This document shows positions 1-64,000 of a DNA stretch of 64,000 nucleotides, in pieces. The position numbers were made by a program, and so were the translations under genes. The notes under the pieces are model-generated. The model searched no databases. It was given only the letters and a program-made list of their open reading frames with translations, and had not been told where the DNA came from. Origin of the DNA: a virus. Positions within the stretch are counted from its first letter, which is position 1; each line of letters begins with the position of its first letter. Where the stretch lies: UHGV virus genome UHGV-1962423; one strand, written 5' to 3'.

Positions 1-2
1 CC

Positions 3-293
3 GACCGAGTAGACGTAATACATTTTGAAGAGTGTGAAACCGAGTATCAGGTTAAACGCACTGATTTACGTTTAGTTATTCCTAAGCTAAACGAACCTGA
101 GTGGAACGGCGAGCTGATGGTACCGCTTGCCGAACCAATTAAAACGGGGACAGGCGAGATTAATTATCTCCATTTAGAAGCCGCCGGACGCAAAGTAACC
201 GTTTGGCATCTTGCTGACGGTTACAAAACCAGTCAGCTTACACGTAAAGCATTTATTCGGAAATTAAGAAAGTCGACGGGAGTTGTGAAATGA
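3..293 (+). CDS. hypothetical protein, 5'-truncated at window edge
   Basis: Frame open from window start to TGA at 291-293, which overlaps the ATG of the next gene (ATGA coupling). Confidence 0.5.
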   Translation, partial: DRVDVIHFEECETEYQVKRTDLRLVIPKLNEPEWNGELMVPLAEPIKTGTGEINYLHLEAAGRKVTVWHLADGYKTSQLTRKAFIRKLRKSTGVVK

Positions 294-826
294 CAGTTAC
301 TGTATCTTTGATTGCGGCAGCGGGACTTAATAATGAAATAGGGAAAGACAATAAACTCCCTTGGCATATTCCCGATGACTTGAAGAACTTCAAAGCACTT
401 ACGTCAGGTAAGGTTATTGTGATGGGACGTAAGACGTGGGAGTCTTTGGGATGTAAACCTTTACCAAACCGACATCATTTTGTGCTAACAAGAAAGCCTG
501 ATGATTTGCCCACAATGAAAGGGGTAATTTATTCTAAAGGTAAAATGGAAGCGTTTATTGAATTTCTCAAAATAACGATCAAGGAAAAAGATTTTCCCAA
601 GGAAATTTTTATCATCGGGGGCGCAGAAATTTACCGCCAGGCGTTGCCATATGCGGATAAGATCTATCTGTCGCGCGTAGAAGCTAAAGTTGACGGTGCG
701 GATGCGTTCTTTCCTGAAATCGATCGCGATGAGTTTAAATTGGTTTATAACTTAACGCACTGCTCGAAACCAGAAAGTGGTATTCCGCGTTGGCATTATC
801 AGATTTGGAAAAGAGATGGGCACTGA
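290..826 (+). CDS. frd: dihydrofolate reductase
   Basis: 178 aa; N-terminal IAAAGLNNEIGKDNKLPW, GKVIVMGRKTWESLG and IIGGAEIYRQALPYADKIYLSRVEA match classic DHFR motifs; GGAG-type RBS before ATG 290. Confidence 0.9.
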   Translation: MTVTVSLIAAAGLNNEIGKDNKLPWHIPDDLKNFKALTSGKVIVMGRKTWESLGCKPLPNRHHFVLTRKPDDLPTMKGVIYSKGKMEAFIEFLKITIKEKDFPKEIFIIGGAEIYRQALPYADKIYLSRVEAKVDGADAFFPEIDRDEFKLVYNLTHCSKPESGIPRWHYQIWKRDGH

Positions 827-1112
827 GTTTGTAACCTTAGAAAAACTCTTTTTAGGCAGCGTCGCGAAAGGGAAGATAGCCAGTTTCACTTGGAACCGCA
901 CTCCCGTAAAATACGCGTTTCTACGTCGTTTACACTACGAGAAAAGCATCAAGCTGGTCTTGGTCGTGTTGTTCGAAAACAAGCGTGGATTGTTGATTAA
1001 TAATCATCGTTTTGCGGCGGAGATCTGGGCGACCACATCTGGCGGCGAGGAAGCATCTGTTGGCTTTGCTAACGATGAGGTTATCTTTGAGGGTATACCT
1101 TATCTGTTATAG
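816..1112 (+). CDS. hypothetical small protein
   Basis: ORF 777..1112 in track begins with GTG; first ATG at 816 overlaps end of DHFR gene; followed by hairpin plus T-run. Start uncertain. Confidence 0.35.
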   Translation: MGTEFVTLEKLFLGSVAKGKIASFTWNRTPVKYAFLRRLHYEKSIKLVLVVLFENKRGLLINNHRFAAEIWATTSGGEEASVGFANDEVIFEGIPYLL

Positions 1113-1125
1113 CACAGATAAACGT

Positions 1126-1160
1126 AAAAGGGGACTTCGGTTCCCTTTTATTTTTTTTTC
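1126..1160 (+). terminator. rho-independent terminator-like hairpin plus T-run
   Basis: aaaggggac-ttcg-gttcccttt followed by tatttttttttc. Confidence 0.55.
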
Positions 1161-1201
1161 ATTTCGCGCCTGTGATATGACTATAACGAAGGAACAAGCC
1201 A

Positions 1202-2710
1202 ATGCAACAGTATTTTGAAATTCCGTCGTTAGACGCGACCATTCGCAAACCGATAATCGATGGCGTTATACAACGTGTACTTAATGAATCAGGTATTGAT
1301 AAAGCAGCGGTTGTTTTCCTTGATGAATTCAATAGCGCTCATCAACCCGATTCCACGTTAGGCGACGGTACAGAAGTTGAGTACAGCTCGCCTGAAAAGG
1401 TGTATGTTGAAGTAGAAGAAGAACGCGATGAGTGGGCCAGAATCAATCGTCAGGTTGGTCAGCAAGCCGAACCGTACTTCTTTGAAAACTCCGTCGATCA
1501 GGTGCGTGCCTGGCCCGTTAGAACGATGTATAACGTAACGGTGACGTTACGACGTACCAGTGCTTCTCGCGATGAGTTATTGCGCTGGACAAACCGTTTA
1601 GACTCGTTAGTGGACATGGGTCGCTATTCGACAATGACCGAGTCAGAAGCGTTTTATTATATTCCGAAGCCAGCACTGAAATTGTTGAATGCCTGTTATG
1701 TCGCCGCAGGGACTCGTGTACCGACGTTTGACGATTTTAAAGCCTATCTCAAGGCGTACTTTACACCCGACGTGTTTCGCGCTGCTAACGTTGCCGGTGG
1801 ACAGGAATCTATTGCGGTTCGCTATGCACCTACTCGCTTAGAGACTGTATACGACGTTCAGACACCTGCCTGGGATAAAGACGAGAACCACTGGGAAGCT
1901 ACATTCGTCGTGCGTTTCTCTTATCAACGTCCTGAAGAGATTGTGGTTTCGTATCCGTATATCATCAACCAGACACCGCTTCCTGATGAATATTGGCCAG
2001 AGATAGATCCACCGTGGGTGTCTAACGAAGAACTGGTGTATCGTCATCCGCAACAAAAGAATCTCGATTCAACGTGGTGGATTAACGAAACCCGTCAGTA
2101 TATTCGTTTACCGTATCTACTGTCACCGACAGAACAGTTCCACCGTACACATTCCCCGTTAAAAGATAAACTCTTACACGTTTTCGGAACAGACGTTGTA
2201 TTTGATGAAGACAACATGAGCTCACCGAAAGTGTTATCTGTGGAGGATTTACCGTACGAGTGGAATCCAGATTTGTTGCCGTATATCGAACACTGTCGAG
2301 CAATAGACCCTACCGGGCAGACAGGTGTCTTCCGTGTGGAGCTGTTCGAAGAAGGACAAATCATCGAACCGCGTTTCTATCATTGGGAAGACAATACCTT
2401 CTTTTTGAAAGGACGTGATTTAAAAGTTAACAAGAGTTACTACCTAACCGAATCGGTGATGTTCGACTGGCGAGGGATGAACCTGTGGCCACTCCAGCTC
2501 TATCCTAAAGCTGCGAAGGTGTTGATAGAATGGTTATTTCCGAAATGGGATGTACCGGACTGGTGGTGGGATAAACCCGTATTACCGCCTAGTGTTGTCG
2601 ACGACATTAATAAACTGATTCCTAACGTAGAAGCCCGCGTCTTGCTGACGGTGCTGAACTCGACTGTGATTACCATGCGAGGGACAGAGAATGCTCAAAG
2701 CGAAGCGTGA
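1202..2710 (+). CDS. hypothetical protein (502 aa)
   Basis: Long ORF, AAGGAA RBS before ATG 1202; first of a tightly coupled five-gene block. Confidence 0.8.
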   Translation: MQQYFEIPSLDATIRKPIIDGVIQRVLNESGIDKAAVVFLDEFNSAHQPDSTLGDGTEVEYSSPEKVYVEVEEERDEWARINRQVGQQAEPYFFENSVDQVRAWPVRTMYNVTVTLRRTSASRDELLRWTNRLDSLVDMGRYSTMTESEAFYYIPKPALKLLNACYVAAGTRVPTFDDFKAYLKAYFTPDVFRAANVAGGQESIAVRYAPTRLETVYDVQTPAWDKDENHWEATFVVRFSYQRPEEIVVSYPYIINQTPLPDEYWPEIDPPWVSNEELVYRHPQQKNLDSTWWINETRQYIRLPYLLSPTEQFHRTHSPLKDKLLHVFGTDVVFDEDNMSSPKVLSVEDLPYEWNPDLLPYIEHCRAIDPTGQTGVFRVELFEEGQIIEPRFYHWEDNTFFLKGRDLKVNKSYYLTESVMFDWRGMNLWPLQLYPKAAKVLIEWLFPKWDVPDWWWDKPVLPPSVVDDINKLIPNVEARVLLTVLNSTVITMRGTENAQSEA

Positions 2711-4061
2711 TAAGCCGTCAACATTTGAACCCGTAGACCGGCCTATCCCCGAATTAAATAAACCACAGGACGGTGTAAAAGAAACCACCAATATCGTTAC
2801 GCAACCCACACGTACAACCGTTACTGATTTAGACCGTATTCCAAAGCAATACCTAATGAAGTATCTGGAGGGGTCAGCGTGGACGGTGGACTTCTTTAAC
2901 TTCCTGAAAGGAAGAAACGACGCCAAGAAGTTTTTCGATTCGAAAGTGCTTACACCTGACCAACAGGTGGAGAAAATCATCGGGTTGGAGCTGCGTGTAA
3001 CGTCACCTCTCGACCGAAGCCAAGACACCACGAACAAAACGTTCAGCATGTCAGGCGCTGCAACAATTGCAAACTCGATTATCCCTAACGAAGGTTGCTT
3101 TTTCATCGCCCCTATCGGTGACGGTCGTTTCGCGTTGTTTAACGTTACCAACGTTGTGCGTATGTCGAATAACAAAGTCGCGACGTACAACATTGAATAC
3201 ACGTTACTTTTCGAAGTTGACCCAGAAACCGCAGAAACGATTCGTCGTTGTACCGTACGTGAATACTACTACGTTGCAGAGCGTGCCTGGACAGGTGGTG
3301 ATACACTTCTCACACCGAAAGAGTACCGTGCGTTCCTGGAAGTCGTTGACGCGATTGAAGACATTGAACAGACATATGTGAAACGTTTCTACGACGGTGA
3401 AACGGCCACGTTGTTGTTCCCACACGATCGTCACAGCGACGGTTTGCGTAGCCGTGCTTACTACGACGTGTTCTTAGCGCTGTTTGTGCGTGCGGTGGGG
3501 TTACGTACCGTAGGTAAGGATATTCAGATTTATCCGCATCCACCGATGAACGTGGAAGACATTGAAACGGTGTGGACAGCGCTGCTGCAACAGTCGCCAA
3601 CGTTCTTAGCAGATTACAAACGTGACAGCACGGTGTGGCAAACGAAAACTTTCCGTACGATGCAACATCGTAACTCGGTAACGTGGTCGTTGATCTCTGA
3701 TACCCGGTTCTTTACGGAAGAGTTAAAGCCAGGTTACGGGATGGCGCAACGTTTCCCCGGTCAGTGGCCAGAATGGAAACCATTTGAACCGGTTGAAGTT
3801 GAAAACTATCGTGGGAACGAAGGGGAGTCTATTCCGGCCTTCCTACCACTGTCCTTTAAACCGTATTTGCTGAGCGAGACGTTCTACGACGGTTCTTACA
3901 GTTCGTTGTTGGAATACGGCTTGTACTTGTATCTGCATAAACGTCCGCTACCGTCGGTAATTGCGTTAAAACTGTTTGAGGAAGTTTATAAGCTCCCGAA
4001 AGACGCACAGTTCTATTACATTCCGATGGTGTATCTGCTTTTAAGATATTCGAGGGATTAA
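2691..4061 (+). CDS. hypothetical protein (456 aa)
   Basis: Long ORF; start overlaps end of upstream gene by 20 nt; GAGGGA RBS. Confidence 0.8.
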   Translation: MLKAKRDKPSTFEPVDRPIPELNKPQDGVKETTNIVTQPTRTTVTDLDRIPKQYLMKYLEGSAWTVDFFNFLKGRNDAKKFFDSKVLTPDQQVEKIIGLELRVTSPLDRSQDTTNKTFSMSGAATIANSIIPNEGCFFIAPIGDGRFALFNVTNVVRMSNNKVATYNIEYTLLFEVDPETAETIRRCTVREYYYVAERAWTGGDTLLTPKEYRAFLEVVDAIEDIEQTYVKRFYDGETATLLFPHDRHSDGLRSRAYYDVFLALFVRAVGLRTVGKDIQIYPHPPMNVEDIETVWTALLQQSPTFLADYKRDSTVWQTKTFRTMQHRNSVTWSLISDTRFFTEELKPGYGMAQRFPGQWPEWKPFEPVEVENYRGNEGESIPAFLPLSFKPYLLSETFYDGSYSSLLEYGLYLYLHKRPLPSVIALKLFEEVYKLPKDAQFYYIPMVYLLLRYSRD

Positions 4062-4062
4062 T

Positions 4063-4602
4063 GTGTCAGTGAAACGTAGTGCGGCATTTATGCTGTTCCA
4101 TAAGTGGGTAGCATGGCGGGTTCCTGAATGGACAACCATTACCCAGTATATGTCGCAAGAACACGGATTGTTCTTGCCGAATGACGAAAAGAAAGCACGA
4201 GCGATTTTGTTGAATAAGAAAACGGTGTATATGCGGCCATTTGAAGTGGCGGTGTATGCAGAGACCGGTGCTGCGTTAGATGTTCACGATCCGAATGATG
4301 GTATTATCGTTTACGGGTATATCATGGAACACCTAGCAGATTGGTTACATTACATGCAAGAGCCTCATCTGACGACGCGTAAAGTGCCGATAGAAGGACT
4401 CCGCCAGTTCAACGCCTTAGCATGTAAACTTTTTCCCGTTGCTAACCGATACGGTTATTTTAAGAAACCGGAAGTGACGATGGCGACGTCGGTACAAGCG
4501 TTATTTGGAGAGGTGCGTTTAGAAACGCAGCAACACCGTTTTAACGATACGATAATGCGTCGCATAGAAGCGATTTATCGTAAAAGGGGAGGTATACTGT
4601 AA
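4063..4602 (+). CDS. hypothetical protein (179 aa), GTG start
   Basis: GTG at 4063 directly after upstream TAA; GAGGG RBS upstream. Confidence 0.65.
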   Translation: MSVKRSAAFMLFHKWVAWRVPEWTTITQYMSQEHGLFLPNDEKKARAILLNKKTVYMRPFEVAVYAETGAALDVHDPNDGIIVYGYIMEHLADWLHYMQEPHLTTRKVPIEGLRQFNALACKLFPVANRYGYFKKPEVTMATSVQALFGEVRLETQQHRFNDTIMRRIEAIYRKRGGIL

Positions 4603-5921
4603 TGTCGTTTGGTCGGTTACAGAACATAGCAAACGTGCACATTGCACAAGCGGCGGGATTACCGGCCATCGAATACGTGCCTATCATTACGGTACGTGGC
4701 ACAGTTATCAGCGTATTCAAAACGTTGTCGATAATCCATGCCAGTAACTTCGCACAGGACTTAACGACTATCACCCATCTTACCGTGATGATACCGTTAA
4801 GCCAACAGCGTGTGTTAACGTCTTCCGCAGACGGGGATTTGTCCGTGAAAATTCTAATGCGGACAATGAACAAGAAAACCGTTGCGAAACTCGACTATCG
4901 GGGTATCGTCGTGAACAACCACGATCCCGATATGGAATCGCCCACGATGTTCTTAGGTGAGTCTGACCAGAAAGCGTTAGCGGTCGTCACCCTGGAGTTG
5001 ATGGACGAGTCGATGTGGTTCTTACGTTGCCGTCAAGTCGGTGGGATTTATCACGAGACAGATGGTCTTAGTGTTGTTCGTGCACTGCTGGCAGATACGT
5101 TACCTACTGGTGATGCGCCAGAAGGCCAGTTGGTGGGTGTGGAGTACGAGGAAGAGGAGCAACAGCCCTATCGGGATATTTTGATTCCTGACTCGGAAAG
5201 TTTCCTGTCCGTGTTCGATTACCTTCAGAATCGTTACGGGGTTTATAGTCAAGGTCTGGGGGTGTTCCTCTACAAACACCGTTGGTATATTTTCCAACCT
5301 TGGGACTCTAAGAAGTTTTCATCAGCGAAGAATAAGCTGGTGATTATAAACCTACCGAAAGAGAAAGCAGCGTATCTGAATAAGACCTGCCACATTGACG
5401 GTGACGTGATTTACCTGATATGTGGTGGTGATGTCCACACCTTCGAAGATAAAGACTCCTTAGCACTAAACCAAGGTACCGGTTATCGTGTGGGGTCTAT
5501 CCGTGCGTTGGATGGCCGTGCGTCTTCTTTCTCGTCAGGCGATGTTTCTGCTACAACGTCAGATTCGTTCGTGTCAGCGGCTGATCCGACGCAATATCCA
5601 GGTGGGGTAGTTAACGCACCAATAGACCCGAACCAACACTTCTCGGATACGGATAAACCGCAACGGTCTAAGTTGGCGGCGGCGAAAGGGACGCTAACAG
5701 CAACAACCTGGAACGCATCAACGTACGGCTTACTCCGTCCTGGGATGGCAGTAAAATACATTTATGCGAATAACTATGGTGTATACACGCGTTACGGAAC
5801 ATTAGTTGCAGAAGTTTTCCAAGGTGCAATTGATGGTGGTTCAGCGGCTTCACCACGGTTTAATACCATTAGTCAGTTGACGTTGTGGCTGACTAATGAA
5901 AATTTTACATCCACAACGTAA
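4602..5921 (+). CDS. hypothetical protein (439 aa)
   Basis: TAATG overlap with upstream gene; AAAAGGGGAGG RBS. Confidence 0.8.
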   Translation: MSFGRLQNIANVHIAQAAGLPAIEYVPIITVRGTVISVFKTLSIIHASNFAQDLTTITHLTVMIPLSQQRVLTSSADGDLSVKILMRTMNKKTVAKLDYRGIVVNNHDPDMESPTMFLGESDQKALAVVTLELMDESMWFLRCRQVGGIYHETDGLSVVRALLADTLPTGDAPEGQLVGVEYEEEEQQPYRDILIPDSESFLSVFDYLQNRYGVYSQGLGVFLYKHRWYIFQPWDSKKFSSAKNKLVIINLPKEKAAYLNKTCHIDGDVIYLICGGDVHTFEDKDSLALNQGTGYRVGSIRALDGRASSFSSGDVSATTSDSFVSAADPTQYPGGVVNAPIDPNQHFSDTDKPQRSKLAAAKGTLTATTWNASTYGLLRPGMAVKYIYANNYGVYTRYGTLVAEVFQGAIDGGSAASPRFNTISQLTLWLTNENFTSTT

Positions 5922-5953
5922 GTTATGTCGACAGCAACCTAAAGGATTTGTTA

Positions 5954-6754
5954 ATGAGCAATTTACTTACTTTCCGCATGTCTGGTCAAACGTTAATGCA
6001 GATTGACGAGTACGAAAAAGAACATTTCGCTAAACCGTCCAAACTGTTAGAACGTTGCTTAAAGGTTATTCCAGGCGGCGAGCACTGTCAGCTAGATTTC
6101 GTCATGGCGTCTTCTGCTGACAAAACGGTCTCTGTTATCTACACGGTTGACGGAGTACAGGGCCATCGCTTATTACCGATTGAAGAAAAAGGTTCTTTGG
6201 GTAATTTGTTGTTCTTGCACGCAATCACGACTGCGGTAGTGACGGGAGCACTGGGAGCGCAGTACGGTTTCGCCTATTGTTATTTCTACGCACAGAAGTT
6301 GGCGAATGCGGTAGTTCCAGGAGAACCAGAAACGTATCCGAAGTATATCGAACGTTTGCTTCCGACGCATTTTGCTGAGTCTGACGACTATGAGTTCAAT
6401 GCTTTCCGTTTCACGATGATTGGCGAAGCACGCGATCCTGAAAACACCATTGCGTTACGTGCTGTTGTTCGTTACGCAGTAATTTCGTCTGACAGCGGAA
6501 TGGCAAGCAACTTCAACGAAGTGTTCCCGGTTATGCAACTAGGTCCGTATATCACGTTTAACGCGTATGTACCGTTTACTTGTCAGTTAATCGGCCCGCA
6601 GGATAATGATTCTATCCTCCCGATTACTGAAGAGAAAGGTCTACATATTCGTGATGCCGTAGAAGTCATCAACGATAAACGTTTTACGATCTCATCGAAA
6701 AGCGGCATCGCCGATGAAGAACTTGCGGTTGTGAACAAAATGCAAGTGATGTAA
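5954..6754 (+). CDS. hypothetical protein (266 aa)
   Basis: Track ORF starts at TTG 5948; ATG at 5954 preceded by AAAGGA is the more plausible start. Confidence 0.75.
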   Translation: MSNLLTFRMSGQTLMQIDEYEKEHFAKPSKLLERCLKVIPGGEHCQLDFVMASSADKTVSVIYTVDGVQGHRLLPIEEKGSLGNLLFLHAITTAVVTGALGAQYGFAYCYFYAQKLANAVVPGEPETYPKYIERLLPTHFAESDDYEFNAFRFTMIGEARDPENTIALRAVVRYAVISSDSGMASNFNEVFPVMQLGPYITFNAYVPFTCQLIGPQDNDSILPITEEKGLHIRDAVEVINDKRFTISSKSGIADEELAVVNKMQVM

Positions 6755-6760
6755 AATTAT

Positions 6761-6796
6761 CCCGTTACCCACAAAGGTAACGGGATGTCCTTTTAT
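6761..6796 (+). terminator. rho-independent terminator
   Basis: cccgttacc-cacaaa-ggtaacggg followed by T-rich tract. Confidence 0.65.
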
Positions 6797-6917
6797 TTAC
6801 TCGTAAACGCGTCTTAGACGCTGTTTTACACCTTAAGACGATTAATGGTGTTTAAAAAATAAAAGGTCGTCAGAATGCGATACAGCGCGTTTTAGAGGGT
6901 GTTTTAATTAAAATATT

Positions 6918-6958
6918 TTCAGATATATATTACTTAGGTGAGAGAATTACGTAATACT
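6918..6958 (+). promoter_or_regulatory. conserved promoter-like box TTCAGATATATATTACTTAGGTGAGA plus palindromic hairpin
   Basis: One of five near-identical AT-rich boxes in the window; hairpin core attacgtaat at 6946-6955; about 45 nt upstream of ATG 6991. Confidence 0.6.
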
Positions 6959-6990
6959 CATTTATCGTATACCTAATTAGGAGCTATATC

Positions 6991-7134
6991 ATGATTTCTG
7001 TAAAACACAAAAAAGCTATCTTCGCTGTTGTTATCGCTGTTGTTCTGGGTTGCCTGTACCTGGATATCGACAAAGGCTACGACACTTGCATCGACAACGG
7101 TAATTCCGTTGCGCAGTGCACTGGTCGTGGTTAA
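6991..7134 (+). CDS. small hydrophobic protein, possible lipoprotein (47 aa)
   Basis: Not in ORF track (short). TAGGAG RBS; MISVKHKKAIFAVVIAVVLGCLYLD... has a signal/TM segment with LGC lipobox-like motif; codons look highly expressed; strong terminator follows. Confidence 0.6.
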   Translation: MISVKHKKAIFAVVIAVVLGCLYLDIDKGYDTCIDNGNSVAQCTGRG

Positions 7135-7138
7135 TGTA

Positions 7139-7170
7139 TAAGGCACCTTCGGGTGCCCTTAATTTTTTTA
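7139..7170 (+). terminator. rho-independent terminator
   Basis: aggcacc-ttcg-ggtgcct followed by aattttttta. Confidence 0.7.
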
Positions 7171-7188
7171 TTAATTGGAGCATAAACG

Positions 7189-8004
7189 ATGATTACTATT
7201 AAAGATTATTTTCCGCGTGGGTTGAGCAATGAAAACTTCGTTCCAACTGAAGACATTGCCATCGTTGCAGAGTCCAGCGATAAGTCTTTTAAACTCTACT
7301 TGAGTACGGCAGCAGGAAAATCCACTCTTATCCTTCGTGAACCTGAAGTGATAAGCATCTGCTCGTTTGGGGGTGGTGTAGAAGGAACGATTAACTGGTT
7401 GAAATCCAGAATGCATCGTTTGCTTATCGTGAATACCGATCCTGTGATTCGTTTACAGCAATTGAAATCGTTGAATGAAATTATCGTCGGATTATTGGAA
7501 CATGAAACGTTTGGTAATGCTGAGATTGCGGAAGCGATTAAATCTGTAGAACTAATCGAGTGGAGCGATATCGAATACGAACGTGCTGGGTTATTCGCAA
7601 TGTACGGTGATGATAATCCCGTTGCGTTTGCACAAACGTTGGATAATGTTACCGTAACAGCGCGCGTATTGTTTGGTTTACAACGTGTTGAGTTTGAACT
7701 GAAACACGTCTACGTGAGCAATAAACCGGAGATGGTGGAGACATTGATTCGTGCTTTCGCATACCCGTTAGACGGTGAATGGGAACAGCAGATTAATGAA
7801 GCGTTAGAAGCCATGCATTTCCTGGCTGAAACGTTAAGGAAGGATGAGAAATTGAAAGGTCGTGTTTATCCAGAACACGATTTTGTTTGTGAAGAATGTG
7901 GAGCACAGTATCAAATCCGTGTTCCTTTAACCGGCCTAACATTCCCGCAAGCCAACGTGCAATGTAAGGAATGTGGTCATGTTCAATACGTAGCGATTAA
8001 ATAA
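7189..8004 (+). CDS. hypothetical protein with C-terminal zinc ribbon (271 aa)
   Basis: GGAG RBS; C-terminal CEECG...(21 aa)...CKECG pair of CxxC motifs. Confidence 0.75.
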   Translation: MITIKDYFPRGLSNENFVPTEDIAIVAESSDKSFKLYLSTAAGKSTLILREPEVISICSFGGGVEGTINWLKSRMHRLLIVNTDPVIRLQQLKSLNEIIVGLLEHETFGNAEIAEAIKSVELIEWSDIEYERAGLFAMYGDDNPVAFAQTLDNVTVTARVLFGLQRVEFELKHVYVSNKPEMVETLIRAFAYPLDGEWEQQINEALEAMHFLAETLRKDEKLKGRVYPEHDFVCEECGAQYQIRVPLTGLTFPQANVQCKECGHVQYVAIK

Positions 8005-8010
8005 AAGCAA

Positions 8011-8055
8011 CCCCTAATCCCGAAAAGGATTAGGGGTACACTTTATTTATTTTCG
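8011..8055 (+). terminator. rho-independent terminator
   Basis: cccctaatcc-cgaaaa-ggattagggg followed by T-rich tract. Confidence 0.7.
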
Positions 8056-8076
8056 CTCTTAAAAGGAAATTGTGTC

Positions 8077-8232
8077 ATGAGAAATGTTAATGCAATGCTT
8101 AACCAGGCATTTGTTAACCAACAGCGTTTTCAGGAACGCTTAGCACAACTTAAAACACAACACAGACCACCACAACAAAGAGTGGTTAAGAGCAAGTTCG
8201 GCGAAATGGTTTTCGAAAGAAAATCTTTCTAA
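8077..8232 (+). CDS. small protein, tandem paralog 1 (51 aa)
   Basis: Not in track. MRNVNAMLNQAFVNQQRFQERLAQ...FGEMVFERKSF; AAGGAAA RBS; own terminator downstream. Confidence 0.5.
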   Translation: MRNVNAMLNQAFVNQQRFQERLAQLKTQHRPPQQRVVKSKFGEMVFERKSF

Positions 8233-8240
8233 TAACCGTT

Positions 8241-8265
8241 AGGGGTGTGACAGCACCCCTTTTTA
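8241..8265 (+). terminator. rho-independent terminator
   Basis: aggggtg-tgacag-cacccct followed by ttttt. Confidence 0.65.
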
Positions 8266-8382
8266 CGCTTTAACTTTTCCAAAGAGAAGTTAAAGCAGTA
8301 AGGACTGTTGGCGCAGTCCTTACTTGTCATCGCTATTACAGAAACGTGATAGCACAATTCTAATTTTTAGAGGCGATCAGAA

Positions 8383-8550
8383 ATGTTCGACAGTATTACA
8401 CAAATTTTTAACACTACCGTAAACAATCACGCTCAGCAAGCGAAGTTTAATGAACGATTAAGGGAAGTTCAACAATTAGGATTAAATAAAAGATTAAAAT
8501 CTTCCAATAATCCTCGAGTACAGATCTTCACCGAAAGGAGAAGTAACTGA
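8383..8550 (+). CDS. small protein, tandem paralog 2 (55 aa)
   Basis: Not in track. MFDSITQIFNTTVNNHAQQAKFNERLREVQQLGLNKRLKSSNNPRVQIFTERRSN; shares NKRLK...QIFTERRS tail with paralog 3. Confidence 0.55.
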   Translation: MFDSITQIFNTTVNNHAQQAKFNERLREVQQLGLNKRLKSSNNPRVQIFTERRSN

Positions 8551-8556
8551 TAAAAA

Positions 8557-8590
8557 CAAGGTGAGCTGTTGGAGCAGCTCACCTTTTACA
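8557..8590 (+). terminator. rho-independent terminator
   Basis: aaggtgagctg-ttgga-cagctcacctt followed by tta. Confidence 0.65.
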
Positions 8591-8646
8591 ACGCCATTAC
8601 GTTTCCGTAATGGATTTCTTTAATCACCCTACAAAGAGGGCTTACC

Positions 8647-8820
8647 ATGAACAATGGTTACTACTTTACTGACAAAATGCTTGCAGAACAATATGCAGCA
8701 AAAACCAATTTACAGCAACGTATCTACGAGTATAGTCAACTCGGTGCGAATAAACGATTAAAACCATCAACCAACCGTTTCACACAGATAATCACTGAAA
8801 AAAGGAGTGAACGCTACTAA
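8647..8820 (+). CDS. small protein, tandem paralog 3 (57 aa)
   Basis: Not in track. MNNGYYFTDKMLAEQYAAKTNLQQRIYEYSQLGANKRLKPSTNRFTQIITEKRSERY; AGAGGG RBS; hairpin gggggtg...caccccc downstream. Confidence 0.55.
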   Translation: MNNGYYFTDKMLAEQYAAKTNLQQRIYEYSQLGANKRLKPSTNRFTQIITEKRSERY

Positions 8821-8955
8821 CTAATAAAAGGGGGTGTGCTACCACCCCCTACTTAGTTCAGCAGTTGTCTTTCGTTCATAAATATTAGATGTCTTGTTTT
8901 TTTTTGCTTTTCGGGACGCATAAGGGGTCGTAGGGGGAGCCGAAGCTCCCCAGAC

Positions 8956-10518
8956 TCAAAAGAGTTCGTCACCCATACCGCCTGTAAAGACGTTAATCGA
9001 CGATGCAGTCACTGTTTCTTCTTTATCGCAATCCCATGGCAGAATGCCAACTTCACGGAAAGGTATTACTGTATAATGGTAAGCTTCTTTAGTATCGATA
9101 ATTGTACGGTGTTTACCACGTTGTACTTCTAAGTAACTATGCCCATTGACAACACGTTTGTTAAAATACATCTCACCGTCAGCTTCGTTATCCAAGCTGG
9201 AGCAGTTATCGTAAAGACCGCGACCTGGTAAGTTCTTACAGAAACTTGCTGGGTCTAACGCTTTTAATTTTTTGCCTTCTGGTGAGATTTGGTGTGGCGC
9301 TAACAAGAAACCACGGTTACGTACTACCTGGATGTTTCGAGCGATACGATAAATTTCTTTAATGTCGCTACCGGCAATCCCGTTACCGTGACCTGCTTTA
9401 CTGATAGTCCCGAAATAGTCTCCGCGAATCCCAGCTACATGATAACCTCGACGCTTTAAGTCCAGTATTAAGTCGTTTAAGTAATGTATTTTAAAATCTG
9501 AGTTTGTGTGTTTCTGAAAGATGTACTCCCAACCGTTAGCCCGCATTTTACTACAGAGGTAGTCCGACATTTTTGTGTTGTGTAAAGCTTTCTCTTCGTC
9601 GGTAGCGTTTTCAGAAGCAACCATAACCGGTGCTTCACCTTCAAAATGACCGTAGAGCGCTTGGTACGCATACGCCAAATTAACGTCCAGTTCGTTCTCT
9701 AAACTTAAATCGAGAATAACCGGCTGTAAATCCCCTTTAACGTTTTCCATTACCTTTTCAGGCGTATTGAATACCGGAATACTGATAGACAACAACAGAC
9801 TAAAAAGCGATTTACAGTTAAAGGGCAGTGCAGGCATTAGCCAAAGTTCTTCAGTAATCCCTTTGTTACAACCCAACATCTGGTTAATGGCTTTCCATCC
9901 GGTACGTAAACCATTACCCGCTGCTTTCTTACTGATTGAGTCGAACACATGTACGAACGGTGCACGGTTATCCGTAATAAGTTCACCTACGAGTGAGGGA
10001 ATCTTATTATGAGAGCGTTCACTGAACGTAGAGAGACTATCTCTGAGGTCGTTGAGCGCTGTTTGTAAATCAACGCGCGTTTCGGTTCCGTTCAGTGCGC
10101 CTAACGTACGACCTAATTTTTGTTTCAGTTGTACGCCTTGAATAGCTTGACGTAATTGGAAGTAGTATTGTGCTACTTGACGGTTAAGATGCTCGATGCG
10201 TGCTTCTGGTTCTTCTGGAATATCATCTTCCAGGAATTTGGTAATCGTATCGTATAGAGGACGTATTTGCGTAGTGGCCAGTTTCAAACGTTTCATGACG
10301 TTTGTGTGGTCGTAAGGCATACCGCCGTCTATGATGGATGTGATGATATCCTTGATTTCGACGAGGGCGGCACGTTCGTCACCTTCCTCTACGTAATCAG
10401 GAAGCTTAGCCTCTAACAGCACTTTTCTTATGACCTCGTGATCCTTCTCAGGGTCGGTCAGCAGACTTTCAGTGTATAGTGTGGCTAATGCGGTTATCAA
10501 CATCATTTTGTTATTCAT
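8956..10518 (-). CDS. hypothetical protein (520 aa)
   Basis: Long minus-strand ORF, one of only two reverse genes; AAGGATG RBS on minus strand; start lies 13 bp from the divergent + gene start. Confidence 0.75.
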   Translation of the reverse strand: MNNKMMLITALATLYTESLLTDPEKDHEVIRKVLLEAKLPDYVEEGDERAALVEIKDIITSIIDGGMPYDHTNVMKRLKLATTQIRPLYDTITKFLEDDIPEEPEARIEHLNRQVAQYYFQLRQAIQGVQLKQKLGRTLGALNGTETRVDLQTALNDLRDSLSTFSERSHNKIPSLVGELITDNRAPFVHVFDSISKKAAGNGLRTGWKAINQMLGCNKGITEELWLMPALPFNCKSLFSLLLSISIPVFNTPEKVMENVKGDLQPVILDLSLENELDVNLAYAYQALYGHFEGEAPVMVASENATDEEKALHNTKMSDYLCSKMRANGWEYIFQKHTNSDFKIHYLNDLILDLKRRGYHVAGIRGDYFGTISKAGHGNGIAGSDIKEIYRIARNIQVVRNRGFLLAPHQISPEGKKLKALDPASFCKNLPGRGLYDNCSSLDNEADGEMYFNKRVVNGHSYLEVQRGKHRTIIDTKEAYHYTVIPFREVGILPWDCDKEETVTASSINVFTGGMGDELF

Positions 10519-10531
10519 GGAGCATCCTTAA

Positions 10532-11056
10532 ATGCAAATTCGTTTTAGTCCACCGTGGGAAGTTCAGCCTAACATAGATAAAGGCGCTGCCGTTAAAAGT
10601 GTAGAATTGCTCCAGGCAGGGTTCTTTAACTGGTTATATGACTGTCCGAATGGTTTCAGTTCTATCATCTTACCTGAAGTAAGTCGTTCTGCTATTTATA
10701 AAGCGTTAATGGCTCCGCCTGTACTTCCAGGTAAATATTATGATCAGGTGTTACGTCTGGTCGAATCAGGCGAAAAGGTTTCCCTTGACGATTTATATGG
10801 GGAAACAATTCCTTGTCGCTTACGCTGGGTCTTTACCCAACGTGGTGATACGATTGTGGCGTCATTTGCAGAAGCGAAGTCCGGTTCGGGTTTTTCTTCG
10901 GGTGAAGACCACGCTGCGAAAAAGATGTTCTGCGCAGAACTTTTTAAATATATGCGTACCAAGACTCGCGTCGTGGATGACTGCTTCAGTACCTCAACGC
11001 AGTTTGCCGCTAACGAAGTGCTGACGCAATTATACGCATGTCATTTATCTCATTAA
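10532..11056 (+). CDS. hypothetical protein (174 aa)
   Basis: ATG 10532 with GGAG 9 nt upstream; immediately precedes the highly expressed 761-aa gene. Confidence 0.7.
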   Translation: MQIRFSPPWEVQPNIDKGAAVKSVELLQAGFFNWLYDCPNGFSSIILPEVSRSAIYKALMAPPVLPGKYYDQVLRLVESGEKVSLDDLYGETIPCRLRWVFTQRGDTIVASFAEAKSGSGFSSGEDHAAKKMFCAELFKYMRTKTRVVDDCFSTSTQFAANEVLTQLYACHLSH

Positions 11057-11068
11057 GGTATTAAACAA

Positions 11069-13354
11069 ATGAAAGATACCCGAATCTCTAATTTAGAGAA
11101 ACTCGTAGAAGCCGGTACTAGTCTGGCCCAAAACGTCATCGGCAACAACACCGCCAGCGAAATGTGGAAGACGATTGTTGCAGGCGAGTCCGTACGTAGC
11201 AACGCAAAAGTATTTGGCGCTCTGCGTGACGAAGCATCACAGCACTATGCCAACGCTTTTGGCGGCAAGAAAATGTCTCATGCTGCGACCGTCGCTTCCG
11301 CAATGATTCTGGGCGTAGCTAACCACGGTAAAGACCTGCAAGAACGTGTTGCCCAGGAATACGCTAAGCCGGAATTCCACACCAAGTATAACCTGGATAT
11401 TGGTATCCCTGGTGCGCAAGGTGGTGATTGGGGTCGTGAGCGTATGGTTGTTGCTCAGGAATACTACAGCAACAAAGACTACGACAAAAACTTGGGCCTG
11501 ACCTGGACCCTGAACGTACGTGCTCTGGAAACTCAGTCCAAGTTTGCTGAAACACTGTTCCCGACCATTACCGTTGACACCAACGATGTTGGTATTACCG
11601 TACGTACTAAAGTGACTACCGTTTCTCGCGGTATCATGAACGCGCTGCTGAGCAAAGACGTCGTTGAAGATCATCGTCGTCCGCTGCACAACGCACTGAC
11701 TGACCACACCGTTCTCCAGGACGAAGCGATCAACATCGTTCCTTACGTAATGGAAACCGGTGAAAACCAGGAATACTTCGTAAGCGAAGATCTGGTTCCG
11801 AACGAAAAAGTTCGCCTGGGTCGTGTACCTCCGTATCCGACTAACTACCTGAGCTTTGCAAACGACACGCTGAACCTGTTCCAGCTGTCTGCGCATCCGG
11901 GTATCGTTCAGGAAGGTTACGATGAAACTGATGAAATCGCACCGGGTTGTGCTCTGGGCAGCCTGCTGATTTCTGTACGTAAACCGGCCGAAGAAGCGAA
12001 AGCGGGTAAATTCATCAAACTGCACGTTCGTGACATGCAGTTCGCAACCTTCCAGCGTCCTGCTGAAGGTGACGGCCGTGAACTGGTTCTGCAATTCCGT
12101 CGTACCGCGTTCTCTCTGAATGCGAAAACCACTGACTGGAAAGGCGACGCTATTCCGGCACTGCAAGCACTGGGCCAGAACTCCTACACCCTGCGCTACG
12201 TTATCACCATCACCATGTCCCTGTTCACCAGCGGCCAGTTCGGTGGTAAAGTAGACATTTCCGGCCACAAACTGGAAATCGAAGGTCTGTACGATGCAAC
12301 TGGTAACAAAGTTGATACCAAGTCTGGTACCGGCAAAGTTATCCTGGATGGCCTGAAACTCGAACTGATGGGCTGGCGCTTCGATGGTACTCGTACCAAC
12401 GAAAACCGTCGTACCCAGGGTCTGCTGCTTGACCCAATTTGGGAACAGGAAAACTACAAACTGCAATACGGTTCTCCGATTCTGACCAAGTCTCCGGTTG
12501 GTGTTGAATACGACGACACTGAACGTCTGGATGACCTGATCTCTGCGGTGAACATCCGTAACGAACAGCTGGCTATTACTCAGACGCTGTCTTACACTGA
12601 AGCAGTACGTAACGCAGCCGCTGCGATGATCACTCCGTGGGACAAACCGGCTATCCGTGGTCTGGGCCGTCACTGGGTTGCTCCGTGGTTCAAAGAGTCT
12701 GACTACAAAGTCGATGAAGTTGTTCAGTCTCTGGATACCAAAGAAGCGCTGATCAACGCTCGTCAGGGTCTGTTGCAGCGTATCGGTAGCCAGGTAACTC
12801 AGGCTATCCAGGATTCTCGTTTCATTCCTGCACTGCGCCTGCTGACCGCTGATCCGGACATTCTTCCGAAAGTTATTATCGCAACTGACGAACCGACTGC
12901 ATCCATGCTGCTGCTGGTTCAGGGCGACCAACGTCTGCTGGGCGACCGTTATGAATACGAAGTCGTTACCACCAACGATGACCGCTGGCGTATCTACAAC
13001 GCAGCTGACGATTCCTGGACTCGTCGTCTGCAATGGTTCCTGAAAGTTCCGACTGCGGACGATGGTTCCTACTGCGTACTGAACTGGGGTAACCACTTCT
13101 GGTCTCCGATCATGGTTACCAACATCAACATTCAGCGTAACGGTTCTACTTCTAAAGAACTGGCTGTACAGCCGCGTAACGCGCATATCTGCCACTGCCC
13201 GATCACTGGTCTGATTTGGGTTAAAGGCATCACCAAACTGGTTGAAGAAAAACTGGCTTACAACGTTTCTGTAGAACAGAACGGCCAGAAACAAACCGAA
13301 GGTGGTGTAGCAGGTAACCTTGCTGTCGAAGGCAAAGCTACCGCTGGTAAATAA
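11069..13354 (+). CDS. highly expressed major virion structural protein, possibly major capsid protein (761 aa)
   Basis: Strongest codon bias in the window (CTG, CGT, GGT, AAC, GAA), strong terminator downstream. Capsid assignment is inference from size and expression signature only. Confidence 0.85.
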   Translation: MKDTRISNLEKLVEAGTSLAQNVIGNNTASEMWKTIVAGESVRSNAKVFGALRDEASQHYANAFGGKKMSHAATVASAMILGVANHGKDLQERVAQEYAKPEFHTKYNLDIGIPGAQGGDWGRERMVVAQEYYSNKDYDKNLGLTWTLNVRALETQSKFAETLFPTITVDTNDVGITVRTKVTTVSRGIMNALLSKDVVEDHRRPLHNALTDHTVLQDEAINIVPYVMETGENQEYFVSEDLVPNEKVRLGRVPPYPTNYLSFANDTLNLFQLSAHPGIVQEGYDETDEIAPGCALGSLLISVRKPAEEAKAGKFIKLHVRDMQFATFQRPAEGDGRELVLQFRRTAFSLNAKTTDWKGDAIPALQALGQNSYTLRYVITITMSLFTSGQFGGKVDISGHKLEIEGLYDATGNKVDTKSGTGKVILDGLKLELMGWRFDGTRTNENRRTQGLLLDPIWEQENYKLQYGSPILTKSPVGVEYDDTERLDDLISAVNIRNEQLAITQTLSYTEAVRNAAAAMITPWDKPAIRGLGRHWVAPWFKESDYKVDEVVQSLDTKEALINARQGLLQRIGSQVTQAIQDSRFIPALRLLTADPDILPKVIIATDEPTASMLLLVQGDQRLLGDRYEYEVVTTNDDRWRIYNAADDSWTRRLQWFLKVPTADDGSYCVLNWGNHFWSPIMVTNINIQRNGSTSKELAVQPRNAHICHCPITGLIWVKGITKLVEEKLAYNVSVEQNGQKQTEGGVAGNLAVEGKATAGK

Positions 13355-13368
13355 TATCGAATAAAAAG

Positions 13369-13410
13369 TGTCTAAGCCCCAAAAGGGCTTAGACCTTTTA
13401 TTTTTTTCTT
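13369..13410 (+). terminator. strong rho-independent terminator
   Basis: tctaagccc-caaaa-gggcttaga followed by ttttatttttttc. Confidence 0.8.
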
Positions 13411-13535
13411 TCTATTATTTTTCGGATAGATATTATTAAAGAGAGACTGTCAGTTGGTTTAAAGGAGAGTTTATGGAAAAATTACAGTTAAAACTAAAGA
13501 TATGTACCATTATTAAAACTTAATCTGGCCCTTAC

Positions 13536-14546
13536 ATGAACCGTCTTGATATTGATGTGGTACCCAGTGTTACTGACCGCTCGTTGTATCAAAAGTCAGG
13601 ACTACAAAAACTCATCACTTTTGAGAATAATACTGGTGTGCCAATTTACGTCACTGAAACCAGTGGCGGTAGCTTTATTTTAACTCCGTCCAAAAGCACG
13701 GCTGATGAGCATGGGGTTGTTGTTTATGTAACGTATCAATCGTTCGGAAATCTGGCTAACCTGAACGGGTTTGCAGAAGTCTTACCAGAAAAACAATTCA
13801 CTAAATTTTGTGCAGATTTAAAGGAGAAAGGAGAGGTCACACTCCGATACGTCGTCGACGATATCGGTGCTTTATTACGTGGGGACTTGGTTGTATTGAA
13901 GCAGTTAGGATTTGCATTTTCAATTACACCAGTTCGATTAGAAAGTACACCACCGAGTGTAAGGCCAGGAGGTGAGAGAACTGAATTTACATTGGGTGTT
14001 ATTGTTGTGCAGCGTTACGACGATCCCGAATTATATCGTTGGATTAGATTCTACGGAACGCGCATGGAAGTACAACCGATTCTATCGCGGTATTACGAAC
14101 CGGGTGTGTACATGGTAATAGGAGGAGGAGACAAAGTAGAAGGGAGCAGGATGATTCACTTTGAGTTCGATGACTTATTGTCACCGTTCCGTGTTTTTAA
14201 AGATAAAGAAACAGCCACTGCGTTTCGATGGCAAGAAACGTTACCGGATATTCACGAGATAAAGGAAAAGCTGGAAAGTCAATACAGAGAAAAATTAGAA
14301 AGTTTGGATTCGGCAAAAGACAAACTGGAATTAGAACACAAAAAACAACTACAGAATTTGGCTTTAGAAAAGGAGCGTTTGACTCTAGCGTATAAACAAC
14401 AAGAACTAGAAGCAAAGTCTCGGGCAGAGGCACGAAAAGAATTCTACGAGACTCGTTCTTACATTCGTAAAGATGGGTCAGACCTATTTAAATCAGTCCC
14501 TGCGTATCTGGCGGCGGGTGTCGCATTTATAGGGATGCTAAAGTAA
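13536..14546 (+). CDS. hypothetical protein with C-terminal coiled-coil and hydrophobic tail (336 aa)
   Basis: Heptad-like KLESQYREKLESLDSAKDKLELEHKKQLQNLALEKERL region; preceded by a 16-codon uORF with strong SD. Confidence 0.75.
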   Translation: MNRLDIDVVPSVTDRSLYQKSGLQKLITFENNTGVPIYVTETSGGSFILTPSKSTADEHGVVVYVTYQSFGNLANLNGFAEVLPEKQFTKFCADLKEKGEVTLRYVVDDIGALLRGDLVVLKQLGFAFSITPVRLESTPPSVRPGGERTEFTLGVIVVQRYDDPELYRWIRFYGTRMEVQPILSRYYEPGVYMVIGGGDKVEGSRMIHFEFDDLLSPFRVFKDKETATAFRWQETLPDIHEIKEKLESQYREKLESLDSAKDKLELEHKKQLQNLALEKERLTLAYKQQELEAKSRAEARKEFYETRSYIRKDGSDLFKSVPAYLAAGVAFIGMLK

Positions 14547-14556
14547 GGAGCGTGGC

Positions 14557-16332
14557 GTGTTTAAAGATGCAATCAGAAAGCTTAAAGAGGATGGCAAAAT
14601 AGTACCCTTTAACCGAGCGATTGCGGAAGGTGTCGGTTATACCCAGGCCAAAGATGGTATACACGAACGTGTTCAGATTATCTTGAAACGTGAGCTGGAT
14701 TATCATCCTGTTGATAATCCGCGTGTTCCTGAAGGGCTGGCTGTATTAGGTGTACGGTTAATGTCGCCGTTTGAAACGTTCATCTATAAGCTGTCTCGTT
14801 CTGAGAGCAGCAGAATGGATAGACGCCGTGGTGTGATGTCCATTGCGAACACCGATGCGTATATGGTCATGTCAACATTCCGTATTCCAGGAGATTCTCG
14901 ACCGATCTCAAGACCGATTAACTTACCCTTTATCCGTCGTGGTGGTTTAATGAACTATTACGGTACGACGTATCACGTTGCGCCGGTTATTCACCAGCCA
15001 GGTATCTGTCGCGAACACGGTGGGGTATTTGTTAACTTTGACTTTAAACGTAAAGCCTCGTTGAAATTCTGTAAGCAACCTGTCCGTGTGTTAGTCAACG
15101 GTAAAAAAGAGGAGCTATTCTTACCAGGAACCAAAAACCTGTTCAAAGCGAAGAACGCAACACATCCCGATACTGACGAGAAACCGTTAATGTATTGGTT
15201 GTTCGGACGTTACGGATTTAAAGAAGCGATTAAACGCTATACTGGTGTTGACGTAGAAATTTATCCATCGTTTAAGATCCCAGAACTCGATCTCAACGAG
15301 AAAGTTGTAATCAGTTCCGGTGAATCGAAATATAACCGTTCGATAATGTACGCGGTTGTCGTACCCGCAGAAGCATTGCCGAACGTGGATAAAGTCGGTT
15401 GGGATCAAAACGAGCATTTATTGCTGGCTGCAATTGCTGCGTTCTTCAAAGCTGCTCACTACTATTGCAGTAAACAATCTATTAAGAACGGTAACGTCAC
15501 ACCGCTGCCGCCGCTGTTTACCGCAATTAACGAGTTAGCGATGGAAGACGATATTGCTAATCTGAACTCTGCTCCGATTTGGCGTGAGATTCTGGGAAGA
15601 AGTATCGTAGGACTGAAACCTTCCGATATTGAGTTAGCGCACAGTATGGCGAAACACTATACTGAATGTGATCGCTATGTTAACTCAACGTTCCGTGCAG
15701 AACTGAAGATGACCGATCCCGACATTCCAGACGATATGGATATGTTTGATTTCTTCTGGTATGCAACGAAACTGATGGTACGTACCCGTTTGACCAAACA
15801 GGGCGACATTCCGTCGATGTACGGAAAACGTTTAACCGTAACTGACTACTTACTGTTAGGTGACCGTGGGTTTACACCAACGGTAGCGGCTATTCGTTTC
15901 CAGCTGGGACAAACGGAGAACCGTTCGCCGGAATCCTGCGCGAATATGATTCGTAGCGCACTCAATAAAGAAATTGTCACGAGTCTGGTACTGCGTAATA
16001 TCACCGGTAATGGCGGTGTAAGTTATTTTAACGCATCAACAGAATCCATGGTGTTAGGAGTATCCACACACGCGATCAGTCAAACTGAAACGGAATCTAA
16101 ACGCAACAGCAAGGGCGGTAAAACGGTTAACCTTAACGACCGTACGAAACACGCTTCTGCATCGCATCTGGAGTGTGGTAACGTTTATTATATTCCGAAA
16201 TCATCCCCGTTCAAATGGGGTGTCCTTAACCCGTATATGAAAACTAACCGTCAGTTAGTGATGGTTCGTAATCCAAAACTTGACGAGTTAATTCAAGCAA
16301 CTGAAGAAGACATTGCGAAGATTGGCCGTTAA
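14557..16332 (+). CDS. hypothetical protein (591 aa), GTG start
   Basis: GTG at 14557 with AAGGAG 6 nt upstream. Confidence 0.8.
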   Translation: MFKDAIRKLKEDGKIVPFNRAIAEGVGYTQAKDGIHERVQIILKRELDYHPVDNPRVPEGLAVLGVRLMSPFETFIYKLSRSESSRMDRRRGVMSIANTDAYMVMSTFRIPGDSRPISRPINLPFIRRGGLMNYYGTTYHVAPVIHQPGICREHGGVFVNFDFKRKASLKFCKQPVRVLVNGKKEELFLPGTKNLFKAKNATHPDTDEKPLMYWLFGRYGFKEAIKRYTGVDVEIYPSFKIPELDLNEKVVISSGESKYNRSIMYAVVVPAEALPNVDKVGWDQNEHLLLAAIAAFFKAAHYYCSKQSIKNGNVTPLPPLFTAINELAMEDDIANLNSAPIWREILGRSIVGLKPSDIELAHSMAKHYTECDRYVNSTFRAELKMTDPDIPDDMDMFDFFWYATKLMVRTRLTKQGDIPSMYGKRLTVTDYLLLGDRGFTPTVAAIRFQLGQTENRSPESCANMIRSALNKEIVTSLVLRNITGNGGVSYFNASTESMVLGVSTHAISQTETESKRNSKGGKTVNLNDRTKHASASHLECGNVYYIPKSSPFKWGVLNPYMKTNRQLVMVRNPKLDELIQATEEDIAKIGR

Positions 16333-16371
16333 CCACGAAAGACGTATTAAGACCTATTAGGAGAATTAAGA

Positions 16372-17982
16372 ATGGCAAGCTACAGCGAAACTCGTGAATT
16401 TATCTTGAAAGTTGTAATGGCTAAACAGGATCAGCTGTTGAACTATCTCGTCGATGCGATGAATGCGAAAGGGATAAAAGAAGATCCGTTTGTTAATGCA
16501 GCGTGCATTGTAGGTAACTGGTATCTGCAAAACCGTCGTCCTAACGACCAGACTAACGTTGCGGTTATCGAAACCTTTAAGGCAACGCTGTATAGCCGTC
16601 TGTTAGGTTTAGGCCTGACGCCGTTGCAGCCGGACATTCATAGCGCGTTAGAGAAAGCGTTTGTGCTGGCGAATCAACTTGCAGAAGAAGCTCGTCGTGC
16701 CGGGCAGGGTGGATTCGGTGTACGTACTGAACCAGTTAACTTCGGTATTCAGAATTCACAGAATGCGCAACCAACCGCACCGATTCAGGGTTCTTCTGTA
16801 CCAATGGCCAGCTATACTCCGGCAGGTGTAACAGTGCAACCTGTACAACCCGCTCCGGTATTCGGCGGTACTCCGCAACCTCAACCTCAGCCGCAATCGC
16901 AGCCTGCTATTATTCAGCCGGCTGTTCCGCAGGAAGTGATGAACAAAAGCAAGCCTGTGGATATGAATAAGGAAACGATGGATGATATCATTCAACGTGC
17001 TAACCGTCCTCACCATGACATTTTGCGGGTAGAAATTGTGGAAGACTATTTAGATCACGAGCTGAAAGAAAAGATTCAGCAAAACGTTGTTTCGCCGAAA
17101 GAAGCTAACACACGCGTCAAGAATTCTGTGTATGCAGAACATCGTGACTGGGGTGATAAGGTTAGTGAACTGGTTGAAGATAACGACAAACAATATTGCT
17201 CGTATGACGATGCGGGTATCATGGTGAAAGTCGAAAGCGAATATCGTCTGTATCCGATGGCACAGACTGAAACTTCTGCGGTGTATCTCCAGGAGTTTTA
17301 TAGTTCGGTTCGCCAGATTATCGACGATCTCGATACCGTACGTGATATTGACGATATTGAAAAGCTGATGGAGCGTGTTTCTAATGACGTCTTCAGACTG
17401 CGTGACCTTGCACAACGTTTGTTAATGTACTTCCTCACCAAATCTGATGAGAATGAAACGTATCGTAGCGAATGTTCAATGTTTACTCGTCGTTTCGTTG
17501 CAACATTAACCGTGCTGGTTCACAACGCTATCTCCGTGGCATCTGCTTACGGTAAAGACGTTCCGGGTACGAAATTCGTACAATTGGAATGCTGCCTGGA
17601 TGACATGACCTACTTTAAAGAGACAGTGTATGGTCGTACCATCGGTGAAAACGGCGTGAGCAAGTCTGCGGATTATTTCCGTGAAATGTTCCTGCTAATC
17701 GCACGTTCTCTGCGTAAGCTGCACATTCGTCTGACCTGCGATAATAAAGCCATTGAACTGTCTCAGGTAACGTACACGATTTCTCTGCAAGCAGATTATC
17801 AATCCGCTAACGATCGTCATATCGTGGAAATCTCTTCGTTTGGTAATAGCTTCGAACCGATTGTTTCAATCTACGAAGTCATTAACCAGAAAGCACCAGA
17901 AGCGTTCATTAAACTTAAGACCCCGTCTCACGTTTATTCGCTACTGAGCACAGGTGACGTTACTGCACCGGTTCGTTATTAA
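16372..17982 (+). CDS. hypothetical protein with Pro/Gln-rich linker (536 aa)
   Basis: TTAGGAG RBS; low-complexity QPVQPAPVFGGTPQPQPQPQSQPAIIQPAVPQ segment at about 16800-16930. Confidence 0.8.
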   Translation: MASYSETREFILKVVMAKQDQLLNYLVDAMNAKGIKEDPFVNAACIVGNWYLQNRRPNDQTNVAVIETFKATLYSRLLGLGLTPLQPDIHSALEKAFVLANQLAEEARRAGQGGFGVRTEPVNFGIQNSQNAQPTAPIQGSSVPMASYTPAGVTVQPVQPAPVFGGTPQPQPQPQSQPAIIQPAVPQEVMNKSKPVDMNKETMDDIIQRANRPHHDILRVEIVEDYLDHELKEKIQQNVVSPKEANTRVKNSVYAEHRDWGDKVSELVEDNDKQYCSYDDAGIMVKVESEYRLYPMAQTETSAVYLQEFYSSVRQIIDDLDTVRDIDDIEKLMERVSNDVFRLRDLAQRLLMYFLTKSDENETYRSECSMFTRRFVATLTVLVHNAISVASAYGKDVPGTKFVQLECCLDDMTYFKETVYGRTIGENGVSKSADYFREMFLLIARSLRKLHIRLTCDNKAIELSQVTYTISLQADYQSANDRHIVEISSFGNSFEPIVSIYEVINQKAPEAFIKLKTPSHVYSLLSTGDVTAPVRY

Positions 17983-18026
17983 GTTTGGATTGGGGGTGGA
18001 AACATCCCCATTTTTAAGGAGTGCGT

Positions 18027-18275
18027 ATGGCCGCTTATGTTGATTACAGTAAAGCCAAGATAGAGCTAAACGTAATTGATACCGTAGAGCGTTTAAAGCA
18101 ACAACTTTCTTTGGAGTTATATCAACTTCGCGTCCGTATTCACGAGCGTGAACAACTTATTGAGAAACATCCATTATTTATCGACGAGAAGCAGGTAAAA
18201 CTTATCACTGCGGAGTTAGAAGTTATGGCCGCAGAGAAACTGTTACTCGAAGAACGCATCGCTGCTATTGGTTAA
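18027..18275 (+). CDS. small coiled-coil protein (82 aa)
   Basis: Track start GTG 18021; ATG 18027 has AAGGAG 5 nt upstream. Confidence 0.65.
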   Translation: MAAYVDYSKAKIELNVIDTVERLKQQLSLELYQLRVRIHEREQLIEKHPLFIDEKQVKLITAELEVMAAEKLLLEERIAAIG

Positions 18276-18285
18276 TCATCACACA

Positions 18286-18320
18286 AGGAGAGCCGAAGCT
18301 CTCCTCCTTTATTTTTATTC
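18286..18320 (+). terminator. rho-independent terminator
   Basis: aggagagc-cgaa-gctctcct followed by cctttatttttatt. Confidence 0.7.
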
Positions 18321-18363
18321 CCCAATTTATTATAGCCGCCCACTATAGTGAGGGAATGAGGAA

Positions 18364-18669
18364 ATGATTAAATATGTTGTTATTAATGTAAACTACGAAC
18401 GTAGTCCACGTTTTCGCTTCGAATTACCTGAAACCAATGCAACCATGGAGTTTAATCGCTACTTTTTAGAGCATTCAAACACCAAAGTCAATCGCGGTAG
18501 ATACTAGCTTATCTACTATAATGCACGTAATGAGTTACTGAAAGCCGTCAAGAAATCAGGTCAGCAAGAATTGTTAGCGAAACTGATGGCGTTTGATAAC
18601 GATCCTTTAGCAATAGGAATTATGTTAGACCTTGTTATCAATAAAGACGAAATAGCGTGGTCCGAATAA
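18364..18669 (+). CDS. small ORF interrupted by in-frame TAG at 18505-18507
   Basis: ATG 18364 then 47 codons, TAG, then 53 further sense codons in the same frame to TAA 18667-18669; both halves look protein-like. Could be two genes, an amber allele, or readthrough. Confidence 0.35.
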
Positions 18670-18723
18670 AAAAGCTACTCCGACCCCAGAAGGGTCGGAG
18701 TAGGCTCGAATTATTTTTTTTTT
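18664..18723. terminator. bidirectional terminator between convergent genes
   Basis: ctactccgaccc-caga-agggtcggagtag flanked by A-run upstream and T-run downstream. Confidence 0.7.
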
Positions 18724-18728
18724 GCTAT

Positions 18729-21446
18729 TTAGAGAGTTTCATCGCTGTTGTCATCTGCACCGGTATCCGTCTCGTCCGTGCCTTCAGTTGAAACGTCTTC
18801 TTCCGTTGCCGTATCGGTTTCCGTCGTTTCATCGTCAGTCATGTCCAAGTCTTCATCACCGCCCAGATCGTCACCACCTAAGTCCTCATCGCCTCCTAAG
18901 CCGCCGTCATCTTCAGTGCCGCCGCCAAAGTCGCTGCTACCGCCGAAGTTATTGGCGTCTTCAGGATTCAGATCAGCCGCTTTTGCTAACGTTTCAACTT
19001 TCCCTGTTACACGTTTTGCCAACTGAATCAGTGTCTTAGATGCAGACGCAATTTCGTCAGAGATCATCTTAACGTTTTCACCGCGTTTCTCTTCATCGTA
19101 AATCAGGTCGAACATATCGTTCTCAATACCCTGACTACGTAACCAGTGGCGCGCGTAGAAGGTCTTAACCATCGTCTTGAGGTCATCAGGTGACATTTCA
19201 ATACCTTCGTTCTGAAGCATATTAGCAATGTCATCCGTGACCACCAGATCTGCAAGTTTCTCGATAAATTCATAGCGTTTATCGAAGAGATCAGCTTGAG
19301 ATGCTGTTGCAGAAGTATCAGGTGGTGGCAAGGTGACCTTCATACCGTTGATAAACTTCGCCATATACTCTGACGTTTGTTTTGTCATCTCTTCGCTAGA
19401 TACATTCGGATTCTGCTCACGGATATACTCAACGATAATACGGATGAGTTCTGCTTGCAGTTTCGGTGAAGCTTGCAGACTGTTTGTAACGTAGCGCGTA
19501 AGCGGGGTTGAGAGGATTTCCTGTTTCTTCACAATCTGTTGAGTAACCAACAGCGATTTAGAATAAATCTGAGAAGCAAACTCCAGGTTCTCCGGGGTAA
19601 GTACAAGGTCAGGATCAACACACGCGATGTGACATGTACGGCGTAACAGGTTCTCGTCAATTTGTTGATCAGGAACTTTATACTCCGGCGTGGTATCAGA
19701 CACAGACACTTTGTGGCTGGCGTAGTAATCGTTACCCGTTACGTTAAAGGCAATCCCCGCGTTAGCTCCCATTGCCCAAGCATCGTTAATATCCCCCCAC
19801 ATCGGTAAACGACGGTTGTAGGAGTTAAGGATATCTGATTTGGCTTGGTCGACAGTTTTTTGACCGTTTGCATCGTCCGGTGACAGCTCAATGTCGTACT
19901 GCATGTGACGTGCCGAGTTTAGTACAGATGAGTTCATTGTCGCAAACAGCAGTGCCATCCTGACGGTGGAGATGATAAAAGAGCGTTCAGTGATAGAAAC
20001 CCCGATACCATCTTCGTTAAAATCCGTTGCAAAATAGCATAGGTTATTAACCGGAATGTAAACCACTTGAGTATGACGTTTTGCGAGATGACGCGCTAAC
20101 AGAATACGGCCGAATGTTTCGGTAATATTCATGCTGATTTCTGCGCCACCTAGTGCCTGACTTAATGCGCGAGCAAATTCGTTTTCAGCGATTTCACCGC
20201 AACGTGTACTTAAACGGTTGGCGATTTCCGGGGTAATGCGAGAAGTGTTCCCTAAGCCCAGATTAGAACGGTTAATGATGCTGTCCGTCATCCCGTCGTT
20301 ATTCAGGTAGTTCATAAAGTTCGCATCGCCGTACAGCGAGGAGCGAGCATTGATGAAGTTACCCATGTCATCTACGATGGTCAGATAACCAATAGGGTTA
20401 CGAACGTCATCGCCAATTACCAGTGGCAGCGTTGACTCTGCGGGCAGTAAACGTTCGATGTATTCGATTTTGTTATTCTCATCCATTGAGATAATAGGAA
20501 TATCACCGTACGTTTGTGTTTTCGGTGTTGACTTATACGCCTCGTTTAAATCACCCAAGTTAATGAACCCTTTTTCAGCAGCGTCACGCTGACGGTCATC
20601 GAAAGATTGGTTAGGGTCGAACGGACTGCCACCGTTTGGTGTAGACGGCTTTTCATATGCGGCTTGCTCTAATTGCCCGTACAAACCCGTACGTGCGTTC
20701 TCATGCGCGATACGACGATACAAATCCGGCAGCATGGTAATGCGCGGGTTATCGGTAATCGTGATTTCCATCTGGAATTTATCCGAGAACATCGAATCGT
20801 GCTTACCGAAATCGATTTTCAACGTCTGAGGACCAGTAACGGCTCCGTGTAAACGGTTGAGAATTGATTCCACACCAACTCGCTGCCCTTCTTTCGGCGC
20901 ATTAATAGGCCCGAGAATACCAAGCTGTTGTTCGAAGAACGCCGTTTGGGAACGACGAATAGATTCAGTAGCGACCTTTGTATTCAGACCGAATAATTGG
21001 TCGAAGCCGGTATCCGAGATTATCATCACTGGACTTGCGCCTTTGGTTTTTAACGCATCGTAAATCCACTGATATAATTTCTTAGGTAGCTGACGAATGT
21101 TATCGTGATAATCACGGGTCGGTGTCAGTAGCGCGTTACGCAGATCAATGGGGATGTCCGCGAAGTTGTCGTAAATCAACGTCGTGTTGATTAAGTCTTT
21201 TGTTGATAACAGGCTCGAAGTTGCAATAGTAACGATTGTTTCGAGTTCAGGTAACGCATCAAAGATACGTTCCGCATTTTTGATAGTACGAATACGTGAA
21301 CTCGCAATTGCCGTGAGTTCTTGACGTGTTGGCGTAGAACCACCCTCGCTACGCGTACCGCGTTGTTGCTGAGGTGCTGGGCCCGTAGTTTTACGAAGAA
21401 TTGCAGCTACGGCGGGGTCGCCCGTTAATTTACTAATATCGTCCAT
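18729..21446 (-). CDS. large hypothetical protein with Gly/Asp-rich acidic C-terminal tail, possibly virion-associated (905 aa)
   Basis: Long minus-strand ORF; GGAG RBS on minus strand; C-terminal ~75 residues are GGDEDLGGDDLGGDEDL...TDETDT low complexity. Portal or structural role is speculation. Confidence 0.8.
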   Translation of the reverse strand: MDDISKLTGDPAVAAILRKTTGPAPQQQRGTRSEGGSTPTRQELTAIASSRIRTIKNAERIFDALPELETIVTIATSSLLSTKDLINTTLIYDNFADIPIDLRNALLTPTRDYHDNIRQLPKKLYQWIYDALKTKGASPVMIISDTGFDQLFGLNTKVATESIRRSQTAFFEQQLGILGPINAPKEGQRVGVESILNRLHGAVTGPQTLKIDFGKHDSMFSDKFQMEITITDNPRITMLPDLYRRIAHENARTGLYGQLEQAAYEKPSTPNGGSPFDPNQSFDDRQRDAAEKGFINLGDLNEAYKSTPKTQTYGDIPIISMDENNKIEYIERLLPAESTLPLVIGDDVRNPIGYLTIVDDMGNFINARSSLYGDANFMNYLNNDGMTDSIINRSNLGLGNTSRITPEIANRLSTRCGEIAENEFARALSQALGGAEISMNITETFGRILLARHLAKRHTQVVYIPVNNLCYFATDFNEDGIGVSITERSFIISTVRMALLFATMNSSVLNSARHMQYDIELSPDDANGQKTVDQAKSDILNSYNRRLPMWGDINDAWAMGANAGIAFNVTGNDYYASHKVSVSDTTPEYKVPDQQIDENLLRRTCHIACVDPDLVLTPENLEFASQIYSKSLLVTQQIVKKQEILSTPLTRYVTNSLQASPKLQAELIRIIVEYIREQNPNVSSEEMTKQTSEYMAKFINGMKVTLPPPDTSATASQADLFDKRYEFIEKLADLVVTDDIANMLQNEGIEMSPDDLKTMVKTFYARHWLRSQGIENDMFDLIYDEEKRGENVKMISDEIASASKTLIQLAKRVTGKVETLAKAADLNPEDANNFGGSSDFGGGTEDDGGLGGDEDLGGDDLGGDEDLDMTDDETTETDTATEEDVSTEGTDETDTGADDNSDETL

Positions 21447-21457
21447 TGGGGTCTCCG

Positions 21458-23641
21458 ATGCAGAGATTTAACATATTTCGTGAACAGAACATCGCGTTGG
21501 CGAAATCACTGATTATTAAATCAGAATCAATCGCACAACAGATGAATCTGGCAATAACCGAGAACGGCGGTTTCGTTTCCGATAACCGAAGTACGTGGCG
21601 ATACTACCTGCATTTAGCAGGACAACGTCACGAATGGGATAAGCCCATTTACATAACGTCGCTCGACACGCAAGAGCAGATAGAATTAACGACAGCCAAC
21701 CTGTCCCGTCATAAAAAGACCTCAAACGTATTTCGTTCGAACGGTGAGTACATTGAGGAGCTGATCAGAACGTATCCTGACTACGCGATTTATATCCGAG
21801 GTGTGTTTAATCCGGTGGATATAAACTACGCCATCCGTGTGGCTGATTGTTCTATTCTCTATTACGACAGTTCATTAGTGGAGTCGCAAGAGACGTCACT
21901 GATGTCGAGATTGGAAGACAGAATAAGGGCAGCTCACGTTCGCTATATGTCAGAAGGGTGGAAAGTTCACAACGATGCGTTCGTGTTAGCATTCTACTGT
22001 ATTCTGTATCCGCAGCTACCCGGCATTATCGGCTATATCCGTTCTTCTTTACAGCATACCACGGAAACACACTCGTTTTACGTGACAGAGTTCTTAGCAT
22101 CACACCAAGAACTTCACGAGTTTATGCCGTATCTGACCCAGAAACAGAAATTCATTCTTTATCGGAACATTCGTTACTGGGAACGTAACTCGGGGAAAGA
22201 GGAGATTTTCGACTGGCAGATTGATGCATTGCTGACAGGTTGGGGGATGCCTGCGGTTGGGTATAATGTTGCACAACAGATACACGAACCGAAGGATGAT
22301 GATGACTCCACGTTAACACCGTTACCGATCGGTTATCAGCAATCGCTTAACTATACGGAAAAGGATTCTGGTCGAGACCTTGACATTGTAACGACGACAG
22401 ACATTATCCAGAAGGAAGTCGCGTTAGCGTACAATAACCCGGCGTACGAACCGGAGTATCAGGAAGACTTAGATACCCGTTTAAGTTTAACGCAATACCC
22501 TAACCTGAAAACCAAACTCATTGAAGTTACAGCAGTCGACCCAGAAGCGATTGAGCGCTTCGAGTATCTGCATAACCTCTTTAACGAATGGGTACATCTC
22601 GTCGCGAAAGGGAAATACAACATTTACCACGAGATTCTTAACCCAACAAACGGGGATACCTTAAAGCTTAGCTCAAAAGAGTTATTGGCGCTGTTCTTAT
22701 ACGCGGCGTATAAAGGGTATTCTGACGTTGCGTTAGAAGAGATTCCTGCGTTCAACGTATTCGGGGTGTTAATCAAACGTTGGGTTTCGTTCGACGAAAT
22801 GGAACAACATTTAATCCCGAGCTGGGAAAACCGTTTCGAAGCGTTGATTAACTATTATACCGATACACACACAGAAGTCGTCGGAACGATTCTTAGTGCT
22901 GATGAACTCTACGACACGGTTAATGAAATCATTACCCAGAAACGTCGTCGTTGGCGTTATAGTCAAAACCGTCGGAAGATTCCTGACCGTGCTGCGGGCT
23001 TGATGCTGTTTAACTACCATTACCGTGATTATCGCTGCGATTTAAAACTGAACTACCGTAACTACGATGAGTTCTTTAAAACGTTCGGGTTAGATTATAC
23101 ATTGGTTTCGGCGGAGACGTGGCAAGACATTGCTATTGATGCGTTTAACACCGCGACTAACCTGGAAACCCGTGCAACGATTTCACAGTCTGAGATTCAG
23201 CGTGCAATGGTACGATTGATGACGAAGTTGTCATCCTACACCGTACATTTTGCTGCGCGAATGGGGTCAGATTCTTACGACGTTATGGACCCGCTCTGTC
23301 CCATCTTAGGGGATATCCCTATGAGTGGGGAGGGGACAATTACAATTATTGAACCCCTCTTAGGCGTACAGCAAGTTACGCGTCACCAGTATATATCCAC
23401 CGACACTGTGTTACCGGCAGCGCCTGTTATTAAAGAACTGTCGATGCCGCAGCACATCAAACTCAGGATGAACATTTACATGGGCATCCGAGTGAAAGTA
23501 ACACAGCAGGTTGTGGTGGATATTAACGAGCCGACTACCGGGGTTGTTAAAGTGAAATCTTCGCTTGACGATTGGACGTTAAACGAACAGGTGAAAATTA
23601 ACGATCTTGACGGCTTCACGCTTGACCAGCTACCTAAGTGA
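21458..23641 (+). CDS. hypothetical protein (727 aa)
   Basis: Track start TTG 21446; first ATG at 21458, 12 bp from the divergent minus-strand start. No Walker A motif seen. Confidence 0.75.
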   Translation: MQRFNIFREQNIALAKSLIIKSESIAQQMNLAITENGGFVSDNRSTWRYYLHLAGQRHEWDKPIYITSLDTQEQIELTTANLSRHKKTSNVFRSNGEYIEELIRTYPDYAIYIRGVFNPVDINYAIRVADCSILYYDSSLVESQETSLMSRLEDRIRAAHVRYMSEGWKVHNDAFVLAFYCILYPQLPGIIGYIRSSLQHTTETHSFYVTEFLASHQELHEFMPYLTQKQKFILYRNIRYWERNSGKEEIFDWQIDALLTGWGMPAVGYNVAQQIHEPKDDDDSTLTPLPIGYQQSLNYTEKDSGRDLDIVTTTDIIQKEVALAYNNPAYEPEYQEDLDTRLSLTQYPNLKTKLIEVTAVDPEAIERFEYLHNLFNEWVHLVAKGKYNIYHEILNPTNGDTLKLSSKELLALFLYAAYKGYSDVALEEIPAFNVFGVLIKRWVSFDEMEQHLIPSWENRFEALINYYTDTHTEVVGTILSADELYDTVNEIITQKRRRWRYSQNRRKIPDRAAGLMLFNYHYRDYRCDLKLNYRNYDEFFKTFGLDYTLVSAETWQDIAIDAFNTATNLETRATISQSEIQRAMVRLMTKLSSYTVHFAARMGSDSYDVMDPLCPILGDIPMSGEGTITIIEPLLGVQQVTRHQYISTDTVLPAAPVIKELSMPQHIKLRMNIYMGIRVKVTQQVVVDINEPTTGVVKVKSSLDDWTLNEQVKINDLDGFTLDQLPK

Positions 23642-23648
23642 GAAAACC

Positions 23649-24176
23649 ATGGCATATCGCGTCGACTTAACGAAAACTCCGAAACAAATTCTGGTAGATC
23701 GTATTAACTACGTTTTCGGGGTATCCTATACCACTGACAACATCGATTTTAACGATAAAGGTGTGCAACCACTGACGAAAGACGAAGCCCGTCGTTATGG
23801 ACTGGAATCGAAAGTGGCCGCTGACTTTAAAAACGGTGTTGCGGGGAACCAGGAATTCATCTTAACCCGTGTTGACCTGGCAGCGTTCTTAGCTGACGAA
23901 CCGGTTACGGTACCGAAAGGCGAAGTAACCAGCAGCCAAGAACTGGCAGACTATATCGTTGCTCAGACCGGTATTGATTTGACCAAAGACGACATTATGA
24001 TCGAGCCTATCAGTGAGGAACTCGATTCTTATGATGTTCGCTTAGTCCCGAATCACTTATCTTTTAAAGGAACGATTCCGGTCGTATTTACTGACCCCAC
24101 ACCACGTACGTTGGCGTCTCTCGTGACGAAACTTGCGCTGGACGGGTTCCGCCCTGGAGAATTAATCAATGTCTAA
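23649..24176 (+). CDS. hypothetical protein (175 aa)
   Basis: ATG 23649 follows upstream TGA; track ORF extends upstream into the previous gene. Confidence 0.65.
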   Translation: MAYRVDLTKTPKQILVDRINYVFGVSYTTDNIDFNDKGVQPLTKDEARRYGLESKVAADFKNGVAGNQEFILTRVDLAAFLADEPVTVPKGEVTSSQELADYIVAQTGIDLTKDDIMIEPISEELDSYDVRLVPNHLSFKGTIPVVFTDPTPRTLASLVTKLALDGFRPGELINV

Positions 24177-25056
24177 TGTCAAAGTTTACGACGGTAAACT
24201 CTCGACGGTAACACTTAATGCGATGCGTCTGGCTACCGCATTAATTACCGGTGCCGATGTGCAATACCCACAGAAGTCCACACTGAATGAGTTTTATAAG
24301 CTCATGCAAACCCCAGTGCCGGACGGTAAAGCACGTCCCCATTTGCAGTACATGGCGATTGGTAACCGTGGCCACATGGTCGACACATCAGATGTTGTTG
24401 CTGATGTTGTTCCTGTAGCTAAAGAACCTATCGCGTCCGGGATGTTTTCACGCGTTCCGTTTGTCCTGCGTACTAAAGACAACGATTTGTCTGATGAACA
24501 GCGTAAGAACTACGCTTTCCGTACTCTGGAAACCATCAACAAACGTGAGTATTGGGCGTACTATTTAAAACGCATTGACATGCGTGCAGTAAAAACTACC
24601 GACTACGACATTAAGCGTGAGAACGGTGTTGAAACTGTAGAAGACTTTGTTTATACGGACACTGAACTGAACCCAGTACCGAAAGTGTTGCCGGATTACG
24701 ATTACGATGATGACGGTACTGTTGCAATTCCAGATGGCCGTTATGTGGAATCAGGTGCAGACCTGGTTATCCCGTGGACGGACTTTGATGTTCAGGAGTA
24801 CATGAACGTGACCAGCATTATGCGCGGCAGCCCTCGTAGTTCGATTATCTCTGAACTGGCACTGTGCTCCGGTTTAGACCAGGTAACGTCTGGTGACTCT
24901 GCGACTGGTTCGAAGTTCAGTTACACTGAAGCTATTGGTGTACAAGCCCTGTATTACATTTCGATGTTTACTAACCTGGCGCAGACGAACGATAAATTGT
25001 CACTGACAATCCGTATCGGTCAACCTGCGCCGTTCTTCTTAGGGACAGCGAATTAA
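24169..25056 (+). CDS. hypothetical protein (295 aa)
   Basis: Start overlaps upstream stop (coupling). Confidence 0.75.
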   Translation: MSNVKVYDGKLSTVTLNAMRLATALITGADVQYPQKSTLNEFYKLMQTPVPDGKARPHLQYMAIGNRGHMVDTSDVVADVVPVAKEPIASGMFSRVPFVLRTKDNDLSDEQRKNYAFRTLETINKREYWAYYLKRIDMRAVKTTDYDIKRENGVETVEDFVYTDTELNPVPKVLPDYDYDDDGTVAIPDGRYVESGADLVIPWTDFDVQEYMNVTSIMRGSPRSSIISELALCSGLDQVTSGDSATGSKFSYTEAIGVQALYYISMFTNLAQTNDKLSLTIRIGQPAPFFLGTAN

Positions 25057-25700
25057 TGTTGATTCCTGAGCCGAGACTTCCCGATAAGATGGTCAGGATC
25101 GCGGCGATAGACCCCGGTACGAGCCATCTCGGGATGGCGGTGTTGGATTGGGAATATGGCAGCGACCAAGCCGAAGTGGTGTGGGCTGATACTATGCATG
25201 TATTAGACCCAACACATCCAAGTGCGTTTGCAGAATGTGTTGGTAAACGCGACGATCGCTTAGTAAAACTCGAAGCGTGCTACCGTGAGTTTCTTCGGAT
25301 TGCGCGTCCGACGTTCGTTGCAACAGAAACGCCGTTCATGCGGCGGGCAAAACTCTCCGCGTATGAATCTGGCGTAGAGTTACAGCTGATGCTGAGACGG
25401 GCGTTATGGGACGTGTTTCCAGAGAAGGTGCTACACGGGTTCAATCCGATTATTGTAAAATCATTCGTCGGTGTGGAAGCGAAAGGAACGGACAAAACAG
25501 ATATGTTTCGTGCCGTAACGAAGTTGTATCGCGACCACGCGTTGATTGACATTACGACTTTGGACGAGCACAGTATCGATGCCGTGGCGGTGGGGAATAT
25601 CTTTGTCAGGGTAAACCTGTTAAACTTGAATAGTCTCCTACCGCCAAAACAAAAGTCTATTAAGACAGCAAAACGGCGGAGAAGACGTCGGAGGAAATAG
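25056..25700 (+). CDS. ruvC: RuvC-like Holliday junction resolvase
   Basis: MVRIAAIDPGTSHLGMAV matches the RuvC N-terminal catalytic Asp motif; basic C-terminal KRRRRRRRK tail; TAATG coupling. Ends with TAG. Confidence 0.65.
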   Translation: MLIPEPRLPDKMVRIAAIDPGTSHLGMAVLDWEYGSDQAEVVWADTMHVLDPTHPSAFAECVGKRDDRLVKLEACYREFLRIARPTFVATETPFMRRAKLSAYESGVELQLMLRRALWDVFPEKVLHGFNPIIVKSFVGVEAKGTDKTDMFRAVTKLYRDHALIDITTLDEHSIDAVAVGNIFVRVNLLNLNSLLPPKQKSIKTAKRRRRRRRK

Positions 25701-25702
25701 CG

Positions 25703-26281
25703 ATGTCGCAACCAACACAAGACGTGTCGGCCGCAATTCTTGACATTCTTATCCAAGCGGGGAACAGAAAGTTAAGTAAAGAGCAGTCCGAAGAACTGTC
25801 TAAGATTCTCAAAGACAACTTCGGTGACGAAATCTCTGTAGACGTAACACGGTCGGGTACAAAGATTCTGTCGGAGTTACGTCCAACGCTTCTTGAGAAC
25901 CTCGGAAAGATGGCGGAAAACTTTCAGCAGCAAGCCACAAACGCTGTAGAGAGTTTAGGTGACGAAGTAAGCAAAGAAACGATGTTGACACTGTGGCCGA
26001 AACTTGCTGGCGCACAGAAGTTCATTATTGTTCTGCTTGCATTCGCCACTGTTGTCGTGACAGGCTTCTTAGCGTACGACACTCATCAGAACTTTCCAAA
26101 AGACAGCATGGAAGTGTTGTTTGTATCCTTACTTCCGCTGTTCGGATTGGTAGTGTTCTCAACGTGGCCAATTAAAACATTGGCTTACAAGTCGTTGGAG
26201 ATTGCTACCAAAGTCGTCGAGAAGAAACTTGAGAAATCAGGTCAGGTCATCGCGAAGCCAGAAACAAAGACAACGAAATAA
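25703..26281 (+). CDS. membrane protein with two predicted TM helices (192 aa)
   Basis: Hydrophobic stretches KFIIVLLAFATVVVTGFLAY and VLFVSLLPLFGLVVFSTW. Confidence 0.7.
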   Translation: MSQPTQDVSAAILDILIQAGNRKLSKEQSEELSKILKDNFGDEISVDVTRSGTKILSELRPTLLENLGKMAENFQQQATNAVESLGDEVSKETMLTLWPKLAGAQKFIIVLLAFATVVVTGFLAYDTHQNFPKDSMEVLFVSLLPLFGLVVFSTWPIKTLAYKSLEIATKVVEKKLEKSGQVIAKPETKTTK

Positions 26282-26284
26282 AAC

Positions 26285-26325
26285 CAACCTCTACCTTCGG
26301 GTAGAGGTTTTCTTCTTTTTATTTT
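26285..26325 (+). terminator. rho-independent terminator
   Basis: cctctacc-ttcg-ggtagagg followed by ttttcttctttttatttt. Confidence 0.75.
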
Positions 26326-26369
26326 ACAATTTTTGATCATACTGTGAGACTTCTAGCGAGGAGATTTAG

Positions 26370-27056
26370 ATGAAGGAATTGCAATTAAGAAAGCGTACTA
26401 CTCTTATCCCCCTTAAGGAACTAAAACAGTGTCCCGTTTTCTACTCACCGAAAGATCACCTAGATTTATCTAAAGAGAAAAAGATTATTATTTCTGCCTT
26501 CCGAGAAGTAATCAATCTTCGTTATTTCGCGGCACCAATGGATTGTGCTATCGAACATGCTATGTTGGATGGAAGAACGTCGCTTACAGTTTACGATTTG
26601 TTAGAAGAAAAGAATATCGGTATTGAAACTGGTATACTGAGAGTAAACAAAAATGAGTTATTAGAAAGTCAAAAACAACTAATGACAGGTGTTCAATTAC
26701 TCTTAGAGCAATATGGCTTCTATTCGGAAAAACCAACTTCTGCGGTATCTACACAACCCATCATCTGTGACCATGGGTTTGAGGTAGAATGGAAAACAAT
26801 TCGAGGGCAAGATTTTATTTTAATACATTGGTTCGTTCCCTATCTTTGGAAAGAGCGTACCACAGTTTATGCTTTACTTGAATTCGCTGTCTACTGGAGC
26901 ATTTATAAAAAAGAACGTGCTACTGCAATGAAAACGGTAATGACCACACCGTTAAATCAACTTTTTACCTCTGGGTTAGAAACAGATTTTAACGAACTAT
27001 GTACAACTATTTTCAAGATGGAGTATGGCTATGCACCAGTTGGATATAACCGCTGA
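26370..27056 (+). CDS. hypothetical protein (228 aa)
   Basis: GAGGAG RBS before ATG 26370. Confidence 0.75.
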   Translation: MKELQLRKRTTLIPLKELKQCPVFYSPKDHLDLSKEKKIIISAFREVINLRYFAAPMDCAIEHAMLDGRTSLTVYDLLEEKNIGIETGILRVNKNELLESQKQLMTGVQLLLEQYGFYSEKPTSAVSTQPIICDHGFEVEWKTIRGQDFILIHWFVPYLWKERTTVYALLEFAVYWSIYKKERATAMKTVMTTPLNQLFTSGLETDFNELCTTIFKMEYGYAPVGYNR

Positions 27057-27507
27057 TAAAATCTCCGCTAAATTTCCACAATTACGTGAATACATCAACG
27101 ACTTAAATTCAATTCGGGAAACACCGGTTAGAATTACGTTAGCAGTTGAAGATGATATTACTCACGGTATTGCGATCTGGGAGCCGGGGAATCTTATTTA
27201 TCTGGTGGTGGCGGAAGGTTCTCGACGTTTCGGTGTTGGTTCGTTTTTATTGCAATATGTTCAATTGAATTCCGATCGTCAAATGGTGACGTGCCGTGTC
27301 CACCCTTCGAACATTGACGGCCTGTGTTTCTTTTCGAAAAAGGGCTACCAGATTGACCGTTGGTATATCGCCAGCGACTCTCGTCGGTATTTTCGTATGA
27401 CGAACGGTAACGTTGTTTCGTCATACGCCCCGCCGGAAGAAGGATATTTGGTGGATTTTATCGAAAACACGCCCATCTTTCTCTCTGTTGCGGATAAAAT
27501 TTATTAA
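27025..27507 (+). CDS. GNAT-family acetyltransferase-like protein (160 aa)
   Basis: VVAEGSRRFGVGSFLL resembles the GNAT acetyl-CoA binding motif; start overlaps upstream gene. Confidence 0.45.
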   Translation: MAMHQLDITADKISAKFPQLREYINDLNSIRETPVRITLAVEDDITHGIAIWEPGNLIYLVVAEGSRRFGVGSFLLQYVQLNSDRQMVTCRVHPSNIDGLCFFSKKGYQIDRWYIASDSRRYFRMTNGNVVSSYAPPEEGYLVDFIENTPIFLSVADKIY

Positions 27508-27523
27508 CCGTTGAGAGTCTAAA

Positions 27524-28000
27524 ATGATACGTGTCGAATATGAGACGCGGTGCTTAGAAGACAATCGAGCAAAAGCATTACGTTGTGTTGAAATCGTCCC
27601 CGCACACGAACTGGATATTCAAGCTGGTAAGGTTCGGGGCGTTCCGGTTAAGATCGTACAACACAGCCATTGTTCGCAATATAAAGAGAAAGCTGTCCCA
27701 GTAGTACGTTCCAGTAAACGAGAAGACTTTTCAGAACTCCGTAAGTGTTTTCAACGACACTACCGCCGGAGTAAATGGAAGGTGTTGGTATTAATGTTAG
27801 TCGACGATTTCATTAAAGACCTGGTTTGGGAAGAAGTGCTTAAAGAGCGTGGTTTTCAACCCAAACCGTTCTCGTATCACTGGGAACGTTTCAAAAAGAA
27901 ATACCACGAGTCATTGCGTTGGTCTCCGAACACACGGAATATGATGCCACGTTTGGAATCAATGCCTTGGCTTCGTGTTTATCTCGATGAGGTAAACTGA
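27524..28000 (+). CDS. hypothetical basic protein (158 aa)
   Basis: ORF with ATGA coupling to the next gene. Confidence 0.65.
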   Translation: MIRVEYETRCLEDNRAKALRCVEIVPAHELDIQAGKVRGVPVKIVQHSHCSQYKEKAVPVVRSSKREDFSELRKCFQRHYRRSKWKVLVLMLVDDFIKDLVWEEVLKERGFQPKPFSYHWERFKKKYHESLRWSPNTRNMMPRLESMPWLRVYLDEVN

Positions 28001-28389
28001 TGAAACGTTTTATTACCCCCTTTCTAATGTTACTTTCGTTTTCTGTATTAGCGGATTTTAAACCTTGTGATATCAGTCGTTACGAACCCGCTGTTCCTGG
28101 TGATAAACCAGTCGTGTTTAAAGCAGGTGACCAACCCGTAACTGCGGTTCAAAACGAAGAGTTTGCAGTGGTGAACTACGGCAAAACGGAGTTATGCCCT
28201 GCGGGTGGATTTTATCTGGTGAACATCAAACGTCGGACTTACCAGTTTGTTGATCCGGGTAGCTGCTCTGCAACGGTTAAGGTAACGTTAGAAACCGTAC
28301 CTTACACGAATAAAAACATTAATATACAACGTTTAACCTTTTATGCGGGTGATGAAATCACAGCACGTTATCCGTTATACGGGTATTAG
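28000..28389 (+). CDS. secreted protein with N-terminal signal peptide (129 aa)
   Basis: MKRFITPFLMLLSFSVLA followed by DFKPCD. Ends with TAG. Confidence 0.7.
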   Translation: MKRFITPFLMLLSFSVLADFKPCDISRYEPAVPGDKPVVFKAGDQPVTAVQNEEFAVVNYGKTELCPAGGFYLVNIKRRTYQFVDPGSCSATVKVTLETVPYTNKNINIQRLTFYAGDEITARYPLYGY

Positions 28390-28412
28390 TGATTACCCCC
28401 CACGGAGTTCGT

Positions 28413-29051
28413 ATGTCTTTTGTAATTGATTTCGACGTTGGCCACAGACAGAACTTACTTAATCTCGTTAGTTATTGTAACAGCGACAGTGTACGGAAAA
28501 AGCTTTCGGCTGAAAAGGTGGATGTTACGCTCGTCGGTGCCCCAACACCGGAAGGGCGTTATAAGGTAAAGTTAACGAATCGTAATGATATTAACGATGC
28601 GGTAATGATTACCTACACAAAACTTCAACTGAACGACTTCCTTGAGATTCCTGCCAAGTATCTTGATTGGTTTGATTTCGAAAACGGACAACCTAAGAAC
28701 TACGATACGTGGGCAGCTTCCGCTAAAGTCGCCGTAGAGAAAATGTGCCAAGACCGAGGTATGGTGTTATCGCGAGCATGGGATACCGGTTCGCAATGCC
28801 ATATCGACTACGATGAATCAATCGAACGGTACGTGGTCATTTACGAGTGCGACTCTTTTATTTATAGTGCGAGAAACCGATTCATCTTACCTCTACACTT
28901 AGGGCAGGTGATTAAAGACACGACATTAGACGGTCTTGATTACAATAACGAACTGAACAAGAAACCTTTGGCGGATTTGGACGGCGAGTTAGAAGTGTGG
29001 ATGGGTCAGGCGCTGGTTGAGACAGTAGTCTTAAGCGGCCTGGAAGTGTAA
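28413..29051 (+). CDS. hypothetical protein (212 aa)
   Basis: Track start GTG 28389; ATG 28413 has GGAG 6 nt upstream. Confidence 0.7.
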   Translation: MSFVIDFDVGHRQNLLNLVSYCNSDSVRKKLSAEKVDVTLVGAPTPEGRYKVKLTNRNDINDAVMITYTKLQLNDFLEIPAKYLDWFDFENGQPKNYDTWAASAKVAVEKMCQDRGMVLSRAWDTGSQCHIDYDESIERYVVIYECDSFIYSARNRFILPLHLGQVIKDTTLDGLDYNNELNKKPLADLDGELEVWMGQALVETVVLSGLEV

Positions 29052-29063
29052 TAGTAACGGTGG

Positions 29064-29110
29064 GTAGAGAGAGCTTTCGGGCTCTCTCTACTTTTCTTTT
29101 TTTCATTATC
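29064..29110 (+). terminator. rho-independent terminator
   Basis: gtagagagagc-tttcg-ggctctctctac followed by ttttctttttttc. Confidence 0.8.
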
Positions 29111-29132
29111 GACGGTCTTTATGGAGGTGACT

Positions 29133-29687
29133 ATGAAAGAATATAGAATTGCGATCATCGGGTCTCGAGAAACGCCAGAAGACGTTATGCAGGAAATGTT
29201 AGAAACGTTACGGGAAGGGTTTCGAATCTTACGAAAGAAAGGCTATACGATTACCACCCGTTCTGGCGGGTGTTATAAAGGACCAGACCAACTTCAGTTT
29301 ATGTTAGCACGCACAGAGGACGTTAAGAGCGTTTGTTACCTGCCGGATGAAAAGAAAATGTGGTTAGGGAAAATACACCCTAAGGTAGAGTTCCGTTATA
29401 TCGCACAAGACGTTCAGTACCGCGCAATCGTTGCTTCACTTCACCCAAACCCAGATAAGCTCTCGCCGATTGCCTGGGCGTTACACGGGCGTAATCTGAA
29501 TATCATCGCAGGGGATTGTTTAGACGAGCCGGTAGACACAGTATATTACTTTAGCGACCACGACAAACACGGGAACGCAAAAGGTGGCACCGCAATGGGT
29601 GTGAAATACGCGAAGTCAATCGACGTTCCTTGTTATTATCATACCACCGATCGGGATAAGTGGTTGGAAAGCCTTCGTTTATTATGA
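29133..29687 (+). CDS. DprA/SLOG-like Rossmann-fold protein (184 aa)
   Basis: IAIIGSRETPEDV...TTRSGGCYKGPDQ resembles the GSR...SGG..G.D pattern of DprA/LOG-like folds. ATG 29133 has GGAGG 5 nt upstream. Confidence 0.35.
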   Translation: MKEYRIAIIGSRETPEDVMQEMLETLREGFRILRKKGYTITTRSGGCYKGPDQLQFMLARTEDVKSVCYLPDEKKMWLGKIHPKVEFRYIAQDVQYRAIVASLHPNPDKLSPIAWALHGRNLNIIAGDCLDEPVDTVYYFSDHDKHGNAKGGTAMGVKYAKSIDVPCYYHTTDRDKWLESLRLL

Positions 29688-29858
29688 ACTTGACTTTAAC
29701 CGCTTTACAAAGGAAACCTCGATAAGCGTCGTAGTTGAGTTCAGCGATTCACCGTGCGATGGGGTATATCCCCAATCTGATGGGAACAGAAGTTACTGCG
29801 TATCCGTTAGCAGGGTGAACTGGGTAAAAGTAAGATCAAAGCAAACGAGTAAATTATC

Positions 29859-30992
29859 ATGTCAACGTTAGATAGCGACTTAGAAGTGCTTTGTGACGAT
29901 TACGACCGACTCGTAGCGTTAGAATCCATTGGAGTAAAAGACAATTATCCGGCTATCGTTGCTATCCGTAAACGTTGGCTTTTGGATGATGTGGTTGTTG
30001 CGTCAGAGTCTGCGGCCATGATGCACCGTGCGCAGTTTTTGTCAGATACGGAACCTGATAAAGGGATTGGCAAAGCGGCGGCGCGACTCACCGGACGTGC
30101 GGTTCGTGGCGTAAGTCGGGTTGCAGGGCGTGCTGCTAGTGCAGGCGCAAAAGCATCAGCGAGTTTCGCAGGTAAACATTCCAAACAACTTGCTTTACGT
30201 TTTGTGGACTTTGCTGAAGCTGCGGGTAAAGAAGTCATTAAGGAATTAAAAGAAGCGACGTCTAAAGCAACGACCTTAGAACGCAAACTGCAAAGGTTAA
30301 ATGCACGTCTAAGTTTAATCGATGACAAAGACACCTTAAAACCGGTTGACTGCGACACGGGAAGCTGGACGACTAAAGTTTGTTTAGAAGACAAACCTAA
30401 CGTAAAAGCGTGTATTGAGTTCAGTAAGAACCTGAGCGCATTGGATGCGATGGTCAACGAGTACACCGTTAAAACGCGCACCATTATCGGTAAGAGCAAG
30501 AAAGTTACCGAGAGTGGTTTGGAGAAAGTAGGCCGGTCAACGAACTGGGCGATTAAACGTAGCGCAGGGTTGTTCGGTATTATTGATCCGTTTAAAACGG
30601 TGAAAGCGTATCCGTGGCCAGGTAACGTGGTGGTCGTTGAACACAACGGCGGTAAGATTGAGTGGGCGATTGCTCGTGATGGCGATTTTGGCCACACAAT
30701 CAAATCGCTGAACTTACACGAAATCGGTTCGGCGCTCGAAGCCGTTGAAAACATTATCCGTGCTTTACGTCATCGTGGTACGAAGCGACGTAGCGTTGGT
30801 TATACCGGTATTTACGATGAAATTCAGCGAATGAAAAAAGAACTGAAATCGTTAGACGGTCGTGAGTTACGCGATGCTACCGTTCGGTATAAAAACGCAC
30901 TGCGTTTAGAAGATGCGTTTACTACCTCGTTAGTGCGTGTTGCGGAGGGCTTACTGGAATGGTGCAGGTTATCGCTGATTGAGGTTAAATAA
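29859..30992 (+). CDS. hypothetical protein (377 aa)
   Basis: Long ORF with Ala/Arg-rich segment; ATGA coupling to next gene. Confidence 0.75.
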   Translation: MSTLDSDLEVLCDDYDRLVALESIGVKDNYPAIVAIRKRWLLDDVVVASESAAMMHRAQFLSDTEPDKGIGKAAARLTGRAVRGVSRVAGRAASAGAKASASFAGKHSKQLALRFVDFAEAAGKEVIKELKEATSKATTLERKLQRLNARLSLIDDKDTLKPVDCDTGSWTTKVCLEDKPNVKACIEFSKNLSALDAMVNEYTVKTRTIIGKSKKVTESGLEKVGRSTNWAIKRSAGLFGIIDPFKTVKAYPWPGNVVVVEHNGGKIEWAIARDGDFGHTIKSLNLHEIGSALEAVENIIRALRHRGTKRRSVGYTGIYDEIQRMKKELKSLDGRELRDATVRYKNALRLEDAFTTSLVRVAEGLLEWCRLSLIEVK

Positions 30993-31459
30993 TGCGTATC
31001 ACTATTATTCTCAAACCCGACAGTAAATACGGAAGGTTATACGGCGACCAGGTACTCAAACTGCACAACATGTTGTTCGCAGAAGAGAAACTGCGTATTA
31101 GTCAGTTAACCGGTCGTGACACGTTCAACCCAATTGAACACCTAGAAGAGATTTGGCCTCAAGATTATCTCTGTGCGTGTGCGGTGGATGACAACGAACA
31201 GCTTCTGGGATTTATGACGTTCTCATTGGGTTCTTGCTCAAAAGACACGTTTGTTTACATCGGGAATTACTATGTGATTCCTGAAGCACGTTCTCAAGGG
31301 GTAGGGCGTGCGCTTATGGACAAAGTCCGTGAATACGGAAAGTCCAAAGGTTGTGGTTGGATGAGTCTGGATGTGTTAGACAACAACGTTAAAGCTATCT
31401 CCTTGTATGAGAAAATGGGATTCCGTACCGAATGCAGGGAAATGATAAAGGAAATCTAA
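30992..31459 (+). CDS. GNAT-family N-acetyltransferase (155 aa)
   Basis: VIPEARSQGVGRALMDKVREY...ISLYEKMGF matches the GNAT Q/RxxGxG core. Confidence 0.6.
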   Translation: MRITIILKPDSKYGRLYGDQVLKLHNMLFAEEKLRISQLTGRDTFNPIEHLEEIWPQDYLCACAVDDNEQLLGFMTFSLGSCSKDTFVYIGNYYVIPEARSQGVGRALMDKVREYGKSKGCGWMSLDVLDNNVKAISLYEKMGFRTECREMIKEI

Positions 31460-31460
31460 A

Positions 31461-32093
31461 ATGGCTGTAAGATTCGTACCGTTTCACGACGGGTCTAGAT
31501 ATACTTTTGGTGTAGAGCGTTACGCTGTGGGTTTTCGTCCTGGTTGGAGAGTGGTACGAATCGATAAAACGTGTTGGTGTTTACCGACCAGCATTTTTGA
31601 TTACTTTACACCTGAAGCTTTAACGCGGTTTGTTTCTCTGGGTTCACCCACGCAACGTGCTGCGTGGGAAAAGAAAATTCGTTGCCGTTATTTGGGTAAA
31701 ACACGAAACGCGACGGTACGTGGTGTTTATCACGTAGGGAGTCGTTGGTTACACGTTGAATCAACACATCCCCGTTGTGCAGTTACACCCTTTAACGGTG
31801 AATATCACGGTCAGGTGTATACCGGAATACATTTTGCGTTCCCGGATAACCCTGACCTTAATTATTTTCTGGCTACCCCGAAAGACGTTACATTAGCCAC
31901 GTTCTATAAATACCTTTTGTTCTATCCTGCGTACGTCGTTGCAGAATACGAACACAAAGCATTTCCTCTGCCTTACGGTAGAGACAGGAGATTAGCAGGA
32001 TGTTCTATCGAGAACTTCAGCAATACACCGACGCTCTCCGAAAAGCGACCATCGATGCTCACAACAACCTCAGAGATGTCGTTAGCGTTATAG
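31461..32093 (+). CDS. hypothetical protein (210 aa)
   Basis: ORF immediately after upstream stop; 3' end overlaps next gene by 94 nt. Confidence 0.65.
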   Translation: MAVRFVPFHDGSRYTFGVERYAVGFRPGWRVVRIDKTCWCLPTSIFDYFTPEALTRFVSLGSPTQRAAWEKKIRCRYLGKTRNATVRGVYHVGSRWLHVESTHPRCAVTPFNGEYHGQVYTGIHFAFPDNPDLNYFLATPKDVTLATFYKYLLFYPAYVVAEYEHKAFPLPYGRDRRLAGCSIENFSNTPTLSEKRPSMLTTTSEMSLAL

Positions 32094-32371
32094 AACAGTG
32101 TTCGGATGTATTGTATGCGGAAACGATTGAAACGCCAACCCACGACGGTGTGAAATCGCTCCAGCTACACGTTTGTAGTAAACACGGCAGTCTGTCGTTA
32201 AACTTCCGTGTAGGTTTAGATTATTACATGGTTCGCAAGAGCTATTTAAGTTGTGACGGTGACCTCTATCCGGTTGTCTGGAACAACGACTATTCTAAGT
32301 TTGTTTATCCACTTGAAGAACACCGACGCACGGTTTATGAATTTGTGAAAGCTGTTCTCGAGGGGTTCTAA
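32000..32371 (+). CDS. hypothetical protein (123 aa)
   Basis: ATG 32000 with AGGAG RBS. Confidence 0.65.
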   Translation: MFYRELQQYTDALRKATIDAHNNLRDVVSVIEQCSDVLYAETIETPTHDGVKSLQLHVCSKHGSLSLNFRVGLDYYMVRKSYLSCDGDLYPVVWNNDYSKFVYPLEEHRRTVYEFVKAVLEGF

Positions 32372-32384
32372 AGAGGGTATTGTG

Positions 32385-32990
32385 ATGTCAGAGATGATTC
32401 TCGACTCATTACTGCTGATTACGGTGGCGTATATCAACAAAACCGGTAAGCTACCAAAGCGTGGGGTGACGATTGAGCGGGAGGGATTTAAGCACCGCTA
32501 CCCGTTAACGAAAGTTCTCGATTTGGCAGCGCGGTTAGCGAAGATGCGTAGACCGACGTCAGACGCAGCACCGAAGTACGTATTAGTGGTACTTCAACGT
32601 GCGATTTCTGAAGTTCGTCGTGCGCGTCGTCGTGCCTCGTTTCGCTTTTATCCAAACTCTACGCAACAGGTTGTGGGGGTCTATAACGAAATGGTTGTTG
32701 ATTTACGTGCCGAACACTGTAACGTTACGGGACTTGCGTATAACCGCCTCAAACGCATTCTGGACAACTCAGACGCGTTTACCACACCGCAAGAAGGTCA
32801 AGCGGCTTTAGCGCTTCTACGTGGCGCTGAGCTCGTTATTGTGGACACCGCAGTACAGGCCGCAAGAATGCAGCACTATCTTGCTAAGCAAGGGTTAGTT
32901 TTACTGTGTGTAGCGTCTGCACAGGCTGCTAATCTTACCGGACCGGAAAAGTCAGAAGTGTGGAGTGGTCCGATTGTTGACCATCAATAA
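32385..32990 (+). CDS. hypothetical protein (201 aa)
   Basis: Track start GTG 32382; ATG 32385 with AAGAGGG upstream. Confidence 0.7.
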   Translation: MSEMILDSLLLITVAYINKTGKLPKRGVTIEREGFKHRYPLTKVLDLAARLAKMRRPTSDAAPKYVLVVLQRAISEVRRARRRASFRFYPNSTQQVVGVYNEMVVDLRAEHCNVTGLAYNRLKRILDNSDAFTTPQEGQAALALLRGAELVIVDTAVQAARMQHYLAKQGLVLLCVASAQAANLTGPEKSEVWSGPIVDHQ

Positions 32991-32996
32991 AACCTT

Positions 32997-33030
32997 ACCC
33001 CTACCTAACGGTAGGGGCGGGTTTCTTTTT
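32997..33030 (+). terminator. rho-independent terminator
   Basis: cccctacc-taac-ggtagggg followed by cgggtttctttttt. Confidence 0.75.
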
Positions 33031-33128
33031 TATCCTAAAATTTATTACAACCAATAGCTATTATGTGAACGCCGGTATGGAATAAAGAAGTATCGGTTTA
33101 AATTTTTGTGCGTAAAGGTAAAACAATA

Positions 33129-33752
33129 ATGCTTAAGACAGTGTCTATTGATGGCCCTGACTTTTCTGGGAAATCGACGTTGTGCAAAATAGTAAAAGGT
33201 ATGCTGGAATCTGCGGGGTTAAAGGTCTGCATCCGTAATCACCCTACGACGGAGACCGAAGCGGGTATCCGCGCGCGCAGTTTAGTCGTTCAGTCCGCAG
33301 CAAAAGCAAAAATTGCCGAAGCGATGTGCGACGATTTCCTCCACACGCTAGACCATGTTGTTGACGATTACGATGTTGTTATTTTCGACAGGTTCTGTCC
33401 CTCTACAGTCGTTTACCAGGGCGTCGACGGTAAAGACGAAGTTTTCCGACGTAAGCTAACGCGTCATTTCCACGCACCAGATTTGTACGTTTGGACAGAT
33501 GTGGATTACGACGGCGCAGTAGCACGCTTTAAGAAACGGGTAGAAGAACAAGGTAAGAATTGGGACGATGAGGTTCTTACCGTTAAGTATTTAAAAGACA
33601 ACCAAAGCTGGGAAGCGTTACGTGATCACTACCGTTTCGCCCACCACATTCTCACTGAAGGCGGTTGTCTGCACCATTTATTACTCGTGAAGCAAGACGA
33701 CGATTACCGTTTAAAAGCGGCTGAAATCGTTGCTTGTATTTTAGAGAATTAA
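33129..33752 (+). CDS. tmk: thymidylate kinase
   Basis: P-loop IDGPDFSGKSTL and DRFCPSTVVYQG (the DRY..S..AYQ motif of dTMP kinases). Track start GTG 33108; ATG 33129 chosen. Confidence 0.75.
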   Translation: MLKTVSIDGPDFSGKSTLCKIVKGMLESAGLKVCIRNHPTTETEAGIRARSLVVQSAAKAKIAEAMCDDFLHTLDHVVDDYDVVIFDRFCPSTVVYQGVDGKDEVFRRKLTRHFHAPDLYVWTDVDYDGAVARFKKRVEEQGKNWDDEVLTVKYLKDNQSWEALRDHYRFAHHILTEGGCLHHLLLVKQDDDYRLKAAEIVACILEN

Positions 33753-33758
33753 TCACAT

Positions 33759-33795
33759 ACCCCTACCTTCGGGTAGGGGGTTATTTAATTTTTTC
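33759..33795 (+). terminator. rho-independent terminator
   Basis: cccctacc-ttcg-ggtagggg followed by T-rich tract. Confidence 0.75.
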
Positions 33796-33835
33796 TCAGA
33801 TATATATTACCTTAGTGAGATTACACAGTAATCTC
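33795..33835 (+). promoter_or_regulatory. conserved promoter-like box CTCAGATATATATTACCTTAGTGAGA plus hairpin
   Basis: Same box as at 6918, 53683 and 58071; hairpin gagattac-acag-gtaatctc; about 50 nt upstream of ATG 33870. Confidence 0.6.
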
Positions 33836-33869
33836 TTACGACTTGTTCTACAGATTAGGATTAATTATC

Positions 33870-34229
33870 ATGGCTTACAATCACAACTCTATTGTTTTAG
33901 CAAAACGTAAATTCGGTCTTCATCTTTCTTACGTGATTCGTCATTTGACAGCGAAAGACATTACACAGCGTGAACTTGCCCAGCTTGCGAAAGTTTCACA
34001 ACCGGTTATTTCATCTATTAAGAACGAACGCAGCGAATGCCTGAGTCTCCCAATAATGATGAAGGTTGCTGATGCGATTCGTCTGAAATATCAGATTACG
34101 TTTAATTCTGTTAAAGGGAGTTGCTCAGTAACGGTTCACGTAGAGTCTGCGTTGGACTACGTTGCAAATACGTCCCTTAAACGTACAGCGAAGAATATTC
34201 GTTTTGTTACTAACGGCGCAACACACTAA
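33870..34229 (+). CDS. helix-turn-helix transcriptional regulator (119 aa)
   Basis: ITQRELAQLAKVSQPVISSIKN matches an XRE/Cro-type HTH; track start is TTG 33843, ATG 33870 preferred. Confidence 0.55.
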   Translation: MAYNHNSIVLAKRKFGLHLSYVIRHLTAKDITQRELAQLAKVSQPVISSIKNERSECLSLPIMMKVADAIRLKYQITFNSVKGSCSVTVHVESALDYVANTSLKRTAKNIRFVTNGATH

Positions 34230-34250
34230 CCAACCTAAAGGAGTATTATC

Positions 34251-34937
34251 ATGGCACCGAAAACTAAGAAAACTGAAGTTAAAGAAACTGAAGAAAAACC
34301 GGTTAACTTCTATAATGACGAACAGGTTAAGCAGACTGAGCCTAGCAAGAAGCTTGCGCTTATGCCGCCTACCACAGAAATACACGGGGATAAAATCTTA
34401 AGTTACACTCCGCGCATGAGTTTAGCGATCGATATTTACCATTACCCGGTATTCGACCTGTACACGCTTGTCTGTCGACTCGACGATGAGATACTGGCAG
34501 TCGTTCCAGGTATCCACAAAGAAAAACTGCTTACGGGTTCAGTCATTAGCGAGATTTTCCTGCGCCTGATGTTTAAATCAGACGATAAGAGAATCAGCCA
34601 GATTGCTGGTAAAATGACTGACTTCTTTGTTGAGGCTTCAACGTGGTTAGGCTTTCACCCAACGGCTTATTTCATTTTCGACACCAAAATGTTGTATGCT
34701 GAAATGGGCGACAGCGTTAAGTATCCTATCTTACTTAATGAAGAAGTCGTTCCGTTTTCCCTTTCCAGTCCTAACAAACATCTTCGCTTTCATCCGGCGT
34801 TAGAAAGCCTGATCGAACACCAACGGTTGGAAAAATATTACGCTTATCATCGCATGTTCTTTGAGCTTCTGCGTGATAAATTAAGAGGCAAAGTTCCAGA
34901 TTCTAGTGTATCGTTCACTAGTTCTAAGCTTTGGTAG
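34251..34937 (+). CDS. hypothetical protein with acidic/lysine-rich N-terminus (228 aa)
   Basis: AGGAG RBS; N-terminal KTKKTEVKETEEKP low complexity. Confidence 0.75.
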   Translation: MAPKTKKTEVKETEEKPVNFYNDEQVKQTEPSKKLALMPPTTEIHGDKILSYTPRMSLAIDIYHYPVFDLYTLVCRLDDEILAVVPGIHKEKLLTGSVISEIFLRLMFKSDDKRISQIAGKMTDFFVEASTWLGFHPTAYFIFDTKMLYAEMGDSVKYPILLNEEVVPFSLSSPNKHLRFHPALESLIEHQRLEKYYAYHRMFFELLRDKLRGKVPDSSVSFTSSKLW

Positions 34938-34949
34938 TTTGTAACAAAC

Positions 34950-34978
34950 AGGGAGCTTCGGCTCCCTTTTTCTTTTTA
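34950..34978 (+). terminator. rho-independent terminator
   Basis: gggagc-ttcg-gctccc followed by tttttcttttt. Confidence 0.75.
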
Positions 34979-35023
34979 CAACTTTTTCTTTTGTTGTGAG
35001 GAAAGCCGATAAGGAGTATTAAA

Positions 35024-36010
35024 ATGGTATATCGTAAAACGATAGAAAGAACCTCTTCTGATTTAACAGTAGGACGCTTAGCCCGTAGAGATATTCGCAA
35101 TCCTCAACTTCAGGCATGTTTAATGGGTCCTAACGGTGCGGTGATTCGTGAAGCACTGTGTAATACCGAGCTGAATACGTTCTCTTTACAAAAAGGAAAA
35201 ACAATCCAAGGGTTTATCATCACAAAACACATTTACGGTGATCCAACGTTACACTGCTTGTATATGCACGAAATTGTACCAGGCTGTTTGAACAAACTGA
35301 GTCTTCTATTGGTACTTGACTATACGGGTTTTACGTACCTTAACCGAATTGCCAGAGGCGTGGAAGAAATTGCTGAGCTTAACGATTTAGGGTTTAGACA
35401 TACCCACACAGCATATCGTTTAGGTACACGTACGCTATCGGATGTCACTTTACCGACGAACGTGAAGAACGTCTCCGGCGACTTCTATAAAGACTTAACC
35501 GGAGCACAACGTGAGCAGCTCATGACATTGTTTGGCACTAGTGTCGTTGAAAATATCAATGCTGACCCTGTAACGCGTTCTCGACAAATAATGCCGCAAG
35601 TTGAAACATTGGTGGAGTTAGTGCGGCACGTCAATCACTACACTTACGTTTGGATGGGCGGTAATGACGTTGTGGGTGTGGTGCAAGTTAAATCACGTAA
35701 TCTTAGTGAGTGCGAACTAAAAGCCATTGCGGTAAGTGAATCACACCGGGGCCGTGGGATTGGGCGTGCGTTGCTGTATCGTGCTTTACAGATTGCATCG
35801 ACAACAGCGGCACCATTAGAAATAGGGTGTTACAATAACAATTCAGCATTTAGACACCTGGCTGTAGATTTGTTTAAATTCCGTCCCTACGAGTACGAAT
35901 TTGTTTTAGTGCGCGACGACGATGTCGTCAGTTGGGAGCGTCGGAAAAACCGCGTCGCGTTAGTGTTAGGCGACGAAATGTCAACGTTACAAGGCGGAAT
36001 TAATGCATAA
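35024..36010 (+). CDS. protein with C-terminal GNAT acetyltransferase domain (328 aa)
   Basis: AIAVSESHRGRGIGRALLYRALQIA matches the GNAT RGxGxG motif; AAGGAG RBS. Confidence 0.6.
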   Translation: MVYRKTIERTSSDLTVGRLARRDIRNPQLQACLMGPNGAVIREALCNTELNTFSLQKGKTIQGFIITKHIYGDPTLHCLYMHEIVPGCLNKLSLLLVLDYTGFTYLNRIARGVEEIAELNDLGFRHTHTAYRLGTRTLSDVTLPTNVKNVSGDFYKDLTGAQREQLMTLFGTSVVENINADPVTRSRQIMPQVETLVELVRHVNHYTYVWMGGNDVVGVVQVKSRNLSECELKAIAVSESHRGRGIGRALLYRALQIASTTAAPLEIGCYNNNSAFRHLAVDLFKFRPYEYEFVLVRDDDVVSWERRKNRVALVLGDEMSTLQGGINA

Positions 36011-36818
36011 ACCAATTATAAAGTGGATGGGTGGCAAATCGCGGATCATCGACACCTTACTACAAGTCTTACCTGAACGTACAACATTCGTTGAACCGTT
36101 TGTTGGTGCAGGGTCGGTGTTTTTGAACACACGTTATAAACGTTACATTCTTGCTGACTCTAACCCTGACTTAATACAGTTGCTGAACGTGGCGAAAGAC
36201 CAACCTGAAGAACTTATCTTAAAGTCGAAACCGCTATTCGAAGACGGTAACGATTGTATTAAGTATATGGAGAGACGAGAACTGTTTAATCGCGAAACGG
36301 ATATGGCCCCGTTAGACCGTGCTGCAATGTTTCTGTACTTAATGCGTCATGGTTTTAACGGGATGTGTCGTTACAACGGCGGCGGAGGTTTTAACGTTCC
36401 GTTTGGTCGCTATCCTAACGGTGTGTATTACCCGTTAGAAGAGATTCGTGGTTGGGCTAAACGTTGTCAAGAACCGGAATACTTAGAAATTGTTTGTGAA
36501 GATTTCCGAACAGTTTTAGAGCGTACACCGGAAGACAGCGTGATTTACGCAGACCCACCTTATATACCGCTCTCAGAGACCGCTAAACACGCCCAATACC
36601 ATCGGAAGGAGTTTTCCCAGGCTGACCATCGGGAACTCGCCAGAGCGCTGTTTAAGCAGGTTGAGAAGGGGAATAGCGTTGTGTTGTCCAATGCAGATAC
36701 GTTACTAACGCGTGAGATTTATTACGGGTTCGAATGGCGTTCTGTGGAAGTAGGGCGGTATATGGGTGCATCGGGCGCTGCTCGTAAAACGGTAACGGAA
36801 TTGTTAGGAGTGCTCTAA
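36003..36818 (+). CDS. dam: DNA N6-adenine methyltransferase, Dam family
   Basis: KWMGGKSRII, FVEPFVGAGSVF (AdoMet motif I) and YADPPYIP (catalytic DPPY). Confidence 0.85.
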   Translation: MHKPIIKWMGGKSRIIDTLLQVLPERTTFVEPFVGAGSVFLNTRYKRYILADSNPDLIQLLNVAKDQPEELILKSKPLFEDGNDCIKYMERRELFNRETDMAPLDRAAMFLYLMRHGFNGMCRYNGGGGFNVPFGRYPNGVYYPLEEIRGWAKRCQEPEYLEIVCEDFRTVLERTPEDSVIYADPPYIPLSETAKHAQYHRKEFSQADHRELARALFKQVEKGNSVVLSNADTLLTREIYYGFEWRSVEVGRYMGASGAARKTVTELLGVL

Positions 36819-37591
36819 TGCGTATAGTGGATATCCACGATTATCGTAATGACCATTTAGCGATTGGTGTAGAAGGTAAAATGGTTTCGTTAACCCGTGT
36901 ACGTAAAGGGTTAATGGAAAAGGAAATCATTCGGGAATCTGAAGACCCTACTTTTATCATCCTTTCGAATACTAACCAGTTACAGGGCATCTTTTCAGGG
37001 CGTGCAGACGGTAAGATTTTCTATATGTCCGCGATCGTTGTGTTTGCGAAGAAGAACATCAACTTCGCCCAACTCAAACGTTTGTTAAACGTGAAGATGT
37101 TCGATGTCACGTACCCTGCTAACGACCTAAAACGTCGTAATCAATTAATGACGTTTTTAGGTATGCAACCAACGTCTATCGATTATGACCTTACGATTAC
37201 TGAAAAGCCGGAAGTGCGCACTGACTTACCTGACGTAGACGATGTTGAATCCTTAACGTTAGAAGAGACGTTTACGATTCCTAAGGTTGTTAATGTCAAC
37301 CTGGACACGCACTGTTTAGGGTTGTTAGCCGTAGGTGCAGCAGAAGGGTTGTGTTGTCGTAAAGACGGTAAGGTTGAAGGTATCTTAGTCTATTCGAAAA
37401 TCAACGAAAAGACATTTGCCACCGAAGGCTTTTTCTATAACGATTGCACTTACGGAAACGCTCTACTAACCACGTATTTCCGTATTGCTTATCTGAAAGG
37501 CGCAACTGTACGCCTCACGTTTCCATACACAGCTCCACCGTCTATGGGTGGAGTTGAGGTAGAAGCATTAACCGGTCACTTTATCTTTTAA
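36818..37591 (+). CDS. hypothetical protein (257 aa)
   Basis: ATGA-type overlap with dam stop. Confidence 0.7.
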   Translation: MRIVDIHDYRNDHLAIGVEGKMVSLTRVRKGLMEKEIIRESEDPTFIILSNTNQLQGIFSGRADGKIFYMSAIVVFAKKNINFAQLKRLLNVKMFDVTYPANDLKRRNQLMTFLGMQPTSIDYDLTITEKPEVRTDLPDVDDVESLTLEETFTIPKVVNVNLDTHCLGLLAVGAAEGLCCRKDGKVEGILVYSKINEKTFATEGFFYNDCTYGNALLTTYFRIAYLKGATVRLTFPYTAPPSMGGVEVEALTGHFIF

Positions 37592-37600
37592 GGACGATGA

Positions 37601-37828
37601 ATGGAAATCAAACGTATTGTAACCAAAAACAAACAGATTGTTTACGTCGCAGGTGATAACGAATTCTCGGCGGTAATTAACAGCGAAAATGCGCTCATTA
37701 TCGGTTATCCGGGTAAAGTTATTACGCGCAGTCACCAACGTGCGATTGACAAACTTATCGCGAAAGCGAAAGCGCGCGACGGTGTTGGTTCAGTACAAAC
37801 CCACACAGGGTTAACGCTGACCCTCTAG
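37601..37828 (+). CDS. hypothetical small protein (75 aa)
   Basis: ORF with GGACGATGA context before ATG. Confidence 0.55.
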   Translation: MEIKRIVTKNKQIVYVAGDNEFSAVINSENALIIGYPGKVITRSHQRAIDKLIAKAKARDGVGSVQTHTGLTLTL

Positions 37829-37867
37829 TCAGCAGGTAATATGACCTCTTAACTGGAGACTTTAATA

Positions 37868-38374
37868 ATGAGTGAGACTCTGGATTTTAATCAGCTCGAA
37901 CAACACGATTTTGATCTCGGTGTTCGTGATATCGATGCTGATCATGAAACACGTTGTAAAGAGCTGTTTAACCGTTACGGTCAGCTCATCACCGGTGCCT
38001 CTGATGACACCGAATTCAGTTTAGATGAGTTTGAAAAAGTTTTGTCGTGTTTTATCACCGATTGCCTGGCGAAGAAAGCGTTACTTGTAGAACTGAACTT
38101 AGACTCCGTCGAACCTACCGATGCCCACGCGGTGTTGAAAGAATCCATTATCCCAACTGATGAGATTATGGACACGGTAGCAGGTATTCGTGGTACGTTT
38201 GAAACCGCTGTAGATGAATACACGGAACAGCTTCGTGAGTCAGGACTGACGTTGTGTGCGCCAGCAGGCGAGCAATTACCGTCCGACGCAGAAACTGAAG
38301 AAGCGCGTAGCCGCTTAGCACGTTATGTTATCACGTCTATCTTGGTAGATGATCGCGAAGAGAATCTGCTGTAA
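37868..38374 (+). CDS. strongly acidic protein, candidate DNA mimic (168 aa)
   Basis: Asp/Glu-rich throughout (DFDLGVRDIDADHE, DDTEFSLDEFE, ETEEARS); function is inference. Confidence 0.65.
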   Translation: MSETLDFNQLEQHDFDLGVRDIDADHETRCKELFNRYGQLITGASDDTEFSLDEFEKVLSCFITDCLAKKALLVELNLDSVEPTDAHAVLKESIIPTDEIMDTVAGIRGTFETAVDEYTEQLRESGLTLCAPAGEQLPSDAETEEARSRLARYVITSILVDDREENLL

Positions 38375-38377
38375 GCT

Positions 38378-38416
38378 GCACCCTCTCTCCAGACGGAGAG
38401 AGGGTGTATTTTTTTA
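38378..38416 (+). terminator. rho-independent terminator
   Basis: caccctctctcc-agac-ggagagagggtg followed by tattttttt. Confidence 0.8.
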
Positions 38417-38470
38417 CGCGTATAGCCGTAGTTATGCACAAGTAAACAAAATTAATTGAGGAACAATCTG

Positions 38471-38788
38471 ATGTGGTTAAGTGCTATTCATCGCGATTTA
38501 CCGAAAACGGCAGTGAGTTTTGCTAAGAAAACTCCTGTTCCTAACGTTGGTGTTGCTAAATTTGAACGAGTGGAAGAGGGGCAATTCGTTGTAACGGATC
38601 ATAAAGAAAACGAATTTATGTTGTATCATCCAGAAGTGGATACCTCTGAAATTTGTGAGGGTGTTTTTTTATTGTCCTGGCAAGACCCTGAAACTAAAGA
38701 GTGGAAGTGGTGCACCGCTAAACCATTAAAAGAAATCGAAAACGGTTATGGGATTGGAGAAATTTATGTCGAACCAGAACCACACTAA
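38471..38788 (+). CDS. hypothetical protein (105 aa)
   Basis: Track start TTG 38456; ATG 38471 with GAGGA 8 nt upstream. Confidence 0.6.
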   Translation: MWLSAIHRDLPKTAVSFAKKTPVPNVGVAKFERVEEGQFVVTDHKENEFMLYHPEVDTSEICEGVFLLSWQDPETKEWKWCTAKPLKEIENGYGIGEIYVEPEPH

Positions 38789-38833
38789 TTTCGATATAAC
38801 ATCAGCATTGCGTTGTTAACGGTCTAAAAAATT

Positions 38834-38866
38834 TAAGATATATTTCATCTATGTGAGAATTCTCAC
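38834..38866 (+). promoter_or_regulatory. variant promoter-like box AAGATATATTTCATCTATGTGAGA plus palindrome gtgagaattctcac
   Basis: Degenerate copy of the conserved box; perfect 14-bp palindrome 38853-38866; upstream of ATG 38890. Confidence 0.45.
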
Positions 38867-38889
38867 TTAACTAAATGGAGTAATCTAAA

Positions 38890-39159
38890 ATGGCTAAGAT
38901 TTACATTGTTGAAAAACGTTCAGGTAATGTTCTTTCTTATCACGAAGAAGGCAAACCCGAAAGAGTTAAAACGCTCAAGCTTGAAGGTTTTGATGTGAAA
39001 AGCCTGCGTAAAGGCGTGAAGATTACTTTCAAAGGTTTGATTCGTGCAAGTAACTTACACATCATTAAAACGGACGGAACGATGGTTGCATTAGCACCGG
39101 CTACCGCTGCGAAAACGACAGCCGGTCGGGGTTGCTACGGCAGCAGTCGTAAGATTTAA
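38890..39159 (+). CDS. hypothetical small protein (89 aa)
   Basis: GGAG RBS; terminator downstream. Confidence 0.65.
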   Translation: MAKIYIVEKRSGNVLSYHEEGKPERVKTLKLEGFDVKSLRKGVKITFKGLIRASNLHIIKTDGTMVALAPATAAKTTAGRGCYGSSRKI

Positions 39160-39164
39160 GCAGT

Positions 39165-39205
39165 GCCCCTCTCTCCTAGCGGAGAGAGGGTACTTTTATT
39201 TTTCT
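39165..39205 (+). terminator. rho-independent terminator
   Basis: cccctctctcc-tagc-ggagagaggg followed by tacttttatttttc; stem sequence almost identical to the terminator at 38378. Confidence 0.8.
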
Positions 39206-39217
39206 TCGAGGTGTGTG

Positions 39218-39706
39218 ATGACAACGGTATTAGTAACAAAGGATTACATTTTAGCTGATCGTTTAGTGGAATATAGTGGAACAGTTAAAGAATTGCCCAA
39301 ACTACACAAACACAAAAACAAGTTTGTTTTCTACACGGGGGAACGTGTACTGGACACCGAGTTTTGGAAAATGTCGATGACCGTTACTATAGAAAAATAT
39401 TTAGACGAGGATAAACGCAAGAAAGTTGAGCCGTTGCTTGTGGAACTTTTCGAAAAAGAGCAATTGTTTGATCAAATCGTCATTTTTACGGTCAGAGAAA
39501 CCTATTGGCTAGGATTAGTATCAGATAAGTTTAAAACGTTTGTAATAAATAAAAATGCGGTCTGGACGACGGGATCTGGTGGCGGCTTTGCGCGGGCAGC
39601 TTGGGCAACAGGAATATCAGAAAAGAAAATTATGCCATTGGTAGGATCAATTGATACAGCATCATCACAAACGTACGACTTGTTTTACAGGAAGCATTTA
39701 CGATGA
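39218..39706 (+). CDS. hypothetical protein (162 aa)
   Basis: ATG 39218 (track start is the adjacent GTG 39215). Confidence 0.65.
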   Translation: MTTVLVTKDYILADRLVEYSGTVKELPKLHKHKNKFVFYTGERVLDTEFWKMSMTVTIEKYLDEDKRKKVEPLLVELFEKEQLFDQIVIFTVRETYWLGLVSDKFKTFVINKNAVWTTGSGGGFARAAWATGISEKKIMPLVGSIDTASSQTYDLFYRKHLR

Positions 39707-40224
39707 AAATAAATGCGGTTTTAATTGGCGATGAAATATTCGTTAATACAAAAACACAATATATGTGTTACGAAGGTATTACTGTAATAGACGATTATTA
39801 CGGTAAATACGGTTGGTGGGTTCCGTCTCCTAATTCTTTACGATTAGAAGAGGCATTAACTGCCGAAGAGAACAAACTGGATGACGAATGGACTTATATC
39901 AGCTCCGTAATTGACGTCAGTGGACGAATTAAAGACGTCTTCTGGGCTAAAGATATAGGGTGGCGTGTTACACTACACCAACCAACCCCGGTAAGATTGC
40001 TCTACGACCACGCCGATACTTCAGAGTTAGCGTTTACCATTGAGACGCTCTCGGTACGTAAAGATTTAGATAACGTAGGTAAAGGGAAGTGGTCTATTGA
40101 ACGCGTAGAGGAAATTCTTAGTCACTTTAAAGCCAACAACAAATTTAAACGTTGGTGCACGTTACCTGAATTAGTAGAGGAGTTGAAAAAGCGGGATTGC
40201 AAGCCGCTACCTTTTAATCCGTAA
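39703..40224 (+). CDS. hypothetical protein (173 aa)
   Basis: ATGA coupling with upstream gene. Confidence 0.7.
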   Translation: MKINAVLIGDEIFVNTKTQYMCYEGITVIDDYYGKYGWWVPSPNSLRLEEALTAEENKLDDEWTYISSVIDVSGRIKDVFWAKDIGWRVTLHQPTPVRLLYDHADTSELAFTIETLSVRKDLDNVGKGKWSIERVEEILSHFKANNKFKRWCTLPELVEELKKRDCKPLPFNP

Positions 40225-40268
40225 CTTTTTACGAATGTAGCTATTTTAATGATTAGGAGAATATAGAG

Positions 40269-40664
40269 ATGACAGCAATACTAGGTGTAATGACAAGAAA
40301 AGCCGATGCCATTGAAACGTTTATTGAACAATACAACAACTCACCGTATACGCGTTTTAGATTGCATAAACCGAAGAATAGTACAGAATGGGTTCGTTGG
40401 TTTAGGATTTGGGATAAAACAATAAGTAAAATTGATCCGTTATTTAGAATAACGGTTGAACCTGCTTATTGGATAGTAATGGAAATTTCGCTATTGCGTA
40501 TTATCGAAAAACGTCCTATTGACACAAAGACGATGTTTGGGAATGATACGTATAAAATGTTGACTAACGGTTTTGTAGGTAATGGAGAACACACTTTGTA
40601 TCAGGCGATGCTGGAAATGTGTTTGTTCGATTTAGTTACATACGAATTGGAGATTTCAAAATGA
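40269..40664 (+). CDS. hypothetical protein (131 aa)
   Basis: AGGAG RBS before ATG 40269. Confidence 0.7.
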   Translation: MTAILGVMTRKADAIETFIEQYNNSPYTRFRLHKPKNSTEWVRWFRIWDKTISKIDPLFRITVEPAYWIVMEISLLRIIEKRPIDTKTMFGNDTYKMLTNGFVGNGEHTLYQAMLEMCLFDLVTYELEISK

Positions 40665-41125
40665 ATTGCTTCGAATCTAAAGAAATTGTTGAGTTGTTTA
40701 AACAGCGTGAGAAAACCTCTTTCCGTGACTTGTACGATTCTGATTATCGTCCACTATTTGCGGTATTGTTGAAACTGGATAAAGAACCCGAAATCGCGTT
40801 AGCAGAAGTCCAACACCATCATGTCAGTTTCGTGTTAACTGAAAACAAGGAACGTTGGGTAGATGACATACTGAACCGTATCGCGCTTTTGGAAACGCCA
40901 CATCGCTGGGAAGTGGTTATTCAGAAATCGTTGTTCCCGCGTGAAGACATTTTCAACAACTATCGTCCGAAACAATATTACAACCACGATGGGTCGCCAA
41001 AACGTGCTTTCCTGGCACCCCAGCATTTCGTAACCTACGTAACGTTGCGTTACAAAGACACCGTGGTGCCGTTTGACACCTATTTGGAAATGCGTGAGAT
41101 AATTTTAGGGAAGAATCCGATATGA
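40661..41125 (+). CDS. hypothetical protein (154 aa)
   Basis: Track start GTG 40619; ATG 40661 has GGAG 8 nt upstream and ATGA overlap with upstream stop. Confidence 0.65.
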   Translation: MNCFESKEIVELFKQREKTSFRDLYDSDYRPLFAVLLKLDKEPEIALAEVQHHHVSFVLTENKERWVDDILNRIALLETPHRWEVVIQKSLFPREDIFNNYRPKQYYNHDGSPKRAFLAPQHFVTYVTLRYKDTVVPFDTYLEMREIILGKNPI

Positions 41126-41604
41126 TTCAATTTTGTGTTGACGCAGAAAGATTGGCGTCATTTAAAGAGCGTGCTCAGTTTGCAGTTAAAAACGGTTACA
41201 TTGAGAAAGGTGTTCGTGATACTTGTAAACTAATCAACGACCATCCGCACCTGGCGACAATGTGGAGCTGTGAAGGCCACGGTATGTATTCTAAGTCGCC
41301 TGGAATTCTGCACATTGTTTTTGCAACAGATGCTATTGGAAGCCAGCTTCCAATGCAGATTACGTCTGAACTTGCAAAATGCGATCTGCCCAATTTCTGG
41401 AATCTTAGTTTGCGTCGCCTTTTTTTACCTGACGAATTTTCGGATTTGGTATATCTTGAACCCGATTACGGGTTAAACACAGACGACACTTCCTACTGGG
41501 CTTGGAGAGTCGGATACATGCGCTTGATTAATCGTCCTGCGTTAGTTGAAGCACGACAAGCTCTTTATAAAGCATTTCACACAGTATTAGTTGAGAATAA
41601 ATAA
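41122..41604 (+). CDS. hypothetical protein (160 aa)
   Basis: ATGA coupling. Confidence 0.7.
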   Translation: MIQFCVDAERLASFKERAQFAVKNGYIEKGVRDTCKLINDHPHLATMWSCEGHGMYSKSPGILHIVFATDAIGSQLPMQITSELAKCDLPNFWNLSLRRLFLPDEFSDLVYLEPDYGLNTDDTSYWAWRVGYMRLINRPALVEARQALYKAFHTVLVENK

Positions 41605-42296
41605 TGGCTACCAAGCAAAAGAAACCTCGTAACAAAAAGTATAACCCGAAAGCAGCTGCTAACCGTACAGCACACGCCATTGCTGAAAATGCGCTAAACC
41701 GCATTACTTTCGTCGGTAGCTCTATTCGCCCCATCGGCCCGTATGCAGGACGCGGTTTCCAGTTTACAACGTCGCCGCGTATGCGCATGGCAGCCACCGA
41801 TATGTTAATCGGTGGTTTGTTTGATGAACCGCGTAATTGGAAGCTATGGGTTGCGCATTTGTACGAGATGGATAATGGCGTACAAGCAGAAACCATCGTT
41901 GCAACACTTGACGATTATACGTTGGGTGATTTCTGTCAACATGGTGATAAAATCATTAAGTCGCTACGTGAGACAGAAGAAAATTACTTCGGTTATGCTT
42001 TTGTTGCTGCACCTAACGAACGTTATGATTTCGACCAGGGAGAAGAGCGCTTACTGGAAAACTTCATGCATTCTGGACTGTTAGACAAATCCTTACACTT
42101 ACCTGAAGAAGAACTGGTGGTTACGCGTAAGGATATGGTAACGTTGCTACTAGCCGATCGTGGTCGTTTTGATATTACTGAACCCCATGTACGTAAAGTA
42201 CAGAAACTCGTGGATAAAGTAGACGAAACTGACCTGGACACTAACGAAGTCGCAACACGACTTCAGTCTGTGGTAAACCAGATTGAGGATTACTAA
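41604..42296 (+). CDS. hypothetical protein (230 aa)
   Basis: Start at stop of upstream gene; basic N-terminus KQKKPRNKKYNPK. Confidence 0.7.
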   Translation: MATKQKKPRNKKYNPKAAANRTAHAIAENALNRITFVGSSIRPIGPYAGRGFQFTTSPRMRMAATDMLIGGLFDEPRNWKLWVAHLYEMDNGVQAETIVATLDDYTLGDFCQHGDKIIKSLRETEENYFGYAFVAAPNERYDFDQGEERLLENFMHSGLLDKSLHLPEEELVVTRKDMVTLLLADRGRFDITEPHVRKVQKLVDKVDETDLDTNEVATRLQSVVNQIEDY

Positions 42297-42298
42297 AC

Positions 42299-42829
42299 GT
42301 GATAGCGAGACTTATGAGTTGGTTTAAGCAATGTCGGGCAAAGGCGGTCGAATGGCCGCCTATTACGCACGATGAAAAGGTGGTTGCTTTTCTGAATTAT
42401 AACAAAGACTTGAAGAGATTAGGCGAGTTAATGCGCTTAACGGAATGTCAGGTTTTTGCTAAGATTTCAAGTAGTGCTTTACGTAAACAGGTAATTCCCT
42501 ACCTATCCTTTTCAGGGCAGGTTTATGCAATAACAGCAGAAGAATTTTTATCGATGGTGGGCAATGAAACCCCACGTATACGGTACTCGGTTGCGGGTTC
42601 ATCTGATGCGGTCGGTACAGTTGATTTCGGACGGTTGTATCAGAGCATTAAAAGTGTGGGGCATATACATGTTAAGCGATTATCAGAAACTTCTGTAGTG
42701 ATTTATCATCGCACTGAGCACGATTTGTTAGGGTGTGTTATAAGGCTAACAAATTTACATAGTTTTTACGTTGATTTACTTACAGAGTTTTATCCAGAAT
42801 CATGGTGCTATATAGATGAAAATAAATGA
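42299..42829 (+). CDS. hypothetical protein (176 aa), probable GTG start
   Basis: GTG 42299 with GAGGA 10 nt upstream; alternative ATG at 42314. Confidence 0.6.
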   Translation: MIARLMSWFKQCRAKAVEWPPITHDEKVVAFLNYNKDLKRLGELMRLTECQVFAKISSSALRKQVIPYLSFSGQVYAITAEEFLSMVGNETPRIRYSVAGSSDAVGTVDFGRLYQSIKSVGHIHVKRLSETSVVIYHRTEHDLLGCVIRLTNLHSFYVDLLTEFYPESWCYIDENK

Positions 42830-43028
42830 CGGATATATCATCTCAGCAATTGTTTCAACTGCGTTGATTGTAGCGATGTTGATGTTCTACGTTAAGACGT
42901 TCGACGAATCACGTAGAGAGTCCCTTTATCGTGAATGTATGTCAGGTACTACTGTAGATAACCCACGTTACGCTGAATTAGTAATGGCGTGTACGGAATA
43001 CGCTAAACGAATGGGAGGCGGACGATGA
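42816..43028 (+). CDS. small membrane protein (70 aa)
   Basis: TM segment IISAIVSTALIVAMLMFYV; Cys-containing C-terminal part similar to the next gene. Confidence 0.6.
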   Translation: MKINDGYIISAIVSTALIVAMLMFYVKTFDESRRESLYRECMSGTTVDNPRYAELVMACTEYAKRMGGGR

Positions 43029-43222
43029 AAATTTGGTTGCCGATTGTAGTTTTTATCCTTATCGCAGGGGCACTAGCGAACGCCGAGTACGAGAGTCGTG
43101 TTTTAGAAACGAAACGCATGTTGTATCTGAATTGTATAAAGGATTATACACCAGGCACAGAGCTTCATGCACAGGCTGTAAAAAGCTGTGCATTGATGGC
43201 TGAATCACAGACTCGCTCCTAA
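43025..43222 (+). CDS. small membrane/secreted protein (65 aa)
   Basis: MKIWLPIVVFILIAGALANA signal/TM segment; ATGA coupling; weak similarity to upstream small membrane protein. Confidence 0.6.
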   Translation: MKIWLPIVVFILIAGALANAEYESRVLETKRMLYLNCIKDYTPGTELHAQAVKSCALMAESQTRS

Positions 43223-43596
43223 TGCGTATCTGGACGCTACAACTTGCTAAGTGGCGGTTAGCTAAGCAGAAAGGATTTCACGCAGTGGATATTACTGTGA
43301 AGTCAGGGCGAAAGGAACTCGCCCCCGACTGGGATTTCCTAATGGCGTATAAAGTTTCTGCCCAGGACGCTACCGCTGAACGTGAGTACACGATAAAGTA
43401 TTTGTACAAACTCGAACAACTGTTAGATACTGATGCCGAAGTTTTAGTGTCGTTACTCAGGCACGATGACTTGGTTTTGATGTGTTATTGTCCCGCAGGT
43501 AAGTTTTGTCATCGTTACTTACTGGCGAACAAACTTCAAGAAGTAGGAATGATATTCGGTATCGACGTTGAGTTATGTGGAGAATTAACCGAATGA
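43222..43596 (+). CDS. hypothetical protein with CYCP...C.HR motif (124 aa)
   Basis: LVLMCYCPAGKFCHRYLL cysteine/histidine cluster; family not identified. Confidence 0.65.
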   Translation: MRIWTLQLAKWRLAKQKGFHAVDITVKSGRKELAPDWDFLMAYKVSAQDATAEREYTIKYLYKLEQLLDTDAEVLVSLLRHDDLVLMCYCPAGKFCHRYLLANKLQEVGMIFGIDVELCGELTE

Positions 43597-44030
43597 AAGT
43601 AAAAGCAGCAGTAGAAGTTATTCCCAAAAAAGAAATCGTAGTGTGTTCCGGTTTAGTATTCGAGCTGCCGCGCACTGAATGTTATAATAGCACCAATCCT
43701 GAAACGATAATTAGACGCCTTTCAAGACATTGCCTAAACTACTGTCAAGTTGTTACACCGACAAAGGATGGCGATATAGTCCAAGAACATTTGATTATTA
43801 ATGAACTCGTGGGCGGTGTCCTTAACGGAATGGAGCTTGAAGAAGTGAATGGTTCGTTAAAGCTTTATGCCAACTTTCGTCCATGTGGACCACTGGGCAA
43901 TAAAGTAAATGAATTTATTCAGTCACACGGGTATGTAAAGCTTAAACCACGTTTACACTATATCGATTCTAAAGTAGCTATGATTTCAGCTATCGATATT
44001 GACCTATCAAAACCTTCTGAAAATCACTAA
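43593..44030 (+). CDS. hypothetical protein (145 aa)
   Basis: ATG 43593 with GGAGA RBS and ATGA overlap; track start 43575 is an upstream in-frame ATG. Confidence 0.65.
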   Translation: MKVKAAVEVIPKKEIVVCSGLVFELPRTECYNSTNPETIIRRLSRHCLNYCQVVTPTKDGDIVQEHLIINELVGGVLNGMELEEVNGSLKLYANFRPCGPLGNKVNEFIQSHGYVKLKPRLHYIDSKVAMISAIDIDLSKPSENH

Positions 44031-44060
44031 CCGTCCTTGATTTTCAGCTACAGATTAGTT

Positions 44061-44108
44061 TCCTACCGCCCGATTCTATGGGCGGTAGGTGTTTTATTTT
44101 TTTTTTTG
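44061..44108 (+). terminator. rho-independent terminator
   Basis: cctaccgccc-gattctat-gggcggtagg followed by tgttttatttttttttttt. Confidence 0.8.
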
Positions 44109-44123
44109 ATCTTGGAGGGTTAA

Positions 44124-44687
44124 GTGGCCACATCTTACGTACCTGATTTGAGTCTGACCTCAGCAGAGCTAGTGGTCGCTTTAATCAATCATGATAACGG
44201 GTTACAGCTTACGCTAAACGAAATCCGTATTAGCGGAACCGTAACAAACCCATCACCAACAACTTCGCGTCGTAACACCATCACCGAAATCAGTAAAATC
44301 AGAAAACCGGATGGTGCGTCTGTTGTGGTCTACTACGACAGACTTGACGCCGATGAGGTATTAACGTCTGAACCTATTTTGATTTCGTTAGACGGTACCG
44401 AAGCGAATATCCGTGACGTTCTGAGTGTTGTAAATGAACACTGCGGTACGAACTTACAGCCTGAAGACTTACGCGTTTCTGATATTACTTCAGGTAACGA
44501 TCCTATTGCCGTTAACGTTGCCGACGATTCACCTGCGTGGATGAATGCGTTTATGGTGACGTTATTTGATAAAACTGAGCGTGCGTTAGCGAACGAAGAA
44601 GATGAAATCTTCTGCATCGGTGACGATAGCGTTCTTACCTTTGAGGTTCCAGATGACGACTCAGCTGAAGAAAACCCGACTACATGA
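44124..44687 (+). CDS. small protein paired with downstream tail fibre, module A (187 aa)
   Basis: GTG start with GGAGGG RBS; clear paralog of 50418..50930 (PDLSLTS...V.L.NHD..LQL...NE, shared C-terminal CGIGDDSV.LTF); both sit directly upstream of a receptor-binding gene. Confidence 0.7.
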   Translation: MATSYVPDLSLTSAELVVALINHDNGLQLTLNEIRISGTVTNPSPTTSRRNTITEISKIRKPDGASVVVYYDRLDADEVLTSEPILISLDGTEANIRDVLSVVNEHCGTNLQPEDLRVSDITSGNDPIAVNVADDSPAWMNAFMVTLFDKTERALANEEDEIFCIGDDSVLTFEVPDDDSAEENPTT

Positions 44688-44892
44688 ACTTGATGATTTT
44701 TACCGGTAATGGAGGACAAAGCAAACTTTTATCAAGACTTAGCAAACCAAAATCATGAAAACGCGAAATTGAACATCGCTTTCACGTTAGAAGATGATGT
44801 ATTAAAACCAGGGCAATAGTAACCCGCTTATAAAAAATTGGGGGGTAAACTACTCTCCTGATCTTTTAGCTCCCGATAGAGAATTAAATATC

Positions 44893-47800
44893 ATGGCTAA
44901 AGCGGTAAAGAAAATTCGTTTACACGATTTACGTCCATACACCGGTGATATCGGTGAAGGCGTTTTACTTTTCTCCAAGGATGAGAAAGATTATAAGTTA
45001 CCAGTCCGTGAGGTTATTGCAGATATTGACACCGTACGTAATGCGGTGGCTGATGCACAAACAGCAGCAGCACAATCACAAGAAGCTGCAACTCAGGCTA
45101 CGCAAGCAAAAGTTTTAGCAGAAGCAGCAAAACAACAAACTGACACAGTTGCGGCAACGGTTGCACAACAAGCGCAAACCGTAACCGAAAAAGCAACAGA
45201 AGTCAGTACAAAACATACCGAAGTGTTAGCCGCGAAAACGGCGGTAGACGCTCAGGCTGTGTCCATTAATGAGAAAGCACAAGCGGTAGCGACAAGTGAG
45301 GCAAACGTCACACAAGCAGAAACTACCGTTACGAAGAAAGCAGAAACTGTTGCCACACAAGCCGGGCGGGTCGAACAGTCACTTACGGCAGTTAACGAAG
45401 CTGTTGCGTCGGTAGAGTCGTCGAAAGCTGCCGTAGAAGCTAAAGCAACACAAGTTACTTCAGACAAAGAAACCGCAGAGAATGCGGCAACTCGTTCTGA
45501 GGCAGCCGCTAAGCGTGCGGAAGAAATCGTTGCTCAAGGTACTGTTGATGCAACAACGACCAGTAAAGGTGTCGTTAAACTTAATAATACCTTAACCAGT
45601 GACTCTGTTACTGAAGCGGCTACACCGTCAACGGTTAAGCAGTTAAATGATGAATTGCAGTTAAAAGCAAACCGTCACAACCCAACTTTTACCGGTGTGG
45701 TAAAAGCACCGACTCCTGCTTCGGATTCTAACGACACGAGCGTCTCAACGACTGCATGGGTACGGCAAGCGATTGCTGAATTAGTGGACTCTTCACCCGA
45801 GACGTTAGATACGTTATCAGAAATTGCAGCCGCGTTAGGAAACGATCCTAACTTTGCGACAACGATAACGAACCAACTAGCGGGTAAACAGCCGTTAAGT
45901 CCGTTACTGACAGCGATTGCCGCAGTCACCACCGCTGCAAACAAACTCCCTTACTTTACCGGTAGTAATCAGGTAGGGTTAGCGGATTTCACCTCGACTG
46001 CTCGCGAATTATTAGCGAAAGGGTCGACGGCCGATATCATCAGCTTCCTGGGGTTGAAAACCACCGTTGATAAAGCTGCGGGCGCTATGCAACGTAGTTC
46101 TAACGGTGCCGATATTCCCGATAAAGCCACCTTCGCGAAGAACATCGGGTTGTCAGCAGAGACGTACCTGAAGTTTAATGGGGAGATGCCAGTAGATGCA
46201 GACATCAACACCTTCGGCCCGGTTGAAGCGTTTATGGGCGTTTGGTCTAAAGCCACGTCTACGAACGCAACAGTTGCAAAGAATTTTCCAGAAGAAAACG
46301 CAGTTGGTTGTTTAGAAGTTTTCAAAGCGGGTAACTACAGCGGAAGTCAACGTTTTACTGTACGTAACGGTAACATCTATACACGTCATCTTACTGCTGC
46401 ATGGAATGGGACAAACGGTCCTTGGTCAGAATGGCGTAATGTTGCTGGTTCCGCCAGAACGTTGAACGAACAAAATAATCTGAATGACTTGGGTGGTGAG
46501 GCCGCACTAGGTGTTTGGAGAAACAGTTCGAGTACATTAGCAACAACCGCGCTGAATTATCCTGAAGAAGGCTCTTTTGCCCAGGGCGTATTAGAAGTTC
46601 TCAAAGGTGGCAACTATAGTTACACACAACGCTACACTACCCGCAGAGGCAATGTATACGTTCGTTGTCTACAAGCCACGTGGGACGCTTCAAACCCGCA
46701 ATGGGAAGAATGGCGCTGTGTTGGTCATCAATCTGTCAGCACATATTTCGAAGGCGATCTCGACACGTTAACTTCGCCTAACCGTTATAGCATTACTGAT
46801 AAAGCGACAAACGTTCCTTTAATCGACGGTACTAAAATTATCGGTATCTTGGACGTCAGTCGTCGTTTTGATAACATTAGTGTCGAACAAAAATTCACCT
46901 CGTTTGGTTCTGGGAGCAAAACTACAGGGCGTATTTTCACACGTGTATTCTCCGGTCAATCAAACGGTAAATGGAGTGAGTGGCGAGAGGTTTTCACCTC
47001 GTATTCACTTCCGTTAGTTTTAGGTATCGGTGGGGTTGCAGCTAAGGTTGACCCGTTAGACTGGCAAACCTACGACTTCGTTCCTGGACAGATGTTAACG
47101 ACGCCGTTGAACACCATGAAAAACATTCCTGCAGGAATGGATTGGGGTACTATTGACGGTAACTTAGTTAACATCCTTGTAGGGCCGTCTGACGACACCG
47201 GTACTGGTCGGAGTATGCTGGTTTGGCGTAGCACAGTGTCTGTTGCTAACTATCGCTTCTTTGCGGTACGTATCGCTGGTGAGAAGGGTAGTCGTACGAT
47301 TACGCCGCGTCAGATGCCTGTGTTGAACGCAGCGCACACCTGGTCAGAGAAACAAACGTTCTCTAAAGGTTTAGCGGGTGAATTAACCGGTAATGCTTCT
47401 TCAGCAACGAAACTTCAAACAGCCCGTTTAATCGGCGGCGTAAGTTTCGACGGCACCAAGGACATTGCACTCCCTGGCGTTAACGCACAAGGTACGCAGA
47501 ACACCACTGGGAATGCGGCTACCGCAACCAAATTACAAACGGCTAGAAATATCAACGGTGTGAAATTCGATGGCTCTGGAGACATCAATATCAACACCTT
47601 AGTAGGTCGTGGACGTGTCACTGCTCTGGCTGGATCAAACAAAGGTACACCTGGTATCCAGATGTACGAGGTTTACAATAACGGTTATCCGACCGCGTAT
47701 GGTAATTTACTGCATTTAGGTGGTGCTACTGCCGTAGGTGAAGGTGAACTACTGATCGGTTGGTCTGGTACCAGTGGCGCACACGCACCTGTTTATATCC

Positions 47801-49209
47801 GTAGTCGTCGAGACACTACAGATGCGCCGTGGTCAGAATGGGCGCAAGTTTATACTGCACGAGACAGCATTCCGGGTGTCAACACCACAGGTAATCAGGA
47901 TACGACCGGAAACGCAGCTACCGCTACAAAACTTAAAACCACACGTAAAATAGGCGGGGTTAATTTTGACGGAACGGGTGATATTAACCTACCAGGTGTA
48001 AACCAGCAGGGCAACCAGAACACAACAGGTAACGCTGCGACAGCGACTAAACTCCAGACTGCCCGAAATATTGGTGGTGTGGCTTTCGATGGTACTAAAG
48101 ACATCAGTTTACCTGGGGTAAACCAAACAGGGAATCAGTCAACTACGGGGAACGCTGCTACTGCAACGAAGTTGCAGACAGCAAGAAGTATCAACAACGT
48201 ACCATTCGATGGTTCGAAAGATATTACTCTAACGCCAAGTAATATCGGTGCGGCTGCCTCCTCAATGACTTGGTTAAATACCGGGGATAATGGTGCAGCG
48301 CTTAGTACAGATTCTTTTATTACTTTGTTGCAAAATAACGGGGCTTTTAATTCCAGAACTTGGATAGCCCGATGCTCTTGGGCGTATGCTCAAAATGGCG
48401 TGATTCCAGATAGTGAAACAAAGTGCGGTACTATTCCACTTGCAGGCTCAGTTATTGAAGTTGTAAGTTTTGGGATGACCAACTACACCATTCGTATCAC
48501 AACCCCTACGACGACATCGGTTAGCGGAGCAAAAACCAACTCTGAGTTTATTTATTGCTATAATGGTAAAGATTATTCTCCAGGTTGGCGACGGCAGTAT
48601 AACACTGTTAATAAACCGTCTGCTAGTGACGTTGGCGCTCTACCAACTGGTGGCGGTACTGTCAGTGGCGATTTGACGGTTAATGGTAAACTGGTTACGA
48701 AAAATGCCGATTTTCGAATTGCTTACGGTAGTTACGGTTTCATTTTACGTAACGATGGCAATAGCACCTATTTCTTAGTAACAGCATCTGGTCAAGCTGC
48801 AACGGGTTCCTGGAATAACTTACGACCGATGTATTTTAGCAACTCTACCGGTCAAGTAACCTTCGGGCACAACGTTACTGGTAACGGGAACGGTTCGTTT
48901 AACGACGTACAGATTCGTTCTGACCGTCGTAACAAACGTAATCTGGTGAAACTGGATAATGCATTAGACCGTTTAGAACTCCTTACCGGGTATCTGTACG
49001 AAGTTCAACATCCTGACGATGGATGGAATACTTCGGTAGGCTTAATTGCCCAGGATGCATTAGTTGCGTTACCTGAATTGGTTACTGAAGACGATGACGC
49101 TATTTCTGGTGAAAAACGTTTACGTTTGAACTATAATGGTGTTATTGCGTTGTTGGTAGAGGGCATTAAAGACCTTCGTCGTGAGCTTAAGGAACTCAAG
49201 GGGAAATAA
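44893..49209 (+). CDS. long tail fibre protein with C-terminal intramolecular chaperone domain (1438 aa)
   Basis: N-terminal anchor shared with 50934 gene; Ala/Thr/Gln-rich coiled-coil; tandem TGNAATATKLQTAR.IGGV.FDGTKDI.LPGVN repeats like T4 gp12/gp34/gp37 fibre repeats; C-terminus SDRRNKRNLVKLDNALDRLELLTGYLYEV...GLIAQDALVALPELV matches the self-cleaving chaperone of endosialidase/L-shaped fibre proteins. Confidence 0.85.
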   Translation: MAKAVKKIRLHDLRPYTGDIGEGVLLFSKDEKDYKLPVREVIADIDTVRNAVADAQTAAAQSQEAATQATQAKVLAEAAKQQTDTVAATVAQQAQTVTEKATEVSTKHTEVLAAKTAVDAQAVSINEKAQAVATSEANVTQAETTVTKKAETVATQAGRVEQSLTAVNEAVASVESSKAAVEAKATQVTSDKETAENAATRSEAAAKRAEEIVAQGTVDATTTSKGVVKLNNTLTSDSVTEAATPSTVKQLNDELQLKANRHNPTFTGVVKAPTPASDSNDTSVSTTAWVRQAIAELVDSSPETLDTLSEIAAALGNDPNFATTITNQLAGKQPLSPLLTAIAAVTTAANKLPYFTGSNQVGLADFTSTARELLAKGSTADIISFLGLKTTVDKAAGAMQRSSNGADIPDKATFAKNIGLSAETYLKFNGEMPVDADINTFGPVEAFMGVWSKATSTNATVAKNFPEENAVGCLEVFKAGNYSGSQRFTVRNGNIYTRHLTAAWNGTNGPWSEWRNVAGSARTLNEQNNLNDLGGEAALGVWRNSSSTLATTALNYPEEGSFAQGVLEVLKGGNYSYTQRYTTRRGNVYVRCLQATWDASNPQWEEWRCVGHQSVSTYFEGDLDTLTSPNRYSITDKATNVPLIDGTKIIGILDVSRRFDNISVEQKFTSFGSGSKTTGRIFTRVFSGQSNGKWSEWREVFTSYSLPLVLGIGGVAAKVDPLDWQTYDFVPGQMLTTPLNTMKNIPAGMDWGTIDGNLVNILVGPSDDTGTGRSMLVWRSTVSVANYRFFAVRIAGEKGSRTITPRQMPVLNAAHTWSEKQTFSKGLAGELTGNASSATKLQTARLIGGVSFDGTKDIALPGVNAQGTQNTTGNAATATKLQTARNINGVKFDGSGDININTLVGRGRVTALAGSNKGTPGIQMYEVYNNGYPTAYGNLLHLGGATAVGEGELLIGWSGTSGAHAPVYIRSRRDTTDAPWSEWAQVYTARDSIPGVNTTGNQDTTGNAATATKLKTTRKIGGVNFDGTGDINLPGVNQQGNQNTTGNAATATKLQTARNIGGVAFDGTKDISLPGVNQTGNQSTTGNAATATKLQTARSINNVPFDGSKDITLTPSNIGAAASSMTWLNTGDNGAALSTDSFITLLQNNGAFNSRTWIARCSWAYAQNGVIPDSETKCGTIPLAGSVIEVVSFGMTNYTIRITTPTTTSVSGAKTNSEFIYCYNGKDYSPGWRRQYNTVNKPSASDVGALPTGGGTVSGDLTVNGKLVTKNADFRIAYGSYGFILRNDGNSTYFLVTASGQAATGSWNNLRPMYFSNSTGQVTFGHNVTGNGNGSFNDVQIRSDRRNKRNLVKLDNALDRLELLTGYLYEVQHPDDGWNTSVGLIAQDALVALPELVTEDDDAISGEKRLRLNYNGVIALLVEGIKDLRRELKELKGK
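47385..48240 (+). repeat. tandem in-frame coding repeats of the fibre motif
   Basis: At least five copies of the ~25-50 aa unit; nucleotide copies differ at synonymous positions. Confidence 0.7.
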
Positions 49210-49212
49210 AGG

Positions 49213-49755
49213 ATGGCAGTTGTTGAAGTTCCAGGTTATATCGGTTCTTCTGCAAAGGAAGTTACTGGCGAAGAGATGATGTCTGAAGCGATGACCGAAC
49301 TCGGCGTTGTCGTACCAGGGATGATGTCTGAAATGGCAGGTCTGTCAATGGGTTGCTATGTAACGTTTGAGGAGTGGACTACCGTTGAAGATGGCCTTGA
49401 TGTTCGATGGATCGGTGCGTCTACTTCCGAGTGGACAGACGGCTACGGCAAACCGGTCGTTAAAGGAAAAATATCCGGGGCGAAGATGTTTGGTTTGAAT
49501 GTCGAAGCGGAGCTGATCGGAATGCACTATAAAAAGCATCCGCGATTCCCTTGGTCAGTCGAACTAAAATGTCGCTGCGAAAAAGGTAGCAATTTCAGTT
49601 ATACGTTAGACGGTGTAAGCGGTTCTGTATCGAGTGATGGTACCGGTACAACCGGAATGCAAATTCGTACATTCAAATTTAACAATTTCAGTGCAGCATT
49701 TAAGGAAAAGATAGAGCAAGTTGGTGTCAAGATGCCAACATCACGTAAATATTAA
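49213..49755 (+). CDS. hypothetical protein downstream of tail fibre, paralog 1 (180 aa)
   Basis: MAVVEVPGYIGSSAKEVTGEEMMSE...MGC; paralogous N-terminus to 49812 gene (MAV....G..GSSAK.ETGE..MS.A...LG...P.MMS.M.G.SMGC). Confidence 0.7.
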   Translation: MAVVEVPGYIGSSAKEVTGEEMMSEAMTELGVVVPGMMSEMAGLSMGCYVTFEEWTTVEDGLDVRWIGASTSEWTDGYGKPVVKGKISGAKMFGLNVEAELIGMHYKKHPRFPWSVELKCRCEKGSNFSYTLDGVSGSVSSDGTGTTGMQIRTFKFNNFSAAFKEKIEQVGVKMPTSRKY

Positions 49756-49799
49756 AAGAGTAGCGTAGGGGTGACCTCCCCCCTACGCGAATCTTAACA

Positions 49800-49809
49800 G
49801 GGGGGGGGG
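49800..49809. repeat. G10 homopolymer tract immediately upstream of start codon 49812
   Basis: Ten consecutive G directly read in sequence, 2 nt before the ATG; preceded by hairpin gcgtagggg...cccctacgc at 49763-49788. Confidence 0.9.
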
Positions 49810-49811
49810 TA

Positions 49812-50315
49812 ATGGCGGTTAACTCGGGTTGGGTCGGTTCTTCGGCTAAGAGCGAAACGGGCGAACAGTGGATGAGCGCTGCGGGTGCCAAATTGGGATT
49901 GGGTAAACCTTTTATGATGAGTCAAATGGTGGGACGATCTATGGGCTGTAAAATTTCAACTGCTGCATATAGTGATTCTTTAGGTAAGAAATGGGGTGCT
50001 GTGGGATCAAGTTGGCCATTAACTCAGAAAAATCAGGGAACCATTCAAAACGCGGGTAACTGCGGGGTGGGAACTTTAGTAGGTATAGAGTTACAATTAA
50101 CGACGGTAGTTGCCAACGCAACGCCTACTCTAGCGGTCTATTTACAAGGCGGCAGGGCCTCTAACATCACTGCAAATCTAGGCGGTAACACTTGTGCGCT
50201 GACCTATCAGCAGGTTATTAATGGCCAACATTATTACTGGACCAATAACATTAGTGCCGCGTTCCAAAACGTGATGAAATCGACCGGTACACTAAGAGAT
50301 TTCAAAATTAGTTAA
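49812..50315 (+). CDS. hypothetical protein downstream of tail fibre, paralog 2 (167 aa)
   Basis: Paralog of 49213 gene; start codon directly after the G10 tract. Confidence 0.65.
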   Translation: MAVNSGWVGSSAKSETGEQWMSAAGAKLGLGKPFMMSQMVGRSMGCKISTAAYSDSLGKKWGAVGSSWPLTQKNQGTIQNAGNCGVGTLVGIELQLTTVVANATPTLAVYLQGGRASNITANLGGNTCALTYQQVINGQHYYWTNNISAAFQNVMKSTGTLRDFKIS

Positions 50316-50352
50316 TTATTTTTCAAACGAATGTGTTTGAAAACGTAATCGA

Positions 50353-50362
50353 GGGGGGGGGG
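50353..50362. repeat. second G10 homopolymer tract in intergenic region
   Basis: Ten consecutive G, 55 nt upstream of GTG 50418. Confidence 0.9.
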
Positions 50363-50417
50363 TGAAGTGTTTTTAGCCAACATTTTATGTCTCCCCAACC
50401 GTAGGAGGTAAATATAC

Positions 50418-50930
50418 GTGGAACAATTCACGCCAGATTTGTCGTTAACTTCACTTAACATGGTTATTTCACTGGTTAACCATGACCTCCAACTTGACTT
50501 GCAAGAGAATGAGGTCGAAGTCAGTGACGTAAAGACCAGTGACGAAATGGAACGTGACACCACTGCTGTTGTAAAGATAAAACGTTCTGGTAACAGAACG
50601 TTACAAATCTACTACAACCGTTTAACTGCAGAGCGGTGGTTAAACCGACAACCTGTACTTGTAAAAGTAACAGGCGAAGGGTTTAATGCGCACGATCTAA
50701 TCGAATCCATCAACACCGTTTGTGGTGCTAACTTACAAACCGACGATTTAACCGACCAGTCGTTCACGGTGGGTAAAGACGCGGTAATATTTAGCATCGC
50801 TCCGAGTTCCCTCGGCTACAAAGGTCAGTTCTCCGTGGTGGTTTTCGGTCCAGATGAAACACCGTGTGGTATCGGTGACGATTCTGTCGTGCTAACGTTT
50901 GACAATAAAATCTTAACCTTTGGAGAGTAA
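50418..50930 (+). CDS. small protein paired with downstream receptor-binding protein, module B (170 aa)
   Basis: GTG start with AGGAGG RBS; paralog of 44124..44687. Confidence 0.7.
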   Translation: MEQFTPDLSLTSLNMVISLVNHDLQLDLQENEVEVSDVKTSDEMERDTTAVVKIKRSGNRTLQIYYNRLTAERWLNRQPVLVKVTGEGFNAHDLIESINTVCGANLQTDDLTDQSFTVGKDAVIFSIAPSSLGYKGQFSVVVFGPDETPCGIGDDSVVLTFDNKILTFGE

Positions 50931-50933
50931 TAG

Positions 50934-53066
50934 ATGAGTCAGCCAATTGGAAAGAAGCGTATTCATGAGCTGGAAACATTTGAAGGTGAATTAGCAGGAG
51001 TCGTTCTGCTGATGTCCAAAGACGACAAAGAATATAAACTTGACGCATCTCGTTTACAAAACGATAAGCTGTATCTAGCTTGCGGTACACCTTTTCCTAA
51101 ACTAGTATTCCAAAACGATAAAACACTTTACAATATTAATCCGTACAGTGACTACGACACTTATGAAGTTTCTGCAAATAAAGGTCGGGTATCTAAAGTT
51201 ACTCGTGCCACATTTAGCGTGATGGCTGGGTCTTTATCGGTTGGCGAGAAAATACAACTTACAGTTACGCGCAATGGCGTACCATTTCAATTTGAAGTTA
51301 CCGTATCGGGACCGCGTATCACTACTCCCACTTGGACACTTCCAGTTAATGGCGGTAAATTGAGCGTAACGCCAACCTTTGAAGTAACTGACTATCAAGC
51401 CTATCCATATACCAACACCGGTAATCAACAGACCGCTGCCAGTTGGGAAATTTCCACTAGTGAAGATTTCTCAACTACAGTTTTCCAATCACTGAACGAC
51501 ACCGTCAACAAAACAACCATCAGTATCCCAGAAGGTAAGTTAGAACCAGGTCAAACTTACTACGCACGTGTTCGCTTCCATAACGCAGTAACCGAAAGTG
51601 ATTGGTCCGTTGTTCAATTCTCAGTCGGCGAAGCATTTATTCAGCGTCCTGCACTGATCGAACCCACCGTAGACATGGTGTTAAGCGCATCGAATATTAC
51701 ACTTAAAACTGATGTTTTTAAATGGGTCGGTGACGAACCTGCGGAGACCCACGTATCGACTGACTGGCAGGTTACTTACGGTAGCAACGATTTTGACGAA
51801 ATGAATAATCTCGTTAACCAATTAGAAGATGCGATTAACCTGACGTCGCTTAAATTACCGTCTGATCGGGTTTACGTTAATAACAGTTATCGTGCACGCG
51901 TGCGTTTTCGTGGTGAGAGAAGCGTCAGTGATTGGTCTGAACCTTTAACGTTCCGTGTAAGTCGCGGGAACGTACCAACAAGTGAATTCCAGTCAATTTC
52001 TGCTTCTGGATTTACAGGTAATTCAATCGGTGCTGAGTTGGCATGTACTGACGACGGTTTGCTGTTTGCTGCTACTGGCGTTGCACAGAAAGCGAAATTC
52101 TTACATATCTTTAAGAAAGACTTCCCGTCTTACAACAAAGTTGCCTCTTTAACAGCTGCTACTGAGGTTGACGCAGACAGAGATGGTCGCTGTCCGGTCA
52201 GTATGTCAGCCGACGGTAAGATTATTGTTGTCGGTGTTAGCGCATCTAAAGCTAACGAAGACCACGGCGAAGTTATCGTTTACCGTAACCCAGATAACGC
52301 TGAGTGGAGTACAATCAACGGAATAACTTTAGCGGGATTACCCACAGAAGGGTTCCATGGCCTTGCAGTAAAACTGTCAAAAGACGGCAATCGTTTGATT
52401 GTGGGTAACGGTACGAAAGTGCTGTCTATGTATTCCAATACCGATCAATTTGCTACACGTACGGCTGTGTCGCCGACACTAAGTGCCGAAGACGCCACTT
52501 GTGGTGGTATTGGTAGCATTGCAATGTCTGAAGACGGTAACGGTTTAGTGCTTGGCGAAACTAACGGAACGAAATTCCACGTACTGGCTTGGGAATCGGA
52601 TAGTTGGGTGACTAAGGCATCTATTACACCAAAAGACTTGACTGAGAAAGCAACGATTAAAGTCGCTGCTTCTTCTGACTTGTCTACGATTCTTGTTTCT
52701 GTAGTTGAGACACACAAATACTACGTTTACAAGAAAACCGGTGATAGTTGGTCTCTGTTCCAAACCTTGGATTATACCGAACTGGATTACTCCATTACTT
52801 CTACCCGTTACCCGACGGGAGACATTAATGTTGCGCCTTCCGGAAGCTGGTTAATTTTCGGTATGGTGGGTTCGTTGGGTTCTATTTTCGAATTTCGTAA
52901 TAGTACCTACCAACGACAAAATAGCATTTACGGCAGTAGTCTTAGCGATCCTGAGAATTACCACTTCTATACGTCACAAGCCATCAGTGCACAAAACGAT
53001 TTGTTCGTCGGTGCTGATGTTAAAGAAAGTGCTTCGTACTTCCCACAAATCAAAGTTTACATGTAA
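50934..53066 (+). CDS. second receptor-binding protein (tail fibre/spike) with shared N-terminal anchor (710 aa)
   Basis: N-terminus KKRIHELETFEGELAGVVLLMSKDDKEYKL parallels KKIRLHDLRPYTGDIGEGVLLFSKDEKDYKL of the 1438-aa fibre; central Ig/FN3-like stretches; C-terminal repeated ..DG..IVVG.. units suggestive of a beta-propeller (inference). Confidence 0.6.
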   Translation: MSQPIGKKRIHELETFEGELAGVVLLMSKDDKEYKLDASRLQNDKLYLACGTPFPKLVFQNDKTLYNINPYSDYDTYEVSANKGRVSKVTRATFSVMAGSLSVGEKIQLTVTRNGVPFQFEVTVSGPRITTPTWTLPVNGGKLSVTPTFEVTDYQAYPYTNTGNQQTAASWEISTSEDFSTTVFQSLNDTVNKTTISIPEGKLEPGQTYYARVRFHNAVTESDWSVVQFSVGEAFIQRPALIEPTVDMVLSASNITLKTDVFKWVGDEPAETHVSTDWQVTYGSNDFDEMNNLVNQLEDAINLTSLKLPSDRVYVNNSYRARVRFRGERSVSDWSEPLTFRVSRGNVPTSEFQSISASGFTGNSIGAELACTDDGLLFAATGVAQKAKFLHIFKKDFPSYNKVASLTAATEVDADRDGRCPVSMSADGKIIVVGVSASKANEDHGEVIVYRNPDNAEWSTINGITLAGLPTEGFHGLAVKLSKDGNRLIVGNGTKVLSMYSNTDQFATRTAVSPTLSAEDATCGGIGSIAMSEDGNGLVLGETNGTKFHVLAWESDSWVTKASITPKDLTEKATIKVAASSDLSTILVSVVETHKYYVYKKTGDSWSLFQTLDYTELDYSITSTRYPTGDINVAPSGSWLIFGMVGSLGSIFEFRNSTYQRQNSIYGSSLSDPENYHFYTSQAISAQNDLFVGADVKESASYFPQIKVYM

Positions 53067-53075
53067 GGAAACGCG

Positions 53076-53636
53076 ATGAAATATGCTTATTTAAAAGACG
53101 GTAATGTGATCGACTGGAATGTTACCGAAGACATGATTGCTTTGCGTGGCCACACTGTAGATATTTATACGCCTGTAGTAGAATCTGCTAAACCGGTTGT
53201 TAACCCTGATTGTTATATCGTGTTCGAAACAACACCAAAACTGGTAAAAGGCAAGCTGGTTCAACAGTGGGTGACTGAAGTGCTGCCTAAAGAAACGGTA
53301 GTACGTAACCAGAAGGCACGTTTAGCGGAAATTCGTTATGCGAAAGAAACTGCCGGGATTACGTTTAAAGACCAAACTATTCCTACGACACGTGATGTAC
53401 GTTATCAGTTAATTCAGTCTAAACACGTTGATTCTACGCAACCTATTAACTGGAAGCTAGGCGATACGTGGCTAAGTCTTACTCAGGAAGACATTGATGC
53501 GCTGCTGGTTGCAATCGCAACTTATGTTGAGAAATGCTACGCGGCAGAACGCACAGTCTCCGAGAAAATCACTAAGGTGAAAGCACCTGAAAAACTGGAT
53601 GTAGAAACCTTATTTAACGACGCTTTCGCAGCGTAA
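53076..53636 (+). CDS. hypothetical protein, possible fibre assembly or accessory factor (186 aa)
   Basis: Immediately downstream of the second receptor-binding gene; role inferred from position only. Confidence 0.6.
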   Translation: MKYAYLKDGNVIDWNVTEDMIALRGHTVDIYTPVVESAKPVVNPDCYIVFETTPKLVKGKLVQQWVTEVLPKETVVRNQKARLAEIRYAKETAGITFKDQTIPTTRDVRYQLIQSKHVDSTQPINWKLGDTWLSLTQEDIDALLVAIATYVEKCYAAERTVSEKITKVKAPEKLDVETLFNDAFAA

Positions 53637-53640
53637 CACG

Positions 53641-53683
53641 GTAGCAGGGGCTAAGCCCCTGCTACCTTTTTCTTTATTTTTTC
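53641..53683 (+). terminator. rho-independent terminator
   Basis: gtagcagggg-ctaa-gcccctgctac followed by ctttttctttatttttt. Confidence 0.8.
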
Positions 53684-53728
53684 TCAGATATATATTACCT
53701 AGAGGAGAGTGAAATTTACATTCACTCC
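53683..53728 (+). promoter_or_regulatory. conserved promoter-like box CTCAGATATATATTACCTAGAGGAGAG plus hairpin
   Basis: Box plus hairpin gagtgaa-atttaca-ttcactc; about 30 nt upstream of ATG 53757. Confidence 0.6.
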
Positions 53729-53756
53729 ATTAGTTATAGCCGAAAAGGAGGATTAG

Positions 53757-54608
53757 ATGTATCACCCGTATTATCTCCCGCACATTCTAGCAAATAGAGA
53801 CCCTGGTTATTACTACGAACAAACAAAAGGATCTTTTAATCGGCTCTACATTCGCGAATTTAATACTGATGAAATGACCGATGACCAGTATCTGGAGTAT
53901 CTAAAAGACCTCTACGGTTTTTCAAAATCGAATAAAGGTGGCTTTGGACGTTCCGCAGTTATTAGAGTTGGTGAATATCGTCATTTGGCTAAGCCCGTTA
54001 CGTATCCTATTGTTACACGCGCTTATACATCGGATAGGCAATATATTGCTGAACTAAAATTTCCTTTACGGATAGACGGGCCACAAATTAGCGCTATAGA
54101 AGTAGAAATTCAACCAATTGCTGAAGACTATATTGAAGTCTACTTCAAGAAAGCTAAAGAGGTACTCGAGGAGGGTTTAAGCTACTATGAAGAAGGAACG
54201 ATTTGTCTTCTTTCGTTACTCACGAAGGCTTATGTCACAGCAAATTTCCGTATCTCCGACTCCAGTGACTATAACACATTTACCCCCTCTAAGGCAAAAC
54301 CTGTTTATTGGGACGATCAGTTAGTCGACAGACAACGCTGGCTTACTATCTTAGATAAAGTAAAATTCGAACCCCCTAAACACACTGAAGACAACTTTAT
54401 TCTATCCCACAACTTCGAACCGATCTATATTCCGACGCATTTTGAGCAAGCCTTACGTCATCGATTGAAGTATGTGTTGGAATTACGGTACGGGAAGATA
54501 AATGGGCTAACTTGTTCTGGTGAATTGAGTGAAGAAGAACGCGAGAAGATAAAAATCGTGTTTGATAAGTTGGTTGAAGATTACATTAAGAAGGAAGGAC
54601 AGTTATGA
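53757..54608 (+). CDS. hypothetical protein (283 aa)
   Basis: AAAGGAGG RBS; first gene after promoter box. Confidence 0.8.
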   Translation: MYHPYYLPHILANRDPGYYYEQTKGSFNRLYIREFNTDEMTDDQYLEYLKDLYGFSKSNKGGFGRSAVIRVGEYRHLAKPVTYPIVTRAYTSDRQYIAELKFPLRIDGPQISAIEVEIQPIAEDYIEVYFKKAKEVLEEGLSYYEEGTICLLSLLTKAYVTANFRISDSSDYNTFTPSKAKPVYWDDQLVDRQRWLTILDKVKFEPPKHTEDNFILSHNFEPIYIPTHFEQALRHRLKYVLELRYGKINGLTCSGELSEEEREKIKIVFDKLVEDYIKKEGQL

Positions 54609-55048
54609 AACCAAATACTACTAACGGCATTATGTTACTTTGTGATTCTGAAACGTTAGCAAACCGTATTCGTGGTTTGATGCAAGTACGTTGGCAGCAA
54701 AAGGTTCGCGTGGATTATGCTGCTCCGTTTGTTCACGTTAGTTGGTTGCCAGAAGCTAACGATTTCAAAGAAAATATCACCACGAAAAGAATTAAAAATT
54801 GGTTAATGGCAATCATTAACAAACAGATTACCGTTATCAATTTCCAGTTGTTCGGTAGTAAAGAGGAACATGATACCTTAAAACGCTGTTTAAGGGGATT
54901 GGATCTTGCCTTTTCTGTTCGTGGAAATTGTTACACAGCGTTCTTCATCGGTTCTCTCGAGTTATTTCAGGGAACATTAAACATTCAACTAAAAGAAGAT
55001 TACGGGATTGTAAATAAGATTGATTTCGAATTCCCAGCAATGATTTAA
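54605..55048 (+). CDS. hypothetical protein (147 aa)
   Basis: ATGA coupling. Confidence 0.7.
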   Translation: MKPNTTNGIMLLCDSETLANRIRGLMQVRWQQKVRVDYAAPFVHVSWLPEANDFKENITTKRIKNWLMAIINKQITVINFQLFGSKEEHDTLKRCLRGLDLAFSVRGNCYTAFFIGSLELFQGTLNIQLKEDYGIVNKIDFEFPAMI

Positions 55049-55059
55049 GGAGTAGTAGC

Positions 55060-55887
55060 ATGTTACAGTTCGAACTCACCGAAGAAAGAAAAGTCGTTAA
55101 CGAGTTTAAAATTTCCCCTATCCCTACCGAAAAACAAATTAAAGAAATCGCTGAGTTACAAAATAAGTACAGCTTTTACTATAAAGTTAAATCGGAAACA
55201 TTTAATATTTTCTGGACCGAAGACGAGGTCAATTTCCCTAACAAACTCATTAATGCGGCTCTAGATATTTTAGTACGGCCTGTTGAGACGTCTAAAGATC
55301 CAGAACAAACCACTTGTAGGTTGAAAGTCGAGCGCCCAGCGAAGGATGTTGCTTACTTCACAGACGAGATTCTACTTACCTCCAAACAGGCAGGTAAAAT
55401 TGGATCAATATTATACCTTTTTTACAGCGACAAATTCACTTATCTGGTTGAAAACAACGTACTTAAAGTGAACTATGAATATGCTAGTTATCGTGTTCTT
55501 TTAAATCAACTATTGGAAGACATAGAGGGAGAAAATGTTCTGGTATTTACAGTTGAATATATTAGCAAAGCCGATGCTGGCGAGTTTATCCGCCGCGTGA
55601 AAGATGAACTCGAAGACCGTGAATTTATGATTTATCAAAGCAAATATCTTGAAGGTAACTTGAATCTCTTGATCAGAAACGAATCATGGATTCTTAAAGT
55701 TTTGGAATCCCATGCGCAGAAAATTAAGAGAGGCAGTGATTGTTTTAAACAAATTTTCGAGAAATACGAAACGGAAATTAGACAACGGCTTGCATCCCAC
55801 TGGGCCGTAGATCAGGATGTGGAATACGCCCAGCTATTTGATAAGTTTTATAACGAGATGAGGAGGGTTTGGGATCTTAAACAATAG
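55060..55887 (+). CDS. hypothetical protein (275 aa)
   Basis: AGGAG RBS. Confidence 0.75.
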   Translation: MLQFELTEERKVVNEFKISPIPTEKQIKEIAELQNKYSFYYKVKSETFNIFWTEDEVNFPNKLINAALDILVRPVETSKDPEQTTCRLKVERPAKDVAYFTDEILLTSKQAGKIGSILYLFYSDKFTYLVENNVLKVNYEYASYRVLLNQLLEDIEGENVLVFTVEYISKADAGEFIRRVKDELEDREFMIYQSKYLEGNLNLLIRNESWILKVLESHAQKIKRGSDCFKQIFEKYETEIRQRLASHWAVDQDVEYAQLFDKFYNEMRRVWDLKQ

Positions 55888-55967
55888 GCCGAAGATCATT
55901 TCCGTAAGTATTAAACAGGGGGATTTACGTCCCCTCAACACAGAGCAAACCCCTAAAGGAGCATTAA

Positions 55968-56483
55968 ATGTCAGTAAATATTAACATGAATCTTTATACT
56001 AAACGTGAACGTCAGATTCTGGCGAATCAACCCGGTGTTACGACTATTGACGGTAAACCCATTGACCGTTTAAAAGTTATCGTTGCGCGAAATTGCCATG
56101 AACGCGATTGGGACATTACCTACTTCCGTTGTTGTTCGGTCGCAAACGCGCTTACCCAACTCTCCAACTACCACCCAGGGCCGTTATTAAAAGACTGGGT
56201 TTGGTTAGTACCCAAAACACCTTCGGCGATTGAATACCCCTCAGGGTTGGTTTATATCCGTCCTGTTGCTTATCCAGAACGTCTGAAAGAGTATCTTGAA
56301 GTTATCTGGAACCGTCCTCGTAAAGAGCTGGTGACGATCATTAATTTACTGCAACAGATCGATATCCCCGGAGTTTTGAATTTGAAACTCACGTCTCGCG
56401 ATATTAACCAGGCTTACTGGGAACTAGAGTGGACAGAACCGAAATTCGAAAACACTAACCGTATTTTCTTGCACCGGGGGTAA
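55968..56483 (+). CDS. hypothetical protein (171 aa)
   Basis: AAAGGAG RBS. Confidence 0.75.
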   Translation: MSVNINMNLYTKRERQILANQPGVTTIDGKPIDRLKVIVARNCHERDWDITYFRCCSVANALTQLSNYHPGPLLKDWVWLVPKTPSAIEYPSGLVYIRPVAYPERLKEYLEVIWNRPRKELVTIINLLQQIDIPGVLNLKLTSRDINQAYWELEWTEPKFENTNRIFLHRG

Positions 56484-56485
56484 AA

Positions 56486-56767
56486 ATGTTAAATTGGTTG
56501 TTGGGTTTAATTAACTCACGTCAACAGGAGCTTTATAAAGAAAACACACGATTACGGCAGGAACTTAATAACAATCGTCAGACCAAACGACAATTAATTC
56601 GGATGGTAAAACAACAGGCGCGTTGTATACGGGATATCGATTATCAGTATCACCGTCTGAATACCTTAGACCCAACAACAAAAGCTTTAGGTAGTACGAT
56701 TGGACACGCACGTAAAGTCAGTCACGATGCGTTAGTTCGAATCGATACAATAGAAGAGAAACTGTGA
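56486..56767 (+). CDS. hypothetical basic coiled-coil protein (93 aa)
   Basis: Followed by hairpin ctccctcgg-tttt-ccgagggag. Confidence 0.65.
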   Translation: MLNWLLGLINSRQQELYKENTRLRQELNNNRQTKRQLIRMVKQQARCIRDIDYQYHRLNTLDPTTKALGSTIGHARKVSHDALVRIDTIEEKL

Positions 56768-56810
56768 TTAGCACTCCCTCGGTTTTCCCGAGGGAGATAA
56801 GGTGTTTTGC

Positions 56811-57200
56811 ATGAAGCGTTTATCTTACTTAAAAAGACGTTTGTTACTAAAGGTCCAATTATTCATCAATGGGAAAGTTAAAAACTGGCTATGTGGTGAA
56901 AGGGTACAACGTATCGTCAGTGAGGGCGACTGGTATACGGAAATCGTGGTTTCCCCAAATGGCGAGCTTATAAACGTTACCATTCGTGACGTTTTGGTTA
57001 AGATTGGCAGGGAAGGTGGTTTGCTGTTTGAATCGGAAACTACAAAAGTCGTTGCTAAACAATTGAAAGAAGGTCGGATTATATTCAACGTTGCTGCCCA
57101 AAAATACTACGACAATTTATTCGAATGTCAACGAGCAATAGGCAGAATGACTCGTGAGATGCGAAGAATGCACATCACGGAGATCACTATAGGAGTTTAA
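56811..57200 (+). CDS. hypothetical protein (129 aa)
   Basis: Track start GTG 56802; ATG 56811 with AAGGTG 6 nt upstream. Confidence 0.65.
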   Translation: MKRLSYLKRRLLLKVQLFINGKVKNWLCGERVQRIVSEGDWYTEIVVSPNGELINVTIRDVLVKIGREGGLLFESETTKVVAKQLKEGRIIFNVAAQKYYDNLFECQRAIGRMTREMRRMHITEITIGV

Positions 57201-57202
57201 CG

Positions 57203-57511
57203 ATGGAAAATAAAATCGCAAACACAACGGCACCTGAGAACATCGTCAACTATATTCTCAGTGGCGGGTTATTAGAAGACAACAAAGAAACGTGCGATAA
57301 ACTCGTTTCACAACTACTGCCTATTCGTTCAGAATACTGCGAAATCGTTATCTTAGGTTCTGAGTATTGCGTACGTTCTTACTGTCGTCGTTTCGAAGCC
57401 TTACGCGTTCCACGTACGTTAGGTGGCGTGATACTCTTAGTCTCTAACTTTCACAGTGCACACGTTCGTGTTGCAACCTGGATTGCAAACGGTGGCGATA
57501 ATGGTTTTTAA
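57203..57511 (+). CDS. hypothetical protein (102 aa)
   Basis: GGAG RBS; ORF starts 2 nt after upstream stop. Confidence 0.7.
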   Translation: MENKIANTTAPENIVNYILSGGLLEDNKETCDKLVSQLLPIRSEYCEIVILGSEYCVRSYCRRFEALRVPRTLGGVILLVSNFHSAHVRVATWIANGGDNGF

Positions 57512-57612
57512 TTTATTTAAACGTAAGGAATGTCCTGTCTGCGAAACCTGCGAAAAAAATTATCTCTACGCAAGATGAGCTAATCAAACAGCAAGATAAG
57601 TTGCTCACTGAA

Positions 57613-57789
57613 ATGGGCGAACTCTATTTTAAACTTTGTGCTATTACCGAACTGGTTAGTGAAGGTGTGTTAACGAAAGACGGTGGATTAGAGTTGGTCA
57701 AGAAGGCAACGATTCACTGTCGTCCTGAAGTAGAAAAATATAAACTTGAAGTGAAACGTGAAATGTGGGAGATTATTAATGAAGCGTGA
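57613..57789 (+). CDS. hypothetical small protein (58 aa)
   Basis: Frame open from 57502; first ATG at 57613, weak RBS; start uncertain (TTG 57601 in track). Confidence 0.4.
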   Translation: MGELYFKLCAITELVSEGVLTKDGGLELVKKATIHCRPEVEKYKLEVKREMWEIINEA

Positions 57790-58060
57790 AACAGTTGTAT
57801 TTCGTAGTAATGGTGATGTGGTTTTGTATCGTGGTAAGAAACGTATTCGTACGTTAGAATACCGTGAAGCAAAACGTTTTGTTGAAGAGTGTGCATGGTT
57901 AATGCATTACGAAGGGAACTATCGTGCTATCTTAGAAGCTCCGCGTTTAGAACGTGCGGTTGCACAGATGGCAATAGGTAATCCTAAGAACTGTTACCTG
58001 GCCCGTAAGCCAAAATACTTACAGCGTCTTTCGTTAGGCAGCTTTATTGCTGGATTTTAA
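57779..58060 (+). CDS. hypothetical protein (93 aa)
   Basis: ATG 57779 with GGGAG 8 nt upstream; track start GTG 57758. Confidence 0.6.
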   Translation: MKRETVVFRSNGDVVLYRGKKRIRTLEYREAKRFVEECAWLMHYEGNYRAILEAPRLERAVAQMAIGNPKNCYLARKPKYLQRLSLGSFIAGF

Positions 58061-58070
58061 TAAAAATAAT

Positions 58071-58112
58071 TTCAGATATATATTACCTAGGTGAGAGTTC
58101 AGTTACTCTCAC
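58071..58112 (+). promoter_or_regulatory. conserved promoter-like box TTCAGATATATATTACCTAGGTGAGAG plus hairpin
   Basis: Hairpin gtgagagt-tcagtt-actctcac; about 30 nt upstream of ATG 58143. Confidence 0.6.
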
Positions 58113-58142
58113 TTAACCAAAACCATTTTAGGAGCATATACC

Positions 58143-58637
58143 ATGAACTTCACTAGACTTGACTACACTAACGAATTAGTCGACAAAGAAAAATACAAAT
58201 TCACCGTTGGCTTGGGTTACGGATTACTGGACGTAGAAAAAGACGTCCTGCACAAAGAATTCCGTGAACAGTTCGGTGCTCTGTTCTGCGCAGGTTTCCG
58301 CAGAAACACTATCGATATCGGTTATAGCGCAACAGCGTATACCGACGAAGAAATGTTTAAGCTGGTAACACAGATTATCGGTACGCGTGGAGCCAAACGA
58401 CTCAACTATTCCAACGAACTTGTTTCGAAAGAACATTACAAGTTCACCGTTAGACTACCTGTTCCCCTCACAGAAGAGGATAAGAACATCCTCTATAAAG
58501 CCCTTCAAACCGAATTCGGTAAAACGCTCAAAGTAGGGTTCCGTAATCGTAGTATCGATATCGGAATTAGTGTAGACGTATGCAGTGACGATGACCTTTA
58601 CGAACTAGTTTCGGAAGTTATCGGAAAACATCTTTAA
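58143..58637 (+). CDS. hypothetical protein made of two tandem ~80-aa homologous domains (164 aa)
   Basis: TAGGAG RBS; halves align (LDYTNELVDKEKYKFTVGL...GFRRNTIDIGYS vs LNYSNELVSKEHYKFTVRL...GFRNRSIDIGIS). Confidence 0.8.
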   Translation: MNFTRLDYTNELVDKEKYKFTVGLGYGLLDVEKDVLHKEFREQFGALFCAGFRRNTIDIGYSATAYTDEEMFKLVTQIIGTRGAKRLNYSNELVSKEHYKFTVRLPVPLTEEDKNILYKALQTEFGKTLKVGFRNRSIDIGISVDVCSDDDLYELVSEVIGKHL

Positions 58638-58680
58638 CGTAAATTAACACTTCGACTTGTAAATCTAAAAGGAAAATAAA

Positions 58681-59472
58681 ATGGCTACTTTAACTATTGC
58701 TAATACTCTTACTCCTCGTAAAATGAAACGTCTTACGACTTTTATCTCTCGCTGCACACCTAGCGTCAAATTGGAAACGACCTCTGACAAAATCACGTTT
58801 TGGACTTATAGTGACGTAGAACTTGAAACTGTGAAAGGGTTTGTTAATGGGCTAGTTGAAAATACCGCATCATCACTCGTTATTAGCTTCACTAGCGAAA
58901 ATAGCGAGATGAACGAAGCAACAATTTCGGATGCAATCTATTACGCGACTGGCAATAATTTTGATACCGCCGACAGACTTAATCTTTCTAATAACCTTTG
59001 TAAAATCGACGACAAGACTTACATCCTGTATTTTAATAGTCCGTTCCCACAAATCGGAGGTTTTAAACATTATCTTTCAATGAAACCTATCTTGGGTATA
59101 GAAGTTTTCTCTACGGATCTTGAAGACAATGTACAGCTAAACCGTATTCGTTATCGTGGTAAACGTCCAACCGAAACAGATTCTGAATACGGTGCTTGTG
59201 CTGAATGTATTCTGGTTCATAAAGATCGCTTCGCTTACTACAACCAAGACGATATTGAACGTCTTGTAGAAGCCGTCAATTTATACACTCGCGATTTTGC
59301 ATTCCGATTGGTTTATAACACTTATCCGAATGGTGTAACGGCTTTCTATATCCCTCCCTACCTTTTCGACAAGGTTTATTGTATTCTGTCTAAAGAACTG
59401 GAAAAAATTAAACCGGTTTTCGTGGGCGAAGACGCTATGGCTTATATCAGGAGTGGTGCTAATGTCCTCTAA
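58681..59472 (+). CDS. hypothetical protein (263 aa)
   Basis: AAAGGAAAA RBS. Confidence 0.75.
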   Translation: MATLTIANTLTPRKMKRLTTFISRCTPSVKLETTSDKITFWTYSDVELETVKGFVNGLVENTASSLVISFTSENSEMNEATISDAIYYATGNNFDTADRLNLSNNLCKIDDKTYILYFNSPFPQIGGFKHYLSMKPILGIEVFSTDLEDNVQLNRIRYRGKRPTETDSEYGACAECILVHKDRFAYYNQDDIERLVEAVNLYTRDFAFRLVYNTYPNGVTAFYIPPYLFDKVYCILSKELEKIKPVFVGEDAMAYIRSGANVL

Positions 59473-59893
59473 ACTTAAAGATGAATTGCGTGATTACATT
59501 CGTAAATACCCAGCCAGTATTCCGGTACTGGCTTCACTCTCTCTGTCGGGTATGGACCTTAATACCTTAACGGTAGAAAAATTCCACGAAGTGGTAAAAT
59601 CATCGTACCAAATTGTTACCGATATGTCAGTGCGGAAACGTGCTGACTACCCAGACGGTGATTTCGGTACGGAGATGTTCACAGACTACGCAGTTGCGTA
59701 TCTGATGGGACGTCACTTTATCGATAAACTCAATACGGCTGTAGAAGGAGAAACAGTTTCGGAAATTGTCAATGCTTGGCAACAACGTACTGTGAGTGAT
59801 GCTTACTGTCGTCAAGCCTTAAAGAAAATGTCGGCAGTAGCGCTAACCAATGACCAACGTGCTTTAGAGTTCCTTAAGCACAATTACGAATAA
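59462..59893 (+). CDS. hypothetical protein, paralog of 61177..61608 (143 aa)
   Basis: ATG 59462 with AGGAG 9 nt upstream (track start GTG 59453); LKDELRDYIRKYP vs LKDDIRNYIRNNP in the paralog. Confidence 0.7.
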   Translation: MSSKLKDELRDYIRKYPASIPVLASLSLSGMDLNTLTVEKFHEVVKSSYQIVTDMSVRKRADYPDGDFGTEMFTDYAVAYLMGRHFIDKLNTAVEGETVSEIVNAWQQRTVSDAYCRQALKKMSAVALTNDQRALEFLKHNYE

Positions 59894-59914
59894 TTTACCA
59901 AAAGGAAAAGTACC

Positions 59915-61099
59915 ATGTTTAATATTGAAATTACCCCGCTCGTTAAAACTAAAATCCGTCCGGTTCCCGAAGCACAATTACTCGTACAGCTTTATCATGT
60001 ATTCCTAGATAAAGGTGTGGATTTCCGTGTAGAACAGGTCAACGATGAAAGCATCGTATTCTACTGGACTCACAGCAATGATTACCTTTACACTATCGTG
60101 AAAGAAATCGGTGAGTTACTCAACCCAGTAGCCACGAACGCCTGGGTAGAATCGACCGAGACTGAACAACCGAAAGTCGAAGAACAGCAACAGTCTATAA
60201 ACAAGAGTCACGACCCGTACGTTTGCCGATATGATGTCGAAACGATCGAGAAAATTAAAGAAGTGTTAGAGATCTTCTATCCTGATGACTTATACATCAG
60301 TCGGCAATACGACATGTTAGCTGTCAGTATGAAGGAATTCGATCCTAAGATCATGAAAGATATTCGTAGCATCATTGCTTCGATTGTTTACGACACCGTT
60401 CGACTTATTTCGTTTCAAGGTATCGGAAAAGGTGAAGCGGACGAATTCATGCGTATGGCTGTTCACGAACACAAGGAGAAAATTCGCCAGTCTAATTACG
60501 CTAACGATACTTTAACTGTGCTTGTTGATAATGACCCTGTTGTTATTAACCAGCTGAACATCCGTATGCGTCAGTTAACAAAGAAAATTTTTCTTAAAGA
60601 GGAGCAATCGCTTGAAGAGTCCAAAGTGTCGAAAGTCTTTACTTACACTGGCCCAGATGCCAAAGCGATTGACGATACTTTGACAGCTTTCTATTCTAGC
60701 AAAGTGGAGACTAAACTCGAGGGCGAAGAACTCACTATTAAATGGAAATGGTGGGACATTGCTCTTGAAGAAGAAATTCATAGTCTCATTAAAGAGATTG
60801 TTGACGACCGTCTACGTCTTCTAACAATCACTACTATTGGGAAAGAAGATGCCGATACGTTTATGCGTGGTATCACTCGTTGGTTCCCTGAGAAAGTCCG
60901 TCAGTGGACTTACACAAACGATACACTTACCATTCTGCTCAATTATGAACCCGGTATTATTGGAAAGTTAAAAACTCATCTGCGTGACTTGTGGTCAGTT
61001 CGTTTTCTTAATAATAACGAGCACTTACTCGACGCGTACTTTAGAGAAATATCTTCTGGCGTAGGTTGCAACTGCCCTAACTGTCAAAAACGTCGTTAA
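59915..61099 (+). CDS. hypothetical protein with internal duplication and C-terminal Cys cluster (394 aa)
   Basis: Repeated ADEFMRMAVHEHKEKIRQSNYANDTLTVLV / ADTFMRGITRWFPEKVRQWTYTNDTLTILL units; C-terminal GVGCNCPNCQKRR. Confidence 0.8.
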   Translation: MFNIEITPLVKTKIRPVPEAQLLVQLYHVFLDKGVDFRVEQVNDESIVFYWTHSNDYLYTIVKEIGELLNPVATNAWVESTETEQPKVEEQQQSINKSHDPYVCRYDVETIEKIKEVLEIFYPDDLYISRQYDMLAVSMKEFDPKIMKDIRSIIASIVYDTVRLISFQGIGKGEADEFMRMAVHEHKEKIRQSNYANDTLTVLVDNDPVVINQLNIRMRQLTKKIFLKEEQSLEESKVSKVFTYTGPDAKAIDDTLTAFYSSKVETKLEGEELTIKWKWWDIALEEEIHSLIKEIVDDRLRLLTITTIGKEDADTFMRGITRWFPEKVRQWTYTNDTLTILLNYEPGIIGKLKTHLRDLWSVRFLNNNEHLLDAYFREISSGVGCNCPNCQKRR

Positions 61100-61176
61100 T
61101 TAACGACTTTCTAAATTCATCTAGAGGGGTGGTTTACCACCCCTCTATTATTGTATTTACCTAAAGGAGTATTAAA

Positions 61177-61608
61177 ATGTTTTTCGTATTAAAAGATGAT
61201 ATCCGTAACTACATTCGTAACAACCCTATTGCTCTGGGCGTTTTAGCAGGTTTCTGTCGTCCAAATACTGATTTCGATTTAGTTAAGTTAGAAGAATATC
61301 AGGAAATTGTGAATACTAACTACATGCACATCTGTAGCTGGGGTAAACGTCCTCGCGAAGAGTACCCTGTAGGTGAGTTAGGTGACACTATGCATCGTGA
61401 CCAGAATCTGATGCACGAATTCGTTGAATACACACTGGAAAATCTTAACTATCCGCTTCTGGTCGACACTGTACCAGAAATGGTTGACGAATGGTTAAGT
61501 CGTGTTTACAATGACCCTACTGCCAGCACTCTACTGAGTCAGATGTCGCAAACTTCTCGTGATATCGACACCCGGACCCTGATGTACCTAGCACACAACG
61601 TTCGCTAA
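61177..61608 (+). CDS. hypothetical protein, paralog of 59462..59893 (143 aa)
   Basis: AAAGGAG RBS; same length and N-terminal motif as the paralog. Confidence 0.75.
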   Translation: MFFVLKDDIRNYIRNNPIALGVLAGFCRPNTDFDLVKLEEYQEIVNTNYMHICSWGKRPREEYPVGELGDTMHRDQNLMHEFVEYTLENLNYPLLVDTVPEMVDEWLSRVYNDPTASTLLSQMSQTSRDIDTRTLMYLAHNVR

Positions 61609-61614
61609 CCTTAC

Positions 61615-61680
61615 TCCGCTATAGGCTTCGGTCTATAGCGGAATTAATTTTCTTTCCCTTTTCTTTTTTGTTATTTTGAC
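61615..61680 (+). terminator. rho-independent terminator
   Basis: ccgctatag-gcttcggt-ctatagcgg followed by T-rich tract. Confidence 0.7.
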
Positions 61681-61774
61681 ACCACTTTACTTACACCCTA
61701 CCCGACTATTCCTATGCTGGCTGAGGGATGTAAAACGACCTCTTAAACCTTTTTACTTACTGTGAGTTAACGCG

Positions 61775-62623
61775 ATGTCTCTTACGTCAAAACAGAAACT
61801 GCTAAAACTCATCAACACTGAAAACAATATTAGTCCACCGTTGACTTTCAGTGATGTTGATATCGGAGAACCTACTGGTACTGGGGTTGATACCCAGGTG
61901 GTTCTGACCTCTAAACTCAAAGGCGATGAGTCTACTACTTTAACAGTGACTTACCACCGTCGTAATTTACCTGACTACTTAACCGGTGAGTTGGTTTTCG
62001 GTAACGACAGTGTGGTAACCGCATCAGATTTGCTTAATGCGATCAACGCAAAATACAACCTAAATATTTTACCCTCGGATATCGTTGACGCAAAAGTTGA
62101 AGGTGAAACCCATCAGCTTACCGCTAACGAGAAATCTTACGAGTGGTGCGGTGTAGTAACACTTACGCTGCGTGATCCTATTGACCTGACTGAACTGTTA
62201 CCAGTTACTCAATTAGAGAATCTGGTAGAGTATCCGTCCACTAAGAAAGGTAACGCTGCGGTTTATTCTCACCCGATCGATTTCACCGCAGAAAAAGATT
62301 ACCTTGACCCGATTACTATCAACGACACCGTAGACTTGGTCGAGTTAGCCGCTAAACTGGATGGCGTCGTTGACGAGAAATGGGTAAGTGTGCCTAAGAA
62401 CGCGACTAACAACCTGTACGGTGCGAAGGTTATTTACGATGGCCCAACCGCAGGTTACGAAGGCGCAAATACGAAGTTCACTCGTGTGTTGGTGCTGACG
62501 CTCAGCCCGCTGTGTTCTAACCTGACAGGTAATCTGTTAATCCACTTTAACGGTACCGATCGTCCGAAGTCGAAGATTGAATTAGCACAGACTAATCCGG
62601 TCTTACCGGGATTCTTAGATTAA
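61775..62623 (+). CDS. hypothetical protein (282 aa)
   Basis: Long ORF; paralogous to the following truncated gene. Confidence 0.75.
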   Translation: MSLTSKQKLLKLINTENNISPPLTFSDVDIGEPTGTGVDTQVVLTSKLKGDESTTLTVTYHRRNLPDYLTGELVFGNDSVVTASDLLNAINAKYNLNILPSDIVDAKVEGETHQLTANEKSYEWCGVVTLTLRDPIDLTELLPVTQLENLVEYPSTKKGNAAVYSHPIDFTAEKDYLDPITINDTVDLVELAAKLDGVVDEKWVSVPKNATNNLYGAKVIYDGPTAGYEGANTKFTRVLVLTLSPLCSNLTGNLLIHFNGTDRPKSKIELAQTNPVLPGFLD

Positions 62624-62636
62624 GAGGATTACAGTA

Positions 62637-63161
62637 ATGACCAATCAAGAAACTATCTTCGACCTTATTAAAAAGGCTAACCCAGACGCTGAGTTCGACA
62701 CCACCAAAGTCACACTGGGTGACCCGGTCGTAACCACCGGTACGTACAATACCGAAATCACAGTTGCGTCAATTAAGAATCTCGGTTATACTAACGAACA
62801 AACGTTCCAGTATAACCGGATCGACGCAGGTTTGTATTTCCTGAACGTATTACCGAAACTGTTGGTGGAATCGGCAACAACGACCGCTGACTTACTGCCT
62901 GTCATTAACGAGCAGTACAGCCTAACCCTTACAGAAGACGATGTATGGGTAGAGCAGGTTGGTGAGTTACCGTTAGACGGAAGCGCAATCGAACACGGTA
63001 TTTTCTTCCGTCCTGAGTGTCTGACCTGGGTTGGCGGTTTTACAGTGCGAGTTGCGCGTAAACCGGCTGGCGCTACGCCACCCGAGACATGGAGGAGCCC
63101 CAGACCGCCGAATCCTGGCGCACCATGCCCCAGAAGGCGGCCGAGTGGTGGAAAAAGGTAA
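62637..63161 (+). CDS. paralog of 61775 gene, disrupted at the composition junction near 63070
   Basis: First ~145 codons are phage-like and align to the upstream paralog; the remaining frame runs into high-GC DNA with implausible Pro/Arg-rich translation. Confidence 0.5.
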   Translation: MTNQETIFDLIKKANPDAEFDTTKVTLGDPVVTTGTYNTEITVASIKNLGYTNEQTFQYNRIDAGLYFLNVLPKLLVESATTTADLLPVINEQYSLTLTEDDVWVEQVGELPLDGSAIEHGIFFRPECLTWVGGFTVRVARKPAGATPPETWRSPRPPNPGAPCPRRRPSGGKR

Positions 63162-63229
63162 ACGCAGGTGAAATTGAGAACCCGTTTATTTTCGAGCACA
63201 GCAACGAGCCGGAGGACTACGAGTTTTAA
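63089..63229 (+). CDS. small hypothetical ORF in high-GC segment (46 aa)
   Basis: Not in track. ATG 63089 to TAA 63227-63229; followed by a 10-bp-stem hairpin (63241-63273). Weak evidence. Confidence 0.25.
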   Translation: MEEPQTAESWRTMPQKAAEWWKKVNAGEIENPFIFEHSNEPEDYEF

Positions 63230-63304
63230 TTCCAAAGCGCGGAAGAAGGGGCGGCCGGTACGTCCCTTCTTCCTGTGCATTGCTTATAAAGGAGTGTCAC
63301 AGCT

Positions 63305-64000
63305 ATGGCAAAGACCATCATCACCGCCGCGCTGACCGGCGCGGTCACCCCCGCGGGCTACAAGATCCCCGAGACGCCCCAGCAGATCGCCAACGAGGCT
63401 TACGACGCCTGGAAGCTGGGCGCCGCCGTGGTACACCTGCACATGCGGGCCGACGACGGCCTGGGTGCCATGGACAAGGAGAAATTCCGGGAGACCATCC
63501 GGCTTATCCGCAGCCACCAGGACTGTGATGTCATTATCAACTGCACCTCCTCCGGCGCTTCTGCCGAGCATCCCGCCACGGATGAGGAGCGGATGGCCCA
63601 TCACCGGGAGCTGGAGGGCATCGAGATGGGTTCCTATGATGCCGGTACCTTCAACTGGATGCCCGGCGGCGTGTTCGTCAACTCCCCCCAGTTCCTCGAG
63701 AAGCTGGGCGATCTTTACATGGAGAAGGGCATCAAGCCGGAGCTGGAGATCTTTGACGCTGGCATGCTGGGCGTGGCCAGCTACTTCGTGAAGAAGGGCC
63801 ACCTGTCCACCCCCTGCCACTACCAGTTCTGCCTGGGCGTGCTGGGCGGCATGCCCGCCACGGTGGAGAACCTGCTCTACCTGGTGCAGCACATCCCCGC
63901 CGGTTCCACCTGGTCGGCCTTCGGCGTGGGCAAGGGCCCCCTGCCCATCCTGTTCGCCTCCCTGGCCCTGGGCGGCCACATCCGCGTGGGCATGGAGGAC
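63305..64000 (+). CDS. kce: 3-keto-5-aminohexanoate cleavage enzyme-like protein (BKACE/DUF849), 3'-truncated at window edge
   Basis: Not in track because no stop in window. AAAGGAG RBS then MAKTIITAALTGAVTP..., HLHMRADDG, GGHIRVGMED; GC-rich third codon positions; frame open to the end of the window. Confidence 0.7.
   Translation, partial: MAKTIITAALTGAVTPAGYKIPETPQQIANEAYDAWKLGAAVVHLHMRADDGLGAMDKEKFRETIRLIRSHQDCDVIINCTSSGASAEHPATDEERMAHHRELEGIEMGSYDAGTFNWMPGGVFVNSPQFLEKLGDLYMEKGIKPELEIFDAGMLGVASYFVKKGHLSTPCHYQFCLGVLGGMPATVENLLYLVQHIPAGSTWSAFGVGKGPLPILFASLALGGHIRVGMED

Follow-up and report, generated by a model that had tools for sequence, protein, structure and literature searches.

Three GNAT-fold genes of a phage distantly related to SPN3US and phiEaH2 are probably part of a conserved jumbo phage gene set

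Three genes that encode proteins of the GNAT fold lie on the plus strand of the viral DNA analyzed here (a stretch of 64,000 nucleotides of UHGV-1962423, hereafter the window). We refer to them as GNAT1 (27031..27507), GNAT2 (30992..31459), and GNAT3 (35024..36010). They are probably part of a gene set that is conserved in the SPN3US / Erskinevirus / Machinavirus / Wellingtonvirus group of phiKZ-related jumbo phages. In the explanation that we favor with good confidence, they would encode three acetyl-CoA-dependent N-acetyltransferases that were inherited separately, each gene within its own terminator-bounded operon. The window is distantly related to two jumbo phages, the Salmonella phage SPN3US and the Erwinia phage phiEaH2 (45-68% aa). 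A sequence-only reading had placed three GNAT open reading frames on this strand, starting at 27025, 30992, and 35024, and the motif strings that it quoted are present in all three. These strings are the acetyl-CoA-binding loops of GNAT-fold proteins and not coincidental motifs. The profile check that it proposed came out in its favor, and Pfam and PHROG searches together with fold data back the GNAT identity of all three proteins.

All three genes occupy shared syntenic slots in about 50-60 deposited genomes, where their counterparts already carry an acetyltransferase annotation. By tblastn, GNAT1, GNAT2, and GNAT3 match 62, 61, and 48 phage records, respectively, from several genera, and the term "accessory" that had been applied to them does not fit this distribution. 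The synteny of the three genes is kept in SPN3US, Lh1B, Caitlin, a 225-kb metagenome scaffold, and an E. coli-borne copy. Because the slots are shared across these sequences, the clustering is not due to chance. Cross-matches between the three proteins are weak, and the similarity detected by hhalign is confined to the core. They are thus three old, independent lineages and did not arise by recent duplication, the expansion suggested by the earlier phrase "multiple acetyltransferases".

A terminator search found 28 terminators against 15.9 +/- 4.5 expected. The operon that contains GNAT1 follows a hairpin with a T-run (26286..26309) and begins with a PHROG 8034 ORF (26370..27056) that overlaps the start of GNAT1. 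In SPN3US (gp87/gp88), as in the E. coli-borne copy, the two genes likewise overlap or abut. A hairpin with a T-run at 29062..29093 separates this operon from that of the DprA-like gene, an internal head protein gene, and GNAT2, which ends at a hairpin at 32998..33017. Immediately 5' of GNAT3 is the hairpin GGGAGC-TTCG-GCTCCC with a T-run (34950..34967). It is followed by the GNAT3 leader, which contains TTTTACAA, TGTGAG, and an AAGGAG Shine-Dalgarno sequence. A strong hairpin at 38377..38408 ends the unit of GNAT3, Dam, and ORFs of 257, 75, and 168 aa. All of these features are on the plus strand. The neighboring genes had been named correctly: DprA-like (PHROG 768, 5.8e-43), thymidylate kinase (Pfam, 2.3e-17), and D12 Dam methylase (3.8e-57). 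The label "early region" finds no support, as the block sits between virion structural genes and includes the internal head protein gene that is translationally coupled to GNAT2. Of the AT-rich promoter-like motifs, only AGATATATATTACC (at 33798, 53686, and 58074) is strongly conserved within the window, and it stands directly before none of the three GNAT genes, so their temporal class is not readable from sequence.

GNAT1 is a single-domain minimal GNAT of 160 aa when read from the ATG at 27025 and of 158 aa from the ATG at 27031. The latter is probably the true start, because GGAG at 27020-27023 sits 7 nt upstream of it and because the orthologs and PGAP begin there. The acetyl-CoA loop RRFGVG spans aa 67-72 of the 27025 ORF (nt 27223-27240), and the conserved C-terminal tail reads PPEE...PIFLS. 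The Pfam match to Acetyltransf_7 is below the gathering score (20 bits vs cutoff 27). GNAT1 matches the PHROG 7861 "acetyltransferase" family at E=1.6e-69 and the sequence of PDB 7DQG with 57-59% identity (E=5.5e-60). The protein in the 7DQG crystal structure is exactly SPN3US gp88 (SPN3US_0088, YP_009153382), for which a literature search turned up neither a substrate nor a publication. The AF2 model of GNAT1 has the canonical GNAT topology (b1-a1-b2-b3-b4-a3-b5-a4-b6-b7) and resembles hundreds of GNAT structures. Its best Foldseek match is 7DQG (E=4.6e-20, 57% identity), followed by Ard1, PA4794, and RimI. Judged by sequence, GNAT1 is an ortholog of gp88, with which it shares the slot after a gp87-type ORF, the acetyl-CoA loop, and the C-terminal tail, although it is nearer to the Erskinevirus orthologs (68% identity). 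GNAT1 retains the pyrophosphate-binding loop, and its acceptor would be a protein or peptide amine. We infer this acceptor because the nearest non-phage structural neighbors are of the Ard1/Naa and RimI types. For both GNAT1 and GNAT3 the acceptor assignment is weak, because their structural neighbors include small-molecule as well as protein acetyltransferases.

GNAT1 and GNAT2 are of similar size (155-160 aa), and the overlap of GNAT1 with its upstream ORF superficially resembles a two-gene cassette. Both features recall toxins of the TacT/AtaT/ItaT type, which acetylate aminoacyl-tRNA and shut off translation. Such a function is highly improbable here. The tRNA-acetylating toxins are absent from the PDB sequence and fold matches, PADLOC returned no match, and the upstream ORFs (228-377 aa) either lack a Pfam family or belong to a head protein family and are not DUF1778/RHH antitoxins. 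A translation block would also halt the phage's own protein synthesis. The sequence-only reading thus stands in part: its GNAT fold holds, while "early/accessory" and "toxin-like" are not supported. The account of three separately inherited N-acetyltransferases remains the preferred one.

GNAT2 is a canonical single-domain GNAT of 155 aa, identified by Pfam (Acetyltransf_1, E=2.8e-19, 69.9 bits vs cutoff 20.7), by synteny, and by its assayed orthologs. Its motif RSQGVG spans aa 100-105 (nt 31289-31306), and in its family R100-x-x-G103-x-G105 and Tyr139 at the catalytic position are invariant. The phiKZ-type internal head protein gene (29859..30992; Pfam phiKZ_IP 29.4 bits, PHROG 2497 at 1.4e-73) lies directly upstream. 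Its TAA stop and the ATG of GNAT2 share a TAATG junction, and the two proteins would be translated together. The adjacency is also found in SPN3US, phiEaH2, Caitlin, L008, and L009. In phiEaH2 and Caitlin, the gene that immediately follows the internal head protein gene encodes YP_007237670 and YP_009292176, respectively, both of which led to accumulation of N-acetylspermidine in E. coli dspeG. SPN3US YP_009153389 yielded no N-acetylspermidine in the same assay, making one of three tested orthologs negative (Li et al., PNAS 2023, PMC9992855). GNAT2 is 49% identical to the phiEaH2 protein, 45% to the Caitlin protein, and 47% to the SPN3US protein.

The negative SPN3US protein and the positive phiEaH2 protein are 72% identical, against only 56% between the two positives. 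Because the negative protein is nearer to phiEaH2 than the positives are to each other, spermidine acetylation is likely the ancestral state of the GNAT2 orthologs. D10, D110, and D130 are common to GNAT2 and both positives, and SPN3US has N, E, and G at these positions. GNAT2 reaches no NCBIfam equivalog cutoff (PaiA-type spermidine acetyltransferase 25.5 bits vs 250; rimI 50.6 vs 86.4). It has Gly/Asn at the Glu/Asp pair of SSAT, as read by eye from the SSAT2 alignment. By analogy with the two positive orthologs, GNAT2 is most likely a spermidine N-acetyltransferase. It would acetylate spermidine with acetyl-CoA as the donor and leave the infected enterobacterial cell with less free polyamine. 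The phiEaH2 and Caitlin enzymes share with GNAT2 the syntenic slot, a length of 154-155 aa, and the invariant R-x-x-G-x-G and Tyr139; GNAT2 differs in that it is an outgroup to every assayed member and is known here by sequence.

GNAT3 is a tandem-GNAT protein of 328 aa that is clade-restricted and translationally coupled to a Dam methylase. It has two GNAT-like domains rather than one. The N-terminal GNAT-like domain (aa 14-133, nt 35063-35422) is without the acetyl-CoA motif. The C-terminal domain (aa 147-296, nt 35462-35911) carries RGRGIG, a perfect R-x-x-G-x-G, at aa 242-247 (nt 35747-35764), and Pfam Acetyltransf_1 matches aa 199-275 (E=8.3e-11, 42.6 bits). Two a/b domains are seen in the predicted structure (pLDDT 82), whose best PDB matches are all tandem GNATs with 305-340 columns aligned. 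With only the C-terminal domain keeping the acetyl-CoA loop, the N-terminal domain would probably form part of the acceptor site. In a search of 1.84 billion clusters, just 11 representatives of the family reached E<=1e-3. Phage orthologs such as the SPN3US gp104-type "GCN5-related N-acetyltransferase" have the same two-GNAT-domain layout, C-terminal cofactor motif, and slot upstream of Dam, but their identity to GNAT3 is only 21-30%. The cellular tandem GNATs MshD (1OZP), VipF (7WX5/6WQB), clavulanate CBG (2WPW), GlmA (5KF1), and Eis also share the tandem domains and the C-terminal cofactor motif. At 8-16% identity and TM-scores of just 0.43-0.51, no substrate is transferable from them to GNAT3.

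The D12-class Dam DNA adenine methylase identified by Pfam (36003..36818) overlaps the GNAT3 stop by 8 nt, and this adjacency is kept in SPN3US, Lh1B, Huxley, Wellington, L008, and L009. The start of the next ORF (36818..37591; 257 aa, PHROG 9941) overlaps the Dam stop by 1 nt. It is probably tandem-GNAT-like and has no acetyl-CoA motif, and hhalign relates it to the GNAT3 family (76%, E=2.2e-5 over 210 columns; 88%, E=2.8e-6 over 226). It is a probable degenerate GNAT3 paralog, and GNAT3 would be co-translated with it and with Dam. The GNAT3 model also matches uncharacterised 256-276-aa proteins of Kwan and phiEaH2.

The coupling to Dam, with its classical anti-restriction function, speaks for an anti-defence role, in which the GNATs would inactivate a host immune protein, as AcrVA5 does with Cas12a, or deplete a defence cofactor. 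It has been suggested that loss of spermidine could compromise both CRISPR adaptation and the fidelity of restriction (PMC9992855). We regard this role as quite unlikely. An AcrVA5-like match is absent among the PDB matches, the GNAT genes sit at fixed positions across genera and not in variable islands, and phiEaH2-type phages keep Dam without GNAT3. PADLOC, whose models cover defence and not anti-defence proteins, has zero matches for GNAT1-3. The earlier proposal of host-modification chemistry survives for GNAT2, as chemistry on a host metabolite and through experiments on its orthologs; nothing supports a known anti-CRISPR reading.

At the position of the canonical catalytic Tyr, GNAT1 has an invariant Phe103 and GNAT3 has Ala280, so either protein could catalyze slowly or bind without catalysis. 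That one or both are pseudoenzymes, GNAT-fold scaffolds or binders without transferase activity, is rather unlikely, even with the GNAT3 motif degenerate in Huxley (TGKRIG) and Wellington (QNKRHG) and the adjacent 36818 ORF seemingly a fully degenerate copy. Many active GNATs lack Tyr at this position. The R-R-x-G-V-G/A loop is nearly invariant among GNAT1 orthologs, the loop of GNAT3 in the window is perfect, and the conserved E42-D43-D44 of GNAT1 and H278 of GNAT3 could serve catalysis. Jumbo phages do offer a precedent in the non-catalytic GNAT-like domain of chimallin, the protein of the phage nuclear shell (PMC9365700).

A further possibility, which we consider less probable than not, is that one or more of the GNATs, most plausibly GNAT1 or GNAT3, acetylate proteins of the host, for example subunits of its RNA polymerase or proteins of its ribosomes, and so redirect transcription or translation. 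Its models are the Legionella tandem-GNAT effector VipF, which ranks among the best structural matches of GNAT3, and Rac of phiKMV-like Pseudomonas phages, which acetylates RNAP alpha and was proposed as a functional model for jumbo-phage GNATs (PMC7824862, PMC13282480). Rac, likened by description, is also a phage-encoded single-domain GNAT, but host, phage family, and transcription strategy differ. Iyer et al. (2021, PMC7824862) predicted a takeover role for jumbo-phage GNATs and noted that the nearest relatives of some are ribosomal-protein GNATs. The neighbors of GNAT1 include Ard1/Naa N-terminal acetyltransferases, PA4794, and RimI. Among NCBIfam models, rimI ranks first for GNAT2 and GNAT3 and second for GNAT1, just after a generic N-acetyltransferase, but all of these scores are far below the cutoff. 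GNAT2 orthologs have a demonstrated small-molecule substrate, and published work credits these phages with RNA polymerases of their own, which makes hijacking of the host enzyme less obviously needed. We therefore retain the reading of three separately inherited N-acetyltransferase genes. The trio is genuine yet ordinary: these are known conserved phage genes, one with a structure solved for its ortholog and one with orthologs that acetylate spermidine.

The window carries three genes for GNAT-type acetyltransferases, all on the + strand: GNAT1 (27025-27507, 160 aa), GNAT2 (30992-31459, 155 aa) and GNAT3 (35024-36010, 328 aa). The sequence-only reading had recognized them from short peptide strings, which are present in these ORFs. 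It had also named as neighbors a DprA-like gene of the SLOG type (29121-29687; PHROG 768, 5.8e-43), a thymidylate kinase (33108-33752; Pfam, 2.3e-17) and a Dam methylase of the D12 type (36003-36818; Pfam, 3.8e-57), and all of these are found there. GNAT identity holds for all three proteins, by Pfam for GNAT2 and GNAT3 and by fold, PHROG and a phage crystal structure (PDB 7DQG) for GNAT1; profiles and models gave no sign of coincidental motifs in proteins of another fold. Pfam Acetyltransf_1 (cutoff 20.7 bits) matches GNAT2 with 69.9 bits and aa 199-275 of GNAT3 with 42.6 bits. The acetyl-CoA loop of GNAT2, RSQGVG, lies at aa 100-105. Its residues R100, G103 and G105 are invariant in the family, as is the α4 Tyr, Y139, and a sequence search of the PDB gave 41 GNAT matches to this protein.

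GNAT1 falls below the Pfam threshold (Acetyltransf_7, 20 bits; cutoff 27) and hence its fold and family were examined further. It matches PHROG 7861, "acetyltransferase" (E=1.6e-69), and several of its orthologs have precomputed PF13508/PF00583 matches. The string RRFGVG (aa 67-72 of the 27025 ORF) is a pyrophosphate-binding loop of the form R/Q-x-x-G-x-G/A, and R67-R68-x-G70-V71-G/A72 is conserved across the family. We took the order β1-α1-α2-β2-β3-β4-α3-β5-α4-β6-β7, with the R/Q-x-x-G-x-G/A loop between β4 and α3, as the mark of a GNAT fold, and the AF2 model of GNAT1 (pLDDT 70) has GNAT topology, with its strands and helices in the canonical succession (β1-α1-β2-β3-β4-α3-β5-α4-β6-β7). Foldseek returned 265 PDB matches at E<=1e-3 for the model, and the best 50 of the 265 are all GNAT-type acetyltransferases. 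The top match is 7DQG ("Crystal structure of Salmonella phage acetyltransferase", 57% identity), followed by archaeal Ard1, PA4794, RimI, Naa50 and SpeG. GNAT1 also matches 7DQG by phmmer (E=5.5e-60), and over the alignment 7DQG has the same sequence as gp88 of Salmonella phage SPN3US. A literature search found no paper or substrate for 7DQG. The structural neighbors of the model tilt toward protein N-terminal or lysine acetyltransferases, which is only a lead. The GNAT1 family has an invariant Phe102-Phe103 where GNAT2 has Leu138-Tyr139, an invariant acidic patch (E42-D43-D44) and a nearly invariant C-terminal tail (PPEE...L..F....PIFLS) that is modeled with low confidence (aa 129-160, window 27409-27507). 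Placed on 7DQG, the model has an rmsd of 18.8 Å although the TM score is 0.76. This model-based value hints at a mobile or partner-binding C-terminal segment.

Megablast of the region yielded only a 66-nt match and no close phage among GenBank phages; the clade came to light with blastn and tblastn. By these searches, the window is collinear with Salmonella phage SPN3US (Seoulvirus), E. coli phage Lh1B and the Erwinia phages phiEaH2/Asesino (Erskinevirus), Caitlin/Huxley/Machina (Machinavirus) and Wellington/Kwan. All of these relatives are phiKZ-related jumbo phages, and ORF 29859-30992 of the window encodes an internal head protein of the phiKZ type. Nucleotide identity over the region is 95.9% to NZ_CP173450.1, a circular "plasmid" of 221,873 bp from a urinary E. 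coli isolate (strain 98232). Salmonella assembly contigs (~220 kb) and a 225-kb metagenome scaffold encode proteins that are 89-97% identical, in the same order. The window thus belongs to an enterobacterial jumbo phage lineage, one that is missing from the searched phage collection and found in bacterial assemblies. Deposits of this phage type under a clinical E. coli isolate (as a circular plasmid) and within Salmonella enterica assemblies (as contigs of ~100 and ~220 kb) suggest that it persists in a carrier or pseudolysogenic state, or that it was sequenced along with its host. Two features of composition stand out in the window: GC content is 0.54 at 62001-64000 and 0.38-0.48 elsewhere, and intergenic 49756-49811 and 50316-50417 contain poly-G runs (G10-G11) that are unusual for a genome of ~44% GC.

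SPN3US has counterparts of all three genes, with order and neighbors matching the window: gp88 (acetyltransferase), gp95 (GNAT) and gp104 (GCN5-related N-acetyltransferase). Here gp95 is directly 3' of the internal head protein gp94, and gp104 is directly 5' of the Dam gene gp105. By tblastn, GNAT1 occurs in 62 phage records (<=68% identity), including Cronobacter CR5 and Derbicus-type Erwinia phages, GNAT2 in 61 (<=50%) and GNAT3 in 48 (<=29%). Cross-searches among the three are near noise and profile-profile alignment joins them over the cofactor-binding core only; judged by sequence, they are not recent paralogs. Given the conserved order and the near-noise cross-similarity, the three genes within 9 kb are an old, vertically inherited feature of the clade, and neither a chance cluster nor a recent expansion. 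GenBank, RefSeq and PGAP already label these genes as acetyltransferases, the exception being GNAT1, which is "hypothetical" in the E. coli record. The three genes of the window are a divergent addition to a known and annotated jumbo-phage acetyltransferase set, a real but ordinary feature. Some Seoulviruses carry an extra 164-aa GNAT gene: in Lh1B it separates the internal head protein gene from the GNAT2 ortholog (6770-7264 of the Lh1B locus), and it is also present in EC001, JN03 and phage 1252, with only 30-34% identity to GNAT2.

Evidence on the function of GNAT2 comes from assays on its orthologs. When candidate spermidine N-acetyltransferases of phages were expressed in an E. coli ΔspeG strain, N-acetylspermidine was detected with the proteins YP_007237670 of phiEaH2 and YP_009292176 of Caitlin (Li et al., PNAS 2023, PMC9992855). 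SPN3US YP_009153389 gave no N-acetylspermidine in the same assay, leaving two of three orthologs positive (PMC9992855). In their genomes, all three accessions come right after the internal head protein, and this shared slot makes them syntenic orthologs of GNAT2. GNAT2 is 49% and 45% identical to the phiEaH2 and Caitlin proteins (tblastn, 100% coverage) and 47% identical to the SPN3US ortholog. The phiEaH2 protein is 72% identical to that of SPN3US and 56% identical to that of Caitlin. Since the negative ortholog is nested within the divergence of the positives, spermidine acetylation would be the most economical ancestral function of the family on these sequence comparisons, and SPN3US would then have lost the activity in its own lineage, or its result would be an artefact of expression. 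At twelve columns both positives agree and SPN3US differs, and GNAT2 carries the residue of the positives at three of them (D10, D110, D130). Overall, there is a little better than an even chance that GNAT2 of the window acetylates spermidine. By score it lies outside the SpeG, PaiA and SSAT equivalogs, in a separate phage family of predicted like function. It reaches 25.5 bits against the NCBIfam SpmdActasePaiA model (cutoff 250), no SpeG model is among its best 25 NCBIfam models, and its best PDB sequence match is SSAT2 (2BEI, E=7.4e-10) over 68 residues only.

The sequence-only reading had suggested host-takeover or anti-defence chemistry, or toxin-like activity. Modification of host chemistry gains support for GNAT2 through its assayed orthologs; the toxin and known anti-defence parts gain none. 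A GNAT toxin-antitoxin module (TacT/AtaT/ItaT with DUF1778) was considered and rejected, as there is no RHH/DUF1778 neighbor and no toxin similarity. The ORFs upstream of GNAT1 and GNAT3 (26370-27056 and 34251-34937) belong to no Pfam family, and the gene upstream of GNAT2 is the internal head protein. No structure of a tRNA-acetylating toxin is among the PDB matches by sequence or by fold, the latter for GNAT1 among the best 50 of 265. A known anti-defence role finds no support in profile, PADLOC and PDB searches of the three proteins, with no PADLOC model matching any of them at E<=0.1. The cutoff of the RimI S18 acetyltransferase model TIGR01575 (86.4 bits) exceeds the scores of GNAT2 (50.6), GNAT3 (25.5) and GNAT1 (16.0). 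The SPN3US virion papers and the one supplement searched make no mention of gp88, gp95 or gp104.

The same reading had placed the genes in an early or accessory region. This placement is not supported: the genes are conserved and embedded among virion genes, and an early-type motif stands in front of other units. Strong hairpin terminators on the + strand at 26286, 29062, 32998, 33760, 34950 and 38377 divide the region, and GNAT1, GNAT2 and GNAT3 reside in three separate terminator-bounded units. GNAT1 overlaps the upstream ORF 26370-27056. Of two candidate ATGs, the one at 27025 is 1 nt and the one at 27031 is 7 nt from a GGAG at 27020-27023. Orthologs and PGAP start at the second; the likely gene is therefore 27031-27507. 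The ATG of GNAT2 overlaps the stop codon of the internal head protein (TAATG). Upstream of GNAT3 there is a GGGAGC-TTCG-GCTCCC hairpin with a T-run, followed by an AAGGAG Shine-Dalgarno sequence. An AT-rich motif, AGATATATATTACC, occurs in three exact copies and one copy with one mismatch, all intergenic and on the + strand. As TCAGATATATATTACCT, it is exact at 33798-33811, 53686-53699 and 58074-58087 and has the mismatch at 6921-6934, and a few nt further on it is followed by (A/T)G(A/G/T)GAGA. It resembles the kind of motif described for jumbo-phage early promoters (PMC7598289) and, in this phage, is a candidate for the early promoter used by the virion RNA polymerase. It heads other units of the window and precedes no GNAT gene, and a looser element, TTTTACRA, shows no enrichment (13 found, 12.8 expected). 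Neither element places the GNAT genes in a temporal class. With 10 copies found and 27 +/- 5 expected, TGTGAG is a depleted hexamer in the window. Copies on the + strand at 26343, 34995 and 38852 nevertheless lie in the leaders of two of the operons, those of GNAT1 and GNAT3, and of the 38890 gene, and may serve there as promoter or leader elements. A 129-aa ORF at 28000-28389 has a hydrophobic, signal-peptide-like N-terminus (MKRFITPFLMLLSFSVLA), and it is conserved at this position in SPN3US, phiEaH2 and Caitlin. Scans of the window for tRNA genes and Rfam families were empty.

GNAT3 is a tandem GNAT. Its AF2 model (pLDDT 82) has two GNAT-like domains, aa 14-133 and 147-296, and the PDB structures that it matches best are tandem GNATs without exception, aligned end-to-end over 305-340 columns: clavulanate CBG (2WPW/2WPX), Legionella VipF, MAB_4324, MshD, GlmA and Eis. 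The cofactor loop is in the C-terminal domain only (RGRGIG, aa 242-247). This loop, R242-G-R-G245-I-G247, is perfect in the window but has degenerated in Huxley and Wellington. Ala280 occupies the canonical Tyr position, and a His/Tyr is conserved at 278. The family is small, with 11 cluster representatives at E<=1e-3 among 1.84 billion, almost all of 315-335 aa. Dam is directly 3' of GNAT3 in every GNAT3-containing genome inspected, and in the window the two genes overlap by 8 nt. phiEaH2 has no GNAT3 gene between gp027 and the Dam gene gp028 and keeps Dam and the downstream paralogs, so the closest relatives of GNAT1 and GNAT2 differ from the window in GNAT3 content. The coupling to Dam raised the idea of a Mom-type DNA acyltransferase; in Pfam and NCBIfam GNAT3 matches only generic GNAT models, and its structural matches are the tandem GNATs above.

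Dam is followed, with a 1-nt overlap, by a 257-aa ORF (36818-37591; PHROG 9941, no Pfam family). Searches of all six-frame ORFs of the window (GNAT1 and GNAT3 family HMMs, GNAT2 phmmer) found no GNAT gene beyond the three. When family profiles of the hypothetical ORFs at 24-39 kb were compared with GNAT profiles by hhalign, 36818-37591 alone matched; cross-scores of the 27031 and 35024 families in this run were disregarded, their profiles being contaminated by GNAT2-type sequences. The families of 26370, 28389, 31461, 32382 and 34251 were rejected as cryptic GNATs (<20% probability). The 36818 family aligns collinearly with the GNAT3 family over 210 columns (76% probability, E=2.2e-5), and an independently built family aligns over 226 columns (88%, E=2.8e-6). 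In BFVD, the GNAT3 model matches uncharacterized Kwan and phiEaH2 proteins of 256-276 aa (E ~1e-9 to 1e-8), which by their lengths may be the products of the genes that follow Dam in Wellington and phiEaH2. The two alignments and the BFVD matches suggest that 36818-37591, whose family lacks the acetyl-CoA loop, is a degenerate tandem-GNAT paralog of GNAT3. SPN3US has two such putative paralogs (gp106, gp107) and the window has one. It is a long shot that GNAT3, Dam and the degenerate protein (35024-37591) form a single functional module acting alongside adenine methylation. Such a module would carry out an acyl-type modification of DNA, the nucleotide pool or a defence protein. If real, the system would be new, with an anti-restriction or epigenetic role, and specific to this clade of jumbo phages.

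The practical value of these results is annotation: GNAT1 as a 7DQG-type phage acetyltransferase (PGAP "hypothetical" in the E. coli-borne copy), GNAT2 as a probable spermidine N-acetyltransferase and GNAT3 as a tandem GNAT. That a giant phage acetylates host spermidine, yet depends on polyamines to package its DNA and for translation, is a real puzzle, already published. Because the proteins of phiEaH2 and SPN3US gave different assay results despite 72% identity, the divergent GNAT2 of the window (45-49% identity) could help map the residues that decide activity. The remaining interest is in the acceptors of GNAT1 and of the unit formed by GNAT3, Dam and the degenerate GNAT, the sole part that could lead to novelty.

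Follow-up and report, generated by a model that had tools for sequence, protein, structure and literature searches.

Ocr (T7 gp0.3) is a small, all-alpha, very acidic protein with a pI of about 4, and it is the product of the first gene expressed on DNA entry. ArdA, which like KlcA is encoded by plasmids and transposons, has about 166 aa in three mixed alpha/beta domains. Dip (phiKZ gp37) is a non-virion, early protein whose acidic patches occupy the RNA-binding segments of RNase E. The phage scaffolds T7 gp9 and T4 gp22 are acidic too, and helical proteins of acidic composition can also be chaperones, scaffolds, or adaptors. Mimics are known to block PUA-Cal-HAD-type systems (PMC12871103). 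Small ORFs without a known function number in the hundreds in jumbo phages. According to a 2026 review, the only anti-defence protein described to date for these phages is Tad1 (PMC13282480). SPN3US and Asesino build phage nuclei, and nucleus-forming phages have been reported to resist restriction enzymes and DNA-targeting CRISPR (PMC13282480). phiKZ-like phages have a highly conserved AT-rich early promoter motif used by the virion RNA polymerase (PMC7598289), and the late promoters of phiKZ, which the non-virion RNA polymerase (nvRNAP) reads, have 5'-TATG-3' as their essential element, its G being position +1 (PMC7598289, PMC12809450).

We analyzed a stretch of 64,000 nucleotides of the virus genome UHGV-1962423 (hereafter the window). 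Its large ORFs were all on the plus strand. ORFs in the window matched phiKZ/SPN3US-type PHROGs, including a major head protein, virion proteins, an RNAP-like "polymerase", an internal head protein, and a tail fibre. Judged from these sequences, the window comes from an SPN3US-like, phiKZ-related jumbo phage of the Salmonella/Erwinia type. No near-identical DNA in the megablast range was found in the phage collection, indicating that the phage is an undeposited relative of SPN3US and the Machina-type phages. The window was identical to a JGI metagenome contig (3300045988 Ga0495776_071432, 200.9 kb), and the same phage or protein was also present in Salmonella enterica (Dublin) assemblies and in a metagenome from the human gut. 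Scanning the whole window for Rfam families and tRNAs gave no match.

One ORF of the window encodes a 168-aa protein with a calculated pI of 4.16. It contains 39 Asp and Glu residues (23.2%) and 14 Lys and Arg residues, giving a net charge of −25, or −0.15 per residue. Of about 70 ORFs on the plus strand of the window that reach 70 aa, this one had the lowest pI (the runner-up was 4.50), and the Asp + Glu fraction (0.232) was 3.9 SD over the mean of the other window ORFs. Nearly every 15-residue block carried negative charge, with peaks at residues 1–25 (−7), in the loop 43–51 (−3), in the helix 98–125 (−6), and in the C-terminal DDREE tail (−3). The initial annotation had described the protein as strongly acidic and rich in Asp and Glu along its whole length, and both descriptions agreed with the calculation; a normal pI, which it had named beforehand as evidence against its proposal, was not seen. 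Its statement that there were almost no basic patches was nearly right, except that seven basic positions are conserved in the family, including a cluster on the last helix (R147, R149, and R152). With its small size, a pI within about 3–5, and high Asp/Glu content, the protein has the gross features that a DNA mimic needs.

The ORF is a genuine gene under selection. It is preceded by a GGAG Shine–Dalgarno sequence, its product matched phrog_8221, and all five nucleotide differences among its natural variants (5/5) were synonymous. An identical protein was present in NCBI, JGI, and ENA records. The match to phrog_8221, a family of unknown function, had E = 9e-56 and covered residues 3–166. By tblastn, full-length homologues with 35–58% identity and 93–99% coverage were found in at least 62 jumbo-phage records. 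These belonged to Erwinia phages of the Machina, Huxley, Caitlin, ChrisDB, Asesino, Wellington, and Derbicus types, to Salmonella SPN3US-like phages, and to Cronobacter phage CR5; the family was also present in metagenomes. The SPN3US homologue, gp109, is annotated as a hypothetical protein. It is 40% identical over its full length and lies at the same genomic position, so that the protein studied here is a true member of the gp109 family. The family was already present in public genomes, under the name "hypothetical protein". The two nucleus-forming phages mentioned above, SPN3US and Asesino, both carry it.

When 1.8 billion representative proteins were searched with a profile, only 15 matched, which indicates that the family is small and restricted to the SPN3US/Erwinia phage clade. 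No homologues were detected outside this clade, including in phiKZ and the other chimalliviruses. The acidity was kept throughout: 50-odd homologues, with identities down to about 26–35%, all had a pI of 4.05–4.9, and for full-length homologues the range was 4.05–4.4. Leaving aside two short fragments, the net charges of the set ranged from −14 to −25, and those of the full-length homologues from about −15 to −25. The low pI kept in all homologues argues that the acidity of the protein is not due to chance. In an alignment of 33 sequences, 18 columns were at least 80% acidic and 15 further columns were 50–80% acidic. The best-conserved blocks were an N-terminal DFxQLxQHDFDLxVR and a C-terminal LARYVxxxxLxDDRE. 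Identity to SPN3US was 40% for the acidic protein versus 59–67% for Dam, p110, and p230. Such faster divergence than several neighbours is typical of accessory or host-interaction genes.

Other searches gave no function. Pfam, NCBIfam, and PADLOC had no match for the protein, nor did a sequence search of the PDB. Seven of the 33 members, though not the window protein, gave GatC (PF02686) signals below threshold (the best was 22.8 bits, with 23 required). The signal came via a common "GVEP...LRE" stretch, and hhalign against five PDB GatC sequences gave a probability of 0.5%; GatC was rejected. Matches to BICD coiled-coil profiles (E ~0.02), to NAP (two members, E = 0.017), to HAAS, and to DUF families were compositional and were also rejected. 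The Avs5 activator JADA is a 721-aa protein unrelated to this one. A literature search with the literal string 'TATATTAC' found nothing informative. The SPN3US literature searched did not mention gp109, including among virion or prohead proteins; the SPN3US essential-gene and virion paper did not mention gp104–gp108 or gp110 either.

In seven deposited genomes of Salmonella phages (SPFM1, 5/15, 8, 9, 10, 12, and 14), the gp109 homologues (P0038–P0044) appeared as exact 20-aa (60-nt) blocks in reversed order, whereas other SPFM records matched gp109 normally. This suggests a database artefact, in which 60-nt lines were reversed without reverse-complementing.

The features of the locus are listed in the table below. 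The acidic gene is the predicted last gene of a five-gene unit (GNAT, Dam, p257, p75, and the acidic gene) bounded by terminators.

Table. Positions of genes, regulatory signals, and predicted helices discussed in the text (window coordinates unless residues are given).
Feature	Position	Strand	Details
AT-rich early-type motif AGATATATATTAC[CT]T	6921-6937, 33798-33814, 53686-53702, 58074-58090	+	
TTTTAC-N14-20-T[AG]TG elements	5903, 26322, 34974, 38412	+	4/4 window matches lie 25-35 nt upstream of start codons
Terminator ending the preceding unit	34950..34967	+	Hairpin with T-run (terminator scan)
TTTTAC-N15-TGTGAG promoter-like element	34974..35000	+	Head of the GNAT-Dam unit
GNAT acetyltransferase	35024-36010	+	Pfam/PHROG
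D12-class Dam methylase	36003-36818	+	Pfam/PHROG
p257	36818-37591	+	257-aa protein, function unknown
p75	37601-37828	+	75-aa basic protein, pI 9.9, net charge +5
TATGACC, putative nvRNAP start (phiKZ late-type T-3ATG+1)	37840..37846	+	G+1 at 37843; 28 nt before ATG
Shine-Dalgarno GGAG	37855..37858	+	9 nt before ATG, read from sequence
Acidic-protein CDS (SPN3US gp109 homologue, phrog_8221)	37868..38374	+	ATG start, TAA stop, 168 aa
Strong intrinsic terminator closing the unit	38377..38415	+	14-bp stem, 8 G-C pairs, then T7; 3 nt past the stop codon; hairpin with T-run at 38377-38408 in the terminator scan
Next unit: TTTTAC-N15-TATG, then 105-aa gene	38412..38788	+	TATG 38433-38436; ATG 38471; phrog_9789
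Predicted helices of the acidic protein (AF2)	residues 26-42, 52-75, 83-91, 98-125, 140-160		

The region of this unit was syntenic with SPN3US gp104–gp108 and with the corresponding regions of pEa_SNUABM_6 and Wellington. The order p75, acidic gene, p110 was conserved in SPN3US, the Machina-type phages, and Wellington, and in CR5 a 74-aa gene lies in front. The 105-aa neighbour was syntenic in SPN3US, Machina-type, and Wellington relatives; in CR5 its place is taken by a 111-aa gene of no detectable similarity. Two genes downstream of the acidic gene is p89 (pI 10.2), the counterpart of SPN3US gp112, which the SPN3US literature states to be non-virion. The surrounding block is non-structural and includes a kinase, a regulator, the GNAT protein, and Dam. 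The acidic gene had been placed next to the Dam methylase. This was approximate: Dam is in the same terminator-bounded unit, but two genes separate the pair. CR5 carries the acidic gene, and within 5 kb upstream of it Dam was absent.

Some differences were seen elsewhere in the unit. The GNAT protein has an N-terminal region of about 190 aa whose function is unknown. The GNAT protein and p257 were the fastest-diverging products of the unit, with 24–28% identity to SPN3US. Where the window phage has one gene, p257, there are two in SPN3US (gp106 and gp107), of about 267–270 aa.

The sequences flanking the acidic gene were compared among relatives. Within 70 nt upstream of the gene in 10 diverged relatives, TATGA was the only invariant block, and its position relative to the start codon was −26 to −32. 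At the site of the Shine–Dalgarno GGAG the relatives carry GAGG. A hairpin and T-run were kept downstream of the gene in most relatives, the exception being the CR5/Derbicus group; SPN3US gp109 shares both the upstream TATGACC and the downstream terminator. The conserved TATGA, the strong Shine–Dalgarno sequence, and the strong terminator imply substantial expression. From the likeness of TATGA to the late-promoter element of phiKZ, we infer that the gene would have its own nvRNAP start and be expressed in the middle or late rather than the early phase. As a separate observation, the stem sequence CCCTCTCTCC...GGAGAGAGGG was common to two consecutive terminators on the plus strand (38383–38404 and 39167–39190).

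Two other classes of promoter-like sequences were found in the window. The motif AGATATATATTAC[CT]T occurred four times, with 0.14 copies expected, and all copies were intergenic and on the plus strand. By analogy with phiKZ-like phages, it is probably the early-promoter motif used by the virion RNA polymerase of this phage. No copy was present ahead of the GNAT–Dam–acidic unit. The nearest copy, at 33798, starts the preceding two-gene unit, and a terminator separates that unit from the one with the acidic gene. The second class, TTTTAC-N14-20-T[AG]TG, also preceded the GNAT homologues in SPN3US, pEa_SNUABM_6, and Wellington, and this architecture was conserved upstream of the 105-aa gene in relatives. 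On the plus strand, four of the six TGTGAG copies were intergenic; besides the one at the head of the GNAT–Dam unit, copies lie at 38852 and 61761. This architecture is likely a middle-type promoter of the SPN3US group, read by the non-virion RNA polymerase. Sigma70-type promoters were not enriched in the region. The acidic gene had been assigned to a block of early-type genes; its unit instead lacks the AT-rich early motif and the gene has the conserved late-type TATGA, so this assignment is not supported. The immediate-early expression of early anti-restriction genes is thus not expected here, the timing being read by analogy with phiKZ. No promoter map for the SPN3US group was found in the literature searched, and the AT-rich early motif, the TTTTAC-N15-18-T[AG]TG units, and the TATGA start are testable promoter predictions for this group.

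The 3D structure of the acidic protein was modeled using AlphaFold2 with the family alignment. The model was all-alpha, with five helices, a mean pLDDT of 86, and a pTM of 0.68. The two conserved termini had lower pLDDT, as expected of partner-binding motifs. The 28-residue helix 98–125 was strongly amphipathic in a helical-wheel proxy, with eight acidic residues located 172 degrees from the hydrophobic face. It is predicted to display an exposed acidic stripe about 42 Å long. An acidic face of this kind is compatible with DNA mimicry and not diagnostic of it. Foldseek found nothing below E = 2 in the PDB, and in BFVD it matched only the family member of phage Kwan. The BFVD model of this homologue superposed poorly on ours (TM 0.42–0.46). 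Given this and the pTM, the tertiary arrangement is only moderately certain.

The protein was then set against the known mimics and the other roles that an acidic protein could have. A classical anti-restriction DNA mimic, Ocr- or ArdA-like, would bind type I R-M, BREX, or another DNA-targeting defence and so protect incoming DNA. The size, pI, and Asp + Glu content of the protein are within the range of known DNA mimics. Like Ocr, it is small and predicted to be all-alpha, has a pI of about 4 and a long helix with carboxylates on one face, and is encoded by a discrete, well-terminated unit. Its acidic stripe and all-alpha architecture are thus loosely Ocr-like, and it shares a transcription unit with Dam, another DNA-protection function. 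ArdA has a similar length and net charge, but its three mixed alpha/beta domains differ from the five-helix model, and there was no Pfam or fold match. No sequence or fold homology was found to Ocr (PF08684), ArdA (PF07275), Gam, Arn, Ugi, p56, or other solved mimics; for Ocr, none of the 33 family members gave a sequence match at E up to 1, and the model had no structural match either. Ocr is expressed first, whereas the acidic gene has a late-type nvRNAP start motif in place of the early motif, so that its product is unlikely to be present at DNA entry. Moreover, the phage is of a nucleus-forming type, and such phages already resist restriction enzymes and DNA-targeting CRISPR (PMC13282480). 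The linkage to Dam, finally, is lost in CR5. An anti-restriction role of this kind is therefore improbable. The initial annotation had proposed a DNA mimic that blocks restriction or other defences. An acidic decoy is plausible, since the charge is conserved and the protein is small and folded, but an early anti-restriction mimic is unsupported in view of the promoter signals, the nucleus, and CR5. Dip comes from a phiKZ-related jumbo phage, and its negative surface imitates nucleic acid to block a host protein, the type of mechanism that we propose below. It differs in being larger and early; the acidic protein model has no PDB structural match and none in BFVD beyond the Kwan homologue, and its family was not detected outside the SPN3US/Erwinia clade.

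The protein may instead be the acidic partner or chaperone of a phage protein (p75, p89, Dam, or GNAT), neutralising, storing, or regulating it until needed, as a histone chaperone or antitoxin does. Small basic ORFs flank the acidic gene, the conserved gene order includes p75, and CR5 keeps its 74-aa gene in front. The invariant non-acidic motifs indicate a specific protein interface, and co-expression in the middle or late phase would fit. However, the whole region is syntenic, which makes adjacency little informative. The net charge of p75 is merely +5, and the weak NAP matches are compositional. We consider this reading rather unlikely, although more probable than an anti-restriction role. 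A part in morphogenesis, as an acidic helical assembly chaperone or scaffold-like factor that acts in late assembly and is not kept in the particle, is about as improbable as the anti-restriction role. The late-type TATG start motif agrees with it, as do the acidic, all-helical composition, the heptad-like amphipathic helices, the weak BICD match (E = 0.02), and the similar acidity of T7 gp9 and T4 gp22. Against this, the gene is in a non-structural block, and phiKZ and other chimalliviruses lack the family, which is unexpected of a core assembly factor. In SPN3US, protease-deficient proheads contained gp22, the candidate scaffold, and gp109 is unreported in particles; a scaffold role was therefore rejected. 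That the ORF is a chance product or a decaying remnant has a negligible probability. No record annotates a function for it, but it is full-length in the phage records counted above and in metagenomes, its variants are synonymous only, and its fold is predicted confidently. The Shine–Dalgarno sequence, the upstream motif, and the terminator are conserved as well. These conservation data effectively refute a non-functional ORF.

We conclude that the acidic gene, as its conservation indicates, is genuine and is an accessory gene confined to the clade of nucleus-forming jumbo phages like SPN3US, and that its product is predicted to be a folded, all-alpha polyanion. For its role, we tentatively place first a middle or late electrostatic decoy for a nucleic-acid-binding protein, ahead of a partner or chaperone, with an anti-restriction mimic and an assembly factor behind. 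As the last cistron of the GNAT–Dam unit, and additionally from its own TATG-type nvRNAP start, the protein would be made in quantity in middle or late infection, not immediately upon entry. It would act stoichiometrically, its conserved acidic surfaces (the stripe on helix 98–125, the N-terminal 25 residues, and the DDREE tail) filling the basic nucleic-acid-binding surface of the partner. Specificity would be supplied by the invariant DFxQLxQHDFDLxVR and LARYVxxxxLxDDRE motifs. The partner may be a factor of the host that binds DNA or RNA, or a small basic protein of the phage.

The sole support for mimicry or a decoy is the charge of the protein. For the decoy reading, the extreme charge is conserved family-wide, the five-helix model is confident, and the predicted helix 98–125 is amphipathic and acidic. 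The narrow family, its fast divergence, and its absence from the SPN3US virion and prohead proteins mentioned in the literature are in line with a decoy, as is the substantial expression that the flanking signals would give. Against it, there is no homology or fold likeness to any known mimic or decoy, charge alone is unspecific, and the tertiary arrangement is moderately certain at most. The seven conserved basic positions, together with the invariant Q, H, F, and Y, also count against it, as they speak more for a specific interface than for general mimicry of DNA. A narrower form of the decoy reading is that the gp109 family is a new-fold nucleic-acid mimic of SPN3US-like jumbo phages, driven by nvRNAP in the middle or late phase, that neutralises a DNA- or RNA-binding factor of the host, for instance a nuclease, a protein of the nucleoid, or a defence sensor acting outside the phage nucleus. 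We regard this form with more doubt than a decoy in general. If it is correct, gp109 would be the first DNA- or RNA-mimic anti-host protein described in the SPN3US phage group; as a mimic, it would add a new fold to a functional kind already known, and no earlier case would be on record for jumbo phages. The physical shield around their DNA would then not free nucleus-forming phages from the need for charge decoys, and some nucleic-acid-binding target, of the host or of the phage, would be important in the middle or late phase of infection.

Two further loci in the window were recorded. The 163-aa ORF at 39215–39706 (+) weakly matched an HslV-family peptidase PHROG (phrog_1040, E = 3e-6), and in relatives an HslU-domain ATPase is annotated a few kb downstream (Wellington gp148 and CR5_127). 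The phage may therefore encode an HslUV-like protease pair. Just past the 1438-aa tail-fibre gene, two G10 homopolymer tracts (49801–49810 and 50354–50363) flank a 167-aa ORF (49812–50315). The start of the preceding ORF (49213–49755) is repeated in diverged form (71% over 48 nt) at the 5' end of this one. Possible readings are a site prone to slippage or phase variation, duplication of a tail-fibre accessory cassette, and an artefact of assembly.

Follow-up and report, generated by a model that had tools for sequence, protein, structure and literature searches.

A putative receptor-binding locus of an SPN3US-like jumbo phage, with a shared N-terminal anchor beside short DUF7941 genes

Little is known of how nucleus-forming jumbo phages recognize their hosts: in Goslar, the fibres and the baseplate periphery were not resolved, and in phiKZ they consist of backbone models only, built by docking AlphaFold predictions. 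In the locus considered here, positions 44,124–53,636 of a 64,000-nucleotide stretch of viral DNA (the window), two small genes, small A and small B, each precede a large gene, and the two large products begin alike and end differently. The window belongs to a chimallivirus, an SPN3US/Erskinevirus-like jumbo phage of the phiKZ/SPN3US type, the major capsid protein of which is ~80% identical to that of Erwinia phages phiEaH2 and Asesino and 78% identical to that of SPN3US. All open reading frames named in the original prediction are present where it placed them (Table 1). Two terminators form the left and right borders of the locus, and the right one is also present in the related genomes L003 and L005. 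A sigma-70 promoter scan of the locus stayed at background level, such a scan being uninformative for this type of phage. The interval as a whole is best explained as a receptor-binding-protein operon serving host recognition, a reading that we consider probable.

Table 1. Features of the locus and of a related gene pair downstream, by position in the window
Feature	Position	Strand	Evidence or remark
Strong intrinsic terminator, closing the upstream unit	44062..44089	+	11-bp stem with 8 GC pairs, then a T-run
Small A, short DUF7941 protein, 187 aa, GTG start	44124..44687	+	Pfam DUF7941 E=1e-19; phrog_2935 E=4e-28
Relic, first 16 codons of an SPN3US-type 153-aa adapter gene ('MTTQLKKTRLHELDDF')	44653..44709	+	overlaps the end of small A, then a stop
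Relic, last ~31 codons of an SPN3US-type gene for a 1001-aa tail protein	44709..44819	+	tblastn, 52% identity over 31 aa, E=2e-7
Tail fibre, 1438 aa	44893..49209	+	Pfam Gp34_trimer 1.7e-22, Phage_fiber_2, Peptidase_S74; many tail-fibre PHROGs
gp38a, gp38-type adhesin, 180 aa, divergent attachment domain	49213..49755	+	Gp38_N 4.4e-11; phrog_1121 'tail fiber adhesin'
gp38b, gp38-type adhesin, 167 aa	49812..50315	+	Gp38_N (PF21721) 1.2e-20; phrog_1121 1e-45
Small B, short DUF7941 protein, 170 aa, GTG start	50418..50930	+	Pfam DUF7941 E=1.4e-13; phrog_2935
Receptor-binding protein candidate, 710 aa	50934..53066	+	begins 3 nt 3′ of the stop codon of small B
DUF4376 protein, 186 aa	53076..53636	+	Pfam DUF4376 2.4e-12; phrog_10508 'tail fiber protein'
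Strong intrinsic terminator	53640..53666	+	12-bp stem with 9 GC pairs, then a T-run
Core DUF7941 pair	61775..63088	+	Pfam DUF7941 1.4e-51 and 4.3e-28

The first line of evidence comes from the small proteins. They are paralogous, as had been proposed, and align over their full length at 33% identity (BLASTP E=1e-31); the GTG starts, likewise noted before, lie 5–9 nt 3′ of a GGAGG-type ribosome-binding site and are kept in the orthologs of both genes in relatives. Because no DNA repeats were found between module A (small A and the fibre) and module B (small B and the 710-aa protein), the paralogy of the modules is old. Both proteins score above the gathering cut-off (27 bits) of Pfam DUF7941 (PF25613), small A with 71.5 bits and small B with 51.4 bits. 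Small A, which is 45–47% identical to its orthologs in SPN3US and Asesino, consists of an N-terminal globular domain and a tail that reads 'D-E-x-IFCIGDDSVLTF'; the tail of small B is 'GIGDDSVVLTFDNKILTF'. Thus, a tail is present in both, but its motif (D-E-x-hhxh-GDDxhLTF) differs from the canonical DUF7941 linker (DLxxLLxxxxLxGLxY), through which family members oligomerise head to tail by docking on the next protomer. The N-terminal domain of phiKZ gp127 (9xqd_0; E=4e-9, TM 0.62/0.69) is the sole significant match when the PDB is searched with an AF2 model of small B (pLDDT 85), and Goslar gp23 and gp91 share with small A and small B both the DUF7941 N-terminal domain and a short tail.

In phiKZ, where gp126 is a further family member, gp127 has been modelled in the outer baseplate (bioRxiv 10.64898/2026.04.21.720040; Nat Commun 2026, PMC13250141). 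In Goslar, gp22 and gp23 occur abundantly in the virion, purified gp22 makes filaments, and DUF7941 is joined to carbohydrate-binding, hydrolase or LRR domains in three further proteins (bioRxiv 10.64898/2026.04.21.720040; PMC13250141). Since the family occurs in the phiKZ outer baseplate and forms filaments in Goslar, the earlier description of small A and small B as possible adaptors is, by analogy, a reasonable reading. Candidate scaffold partners for them are encoded farther downstream in the window, namely a 282-aa full-length DUF7941 protein (61775–62623), which resembles Goslar gp22 and phiKZ gp127 (PDB PHIKZ127 match, E=6e-6), and a short DUF7941 protein (from 62637), which resembles Goslar gp23 and is truncated by a chimeric junction at 63088. 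In relatives, this core pair adjoins an endolysin gene, as it does in Goslar. Papers on SPN3US proteomics did not single out the genes of the locus.

The tight coupling of the small genes to large fibre genes, usual for chaperones, could also be taken to mean that the two small proteins act, like tail-fibre assembly proteins, as non-structural chaperones in the assembly of the downstream proteins and stay outside the virion. This reading is highly improbable, in our opinion, given the abundance of DUF7941 members in Goslar virions, the place of gp127 in the phiKZ baseplate model, and the fact that the fibre already has a chaperone domain of its own, Peptidase_S74, which is self-cleaving in characterised fibres. 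Moreover, chaperone genes normally lie 3′ of the fibre gene, not 5′ of it as small A and small B do, which also counts against a chaperone role.

The second line of evidence is the N-terminal segment common to the large proteins. The original prediction assigned the 1438-aa and 710-aa proteins an anchor of ~45 residues followed by unrelated distal parts. A common N-terminus is indeed present, residues 1–36 aligning at 44% identity (E=3e-7), and the distal parts are unrelated in that pairwise comparison yields no further significant segment. The length, however, needs correction to about 36–41 residues, because in a multiple alignment of both proteins with 12 further ones the conserved block reaches about residue 41. 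Its consensus is M-x4-KK-x-[LI]-x-[DE]-L-x2-[YF]-x5-6-G-x-[LV]-L-[YFLM]-[ST]-x-[DE]-x2-[DE]-Y-[KQ]-[LF]. The anchor is found on the gene 3′ of the small DUF7941 gene in SPN3US, Asesino, EC001, pEa_SNUABM_29 and the window's clade, and an anchored gene lies directly 3′ of a short DUF7941 gene in 24 phage records as well as in EC001, pEa_SNUABM_29 and Klebsiella phage vB_KvM-Eowyn. The two genes overlap or are separated by 1–13 nt, which suggests translational coupling. Eowyn shows the same design at higher multiplicity, with five short DUF7941 genes interleaved with at least six anchored genes for tail-fibre or depolymerase-like proteins; it differs in genus (Eowynvirus), in its anchor variant (KK-L-[ST]-D-L-P-x-Y...LLY) and in its distal domains. 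Goslar gp91, like the small genes here, lies directly 5′ of a tail fibre gene, yet that fibre, gp90, lacks the anchor.

What the anchor docks on is the next question. It would plug the binder into the baseplate periphery, and the socket would most likely be the product of the short DUF7941 gene just 5′ of it (small A or small B), a protein that would itself join the outer-baseplate DUF7941 scaffold through the core pair. Alternatively, a different baseplate protein might receive the anchored proteins. Small A and small B would then be independent parts of the outer baseplate, or of a 'fibre cloud' like that of Goslar, and adjacent to binder genes only through the clustering of structural genes. 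Short DUF7941 proteins with the 'GDDxVLTF' tail nevertheless co-occur with the anchor in the same phage groups, their genes are adjacent, often overlapping, in every inspected case, and natural fusions connect DUF7941 to domains of receptor-binding type. For the alternative speaks a stoichiometry other than 1:1, with three anchored and two small proteins in L005 (where no DUF7941 gene belongs to the fibre) and at least six and five, respectively, in the stretch of Eowyn that was read. [quoted passage not shown] On balance, we regard docking on another protein as unlikely. The same comparisons led us to reject mimicry by the anchor of the DUF7941 linker or of the tail of the small proteins, an idea prompted by a loose likeness seen by eye, as a 14-sequence anchor profile gave P=0.44 against full-length DUF7941 and P=0.29 against short DUF7941 proteins.

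The fusions deserve separate mention. The representative library contains many DUF7941–receptor-binding-domain fusions, in which N-terminal DUF7941 domains are joined to Ig-like repeats and 'DGxTW'-repeat regions (likely propellers, by inspection) or to other C-terminal extensions; these gene fusions are evidence for the tethering of receptor-binding domains by DUF7941. Goslar gp86, gp92 and gp161 are binders fused to DUF7941, whereas in the window the two are separate polypeptides and the binder has its own 40-aa anchor. A single natural protein uniting a short DUF7941 part, the anchor and a binder was sought by exhaustive search of the representatives, and the anchor motif was present in none of the 12 DUF7941 fusions inspected. 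A word-indexed DUF7941 profile search returned only 27 short proteins.

The fibre of module A is composed of the anchor (1–41), an Ala/Gln/Thr-rich segment (a coiled coil, as judged by inspection only), Phage_fiber_2 repeats, Gp34_trimer, a tip like that of S16 gp37, and a C-terminal Peptidase_S74 domain (PF13884; residues 1343–1397, E=3e-9). Its PDB matches are Mu S (8ju3, 5e-31), T4 gp34 and, at the C-terminus, S16 gp37 (6f45_A, 1e-13). In T2 and S16 the tip is a gp37 trimer capped by monomeric gp38 (PDB 6F45), and the window has a corresponding gene order, two Gp38_N adhesin genes following directly 3′ of the fibre gene. These adhesins are paralogs (E=3e-14). The N-terminus of gp38b matches S16 gp38 (6f45_D, 3e-4), and the whole protein is 63% identical to one of E. 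coli phage CMS-2020a; the gp38b slot is kept in all relatives examined. Near-identical DNA in isolated phages amounts to 150 nt of the gp38b gene, which match Stx phages. Aligned to S16 gp38, gp38b keeps W7 and W20 and has Met in place of the third S16 Trp, whereas gp38a has Tyr, Met and Met and so lacks both Trp positions common to the other two. Neither adhesin has a Pfam match to the polyglycine-sandwich domain (PF05268 GP38), a domain that two relatives, L007 and L009, do have in their 260-aa adhesin. The pair is best classed as adhesins that are anchored by gp38_N and have another type of head (phrog_1121), and, judging from sequence, these two proteins are most likely the receptor-binding part of module A. 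The system differs from that of T2 and S16 in belonging to a chimallivirus and not to Straboviridae, in lacking the polyglycine sandwich, and in having two paralogous adhesins per fibre.

The original prediction saw two symmetric modules. Their parts are paralogous, but the layout was incomplete: the ancestral neighbour of small A, the adapter with the 1001-aa protein, is deleted, and two gp38 genes lie between the modules. The 205-nt gap between small A and the fibre gene holds relics of two deleted genes. The first was detected by tblastn with the L005 adapter (75% identity over 16 aa, E=2e-5), and the intact adapter gene is found in L005, SPN3US and Asesino; the second recurs, as the same 43-codon relic, in L008 and L011. 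L005 holds 3.4 kb at the position of the relics. SPN3US and Asesino have one module of this kind, in which a short DUF7941 gene (the ortholog of small A) is followed in the same order by genes for a 156-aa 'tail fiber protein' (phrog_9017) and a ~1005-aa tail protein (phrog_2871), with an anchor 56–58% identical to that of the window fibre. In the window, this module is reduced to relics; instead, there is a second DUF7941 paralog, and the anchor is carried by two different proteins. From the relics it is evident that a third module, a 153-aa adapter with a 1001-aa tail protein, has been lost from the window genome by a 3.4-kb deletion. Since the gap holds its remains, the position of small A beside the fibre is a secondary juxtaposition.

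In module B, the 710-aa protein begins with the anchor (1–41), behind which an only moderately confident model (pLDDT 66.6) predicts three Ig/FN3-like domains (~60–343) and a 7-bladed beta-propeller (~367–710). The expectation that both large proteins are fibre- or spike-like is therefore borne out for the 1438-aa fibre, with its Gp34_trimer and S16 gp37-like tip, but not for the 710-aa protein, as FN3-like domains with a propeller do not constitute a classical spike. The latter had no sequence match among PDB chains at E<=1 and no close relatives in the phage collection or in GTDB genomes; IMG/VR contains only distant relatives of its FN3 region. The propeller could be enzymatic instead of adhesive, in which case the 710-aa protein might be a structural or enzymatic protein of the baseplate periphery, e.g., one acting on surface polysaccharide, with specificity residing only in the fibre and the gp38 adhesins. 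Beta-propellers are often enzymes, as the phiKZ atlas says of gp131, and the 710-aa protein has no homolog with a known receptor function. Nevertheless, it bears the same anchor as proven fibre-type proteins, its identity among orthologs falls to 68–73% compared with 70–91% for small B, and its slot is occupied by unrelated proteins in sister phages, such replacement being a typical signature of host-range determinants. We thus find a purely structural or enzymatic role improbable. The DUF4376 protein, a putative accessory or assembly partner of this binder, accompanies it in L003, L004 and L005 as well, and L003 has a second pair of a tail-fibre-like gene with a DUF4376 gene.

The third line of evidence is cassette exchange among relatives. 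Behind small B, the same anchor leads into the 710-aa protein with DUF4376 in the window, L003 and L005, into a 206-aa protein in L007–L010, and into a 133-aa protein, accompanied by one of 348 aa, in L011; the gp38 slot also varies. The exchangeable-cassette layout proposed earlier thus stands, the same anchor preceding unrelated distal parts both within and between genomes, with slot swaps in sister genomes. Receptor specificities may be three, not two.

From the observed homologies, folds, anchor conservation, swaps and relics we infer docking, virion location and receptor binding as follows, and consider this account of the whole locus rather likely. Every receptor binder would begin with the same ~40-residue anchor, behind which the distal part is exchangeable. 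Binder 1 would be the long fibre, its gp37-like tip capped by one of the two alternative adhesins, gp38a or gp38b, and its Peptidase_S74 domain serving as chaperone. Binder 2 would be an FN3-like stalk ending in the propeller, probably helped by the DUF4376 protein. Binder 3, the adapter and 1001-aa tail protein as in SPN3US, would be the one removed by the deletion. In phiKZ, gp131–gp135 likewise have a common N-terminal attachment part and distal differences, but there the shared part folds into a domain that has a helical bundle, whereas here it is a 40-aa peptide. phiKZ gp131 also ends in a 7-bladed propeller, proposed to contact the host; as it shares no sequence homology with the 710-aa protein and is absent from the top fold-search matches of the 710-aa model, the likeness to the predicted propeller is an analogy of design only.

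Multi-tailspike phages (CBA120 TSP1–4, phi92, G7C gp63.1/gp66, SP6/K1-5) combine conserved N-terminal docking with swappable distal parts and several specificities per virion. Their anchors are unrelated in sequence to that of the window, and the proposed DUF7941 partner is specific to chimalliviruses. It should be noted that combining a constant N-terminus with exchangeable distal parts is a well-known principle, so that the surprise is moderate: conserved N-terminal plugs with swappable binders are a real but fairly typical phage route to a change of specificity. The locus and its relatives do, however, offer natural cassette exchange and loss inside one clade, together with a testable rule, namely that a conserved 40-aa anchor beside a short DUF7941 gene would mark receptor binders.

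For enterobacterial chimalliviruses in general, we tentatively suggest that a ~40-aa peptide docks non-covalently on the GDDxVLTF-tailed subfamily of short DUF7941 proteins, which would polymerise into the outer-baseplate scaffold, with binders gained, lost and swapped as cassettes. Such binders would include a fibre, a depolymerase, a propeller protein or a small adapter, and the arrangement, if true, would correspond in non-fused form to the DUF7941–receptor-binding-domain fusions of Goslar. Docking of the anchor on DUF7941 would then provide a defined, portable handle for host-range engineering of jumbo phages, whose therapeutic appeal lies in the protection that the nucleus gives them against many defences. 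DNA of the window's clade is found in Salmonella and Shigella isolate assemblies.

The paralogous modules proposed at 44124-53636 are a real feature of the window, and the locus that contains them is one of the multi-binder phage loci in which an N-terminal anchor is conserved, a known kind of arrangement. All open reading frames listed in the original prediction were found. The two small proteins, encoded at 44124 (187 aa; small A) and 50418 (170 aa; small B), are paralogs, as claimed: they align from end to end with 33% identity (BLASTP, E=1e-31), and both genes, like their orthologs, use a GTG start with a good ribosome-binding site upstream. The 1438-aa fibre (44893) and the 710-aa protein (50934) do have a common N-terminus, but it covers residues 1-36 (44% identity, E=3e-7) rather than the ~45 residues first suggested; beyond it no significant segment was found, in agreement with unrelated distal parts. 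A search for a nucleotide repeat connecting the two modules found none; thus, their duplication is ancient.

The PHROG matches of the large open reading frames are to phiKZ-like jumbo phages, and the major capsid protein (761 aa) is ~80% identical to those of Erwinia phages phiEaH2 and Asesino and 78% identical to that of Salmonella phage SPN3US. No close DNA-level match to the locus was found among isolated phages; the near relatives are contigs of 221-227 kb from metagenomes and from NCBI assemblies of Salmonella enterica and Shigella flexneri. Whole genomes of this chimallivirus clade (~221-226 kb) occur as contigs in isolate assemblies of S. enterica Agona, Weltevreden, Chester and Enteritidis and of S. 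flexneri (L007, GCA_007320275.1; L009, GCA_007509455.1; proteins P0026, P0038, P0046, P0050, P0055 and P0073), which may point to a carrier state, or to pseudolysogeny, of a nucleus-forming jumbo phage in cultured isolates.

Borders of the receptor-binder locus and DUF7941 genes outside it
Feature	Coordinates	Strand	Remark
DUF7941 gene	23607-24176		adjoins DUF7208 gene 24169-25056
Terminator, left border of locus	44062-44089	+	one of the strongest two plus-strand terminators of the region
Terminator, right border of locus	53640-53666	+	one of the strongest two plus-strand terminators of the region
DUF7941 gene, full length, 282 aa	61775-62623		PHIKZ127 match
DUF7941 gene	62637-63088		pairs with 61775-62623

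Small A and small B both belong to the Pfam family DUF7941, in a short form that consists of an N-terminal globular domain and a tail; with the three genes in the table they make up the five DUF7941 genes of the window. The tail of the receptor-locus subfamily (D-E-x-hhxh-GDDxhLTF) is unlike the canonical linker, DLxxLLxxxxLxGLxY. When small B was modelled with AlphaFold2 (pLDDT 85), a single PDB structure matched significantly: phiKZ gp127, through its N-terminal domain (9xqd_0, E=4e-9, TM 0.62/0.69), from a cryo-EM model of the phiKZ outer peripheral baseplate. In phiKZ, gp127 terminates the gp139 band in each "star lobe" of the baseplate; in phage Goslar, each virion has about 580 copies of the DUF7941 protein gp22 and about 2140 of the DUF7941 protein gp23, purified gp22 forms filaments, and three further DUF7941 proteins are fusions to carbohydrate-binding, hydrolase or LRR domains (bioRxiv 10.64898/2026.04.21.720040; Nat Commun 2026, PMC13250141). 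Description of the DUF7941 link dates only from an April 2026 preprint.

The N-terminal anchor, for which alone neither Pfam nor PHROG has a family, keeps close company with these genes. A tblastn search with a 45-aa anchor query matched 24 phage records, every match lying immediately after a short DUF7941 gene, in most cases with an overlap or a gap of 1-13 nt. SPN3US carries the anchor at the N-terminus of a 156-aa "tail fiber protein" encoded directly after a DUF7941 gene, as do the counterparts in Asesino, EC001 and pEa_SNUABM_29. Among close relatives of the window, it begins a 153-aa adapter in L005 and, in L007-L011, the proteins of 206 and 133 aa that stand in place of the 710-aa protein. 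In Klebsiella phage Eowyn, at least six fibre or depolymerase-like proteins bear it, their genes interleaved with five short DUF7941 genes. An exhaustive profile search returned 2764 representative DUF7941 clusters, many with tandem N-terminal domains or with the N-terminal domain fused to other extensions, including Ig-like repeats and "DGxTW"-repeat regions, which by inspection are likely propellers.

The best-supported model is one in which anchored binders with exchangeable distal modules would be tethered to the peripheral baseplate via short DUF7941 adaptors. Docking of the anchor on DUF7941 is inferred from the linkage of the genes, the location of family members and naturally occurring fusions; against it stand two observations: anchors and small proteins do not match 1:1 in number, and profile comparison of the anchor with DUF7941 docking elements found no similarity. 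The exchangeability of distal parts foreseen originally is borne out by slots that vary among sister genomes, but dual specificity gives way to as many as three proposed specificities, which gp38a, gp38b and the propeller would provide.

The fibre contains Phage_fiber_2 repeats, a Gp34_trimer domain and a Peptidase_S74 chaperone domain; its homologs are Mu S, T4 gp34 and, at the tip, S16 gp37. Directly downstream lie two previously overlooked paralogs (E=3e-14), gp38a (49213) and gp38b (49812), both with the Gp38_N attachment domain and neither with a polyglycine head. Gp38b shares 63% identity with a protein from E. coli phage CMS-2020a and matches S16 gp38 in PDB 6F45; in S16, the gp37 trimer is capped by one gp38. 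With two adhesin genes to a single fibre tip, the fibre population may be mixed. A stretch of ~150 nt that codes for the attachment domain of gp38b (49812-49960) is 85-89% identical to tail-fibre adhesin genes of the Stx-converting phages P13374, phi191 and 75/02 Stx, and of CMS-2020a, which implies that unrelated phage types exchanged this small module recently. A hairpin with a GC-rich 9-bp stem (49763-49788), in the 56-nt spacer separating the gp38 paralogs, may serve as an attenuator, or it may mark a boundary of recombination at the variable adhesin slot.

For the 710-aa protein, the model (pLDDT 66.6) shows an anchor that is disordered or a hairpin, then three Ig/FN3-like domains and a 7-bladed beta-propeller. 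In design this recalls phiKZ gp131, whose tip is also a propeller, but to which the protein has no sequence similarity. Its gene has a DUF4376 companion (53076), and L003 carries a second "fibre-like + DUF4376" pair.

Comparison with relatives revises the history of the first module. In L005, small A is followed by the 153-aa adapter, the 1001-aa tail protein, the fibre, two gp38 genes, small B, the 710-aa protein and DUF4376, in that order. The 3.4-kb adapter/tail-protein pair is absent from the window, and the 205-nt gap after small A holds relics of both genes, namely 16 codons from the start of the adapter (E=2e-5) and 31 from the end of the 1001-aa gene (E=2e-7). The juxtaposition of small A and the fibre, taken originally for a module, is therefore a deletion product. 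The tail relic also occurs in L008 and L011. Sister genomes differ both in their adhesin slot and in what follows small B, and nucleotide identity to relatives is mosaic along the locus, from 68% to 92%. In the NCBI Salmonella assemblies L007 (8080-8478) and L009 (8140-8610), the gene call for the fibre covers no more than a C-terminal fragment of 132-156 aa, and in the sister Logan contigs L008 and L010 it is complete (1477-1533 aa); the short calls may reflect frameshifts or assembly errors in this repetitive gene.

Downstream of the receptor-binder locus, SPN3US (L001, 21575-24519) and Asesino (L002, 26444-28543) carry a run of ~270-aa "virion structural protein" paralogs that also weakly resemble the N-terminal domain of DUF7941 (tblastn E=1e-5 to 1e-9). 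The DUF7941 genes at 61775 and 62637 form a pair similar to Goslar gp22/gp23, and in relatives the counterpart of this pair lies beside the endolysin gene. The 3' end of the window is chimeric, probably through an assembly join: sister-phage homology ends at 63088, GC content rises to 0.54 over 63089-64000, and 63305-64000 encodes a bacterial beta-keto-acid cleavage enzyme (BKACE, PF05853, E=2.5e-72) at a position corresponding to that of a GH108 endolysin in the relatives. Because the window is chimeric from 63089, the open reading frame 62637-63161 has an artificial C-terminus.

Follow-up and report, generated by a model that had tools for sequence, protein, structure and literature searches.

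The tail-fibre gene and its neighbours

The window analysed here is the whole 64,000-nucleotide stretch of the virus genome UHGV-1962423, and the phage it represents is an SPN3US/Asesino-like jumbo phage. The gene under study encodes a large tail-fibre protein, which is matched by PHROG tail-fibre families (phrog_6722 at E 8e-250, and others besides) and by the PDB sequences 8ju3, 5yvq, 4uxe and 6f45, with residues 1278-1436 matching 6f45_A (long tail fiber distal subunit) at E 5e-13. A megablast search of the gene against GenBank phages returned zero matches. The N-terminal part of the protein consists of an anchor and then an Ala/Thr/Gln-rich rod; the middle comprises four knob-like domains and a five-unit shaft array, followed by a P1/Mu S-like domain (Table 1). 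With both C-terminal homology and an adjoining gp38-like gene, the locus has the two hallmarks of a distal fibre tip of the S16/T2 type (gp37 plus gp38 adhesin). A further ORF at 49812-50315 is a paralogue of the gp38-like adhesin, and the two have similar N-termini.

The shaft array consists of five units of 40 amino acids (120 nt), which start at 47386, 47506, 47905, 48025 and 48145, and the conserved cores have exact limits of 47386-48234; the span 47385-48240 marked out in the preliminary description thus covers the array. The unit consensus is TGNAATATKLQTARxIGGVxFDGxxDIxLPGVNxxGxQxT, and the core G-N-A-x-x-A-T-K-L-x-T-A-R-x-I-x-G-V-x-F-D-G is present within the repeated unit of about 40 residues. 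Every one of the five units scores 65-70 bits against a profile made from the units themselves. Unit 2 is the best conserved across phage types, sharing 29/30 residues with the related locus L006 and 26/30 with the P1-like L017, and is recognisable even in P1-like fibres, while the core of unit 5 forms the boundary with a swapped C-terminal receptor-binding module. The four knob-like domains, each ending in W[SE]EW, are a second protein-level repeat family in the same gene and served as an internal control; the fourth matches side tail fibre proteins. The repeats on the sense strand also give rise, as repetitive by-products, to two minus-strand ORFs within the array (47415-47642 and 47895-48104).

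Table 1. Features of the tail-fibre locus, as window positions or as residues of the fibre protein
Feature	Position	Strand	Details
Tail-fibre gene	44893..49209	+	1438 aa; ORF, Pfam, PHROG and PDB sequence matches
Phage_fiber_2 repeat	aa 221-260		Pfam; single copy
Knob-like domains 1-3	46258..47000	+	W[SE]EW at aa 511, 604, 694
Shaft unit 1	47386..47505	+	TGNASSATKLQTARLIGGVSFDGTKDIALPGVNAQGTQNT; 67 bits
Shaft unit 2, 30-aa core	47506..47595	+	TGNAATATKLQTARNINGVKFDGSGDININ; abuts the knob insert directly
Knob-like domain 4	47596..47868	+	aa 902-992 (91 aa), ending in PWSEWAQVYTARDS; between units 2 and 3
Shaft unit 3	47905..48024	+	TGNAATATKLKTTRKIGGVNFDGTGDINLPGVNQQGNQNT
Shaft unit 4	48025..48144	+	TGNAATATKLQTARNIGGVAFDGTKDISLPGVNQTGNQST
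Shaft unit 5, 30-aa core	48145..48234	+	TGNAATATKLQTARSINNVPFDGSKDITLT
Gp34_trimer domain	aa 1213-1314		Pfam
Peptidase_S74 intramolecular chaperone	aa 1343-1397		Pfam
gp38-like tail-fibre adhesin	49213..49755	+	directly downstream of the fibre gene; phrog_1121 'tail fiber adhesin', E 4.8e-20

Relationship to known fibres

When the 357-residue array segment was searched with tblastn, 99% of its length aligned with the P1 tail-fibre protein, at 60.7% identity, and it also matched P7 S (annotated Sc), P2-like H and the T6/RB distal long tail fibre gp37. The fibre has shaft repeats of the P1 S/P2 H type, and matches to PHROG tail-fibre families have E values down to 1e-164. The unit motif, the 40-residue period and the insertion of a knob after a unit are all shared with the S-type fibres of P1 and P7. 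P1-like loci mostly carry 2-4 units, compared with five here and up to 13 in the locus L009. The present fibre differs from those of P1 and P7 in belonging to a jumbo phage and in continuing into a C-terminal S74 chaperone and then gp38-like adhesins, with no invertible Sv segment.

No Pfam or NCBIfam model covers the shaft array; a Pfam search with the array segment to E 10 gave only a chance match to DUF6160, and a PDB sequence search with the same segment gave none. The alpha-beta fibrous repeat of T4 gp34 and gp12 (PF03406, Phage_fiber_2), which has been described structurally (PMC5537660), is likewise a short module repeated along the shaft of trimeric fibres, but the TGNAATATKLQTAR units are distinct from it, as PF03406 matches only residues 221-260 of the fibre. 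A profile of the units did match phage L Dec in its C-terminal stalk (6e3c, residues 97-133, ANAETADKLSTARTI...SFDGSANVTI; E 7e-5), as well as gp47, the tail fibre of PhiM1 (8vbx; E 3e-4). Dec is a capsid decoration protein and carries the element just once, interrupted by a 7-residue insertion. The fold of the unit can be proposed only tentatively, since the model of the Dec stalk is of low resolution and the profile matches are weak. The fibre itself is probably a homotrimer on the virion, to judge from the S74 chaperone domain, the Gp34_trimer domain and the analogy with the Dec stalk.

Divergence of the units in protein and DNA

Pairwise identity between the shaft units is 53-80% at the protein level and 48-67% at the DNA level, the latter corresponding to 33-52% mismatch, and the longest exact run common to any two units is 9 nt. 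A self dot plot of the protein gave 276 off-diagonal windows of 12 residues in which 8 or more were identical, most of them offset by 40, 80, 133, 173, 213 or 253 residues, whereas in the DNA dot plot no 36-nt window reached 81% identity. Tandem Repeats Finder reported nothing in the fibre gene, where the best ungapped DNA repeats extend to no more than 27 nt at 62-78% identity. Nei-Gojobori comparison between units gave pS values of 0.75-1.08, which are saturated, with dN of 0.14-0.36; random recoding gives a pS of 0.79 ± 0.04. The protein repeat therefore far exceeds chance expectation, and divergence of the DNA has reached the limit set by synonymous freedom. The preliminary description, which had proposed both the dot plot and a dN/dS-style comparison, was accurate on this point: the three strings that it quoted as encoding the same peptide with different codons occur exactly at units 3, 4 and 5, where each encodes NAATATKL.

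It had gone on to suggest that the codon differences minimise nucleotide identity and would thereby suppress homologous recombination. Homologous recombination cannot work efficiently on units that differ by 33-52% mismatch and share exact runs of at most 9 nt, so the low identity does have the proposed consequence; that the identity is minimised by design or by selection is unsupported, as set out below.

Codon identity compared with random synonymous choice

Codon identity between units is 28%, compared with 32-35% in synonymous shuffles. The nulls adopted were shuffles within the array, shuffles within each unit, and controls between genomes. Gene-wide codon usage was rejected as the main null because the codon usage of the array is flatter than that of the rest of the gene, possibly as a result of mosaic origin. 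Counted over homologous conserved positions, the 40-residue units have 71 of 252 codons identical, against 100.7 ± 9.1 under the codon usage of the gene, 88 ± 6.6 in the within-array shuffle (P 0.002) and 86 ± 6.3 in the within-unit shuffle (P 0.006). For units of 30 residues the count was 63/223, against 72 ± 5 in shuffles. The P value of the deficit thus shifts with unit length, from about 0.24 for the 14-residue core, the segment singled out in the preliminary description, through about 0.05 for 30 residues to 0.006 for 40 residues, and these values differ only through the placement of the unit ends. Heterogeneous codon usage between units was considered as a cause of the deficit and explains little of it (within-unit null 71.3, compared with 72.3).

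Within the gene, codon identity between units is 0.283, compared with 0.343 for non-orthologous pairs between genomes, and the adjacent units 3 and 4 have just 2 of 24 codons identical. In register, the longest run measures 9 nt, compared with a shuffled median of 11-12 nt (P 0.04-0.2). The knob repeats, in contrast, are at the random level, with 57 identical codons against 52.9 expected.

Homologous arrays in other phages and genomes

Each shaft unit has its own orthologue in five close relatives (L001-L005). Orthologous units share 23-30 of 30 residues and up to 26 of 30 codons, whereas non-orthologous pairs have about 30% identical codons. Throughout the clade, as in the L006 group (71% identical), the units follow a collinear order, and copy number varies among close relatives (5 versus 6 units). 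Module-swap breakpoints between related phages coincide with the edges of the array.

As the IMG/VR loci could not be separated into independent clades, mosaic sharing joining 35 loci in one single-linkage cluster, independent lineages were drawn from a scan of GTDB species genomes. The z scores for codon identity were mildly negative in all five close relatives (-0.6 to -1.4) and about zero or positive in P1-like arrays. Thirty-five arrays from diverse bacterial phyla were at or above random, with a mean z of +2.9, and only 2 of the 35 had z < -1.64, about the chance expectation. Fifteen old arrays without recent copies gave a pooled codon identity of 0.438, where 0.388 was expected. Units that are identical or nearly so in DNA are tolerated in this family: the 13 units of L009 form pairs spanning 60% to 100% nucleotide identity, and in five further loci (L079, L082, L114, L144 and L147) the median between units is 86-100%. 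Arrays with such units include those from Flavobacteriales, Saccharibacteria and others. A literature search turned up no relevant earlier report of fibre repeats diversifying synonymously.

Origin of the synonymous divergence

We consider it likely that old duplications together with selection at the protein level explain the array, with no convincing sign of a device that minimises identity. The five units would be paralogues of long standing, copies of a shaft module that is widespread in tail fibres; the module probably folds only once trimerised and lengthens the beta-structured rod by a fixed amount. Some 20-25 of the 30 core residues would be held constant in all copies by purifying selection at the protein level, while silent positions would have evolved neutrally until they were fully randomised. 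New copies would arise by duplication or by unequal, out-of-register exchange, being identical in DNA at first and decaying thereafter. The trimeric, beta-structured role of the unit and this history of neutral decay are what we infer; the silent sites are saturated, the units are old, homologous arrays span a range of states of divergence, and the deficit below random is not replicable. Protein repeats in general follow a similar course (Persi, Wolf and Koonin 2016; PMC5120217): old copies under purifying selection are kept vertically and diverge at silent sites, as here. Low intragenic recombination is a by-product, because the repeats are old and their silent sites randomised.

That the number of identical codons lies somewhat below every null counts against this explanation, since a neutral process goes below random by chance alone. 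It also speaks for active codon diversification, in which selection through the load of unit deletions, caused by recombination or slippage at short exact matches, drove codon identity below random. Given the large size of phage populations, even very weak selection can be effective. The 40-residue units fall below the shuffles at P 0.002-0.006, within-gene identity is below that between genomes, the in-register run is shorter than the null median, and the z scores of L001-L005 are all negative. Yet the effect is not significant for the 14-residue core (P ~0.2) and marginal for 30 residues (P 0.04-0.055), and the members of the clade, having common ancestry, amount to about one observation. 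Independent arrays are at or above random, homologues retain units identical in DNA, no deficit is seen in the knob repeats of this gene, and the number of units still varies in close relatives despite the divergence. Furthermore, RecA needs at least 31-34 bp of exact pairing and Red-beta at least 23-27 bp (PMC3945230); runs of 9 nt and of about 12 nt are both far below this range, so homologous recombination cannot distinguish a 'minimised' array from a 'random' one. We therefore regard active diversification as improbable, and hold the same doubt about it for this jumbo-phage clade taken by itself. A weak, second-order selection that disfavours short exact matches, acting through avoidance of slippage or deletion and giving codon identity of about 28% rather than a random 34% or so in this clade, is similarly unlikely. 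The deficit is small, depends on unit boundaries and is absent from independent homologues and from the knob repeats.

A different possibility is that the units came from the fibres of different phages and were joined by horizontal exchange at homologous units, their divergence predating the joining. The edges of the array do coincide with sharp changes in nucleotide identity to relatives. L002 has 90-98% identity as far as 47350, 73-87% within the array and some 45-55% beyond 48250, whereas for L001 the figures are 51-68% upstream of 47000 and 91-97% from 48100 on. Synonymous identity also varies with the unit and the relative compared (for unit 1, 18/25 with L003 and 6/22 with L005), and the flatter codon usage of the array points the same way. 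The idea of fibre mosaicism via shared motifs is a classical one (Haggard-Ljungquist 1992; Sandmeier 1992 and 1994; all cited in PMC3945230). However, the collinear order of the units in the clade and in the L006 group implies that the array was inherited whole and not reassembled, and exchange swaps in orthologues, which leaves the original difference between paralogues unexplained. As the source of the divergence mosaic assembly is thus unlikely; it complements the decay of old duplicates and does not exclude it.

Implications

On the reading that we favour, neutral decay of old copies under protein-level selection, conserved peptide repeats written in different codons within a fibre gene need no special explanation and hold little new biology; such repeats should be judged against random synonymous choice as the null, with independent homologues as a check. 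Engineers scramble codons on purpose to stabilise repetitive genes. Engineered scrambling has the effect that the preliminary description proposed, whereas the pattern here is statistically close to random drift; if the weak-selection reading were true, the array would be a natural counterpart of that practice.

The shaft unit is very widespread and unmodelled in Pfam and NCBIfam, and a profile of it would improve the annotation of fibres across many phyla. Since the family spans arrays from DNA-identical to fully saturated, it offers a handy natural series for the birth and decay of repeats. Among related jumbo phages the array is a joint for the exchange of N-terminal and receptor-binding modules, which bears on how host range is predicted and engineered.

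Structure and divergence of the shaft repeats

The five shaft units of the tail fibre each score 65-70 bits against a profile built from them, and any two of them are 53-80% identical as peptides and 48-67% as DNA. The preliminary description held that successive copies encode the same peptide with different codons, and this was borne out. Its three quoted strings occur exactly and each encodes NAATATKL; a protein self dot-plot gave 276 windows of 12 residues with at least 8 identities, mostly at offsets of 40, 80, 133, 173, 213 and 253 residues, while the nucleotide plot gave none (36-nt windows at 81% identity). By the Nei-Gojobori method pS is saturated (0.75-1.08), with dN at 0.14-0.36. 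Tandem Repeats Finder detected nothing in the array, where ungapped DNA repeats reach at most 27 nt at 62-78% identity and the longest exact run common to any two units is 9 nt. Inside the array lie two antisense ORFs that are themselves repetitive; most likely they merely reflect the repeats on the sense strand and are no genes.

Features of the tail-fibre gene, its repeat array and the surrounding DNA
Feature	Position	Strand	Details
Fibre cassettes	44124-49209; 50418-53066		
Tail-fibre ORF holding the array	44893-49209	+	1438 aa
Ala/Thr/Gln/Glu-rich stretch	45025-45540 (aa 45-215)		
Phage_fiber_2 repeat, one copy	aa 221-260		Pfam
Knob-like domains	46258-47000; 47596-47868		W[SE]EW ends at aa 511, 604, 694, 980
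Shaft repeat units	starts 47386, 47506, 47905, 48025, 48145		period 40 aa (120 nt)
Knob-like domain inserted after unit 2 core	47596-47868		91 aa
Antisense ORF	47415-47642	-	75 aa
Antisense ORF	47895-48104	-	69 aa
Gp34_trimer domain	aa 1213-1314		Pfam
Peptidase_S74 intramolecular chaperone	aa 1343-1397		Pfam
gp38-like tail-fibre adhesin	49213-49755		next ORF after fibre; phrog_1121, E 4.8e-20
Small protein paralogous to the preceding	49812-50315		downstream of fibre
High-GC end	63000-64000		last 1 kb

The fibre gene is of an already known kind. Its product matches many PHROGs tail-fibre families (top E 8e-250), and its PDB sequence matches, confined to the region downstream of the array, are to Mu/P1-type S protein (8ju3, 5yvq), T4 gp34 (4uxe, 5nxf) and the S16 distal fibre (6f45). 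Megablast of the gene against GenBank phages gave no match; its nearest fibre relatives lie on IMG/VR contigs of 150-225 kb, and virion genes in other parts of the window have about 75% DNA identity to Erwinia phages Asesino and phiEaH2 and SPN3US-like Salmonella jumbo phages. The fibre cassette is present twice, each time as a virion protein of 170-187 aa (phrog_2935) followed by a fibre with a common N-terminal anchor (MAKAVKKIRLHDL... and MSQPIGKKRIHEL...); the second fibre has 710 aa and a wholly different distal part. The long Ala/Thr/Gln/Glu-rich stretch near the N-terminus of the first fibre is probably an alpha-helical coiled-coil rod, and has a weak SMC-like coiled-coil match (E 2e-4) far below the cutoff. 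At the end of the window GC rises from about 0.44 to 0.60-0.70 and the ORFs look unlike the rest; a chimeric assembly, the end of a contig or DNA of foreign origin may account for this.

No model in Pfam or NCBIfam covers the repeat unit. The T4 gp34/gp12 alpha-beta repeat (PMC5537660) was rejected as its identity, since that repeat matches only aa 221-260. The unit profile does match the C-terminal stalk of phage L Dec (6e3c, E 7e-5), which is disordered as a monomer, and tail fibre gp47 of Pectobacterium phage PhiM1 (8vbx, E 3e-4). Most likely the unit is a piece of the shaft that depends on the trimer, lengthens the fibre and alternates with knob domains, a role that would account for the strong protein-level constraint.

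Recombination between copies and codon choice

Suppressed recombination between copies, also put forward in the preliminary description, is real: the units have 33-52% mismatch and no exact match longer than 9 nt, whereas efficient homologous recombination needs exact matches of about 31-34 bp (RecA) or 23-27 bp (Red-beta), and phage recombinases tolerate regular divergence of up to about 17% (PMC3945230; for the MEPS concept see also PMC8918686). Shuffling the synonymous codons yields longest in-register runs of 11-12 nt, which are as useless for recombination as the observed state, so recombination-driven selection could not tell that state from randomness.

Codon choice was assessed at homologous positions with the same degenerate amino acid in both units compared, by counting how often the codons agreed. 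With 40-aa units 71 of 252 were identical, against 88 ± 6.6 after shuffling within the array (P 0.002) and 86 ± 6.3 within units (P 0.006); with the 30-aa conserved core the count was 63 of 223 against 72 ± 5 (P 0.04; within units, P 0.055), and with the 14-aa peptide of the preliminary description 31 of 124 against 34.5 ± 3.5 (P 0.2; within units, P 0.24). A null drawn from the gene's own codon usage gives 100.7 ± 9.1 for the 40-aa units, a value inflated because codon use in the array is more even than in the rest of the gene. The array thus lies about two standard deviations below random, with a significance that varies with the unit boundaries chosen. Codon identity was 28.3% within the window and 34.3% between its units and non-orthologous units of distant homologues, a control without within-gene selection. 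The knob-like domains form a second repeat family, also synonymously saturated and with codon identity exactly at the random expectation; as an internal control, the four in this gene have 57 identical codons at their conserved residues, where 52.9 are expected.

Independent arrays

An IMG/VR scan found 78 loci carrying the same array. For L001-L005, five close relatives with protein identities of 78-88%, the z value of the identical-codon count relative to random synonymous choice was mildly negative (-0.6 to -1.4); these share ancestry with the window, since orthologous units have up to 26 of 30 codons in common. P1-like and enterobacterial fibres, which make up a large group, had z around zero or positive, and their codon identity was higher within a gene than between genomes. 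Scanning GTDB genomes, one per species, with unit profile A1 gave matches in Flavobacteriales, Acinetobacter, Weissella, Pseudomonas, Verrucomicrobia, Planctomycetota, Saccharibacteria, Nomurabacteria, Treponema, Anaerolineaceae and two archaeal MAGs, among many lineages, with 56-82% identity over about 36 aa. The (pro)phage regions that hold the unit (L079-L157) belong to very distant lineages, among them Bacteroidota, Firmicutes, Proteobacteria, Verrucomicrobia, Planctomycetota, CPR bacteria and the two archaeal MAGs.

Among the 35 GTDB loci with at least three units, mean z was +2.9 and median z +1.8, and only 2 fell below -1.64, as expected by chance. Units are 86-100% DNA-identical in several arrays (L079 at 2509-3200, L082, L114, L144 and L147), and such copies in homologous fibres are recent duplicates; the 15 arrays without a pair above 75% nucleotide identity gave, when pooled, a codon identity of 0.438 against 0.388 expected (z +4.3). 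The 13-unit array L009 (1488-3850) has pairs spanning 60-100% nucleotide identity, which shows that a unit-knob-unit block was recently duplicated as an exact copy. Neither the repeat family nor this gene thus shows a general avoidance of identical codons.

The proposal that selection has actively minimised DNA identity is accordingly not supported, the independent arrays and knob repeats being at or above random. The only selection that could tell the observed state from randomness would be a very weak one, acting against slippage between short repeats. Its evidence is one deficit of about 2 sigma in the window array, which varies with the unit boundaries, and we consider it quite improbable. 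Old repeats under purifying selection are expected to end in just this pattern.

Age of the units and module exchange

When the window units are compared with those of the relatives, each matches its own diagonal counterpart best, in protein and in codons, whereas pairs off the diagonal resemble random ones. Unit 2, just ahead of the knob, can be recognised in the L006 group (71% identical) by 29 of 30 residues and in the P1-like L017 by 26 of 30. The units must therefore have become distinct before these very different phages diverged or passed the module between them. Gain and loss of units nevertheless continue, as the close relatives L001 and L003 have six against five in the window. Their extra unit sits between window units 3 and 4 and, being only 62-72% nucleotide identical to its neighbours, is not a recent in situ duplication.

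Sliding-window nucleotide identity to L001-L005 changes abruptly at the array edges (47350-48250), where the breakpoints of module swaps fall. L002 is 90-98% identical to the window up to 47350, 73-87% inside the array and about 45-55% after 48250; L001 is 51-68% identical before 47000, 73-85% inside the array and 91-97% from 48100 until the gene stops. Within the array, identity to all five is 73-89%. The array is thus the joint where N-terminal rod and C-terminal receptor-binding modules reassort. This agrees with the classical idea that tail fibres are mosaics joined at conserved motifs, reportedly that of Haggard-Ljungquist (1992) and Sandmeier (1992, 1994), which PMC3945230 lists among its references. 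Orthologous units of different phages (70-95%) are similar enough for relaxed phage recombination, whereas paralogous units within the gene (about 60%) are too dissimilar.
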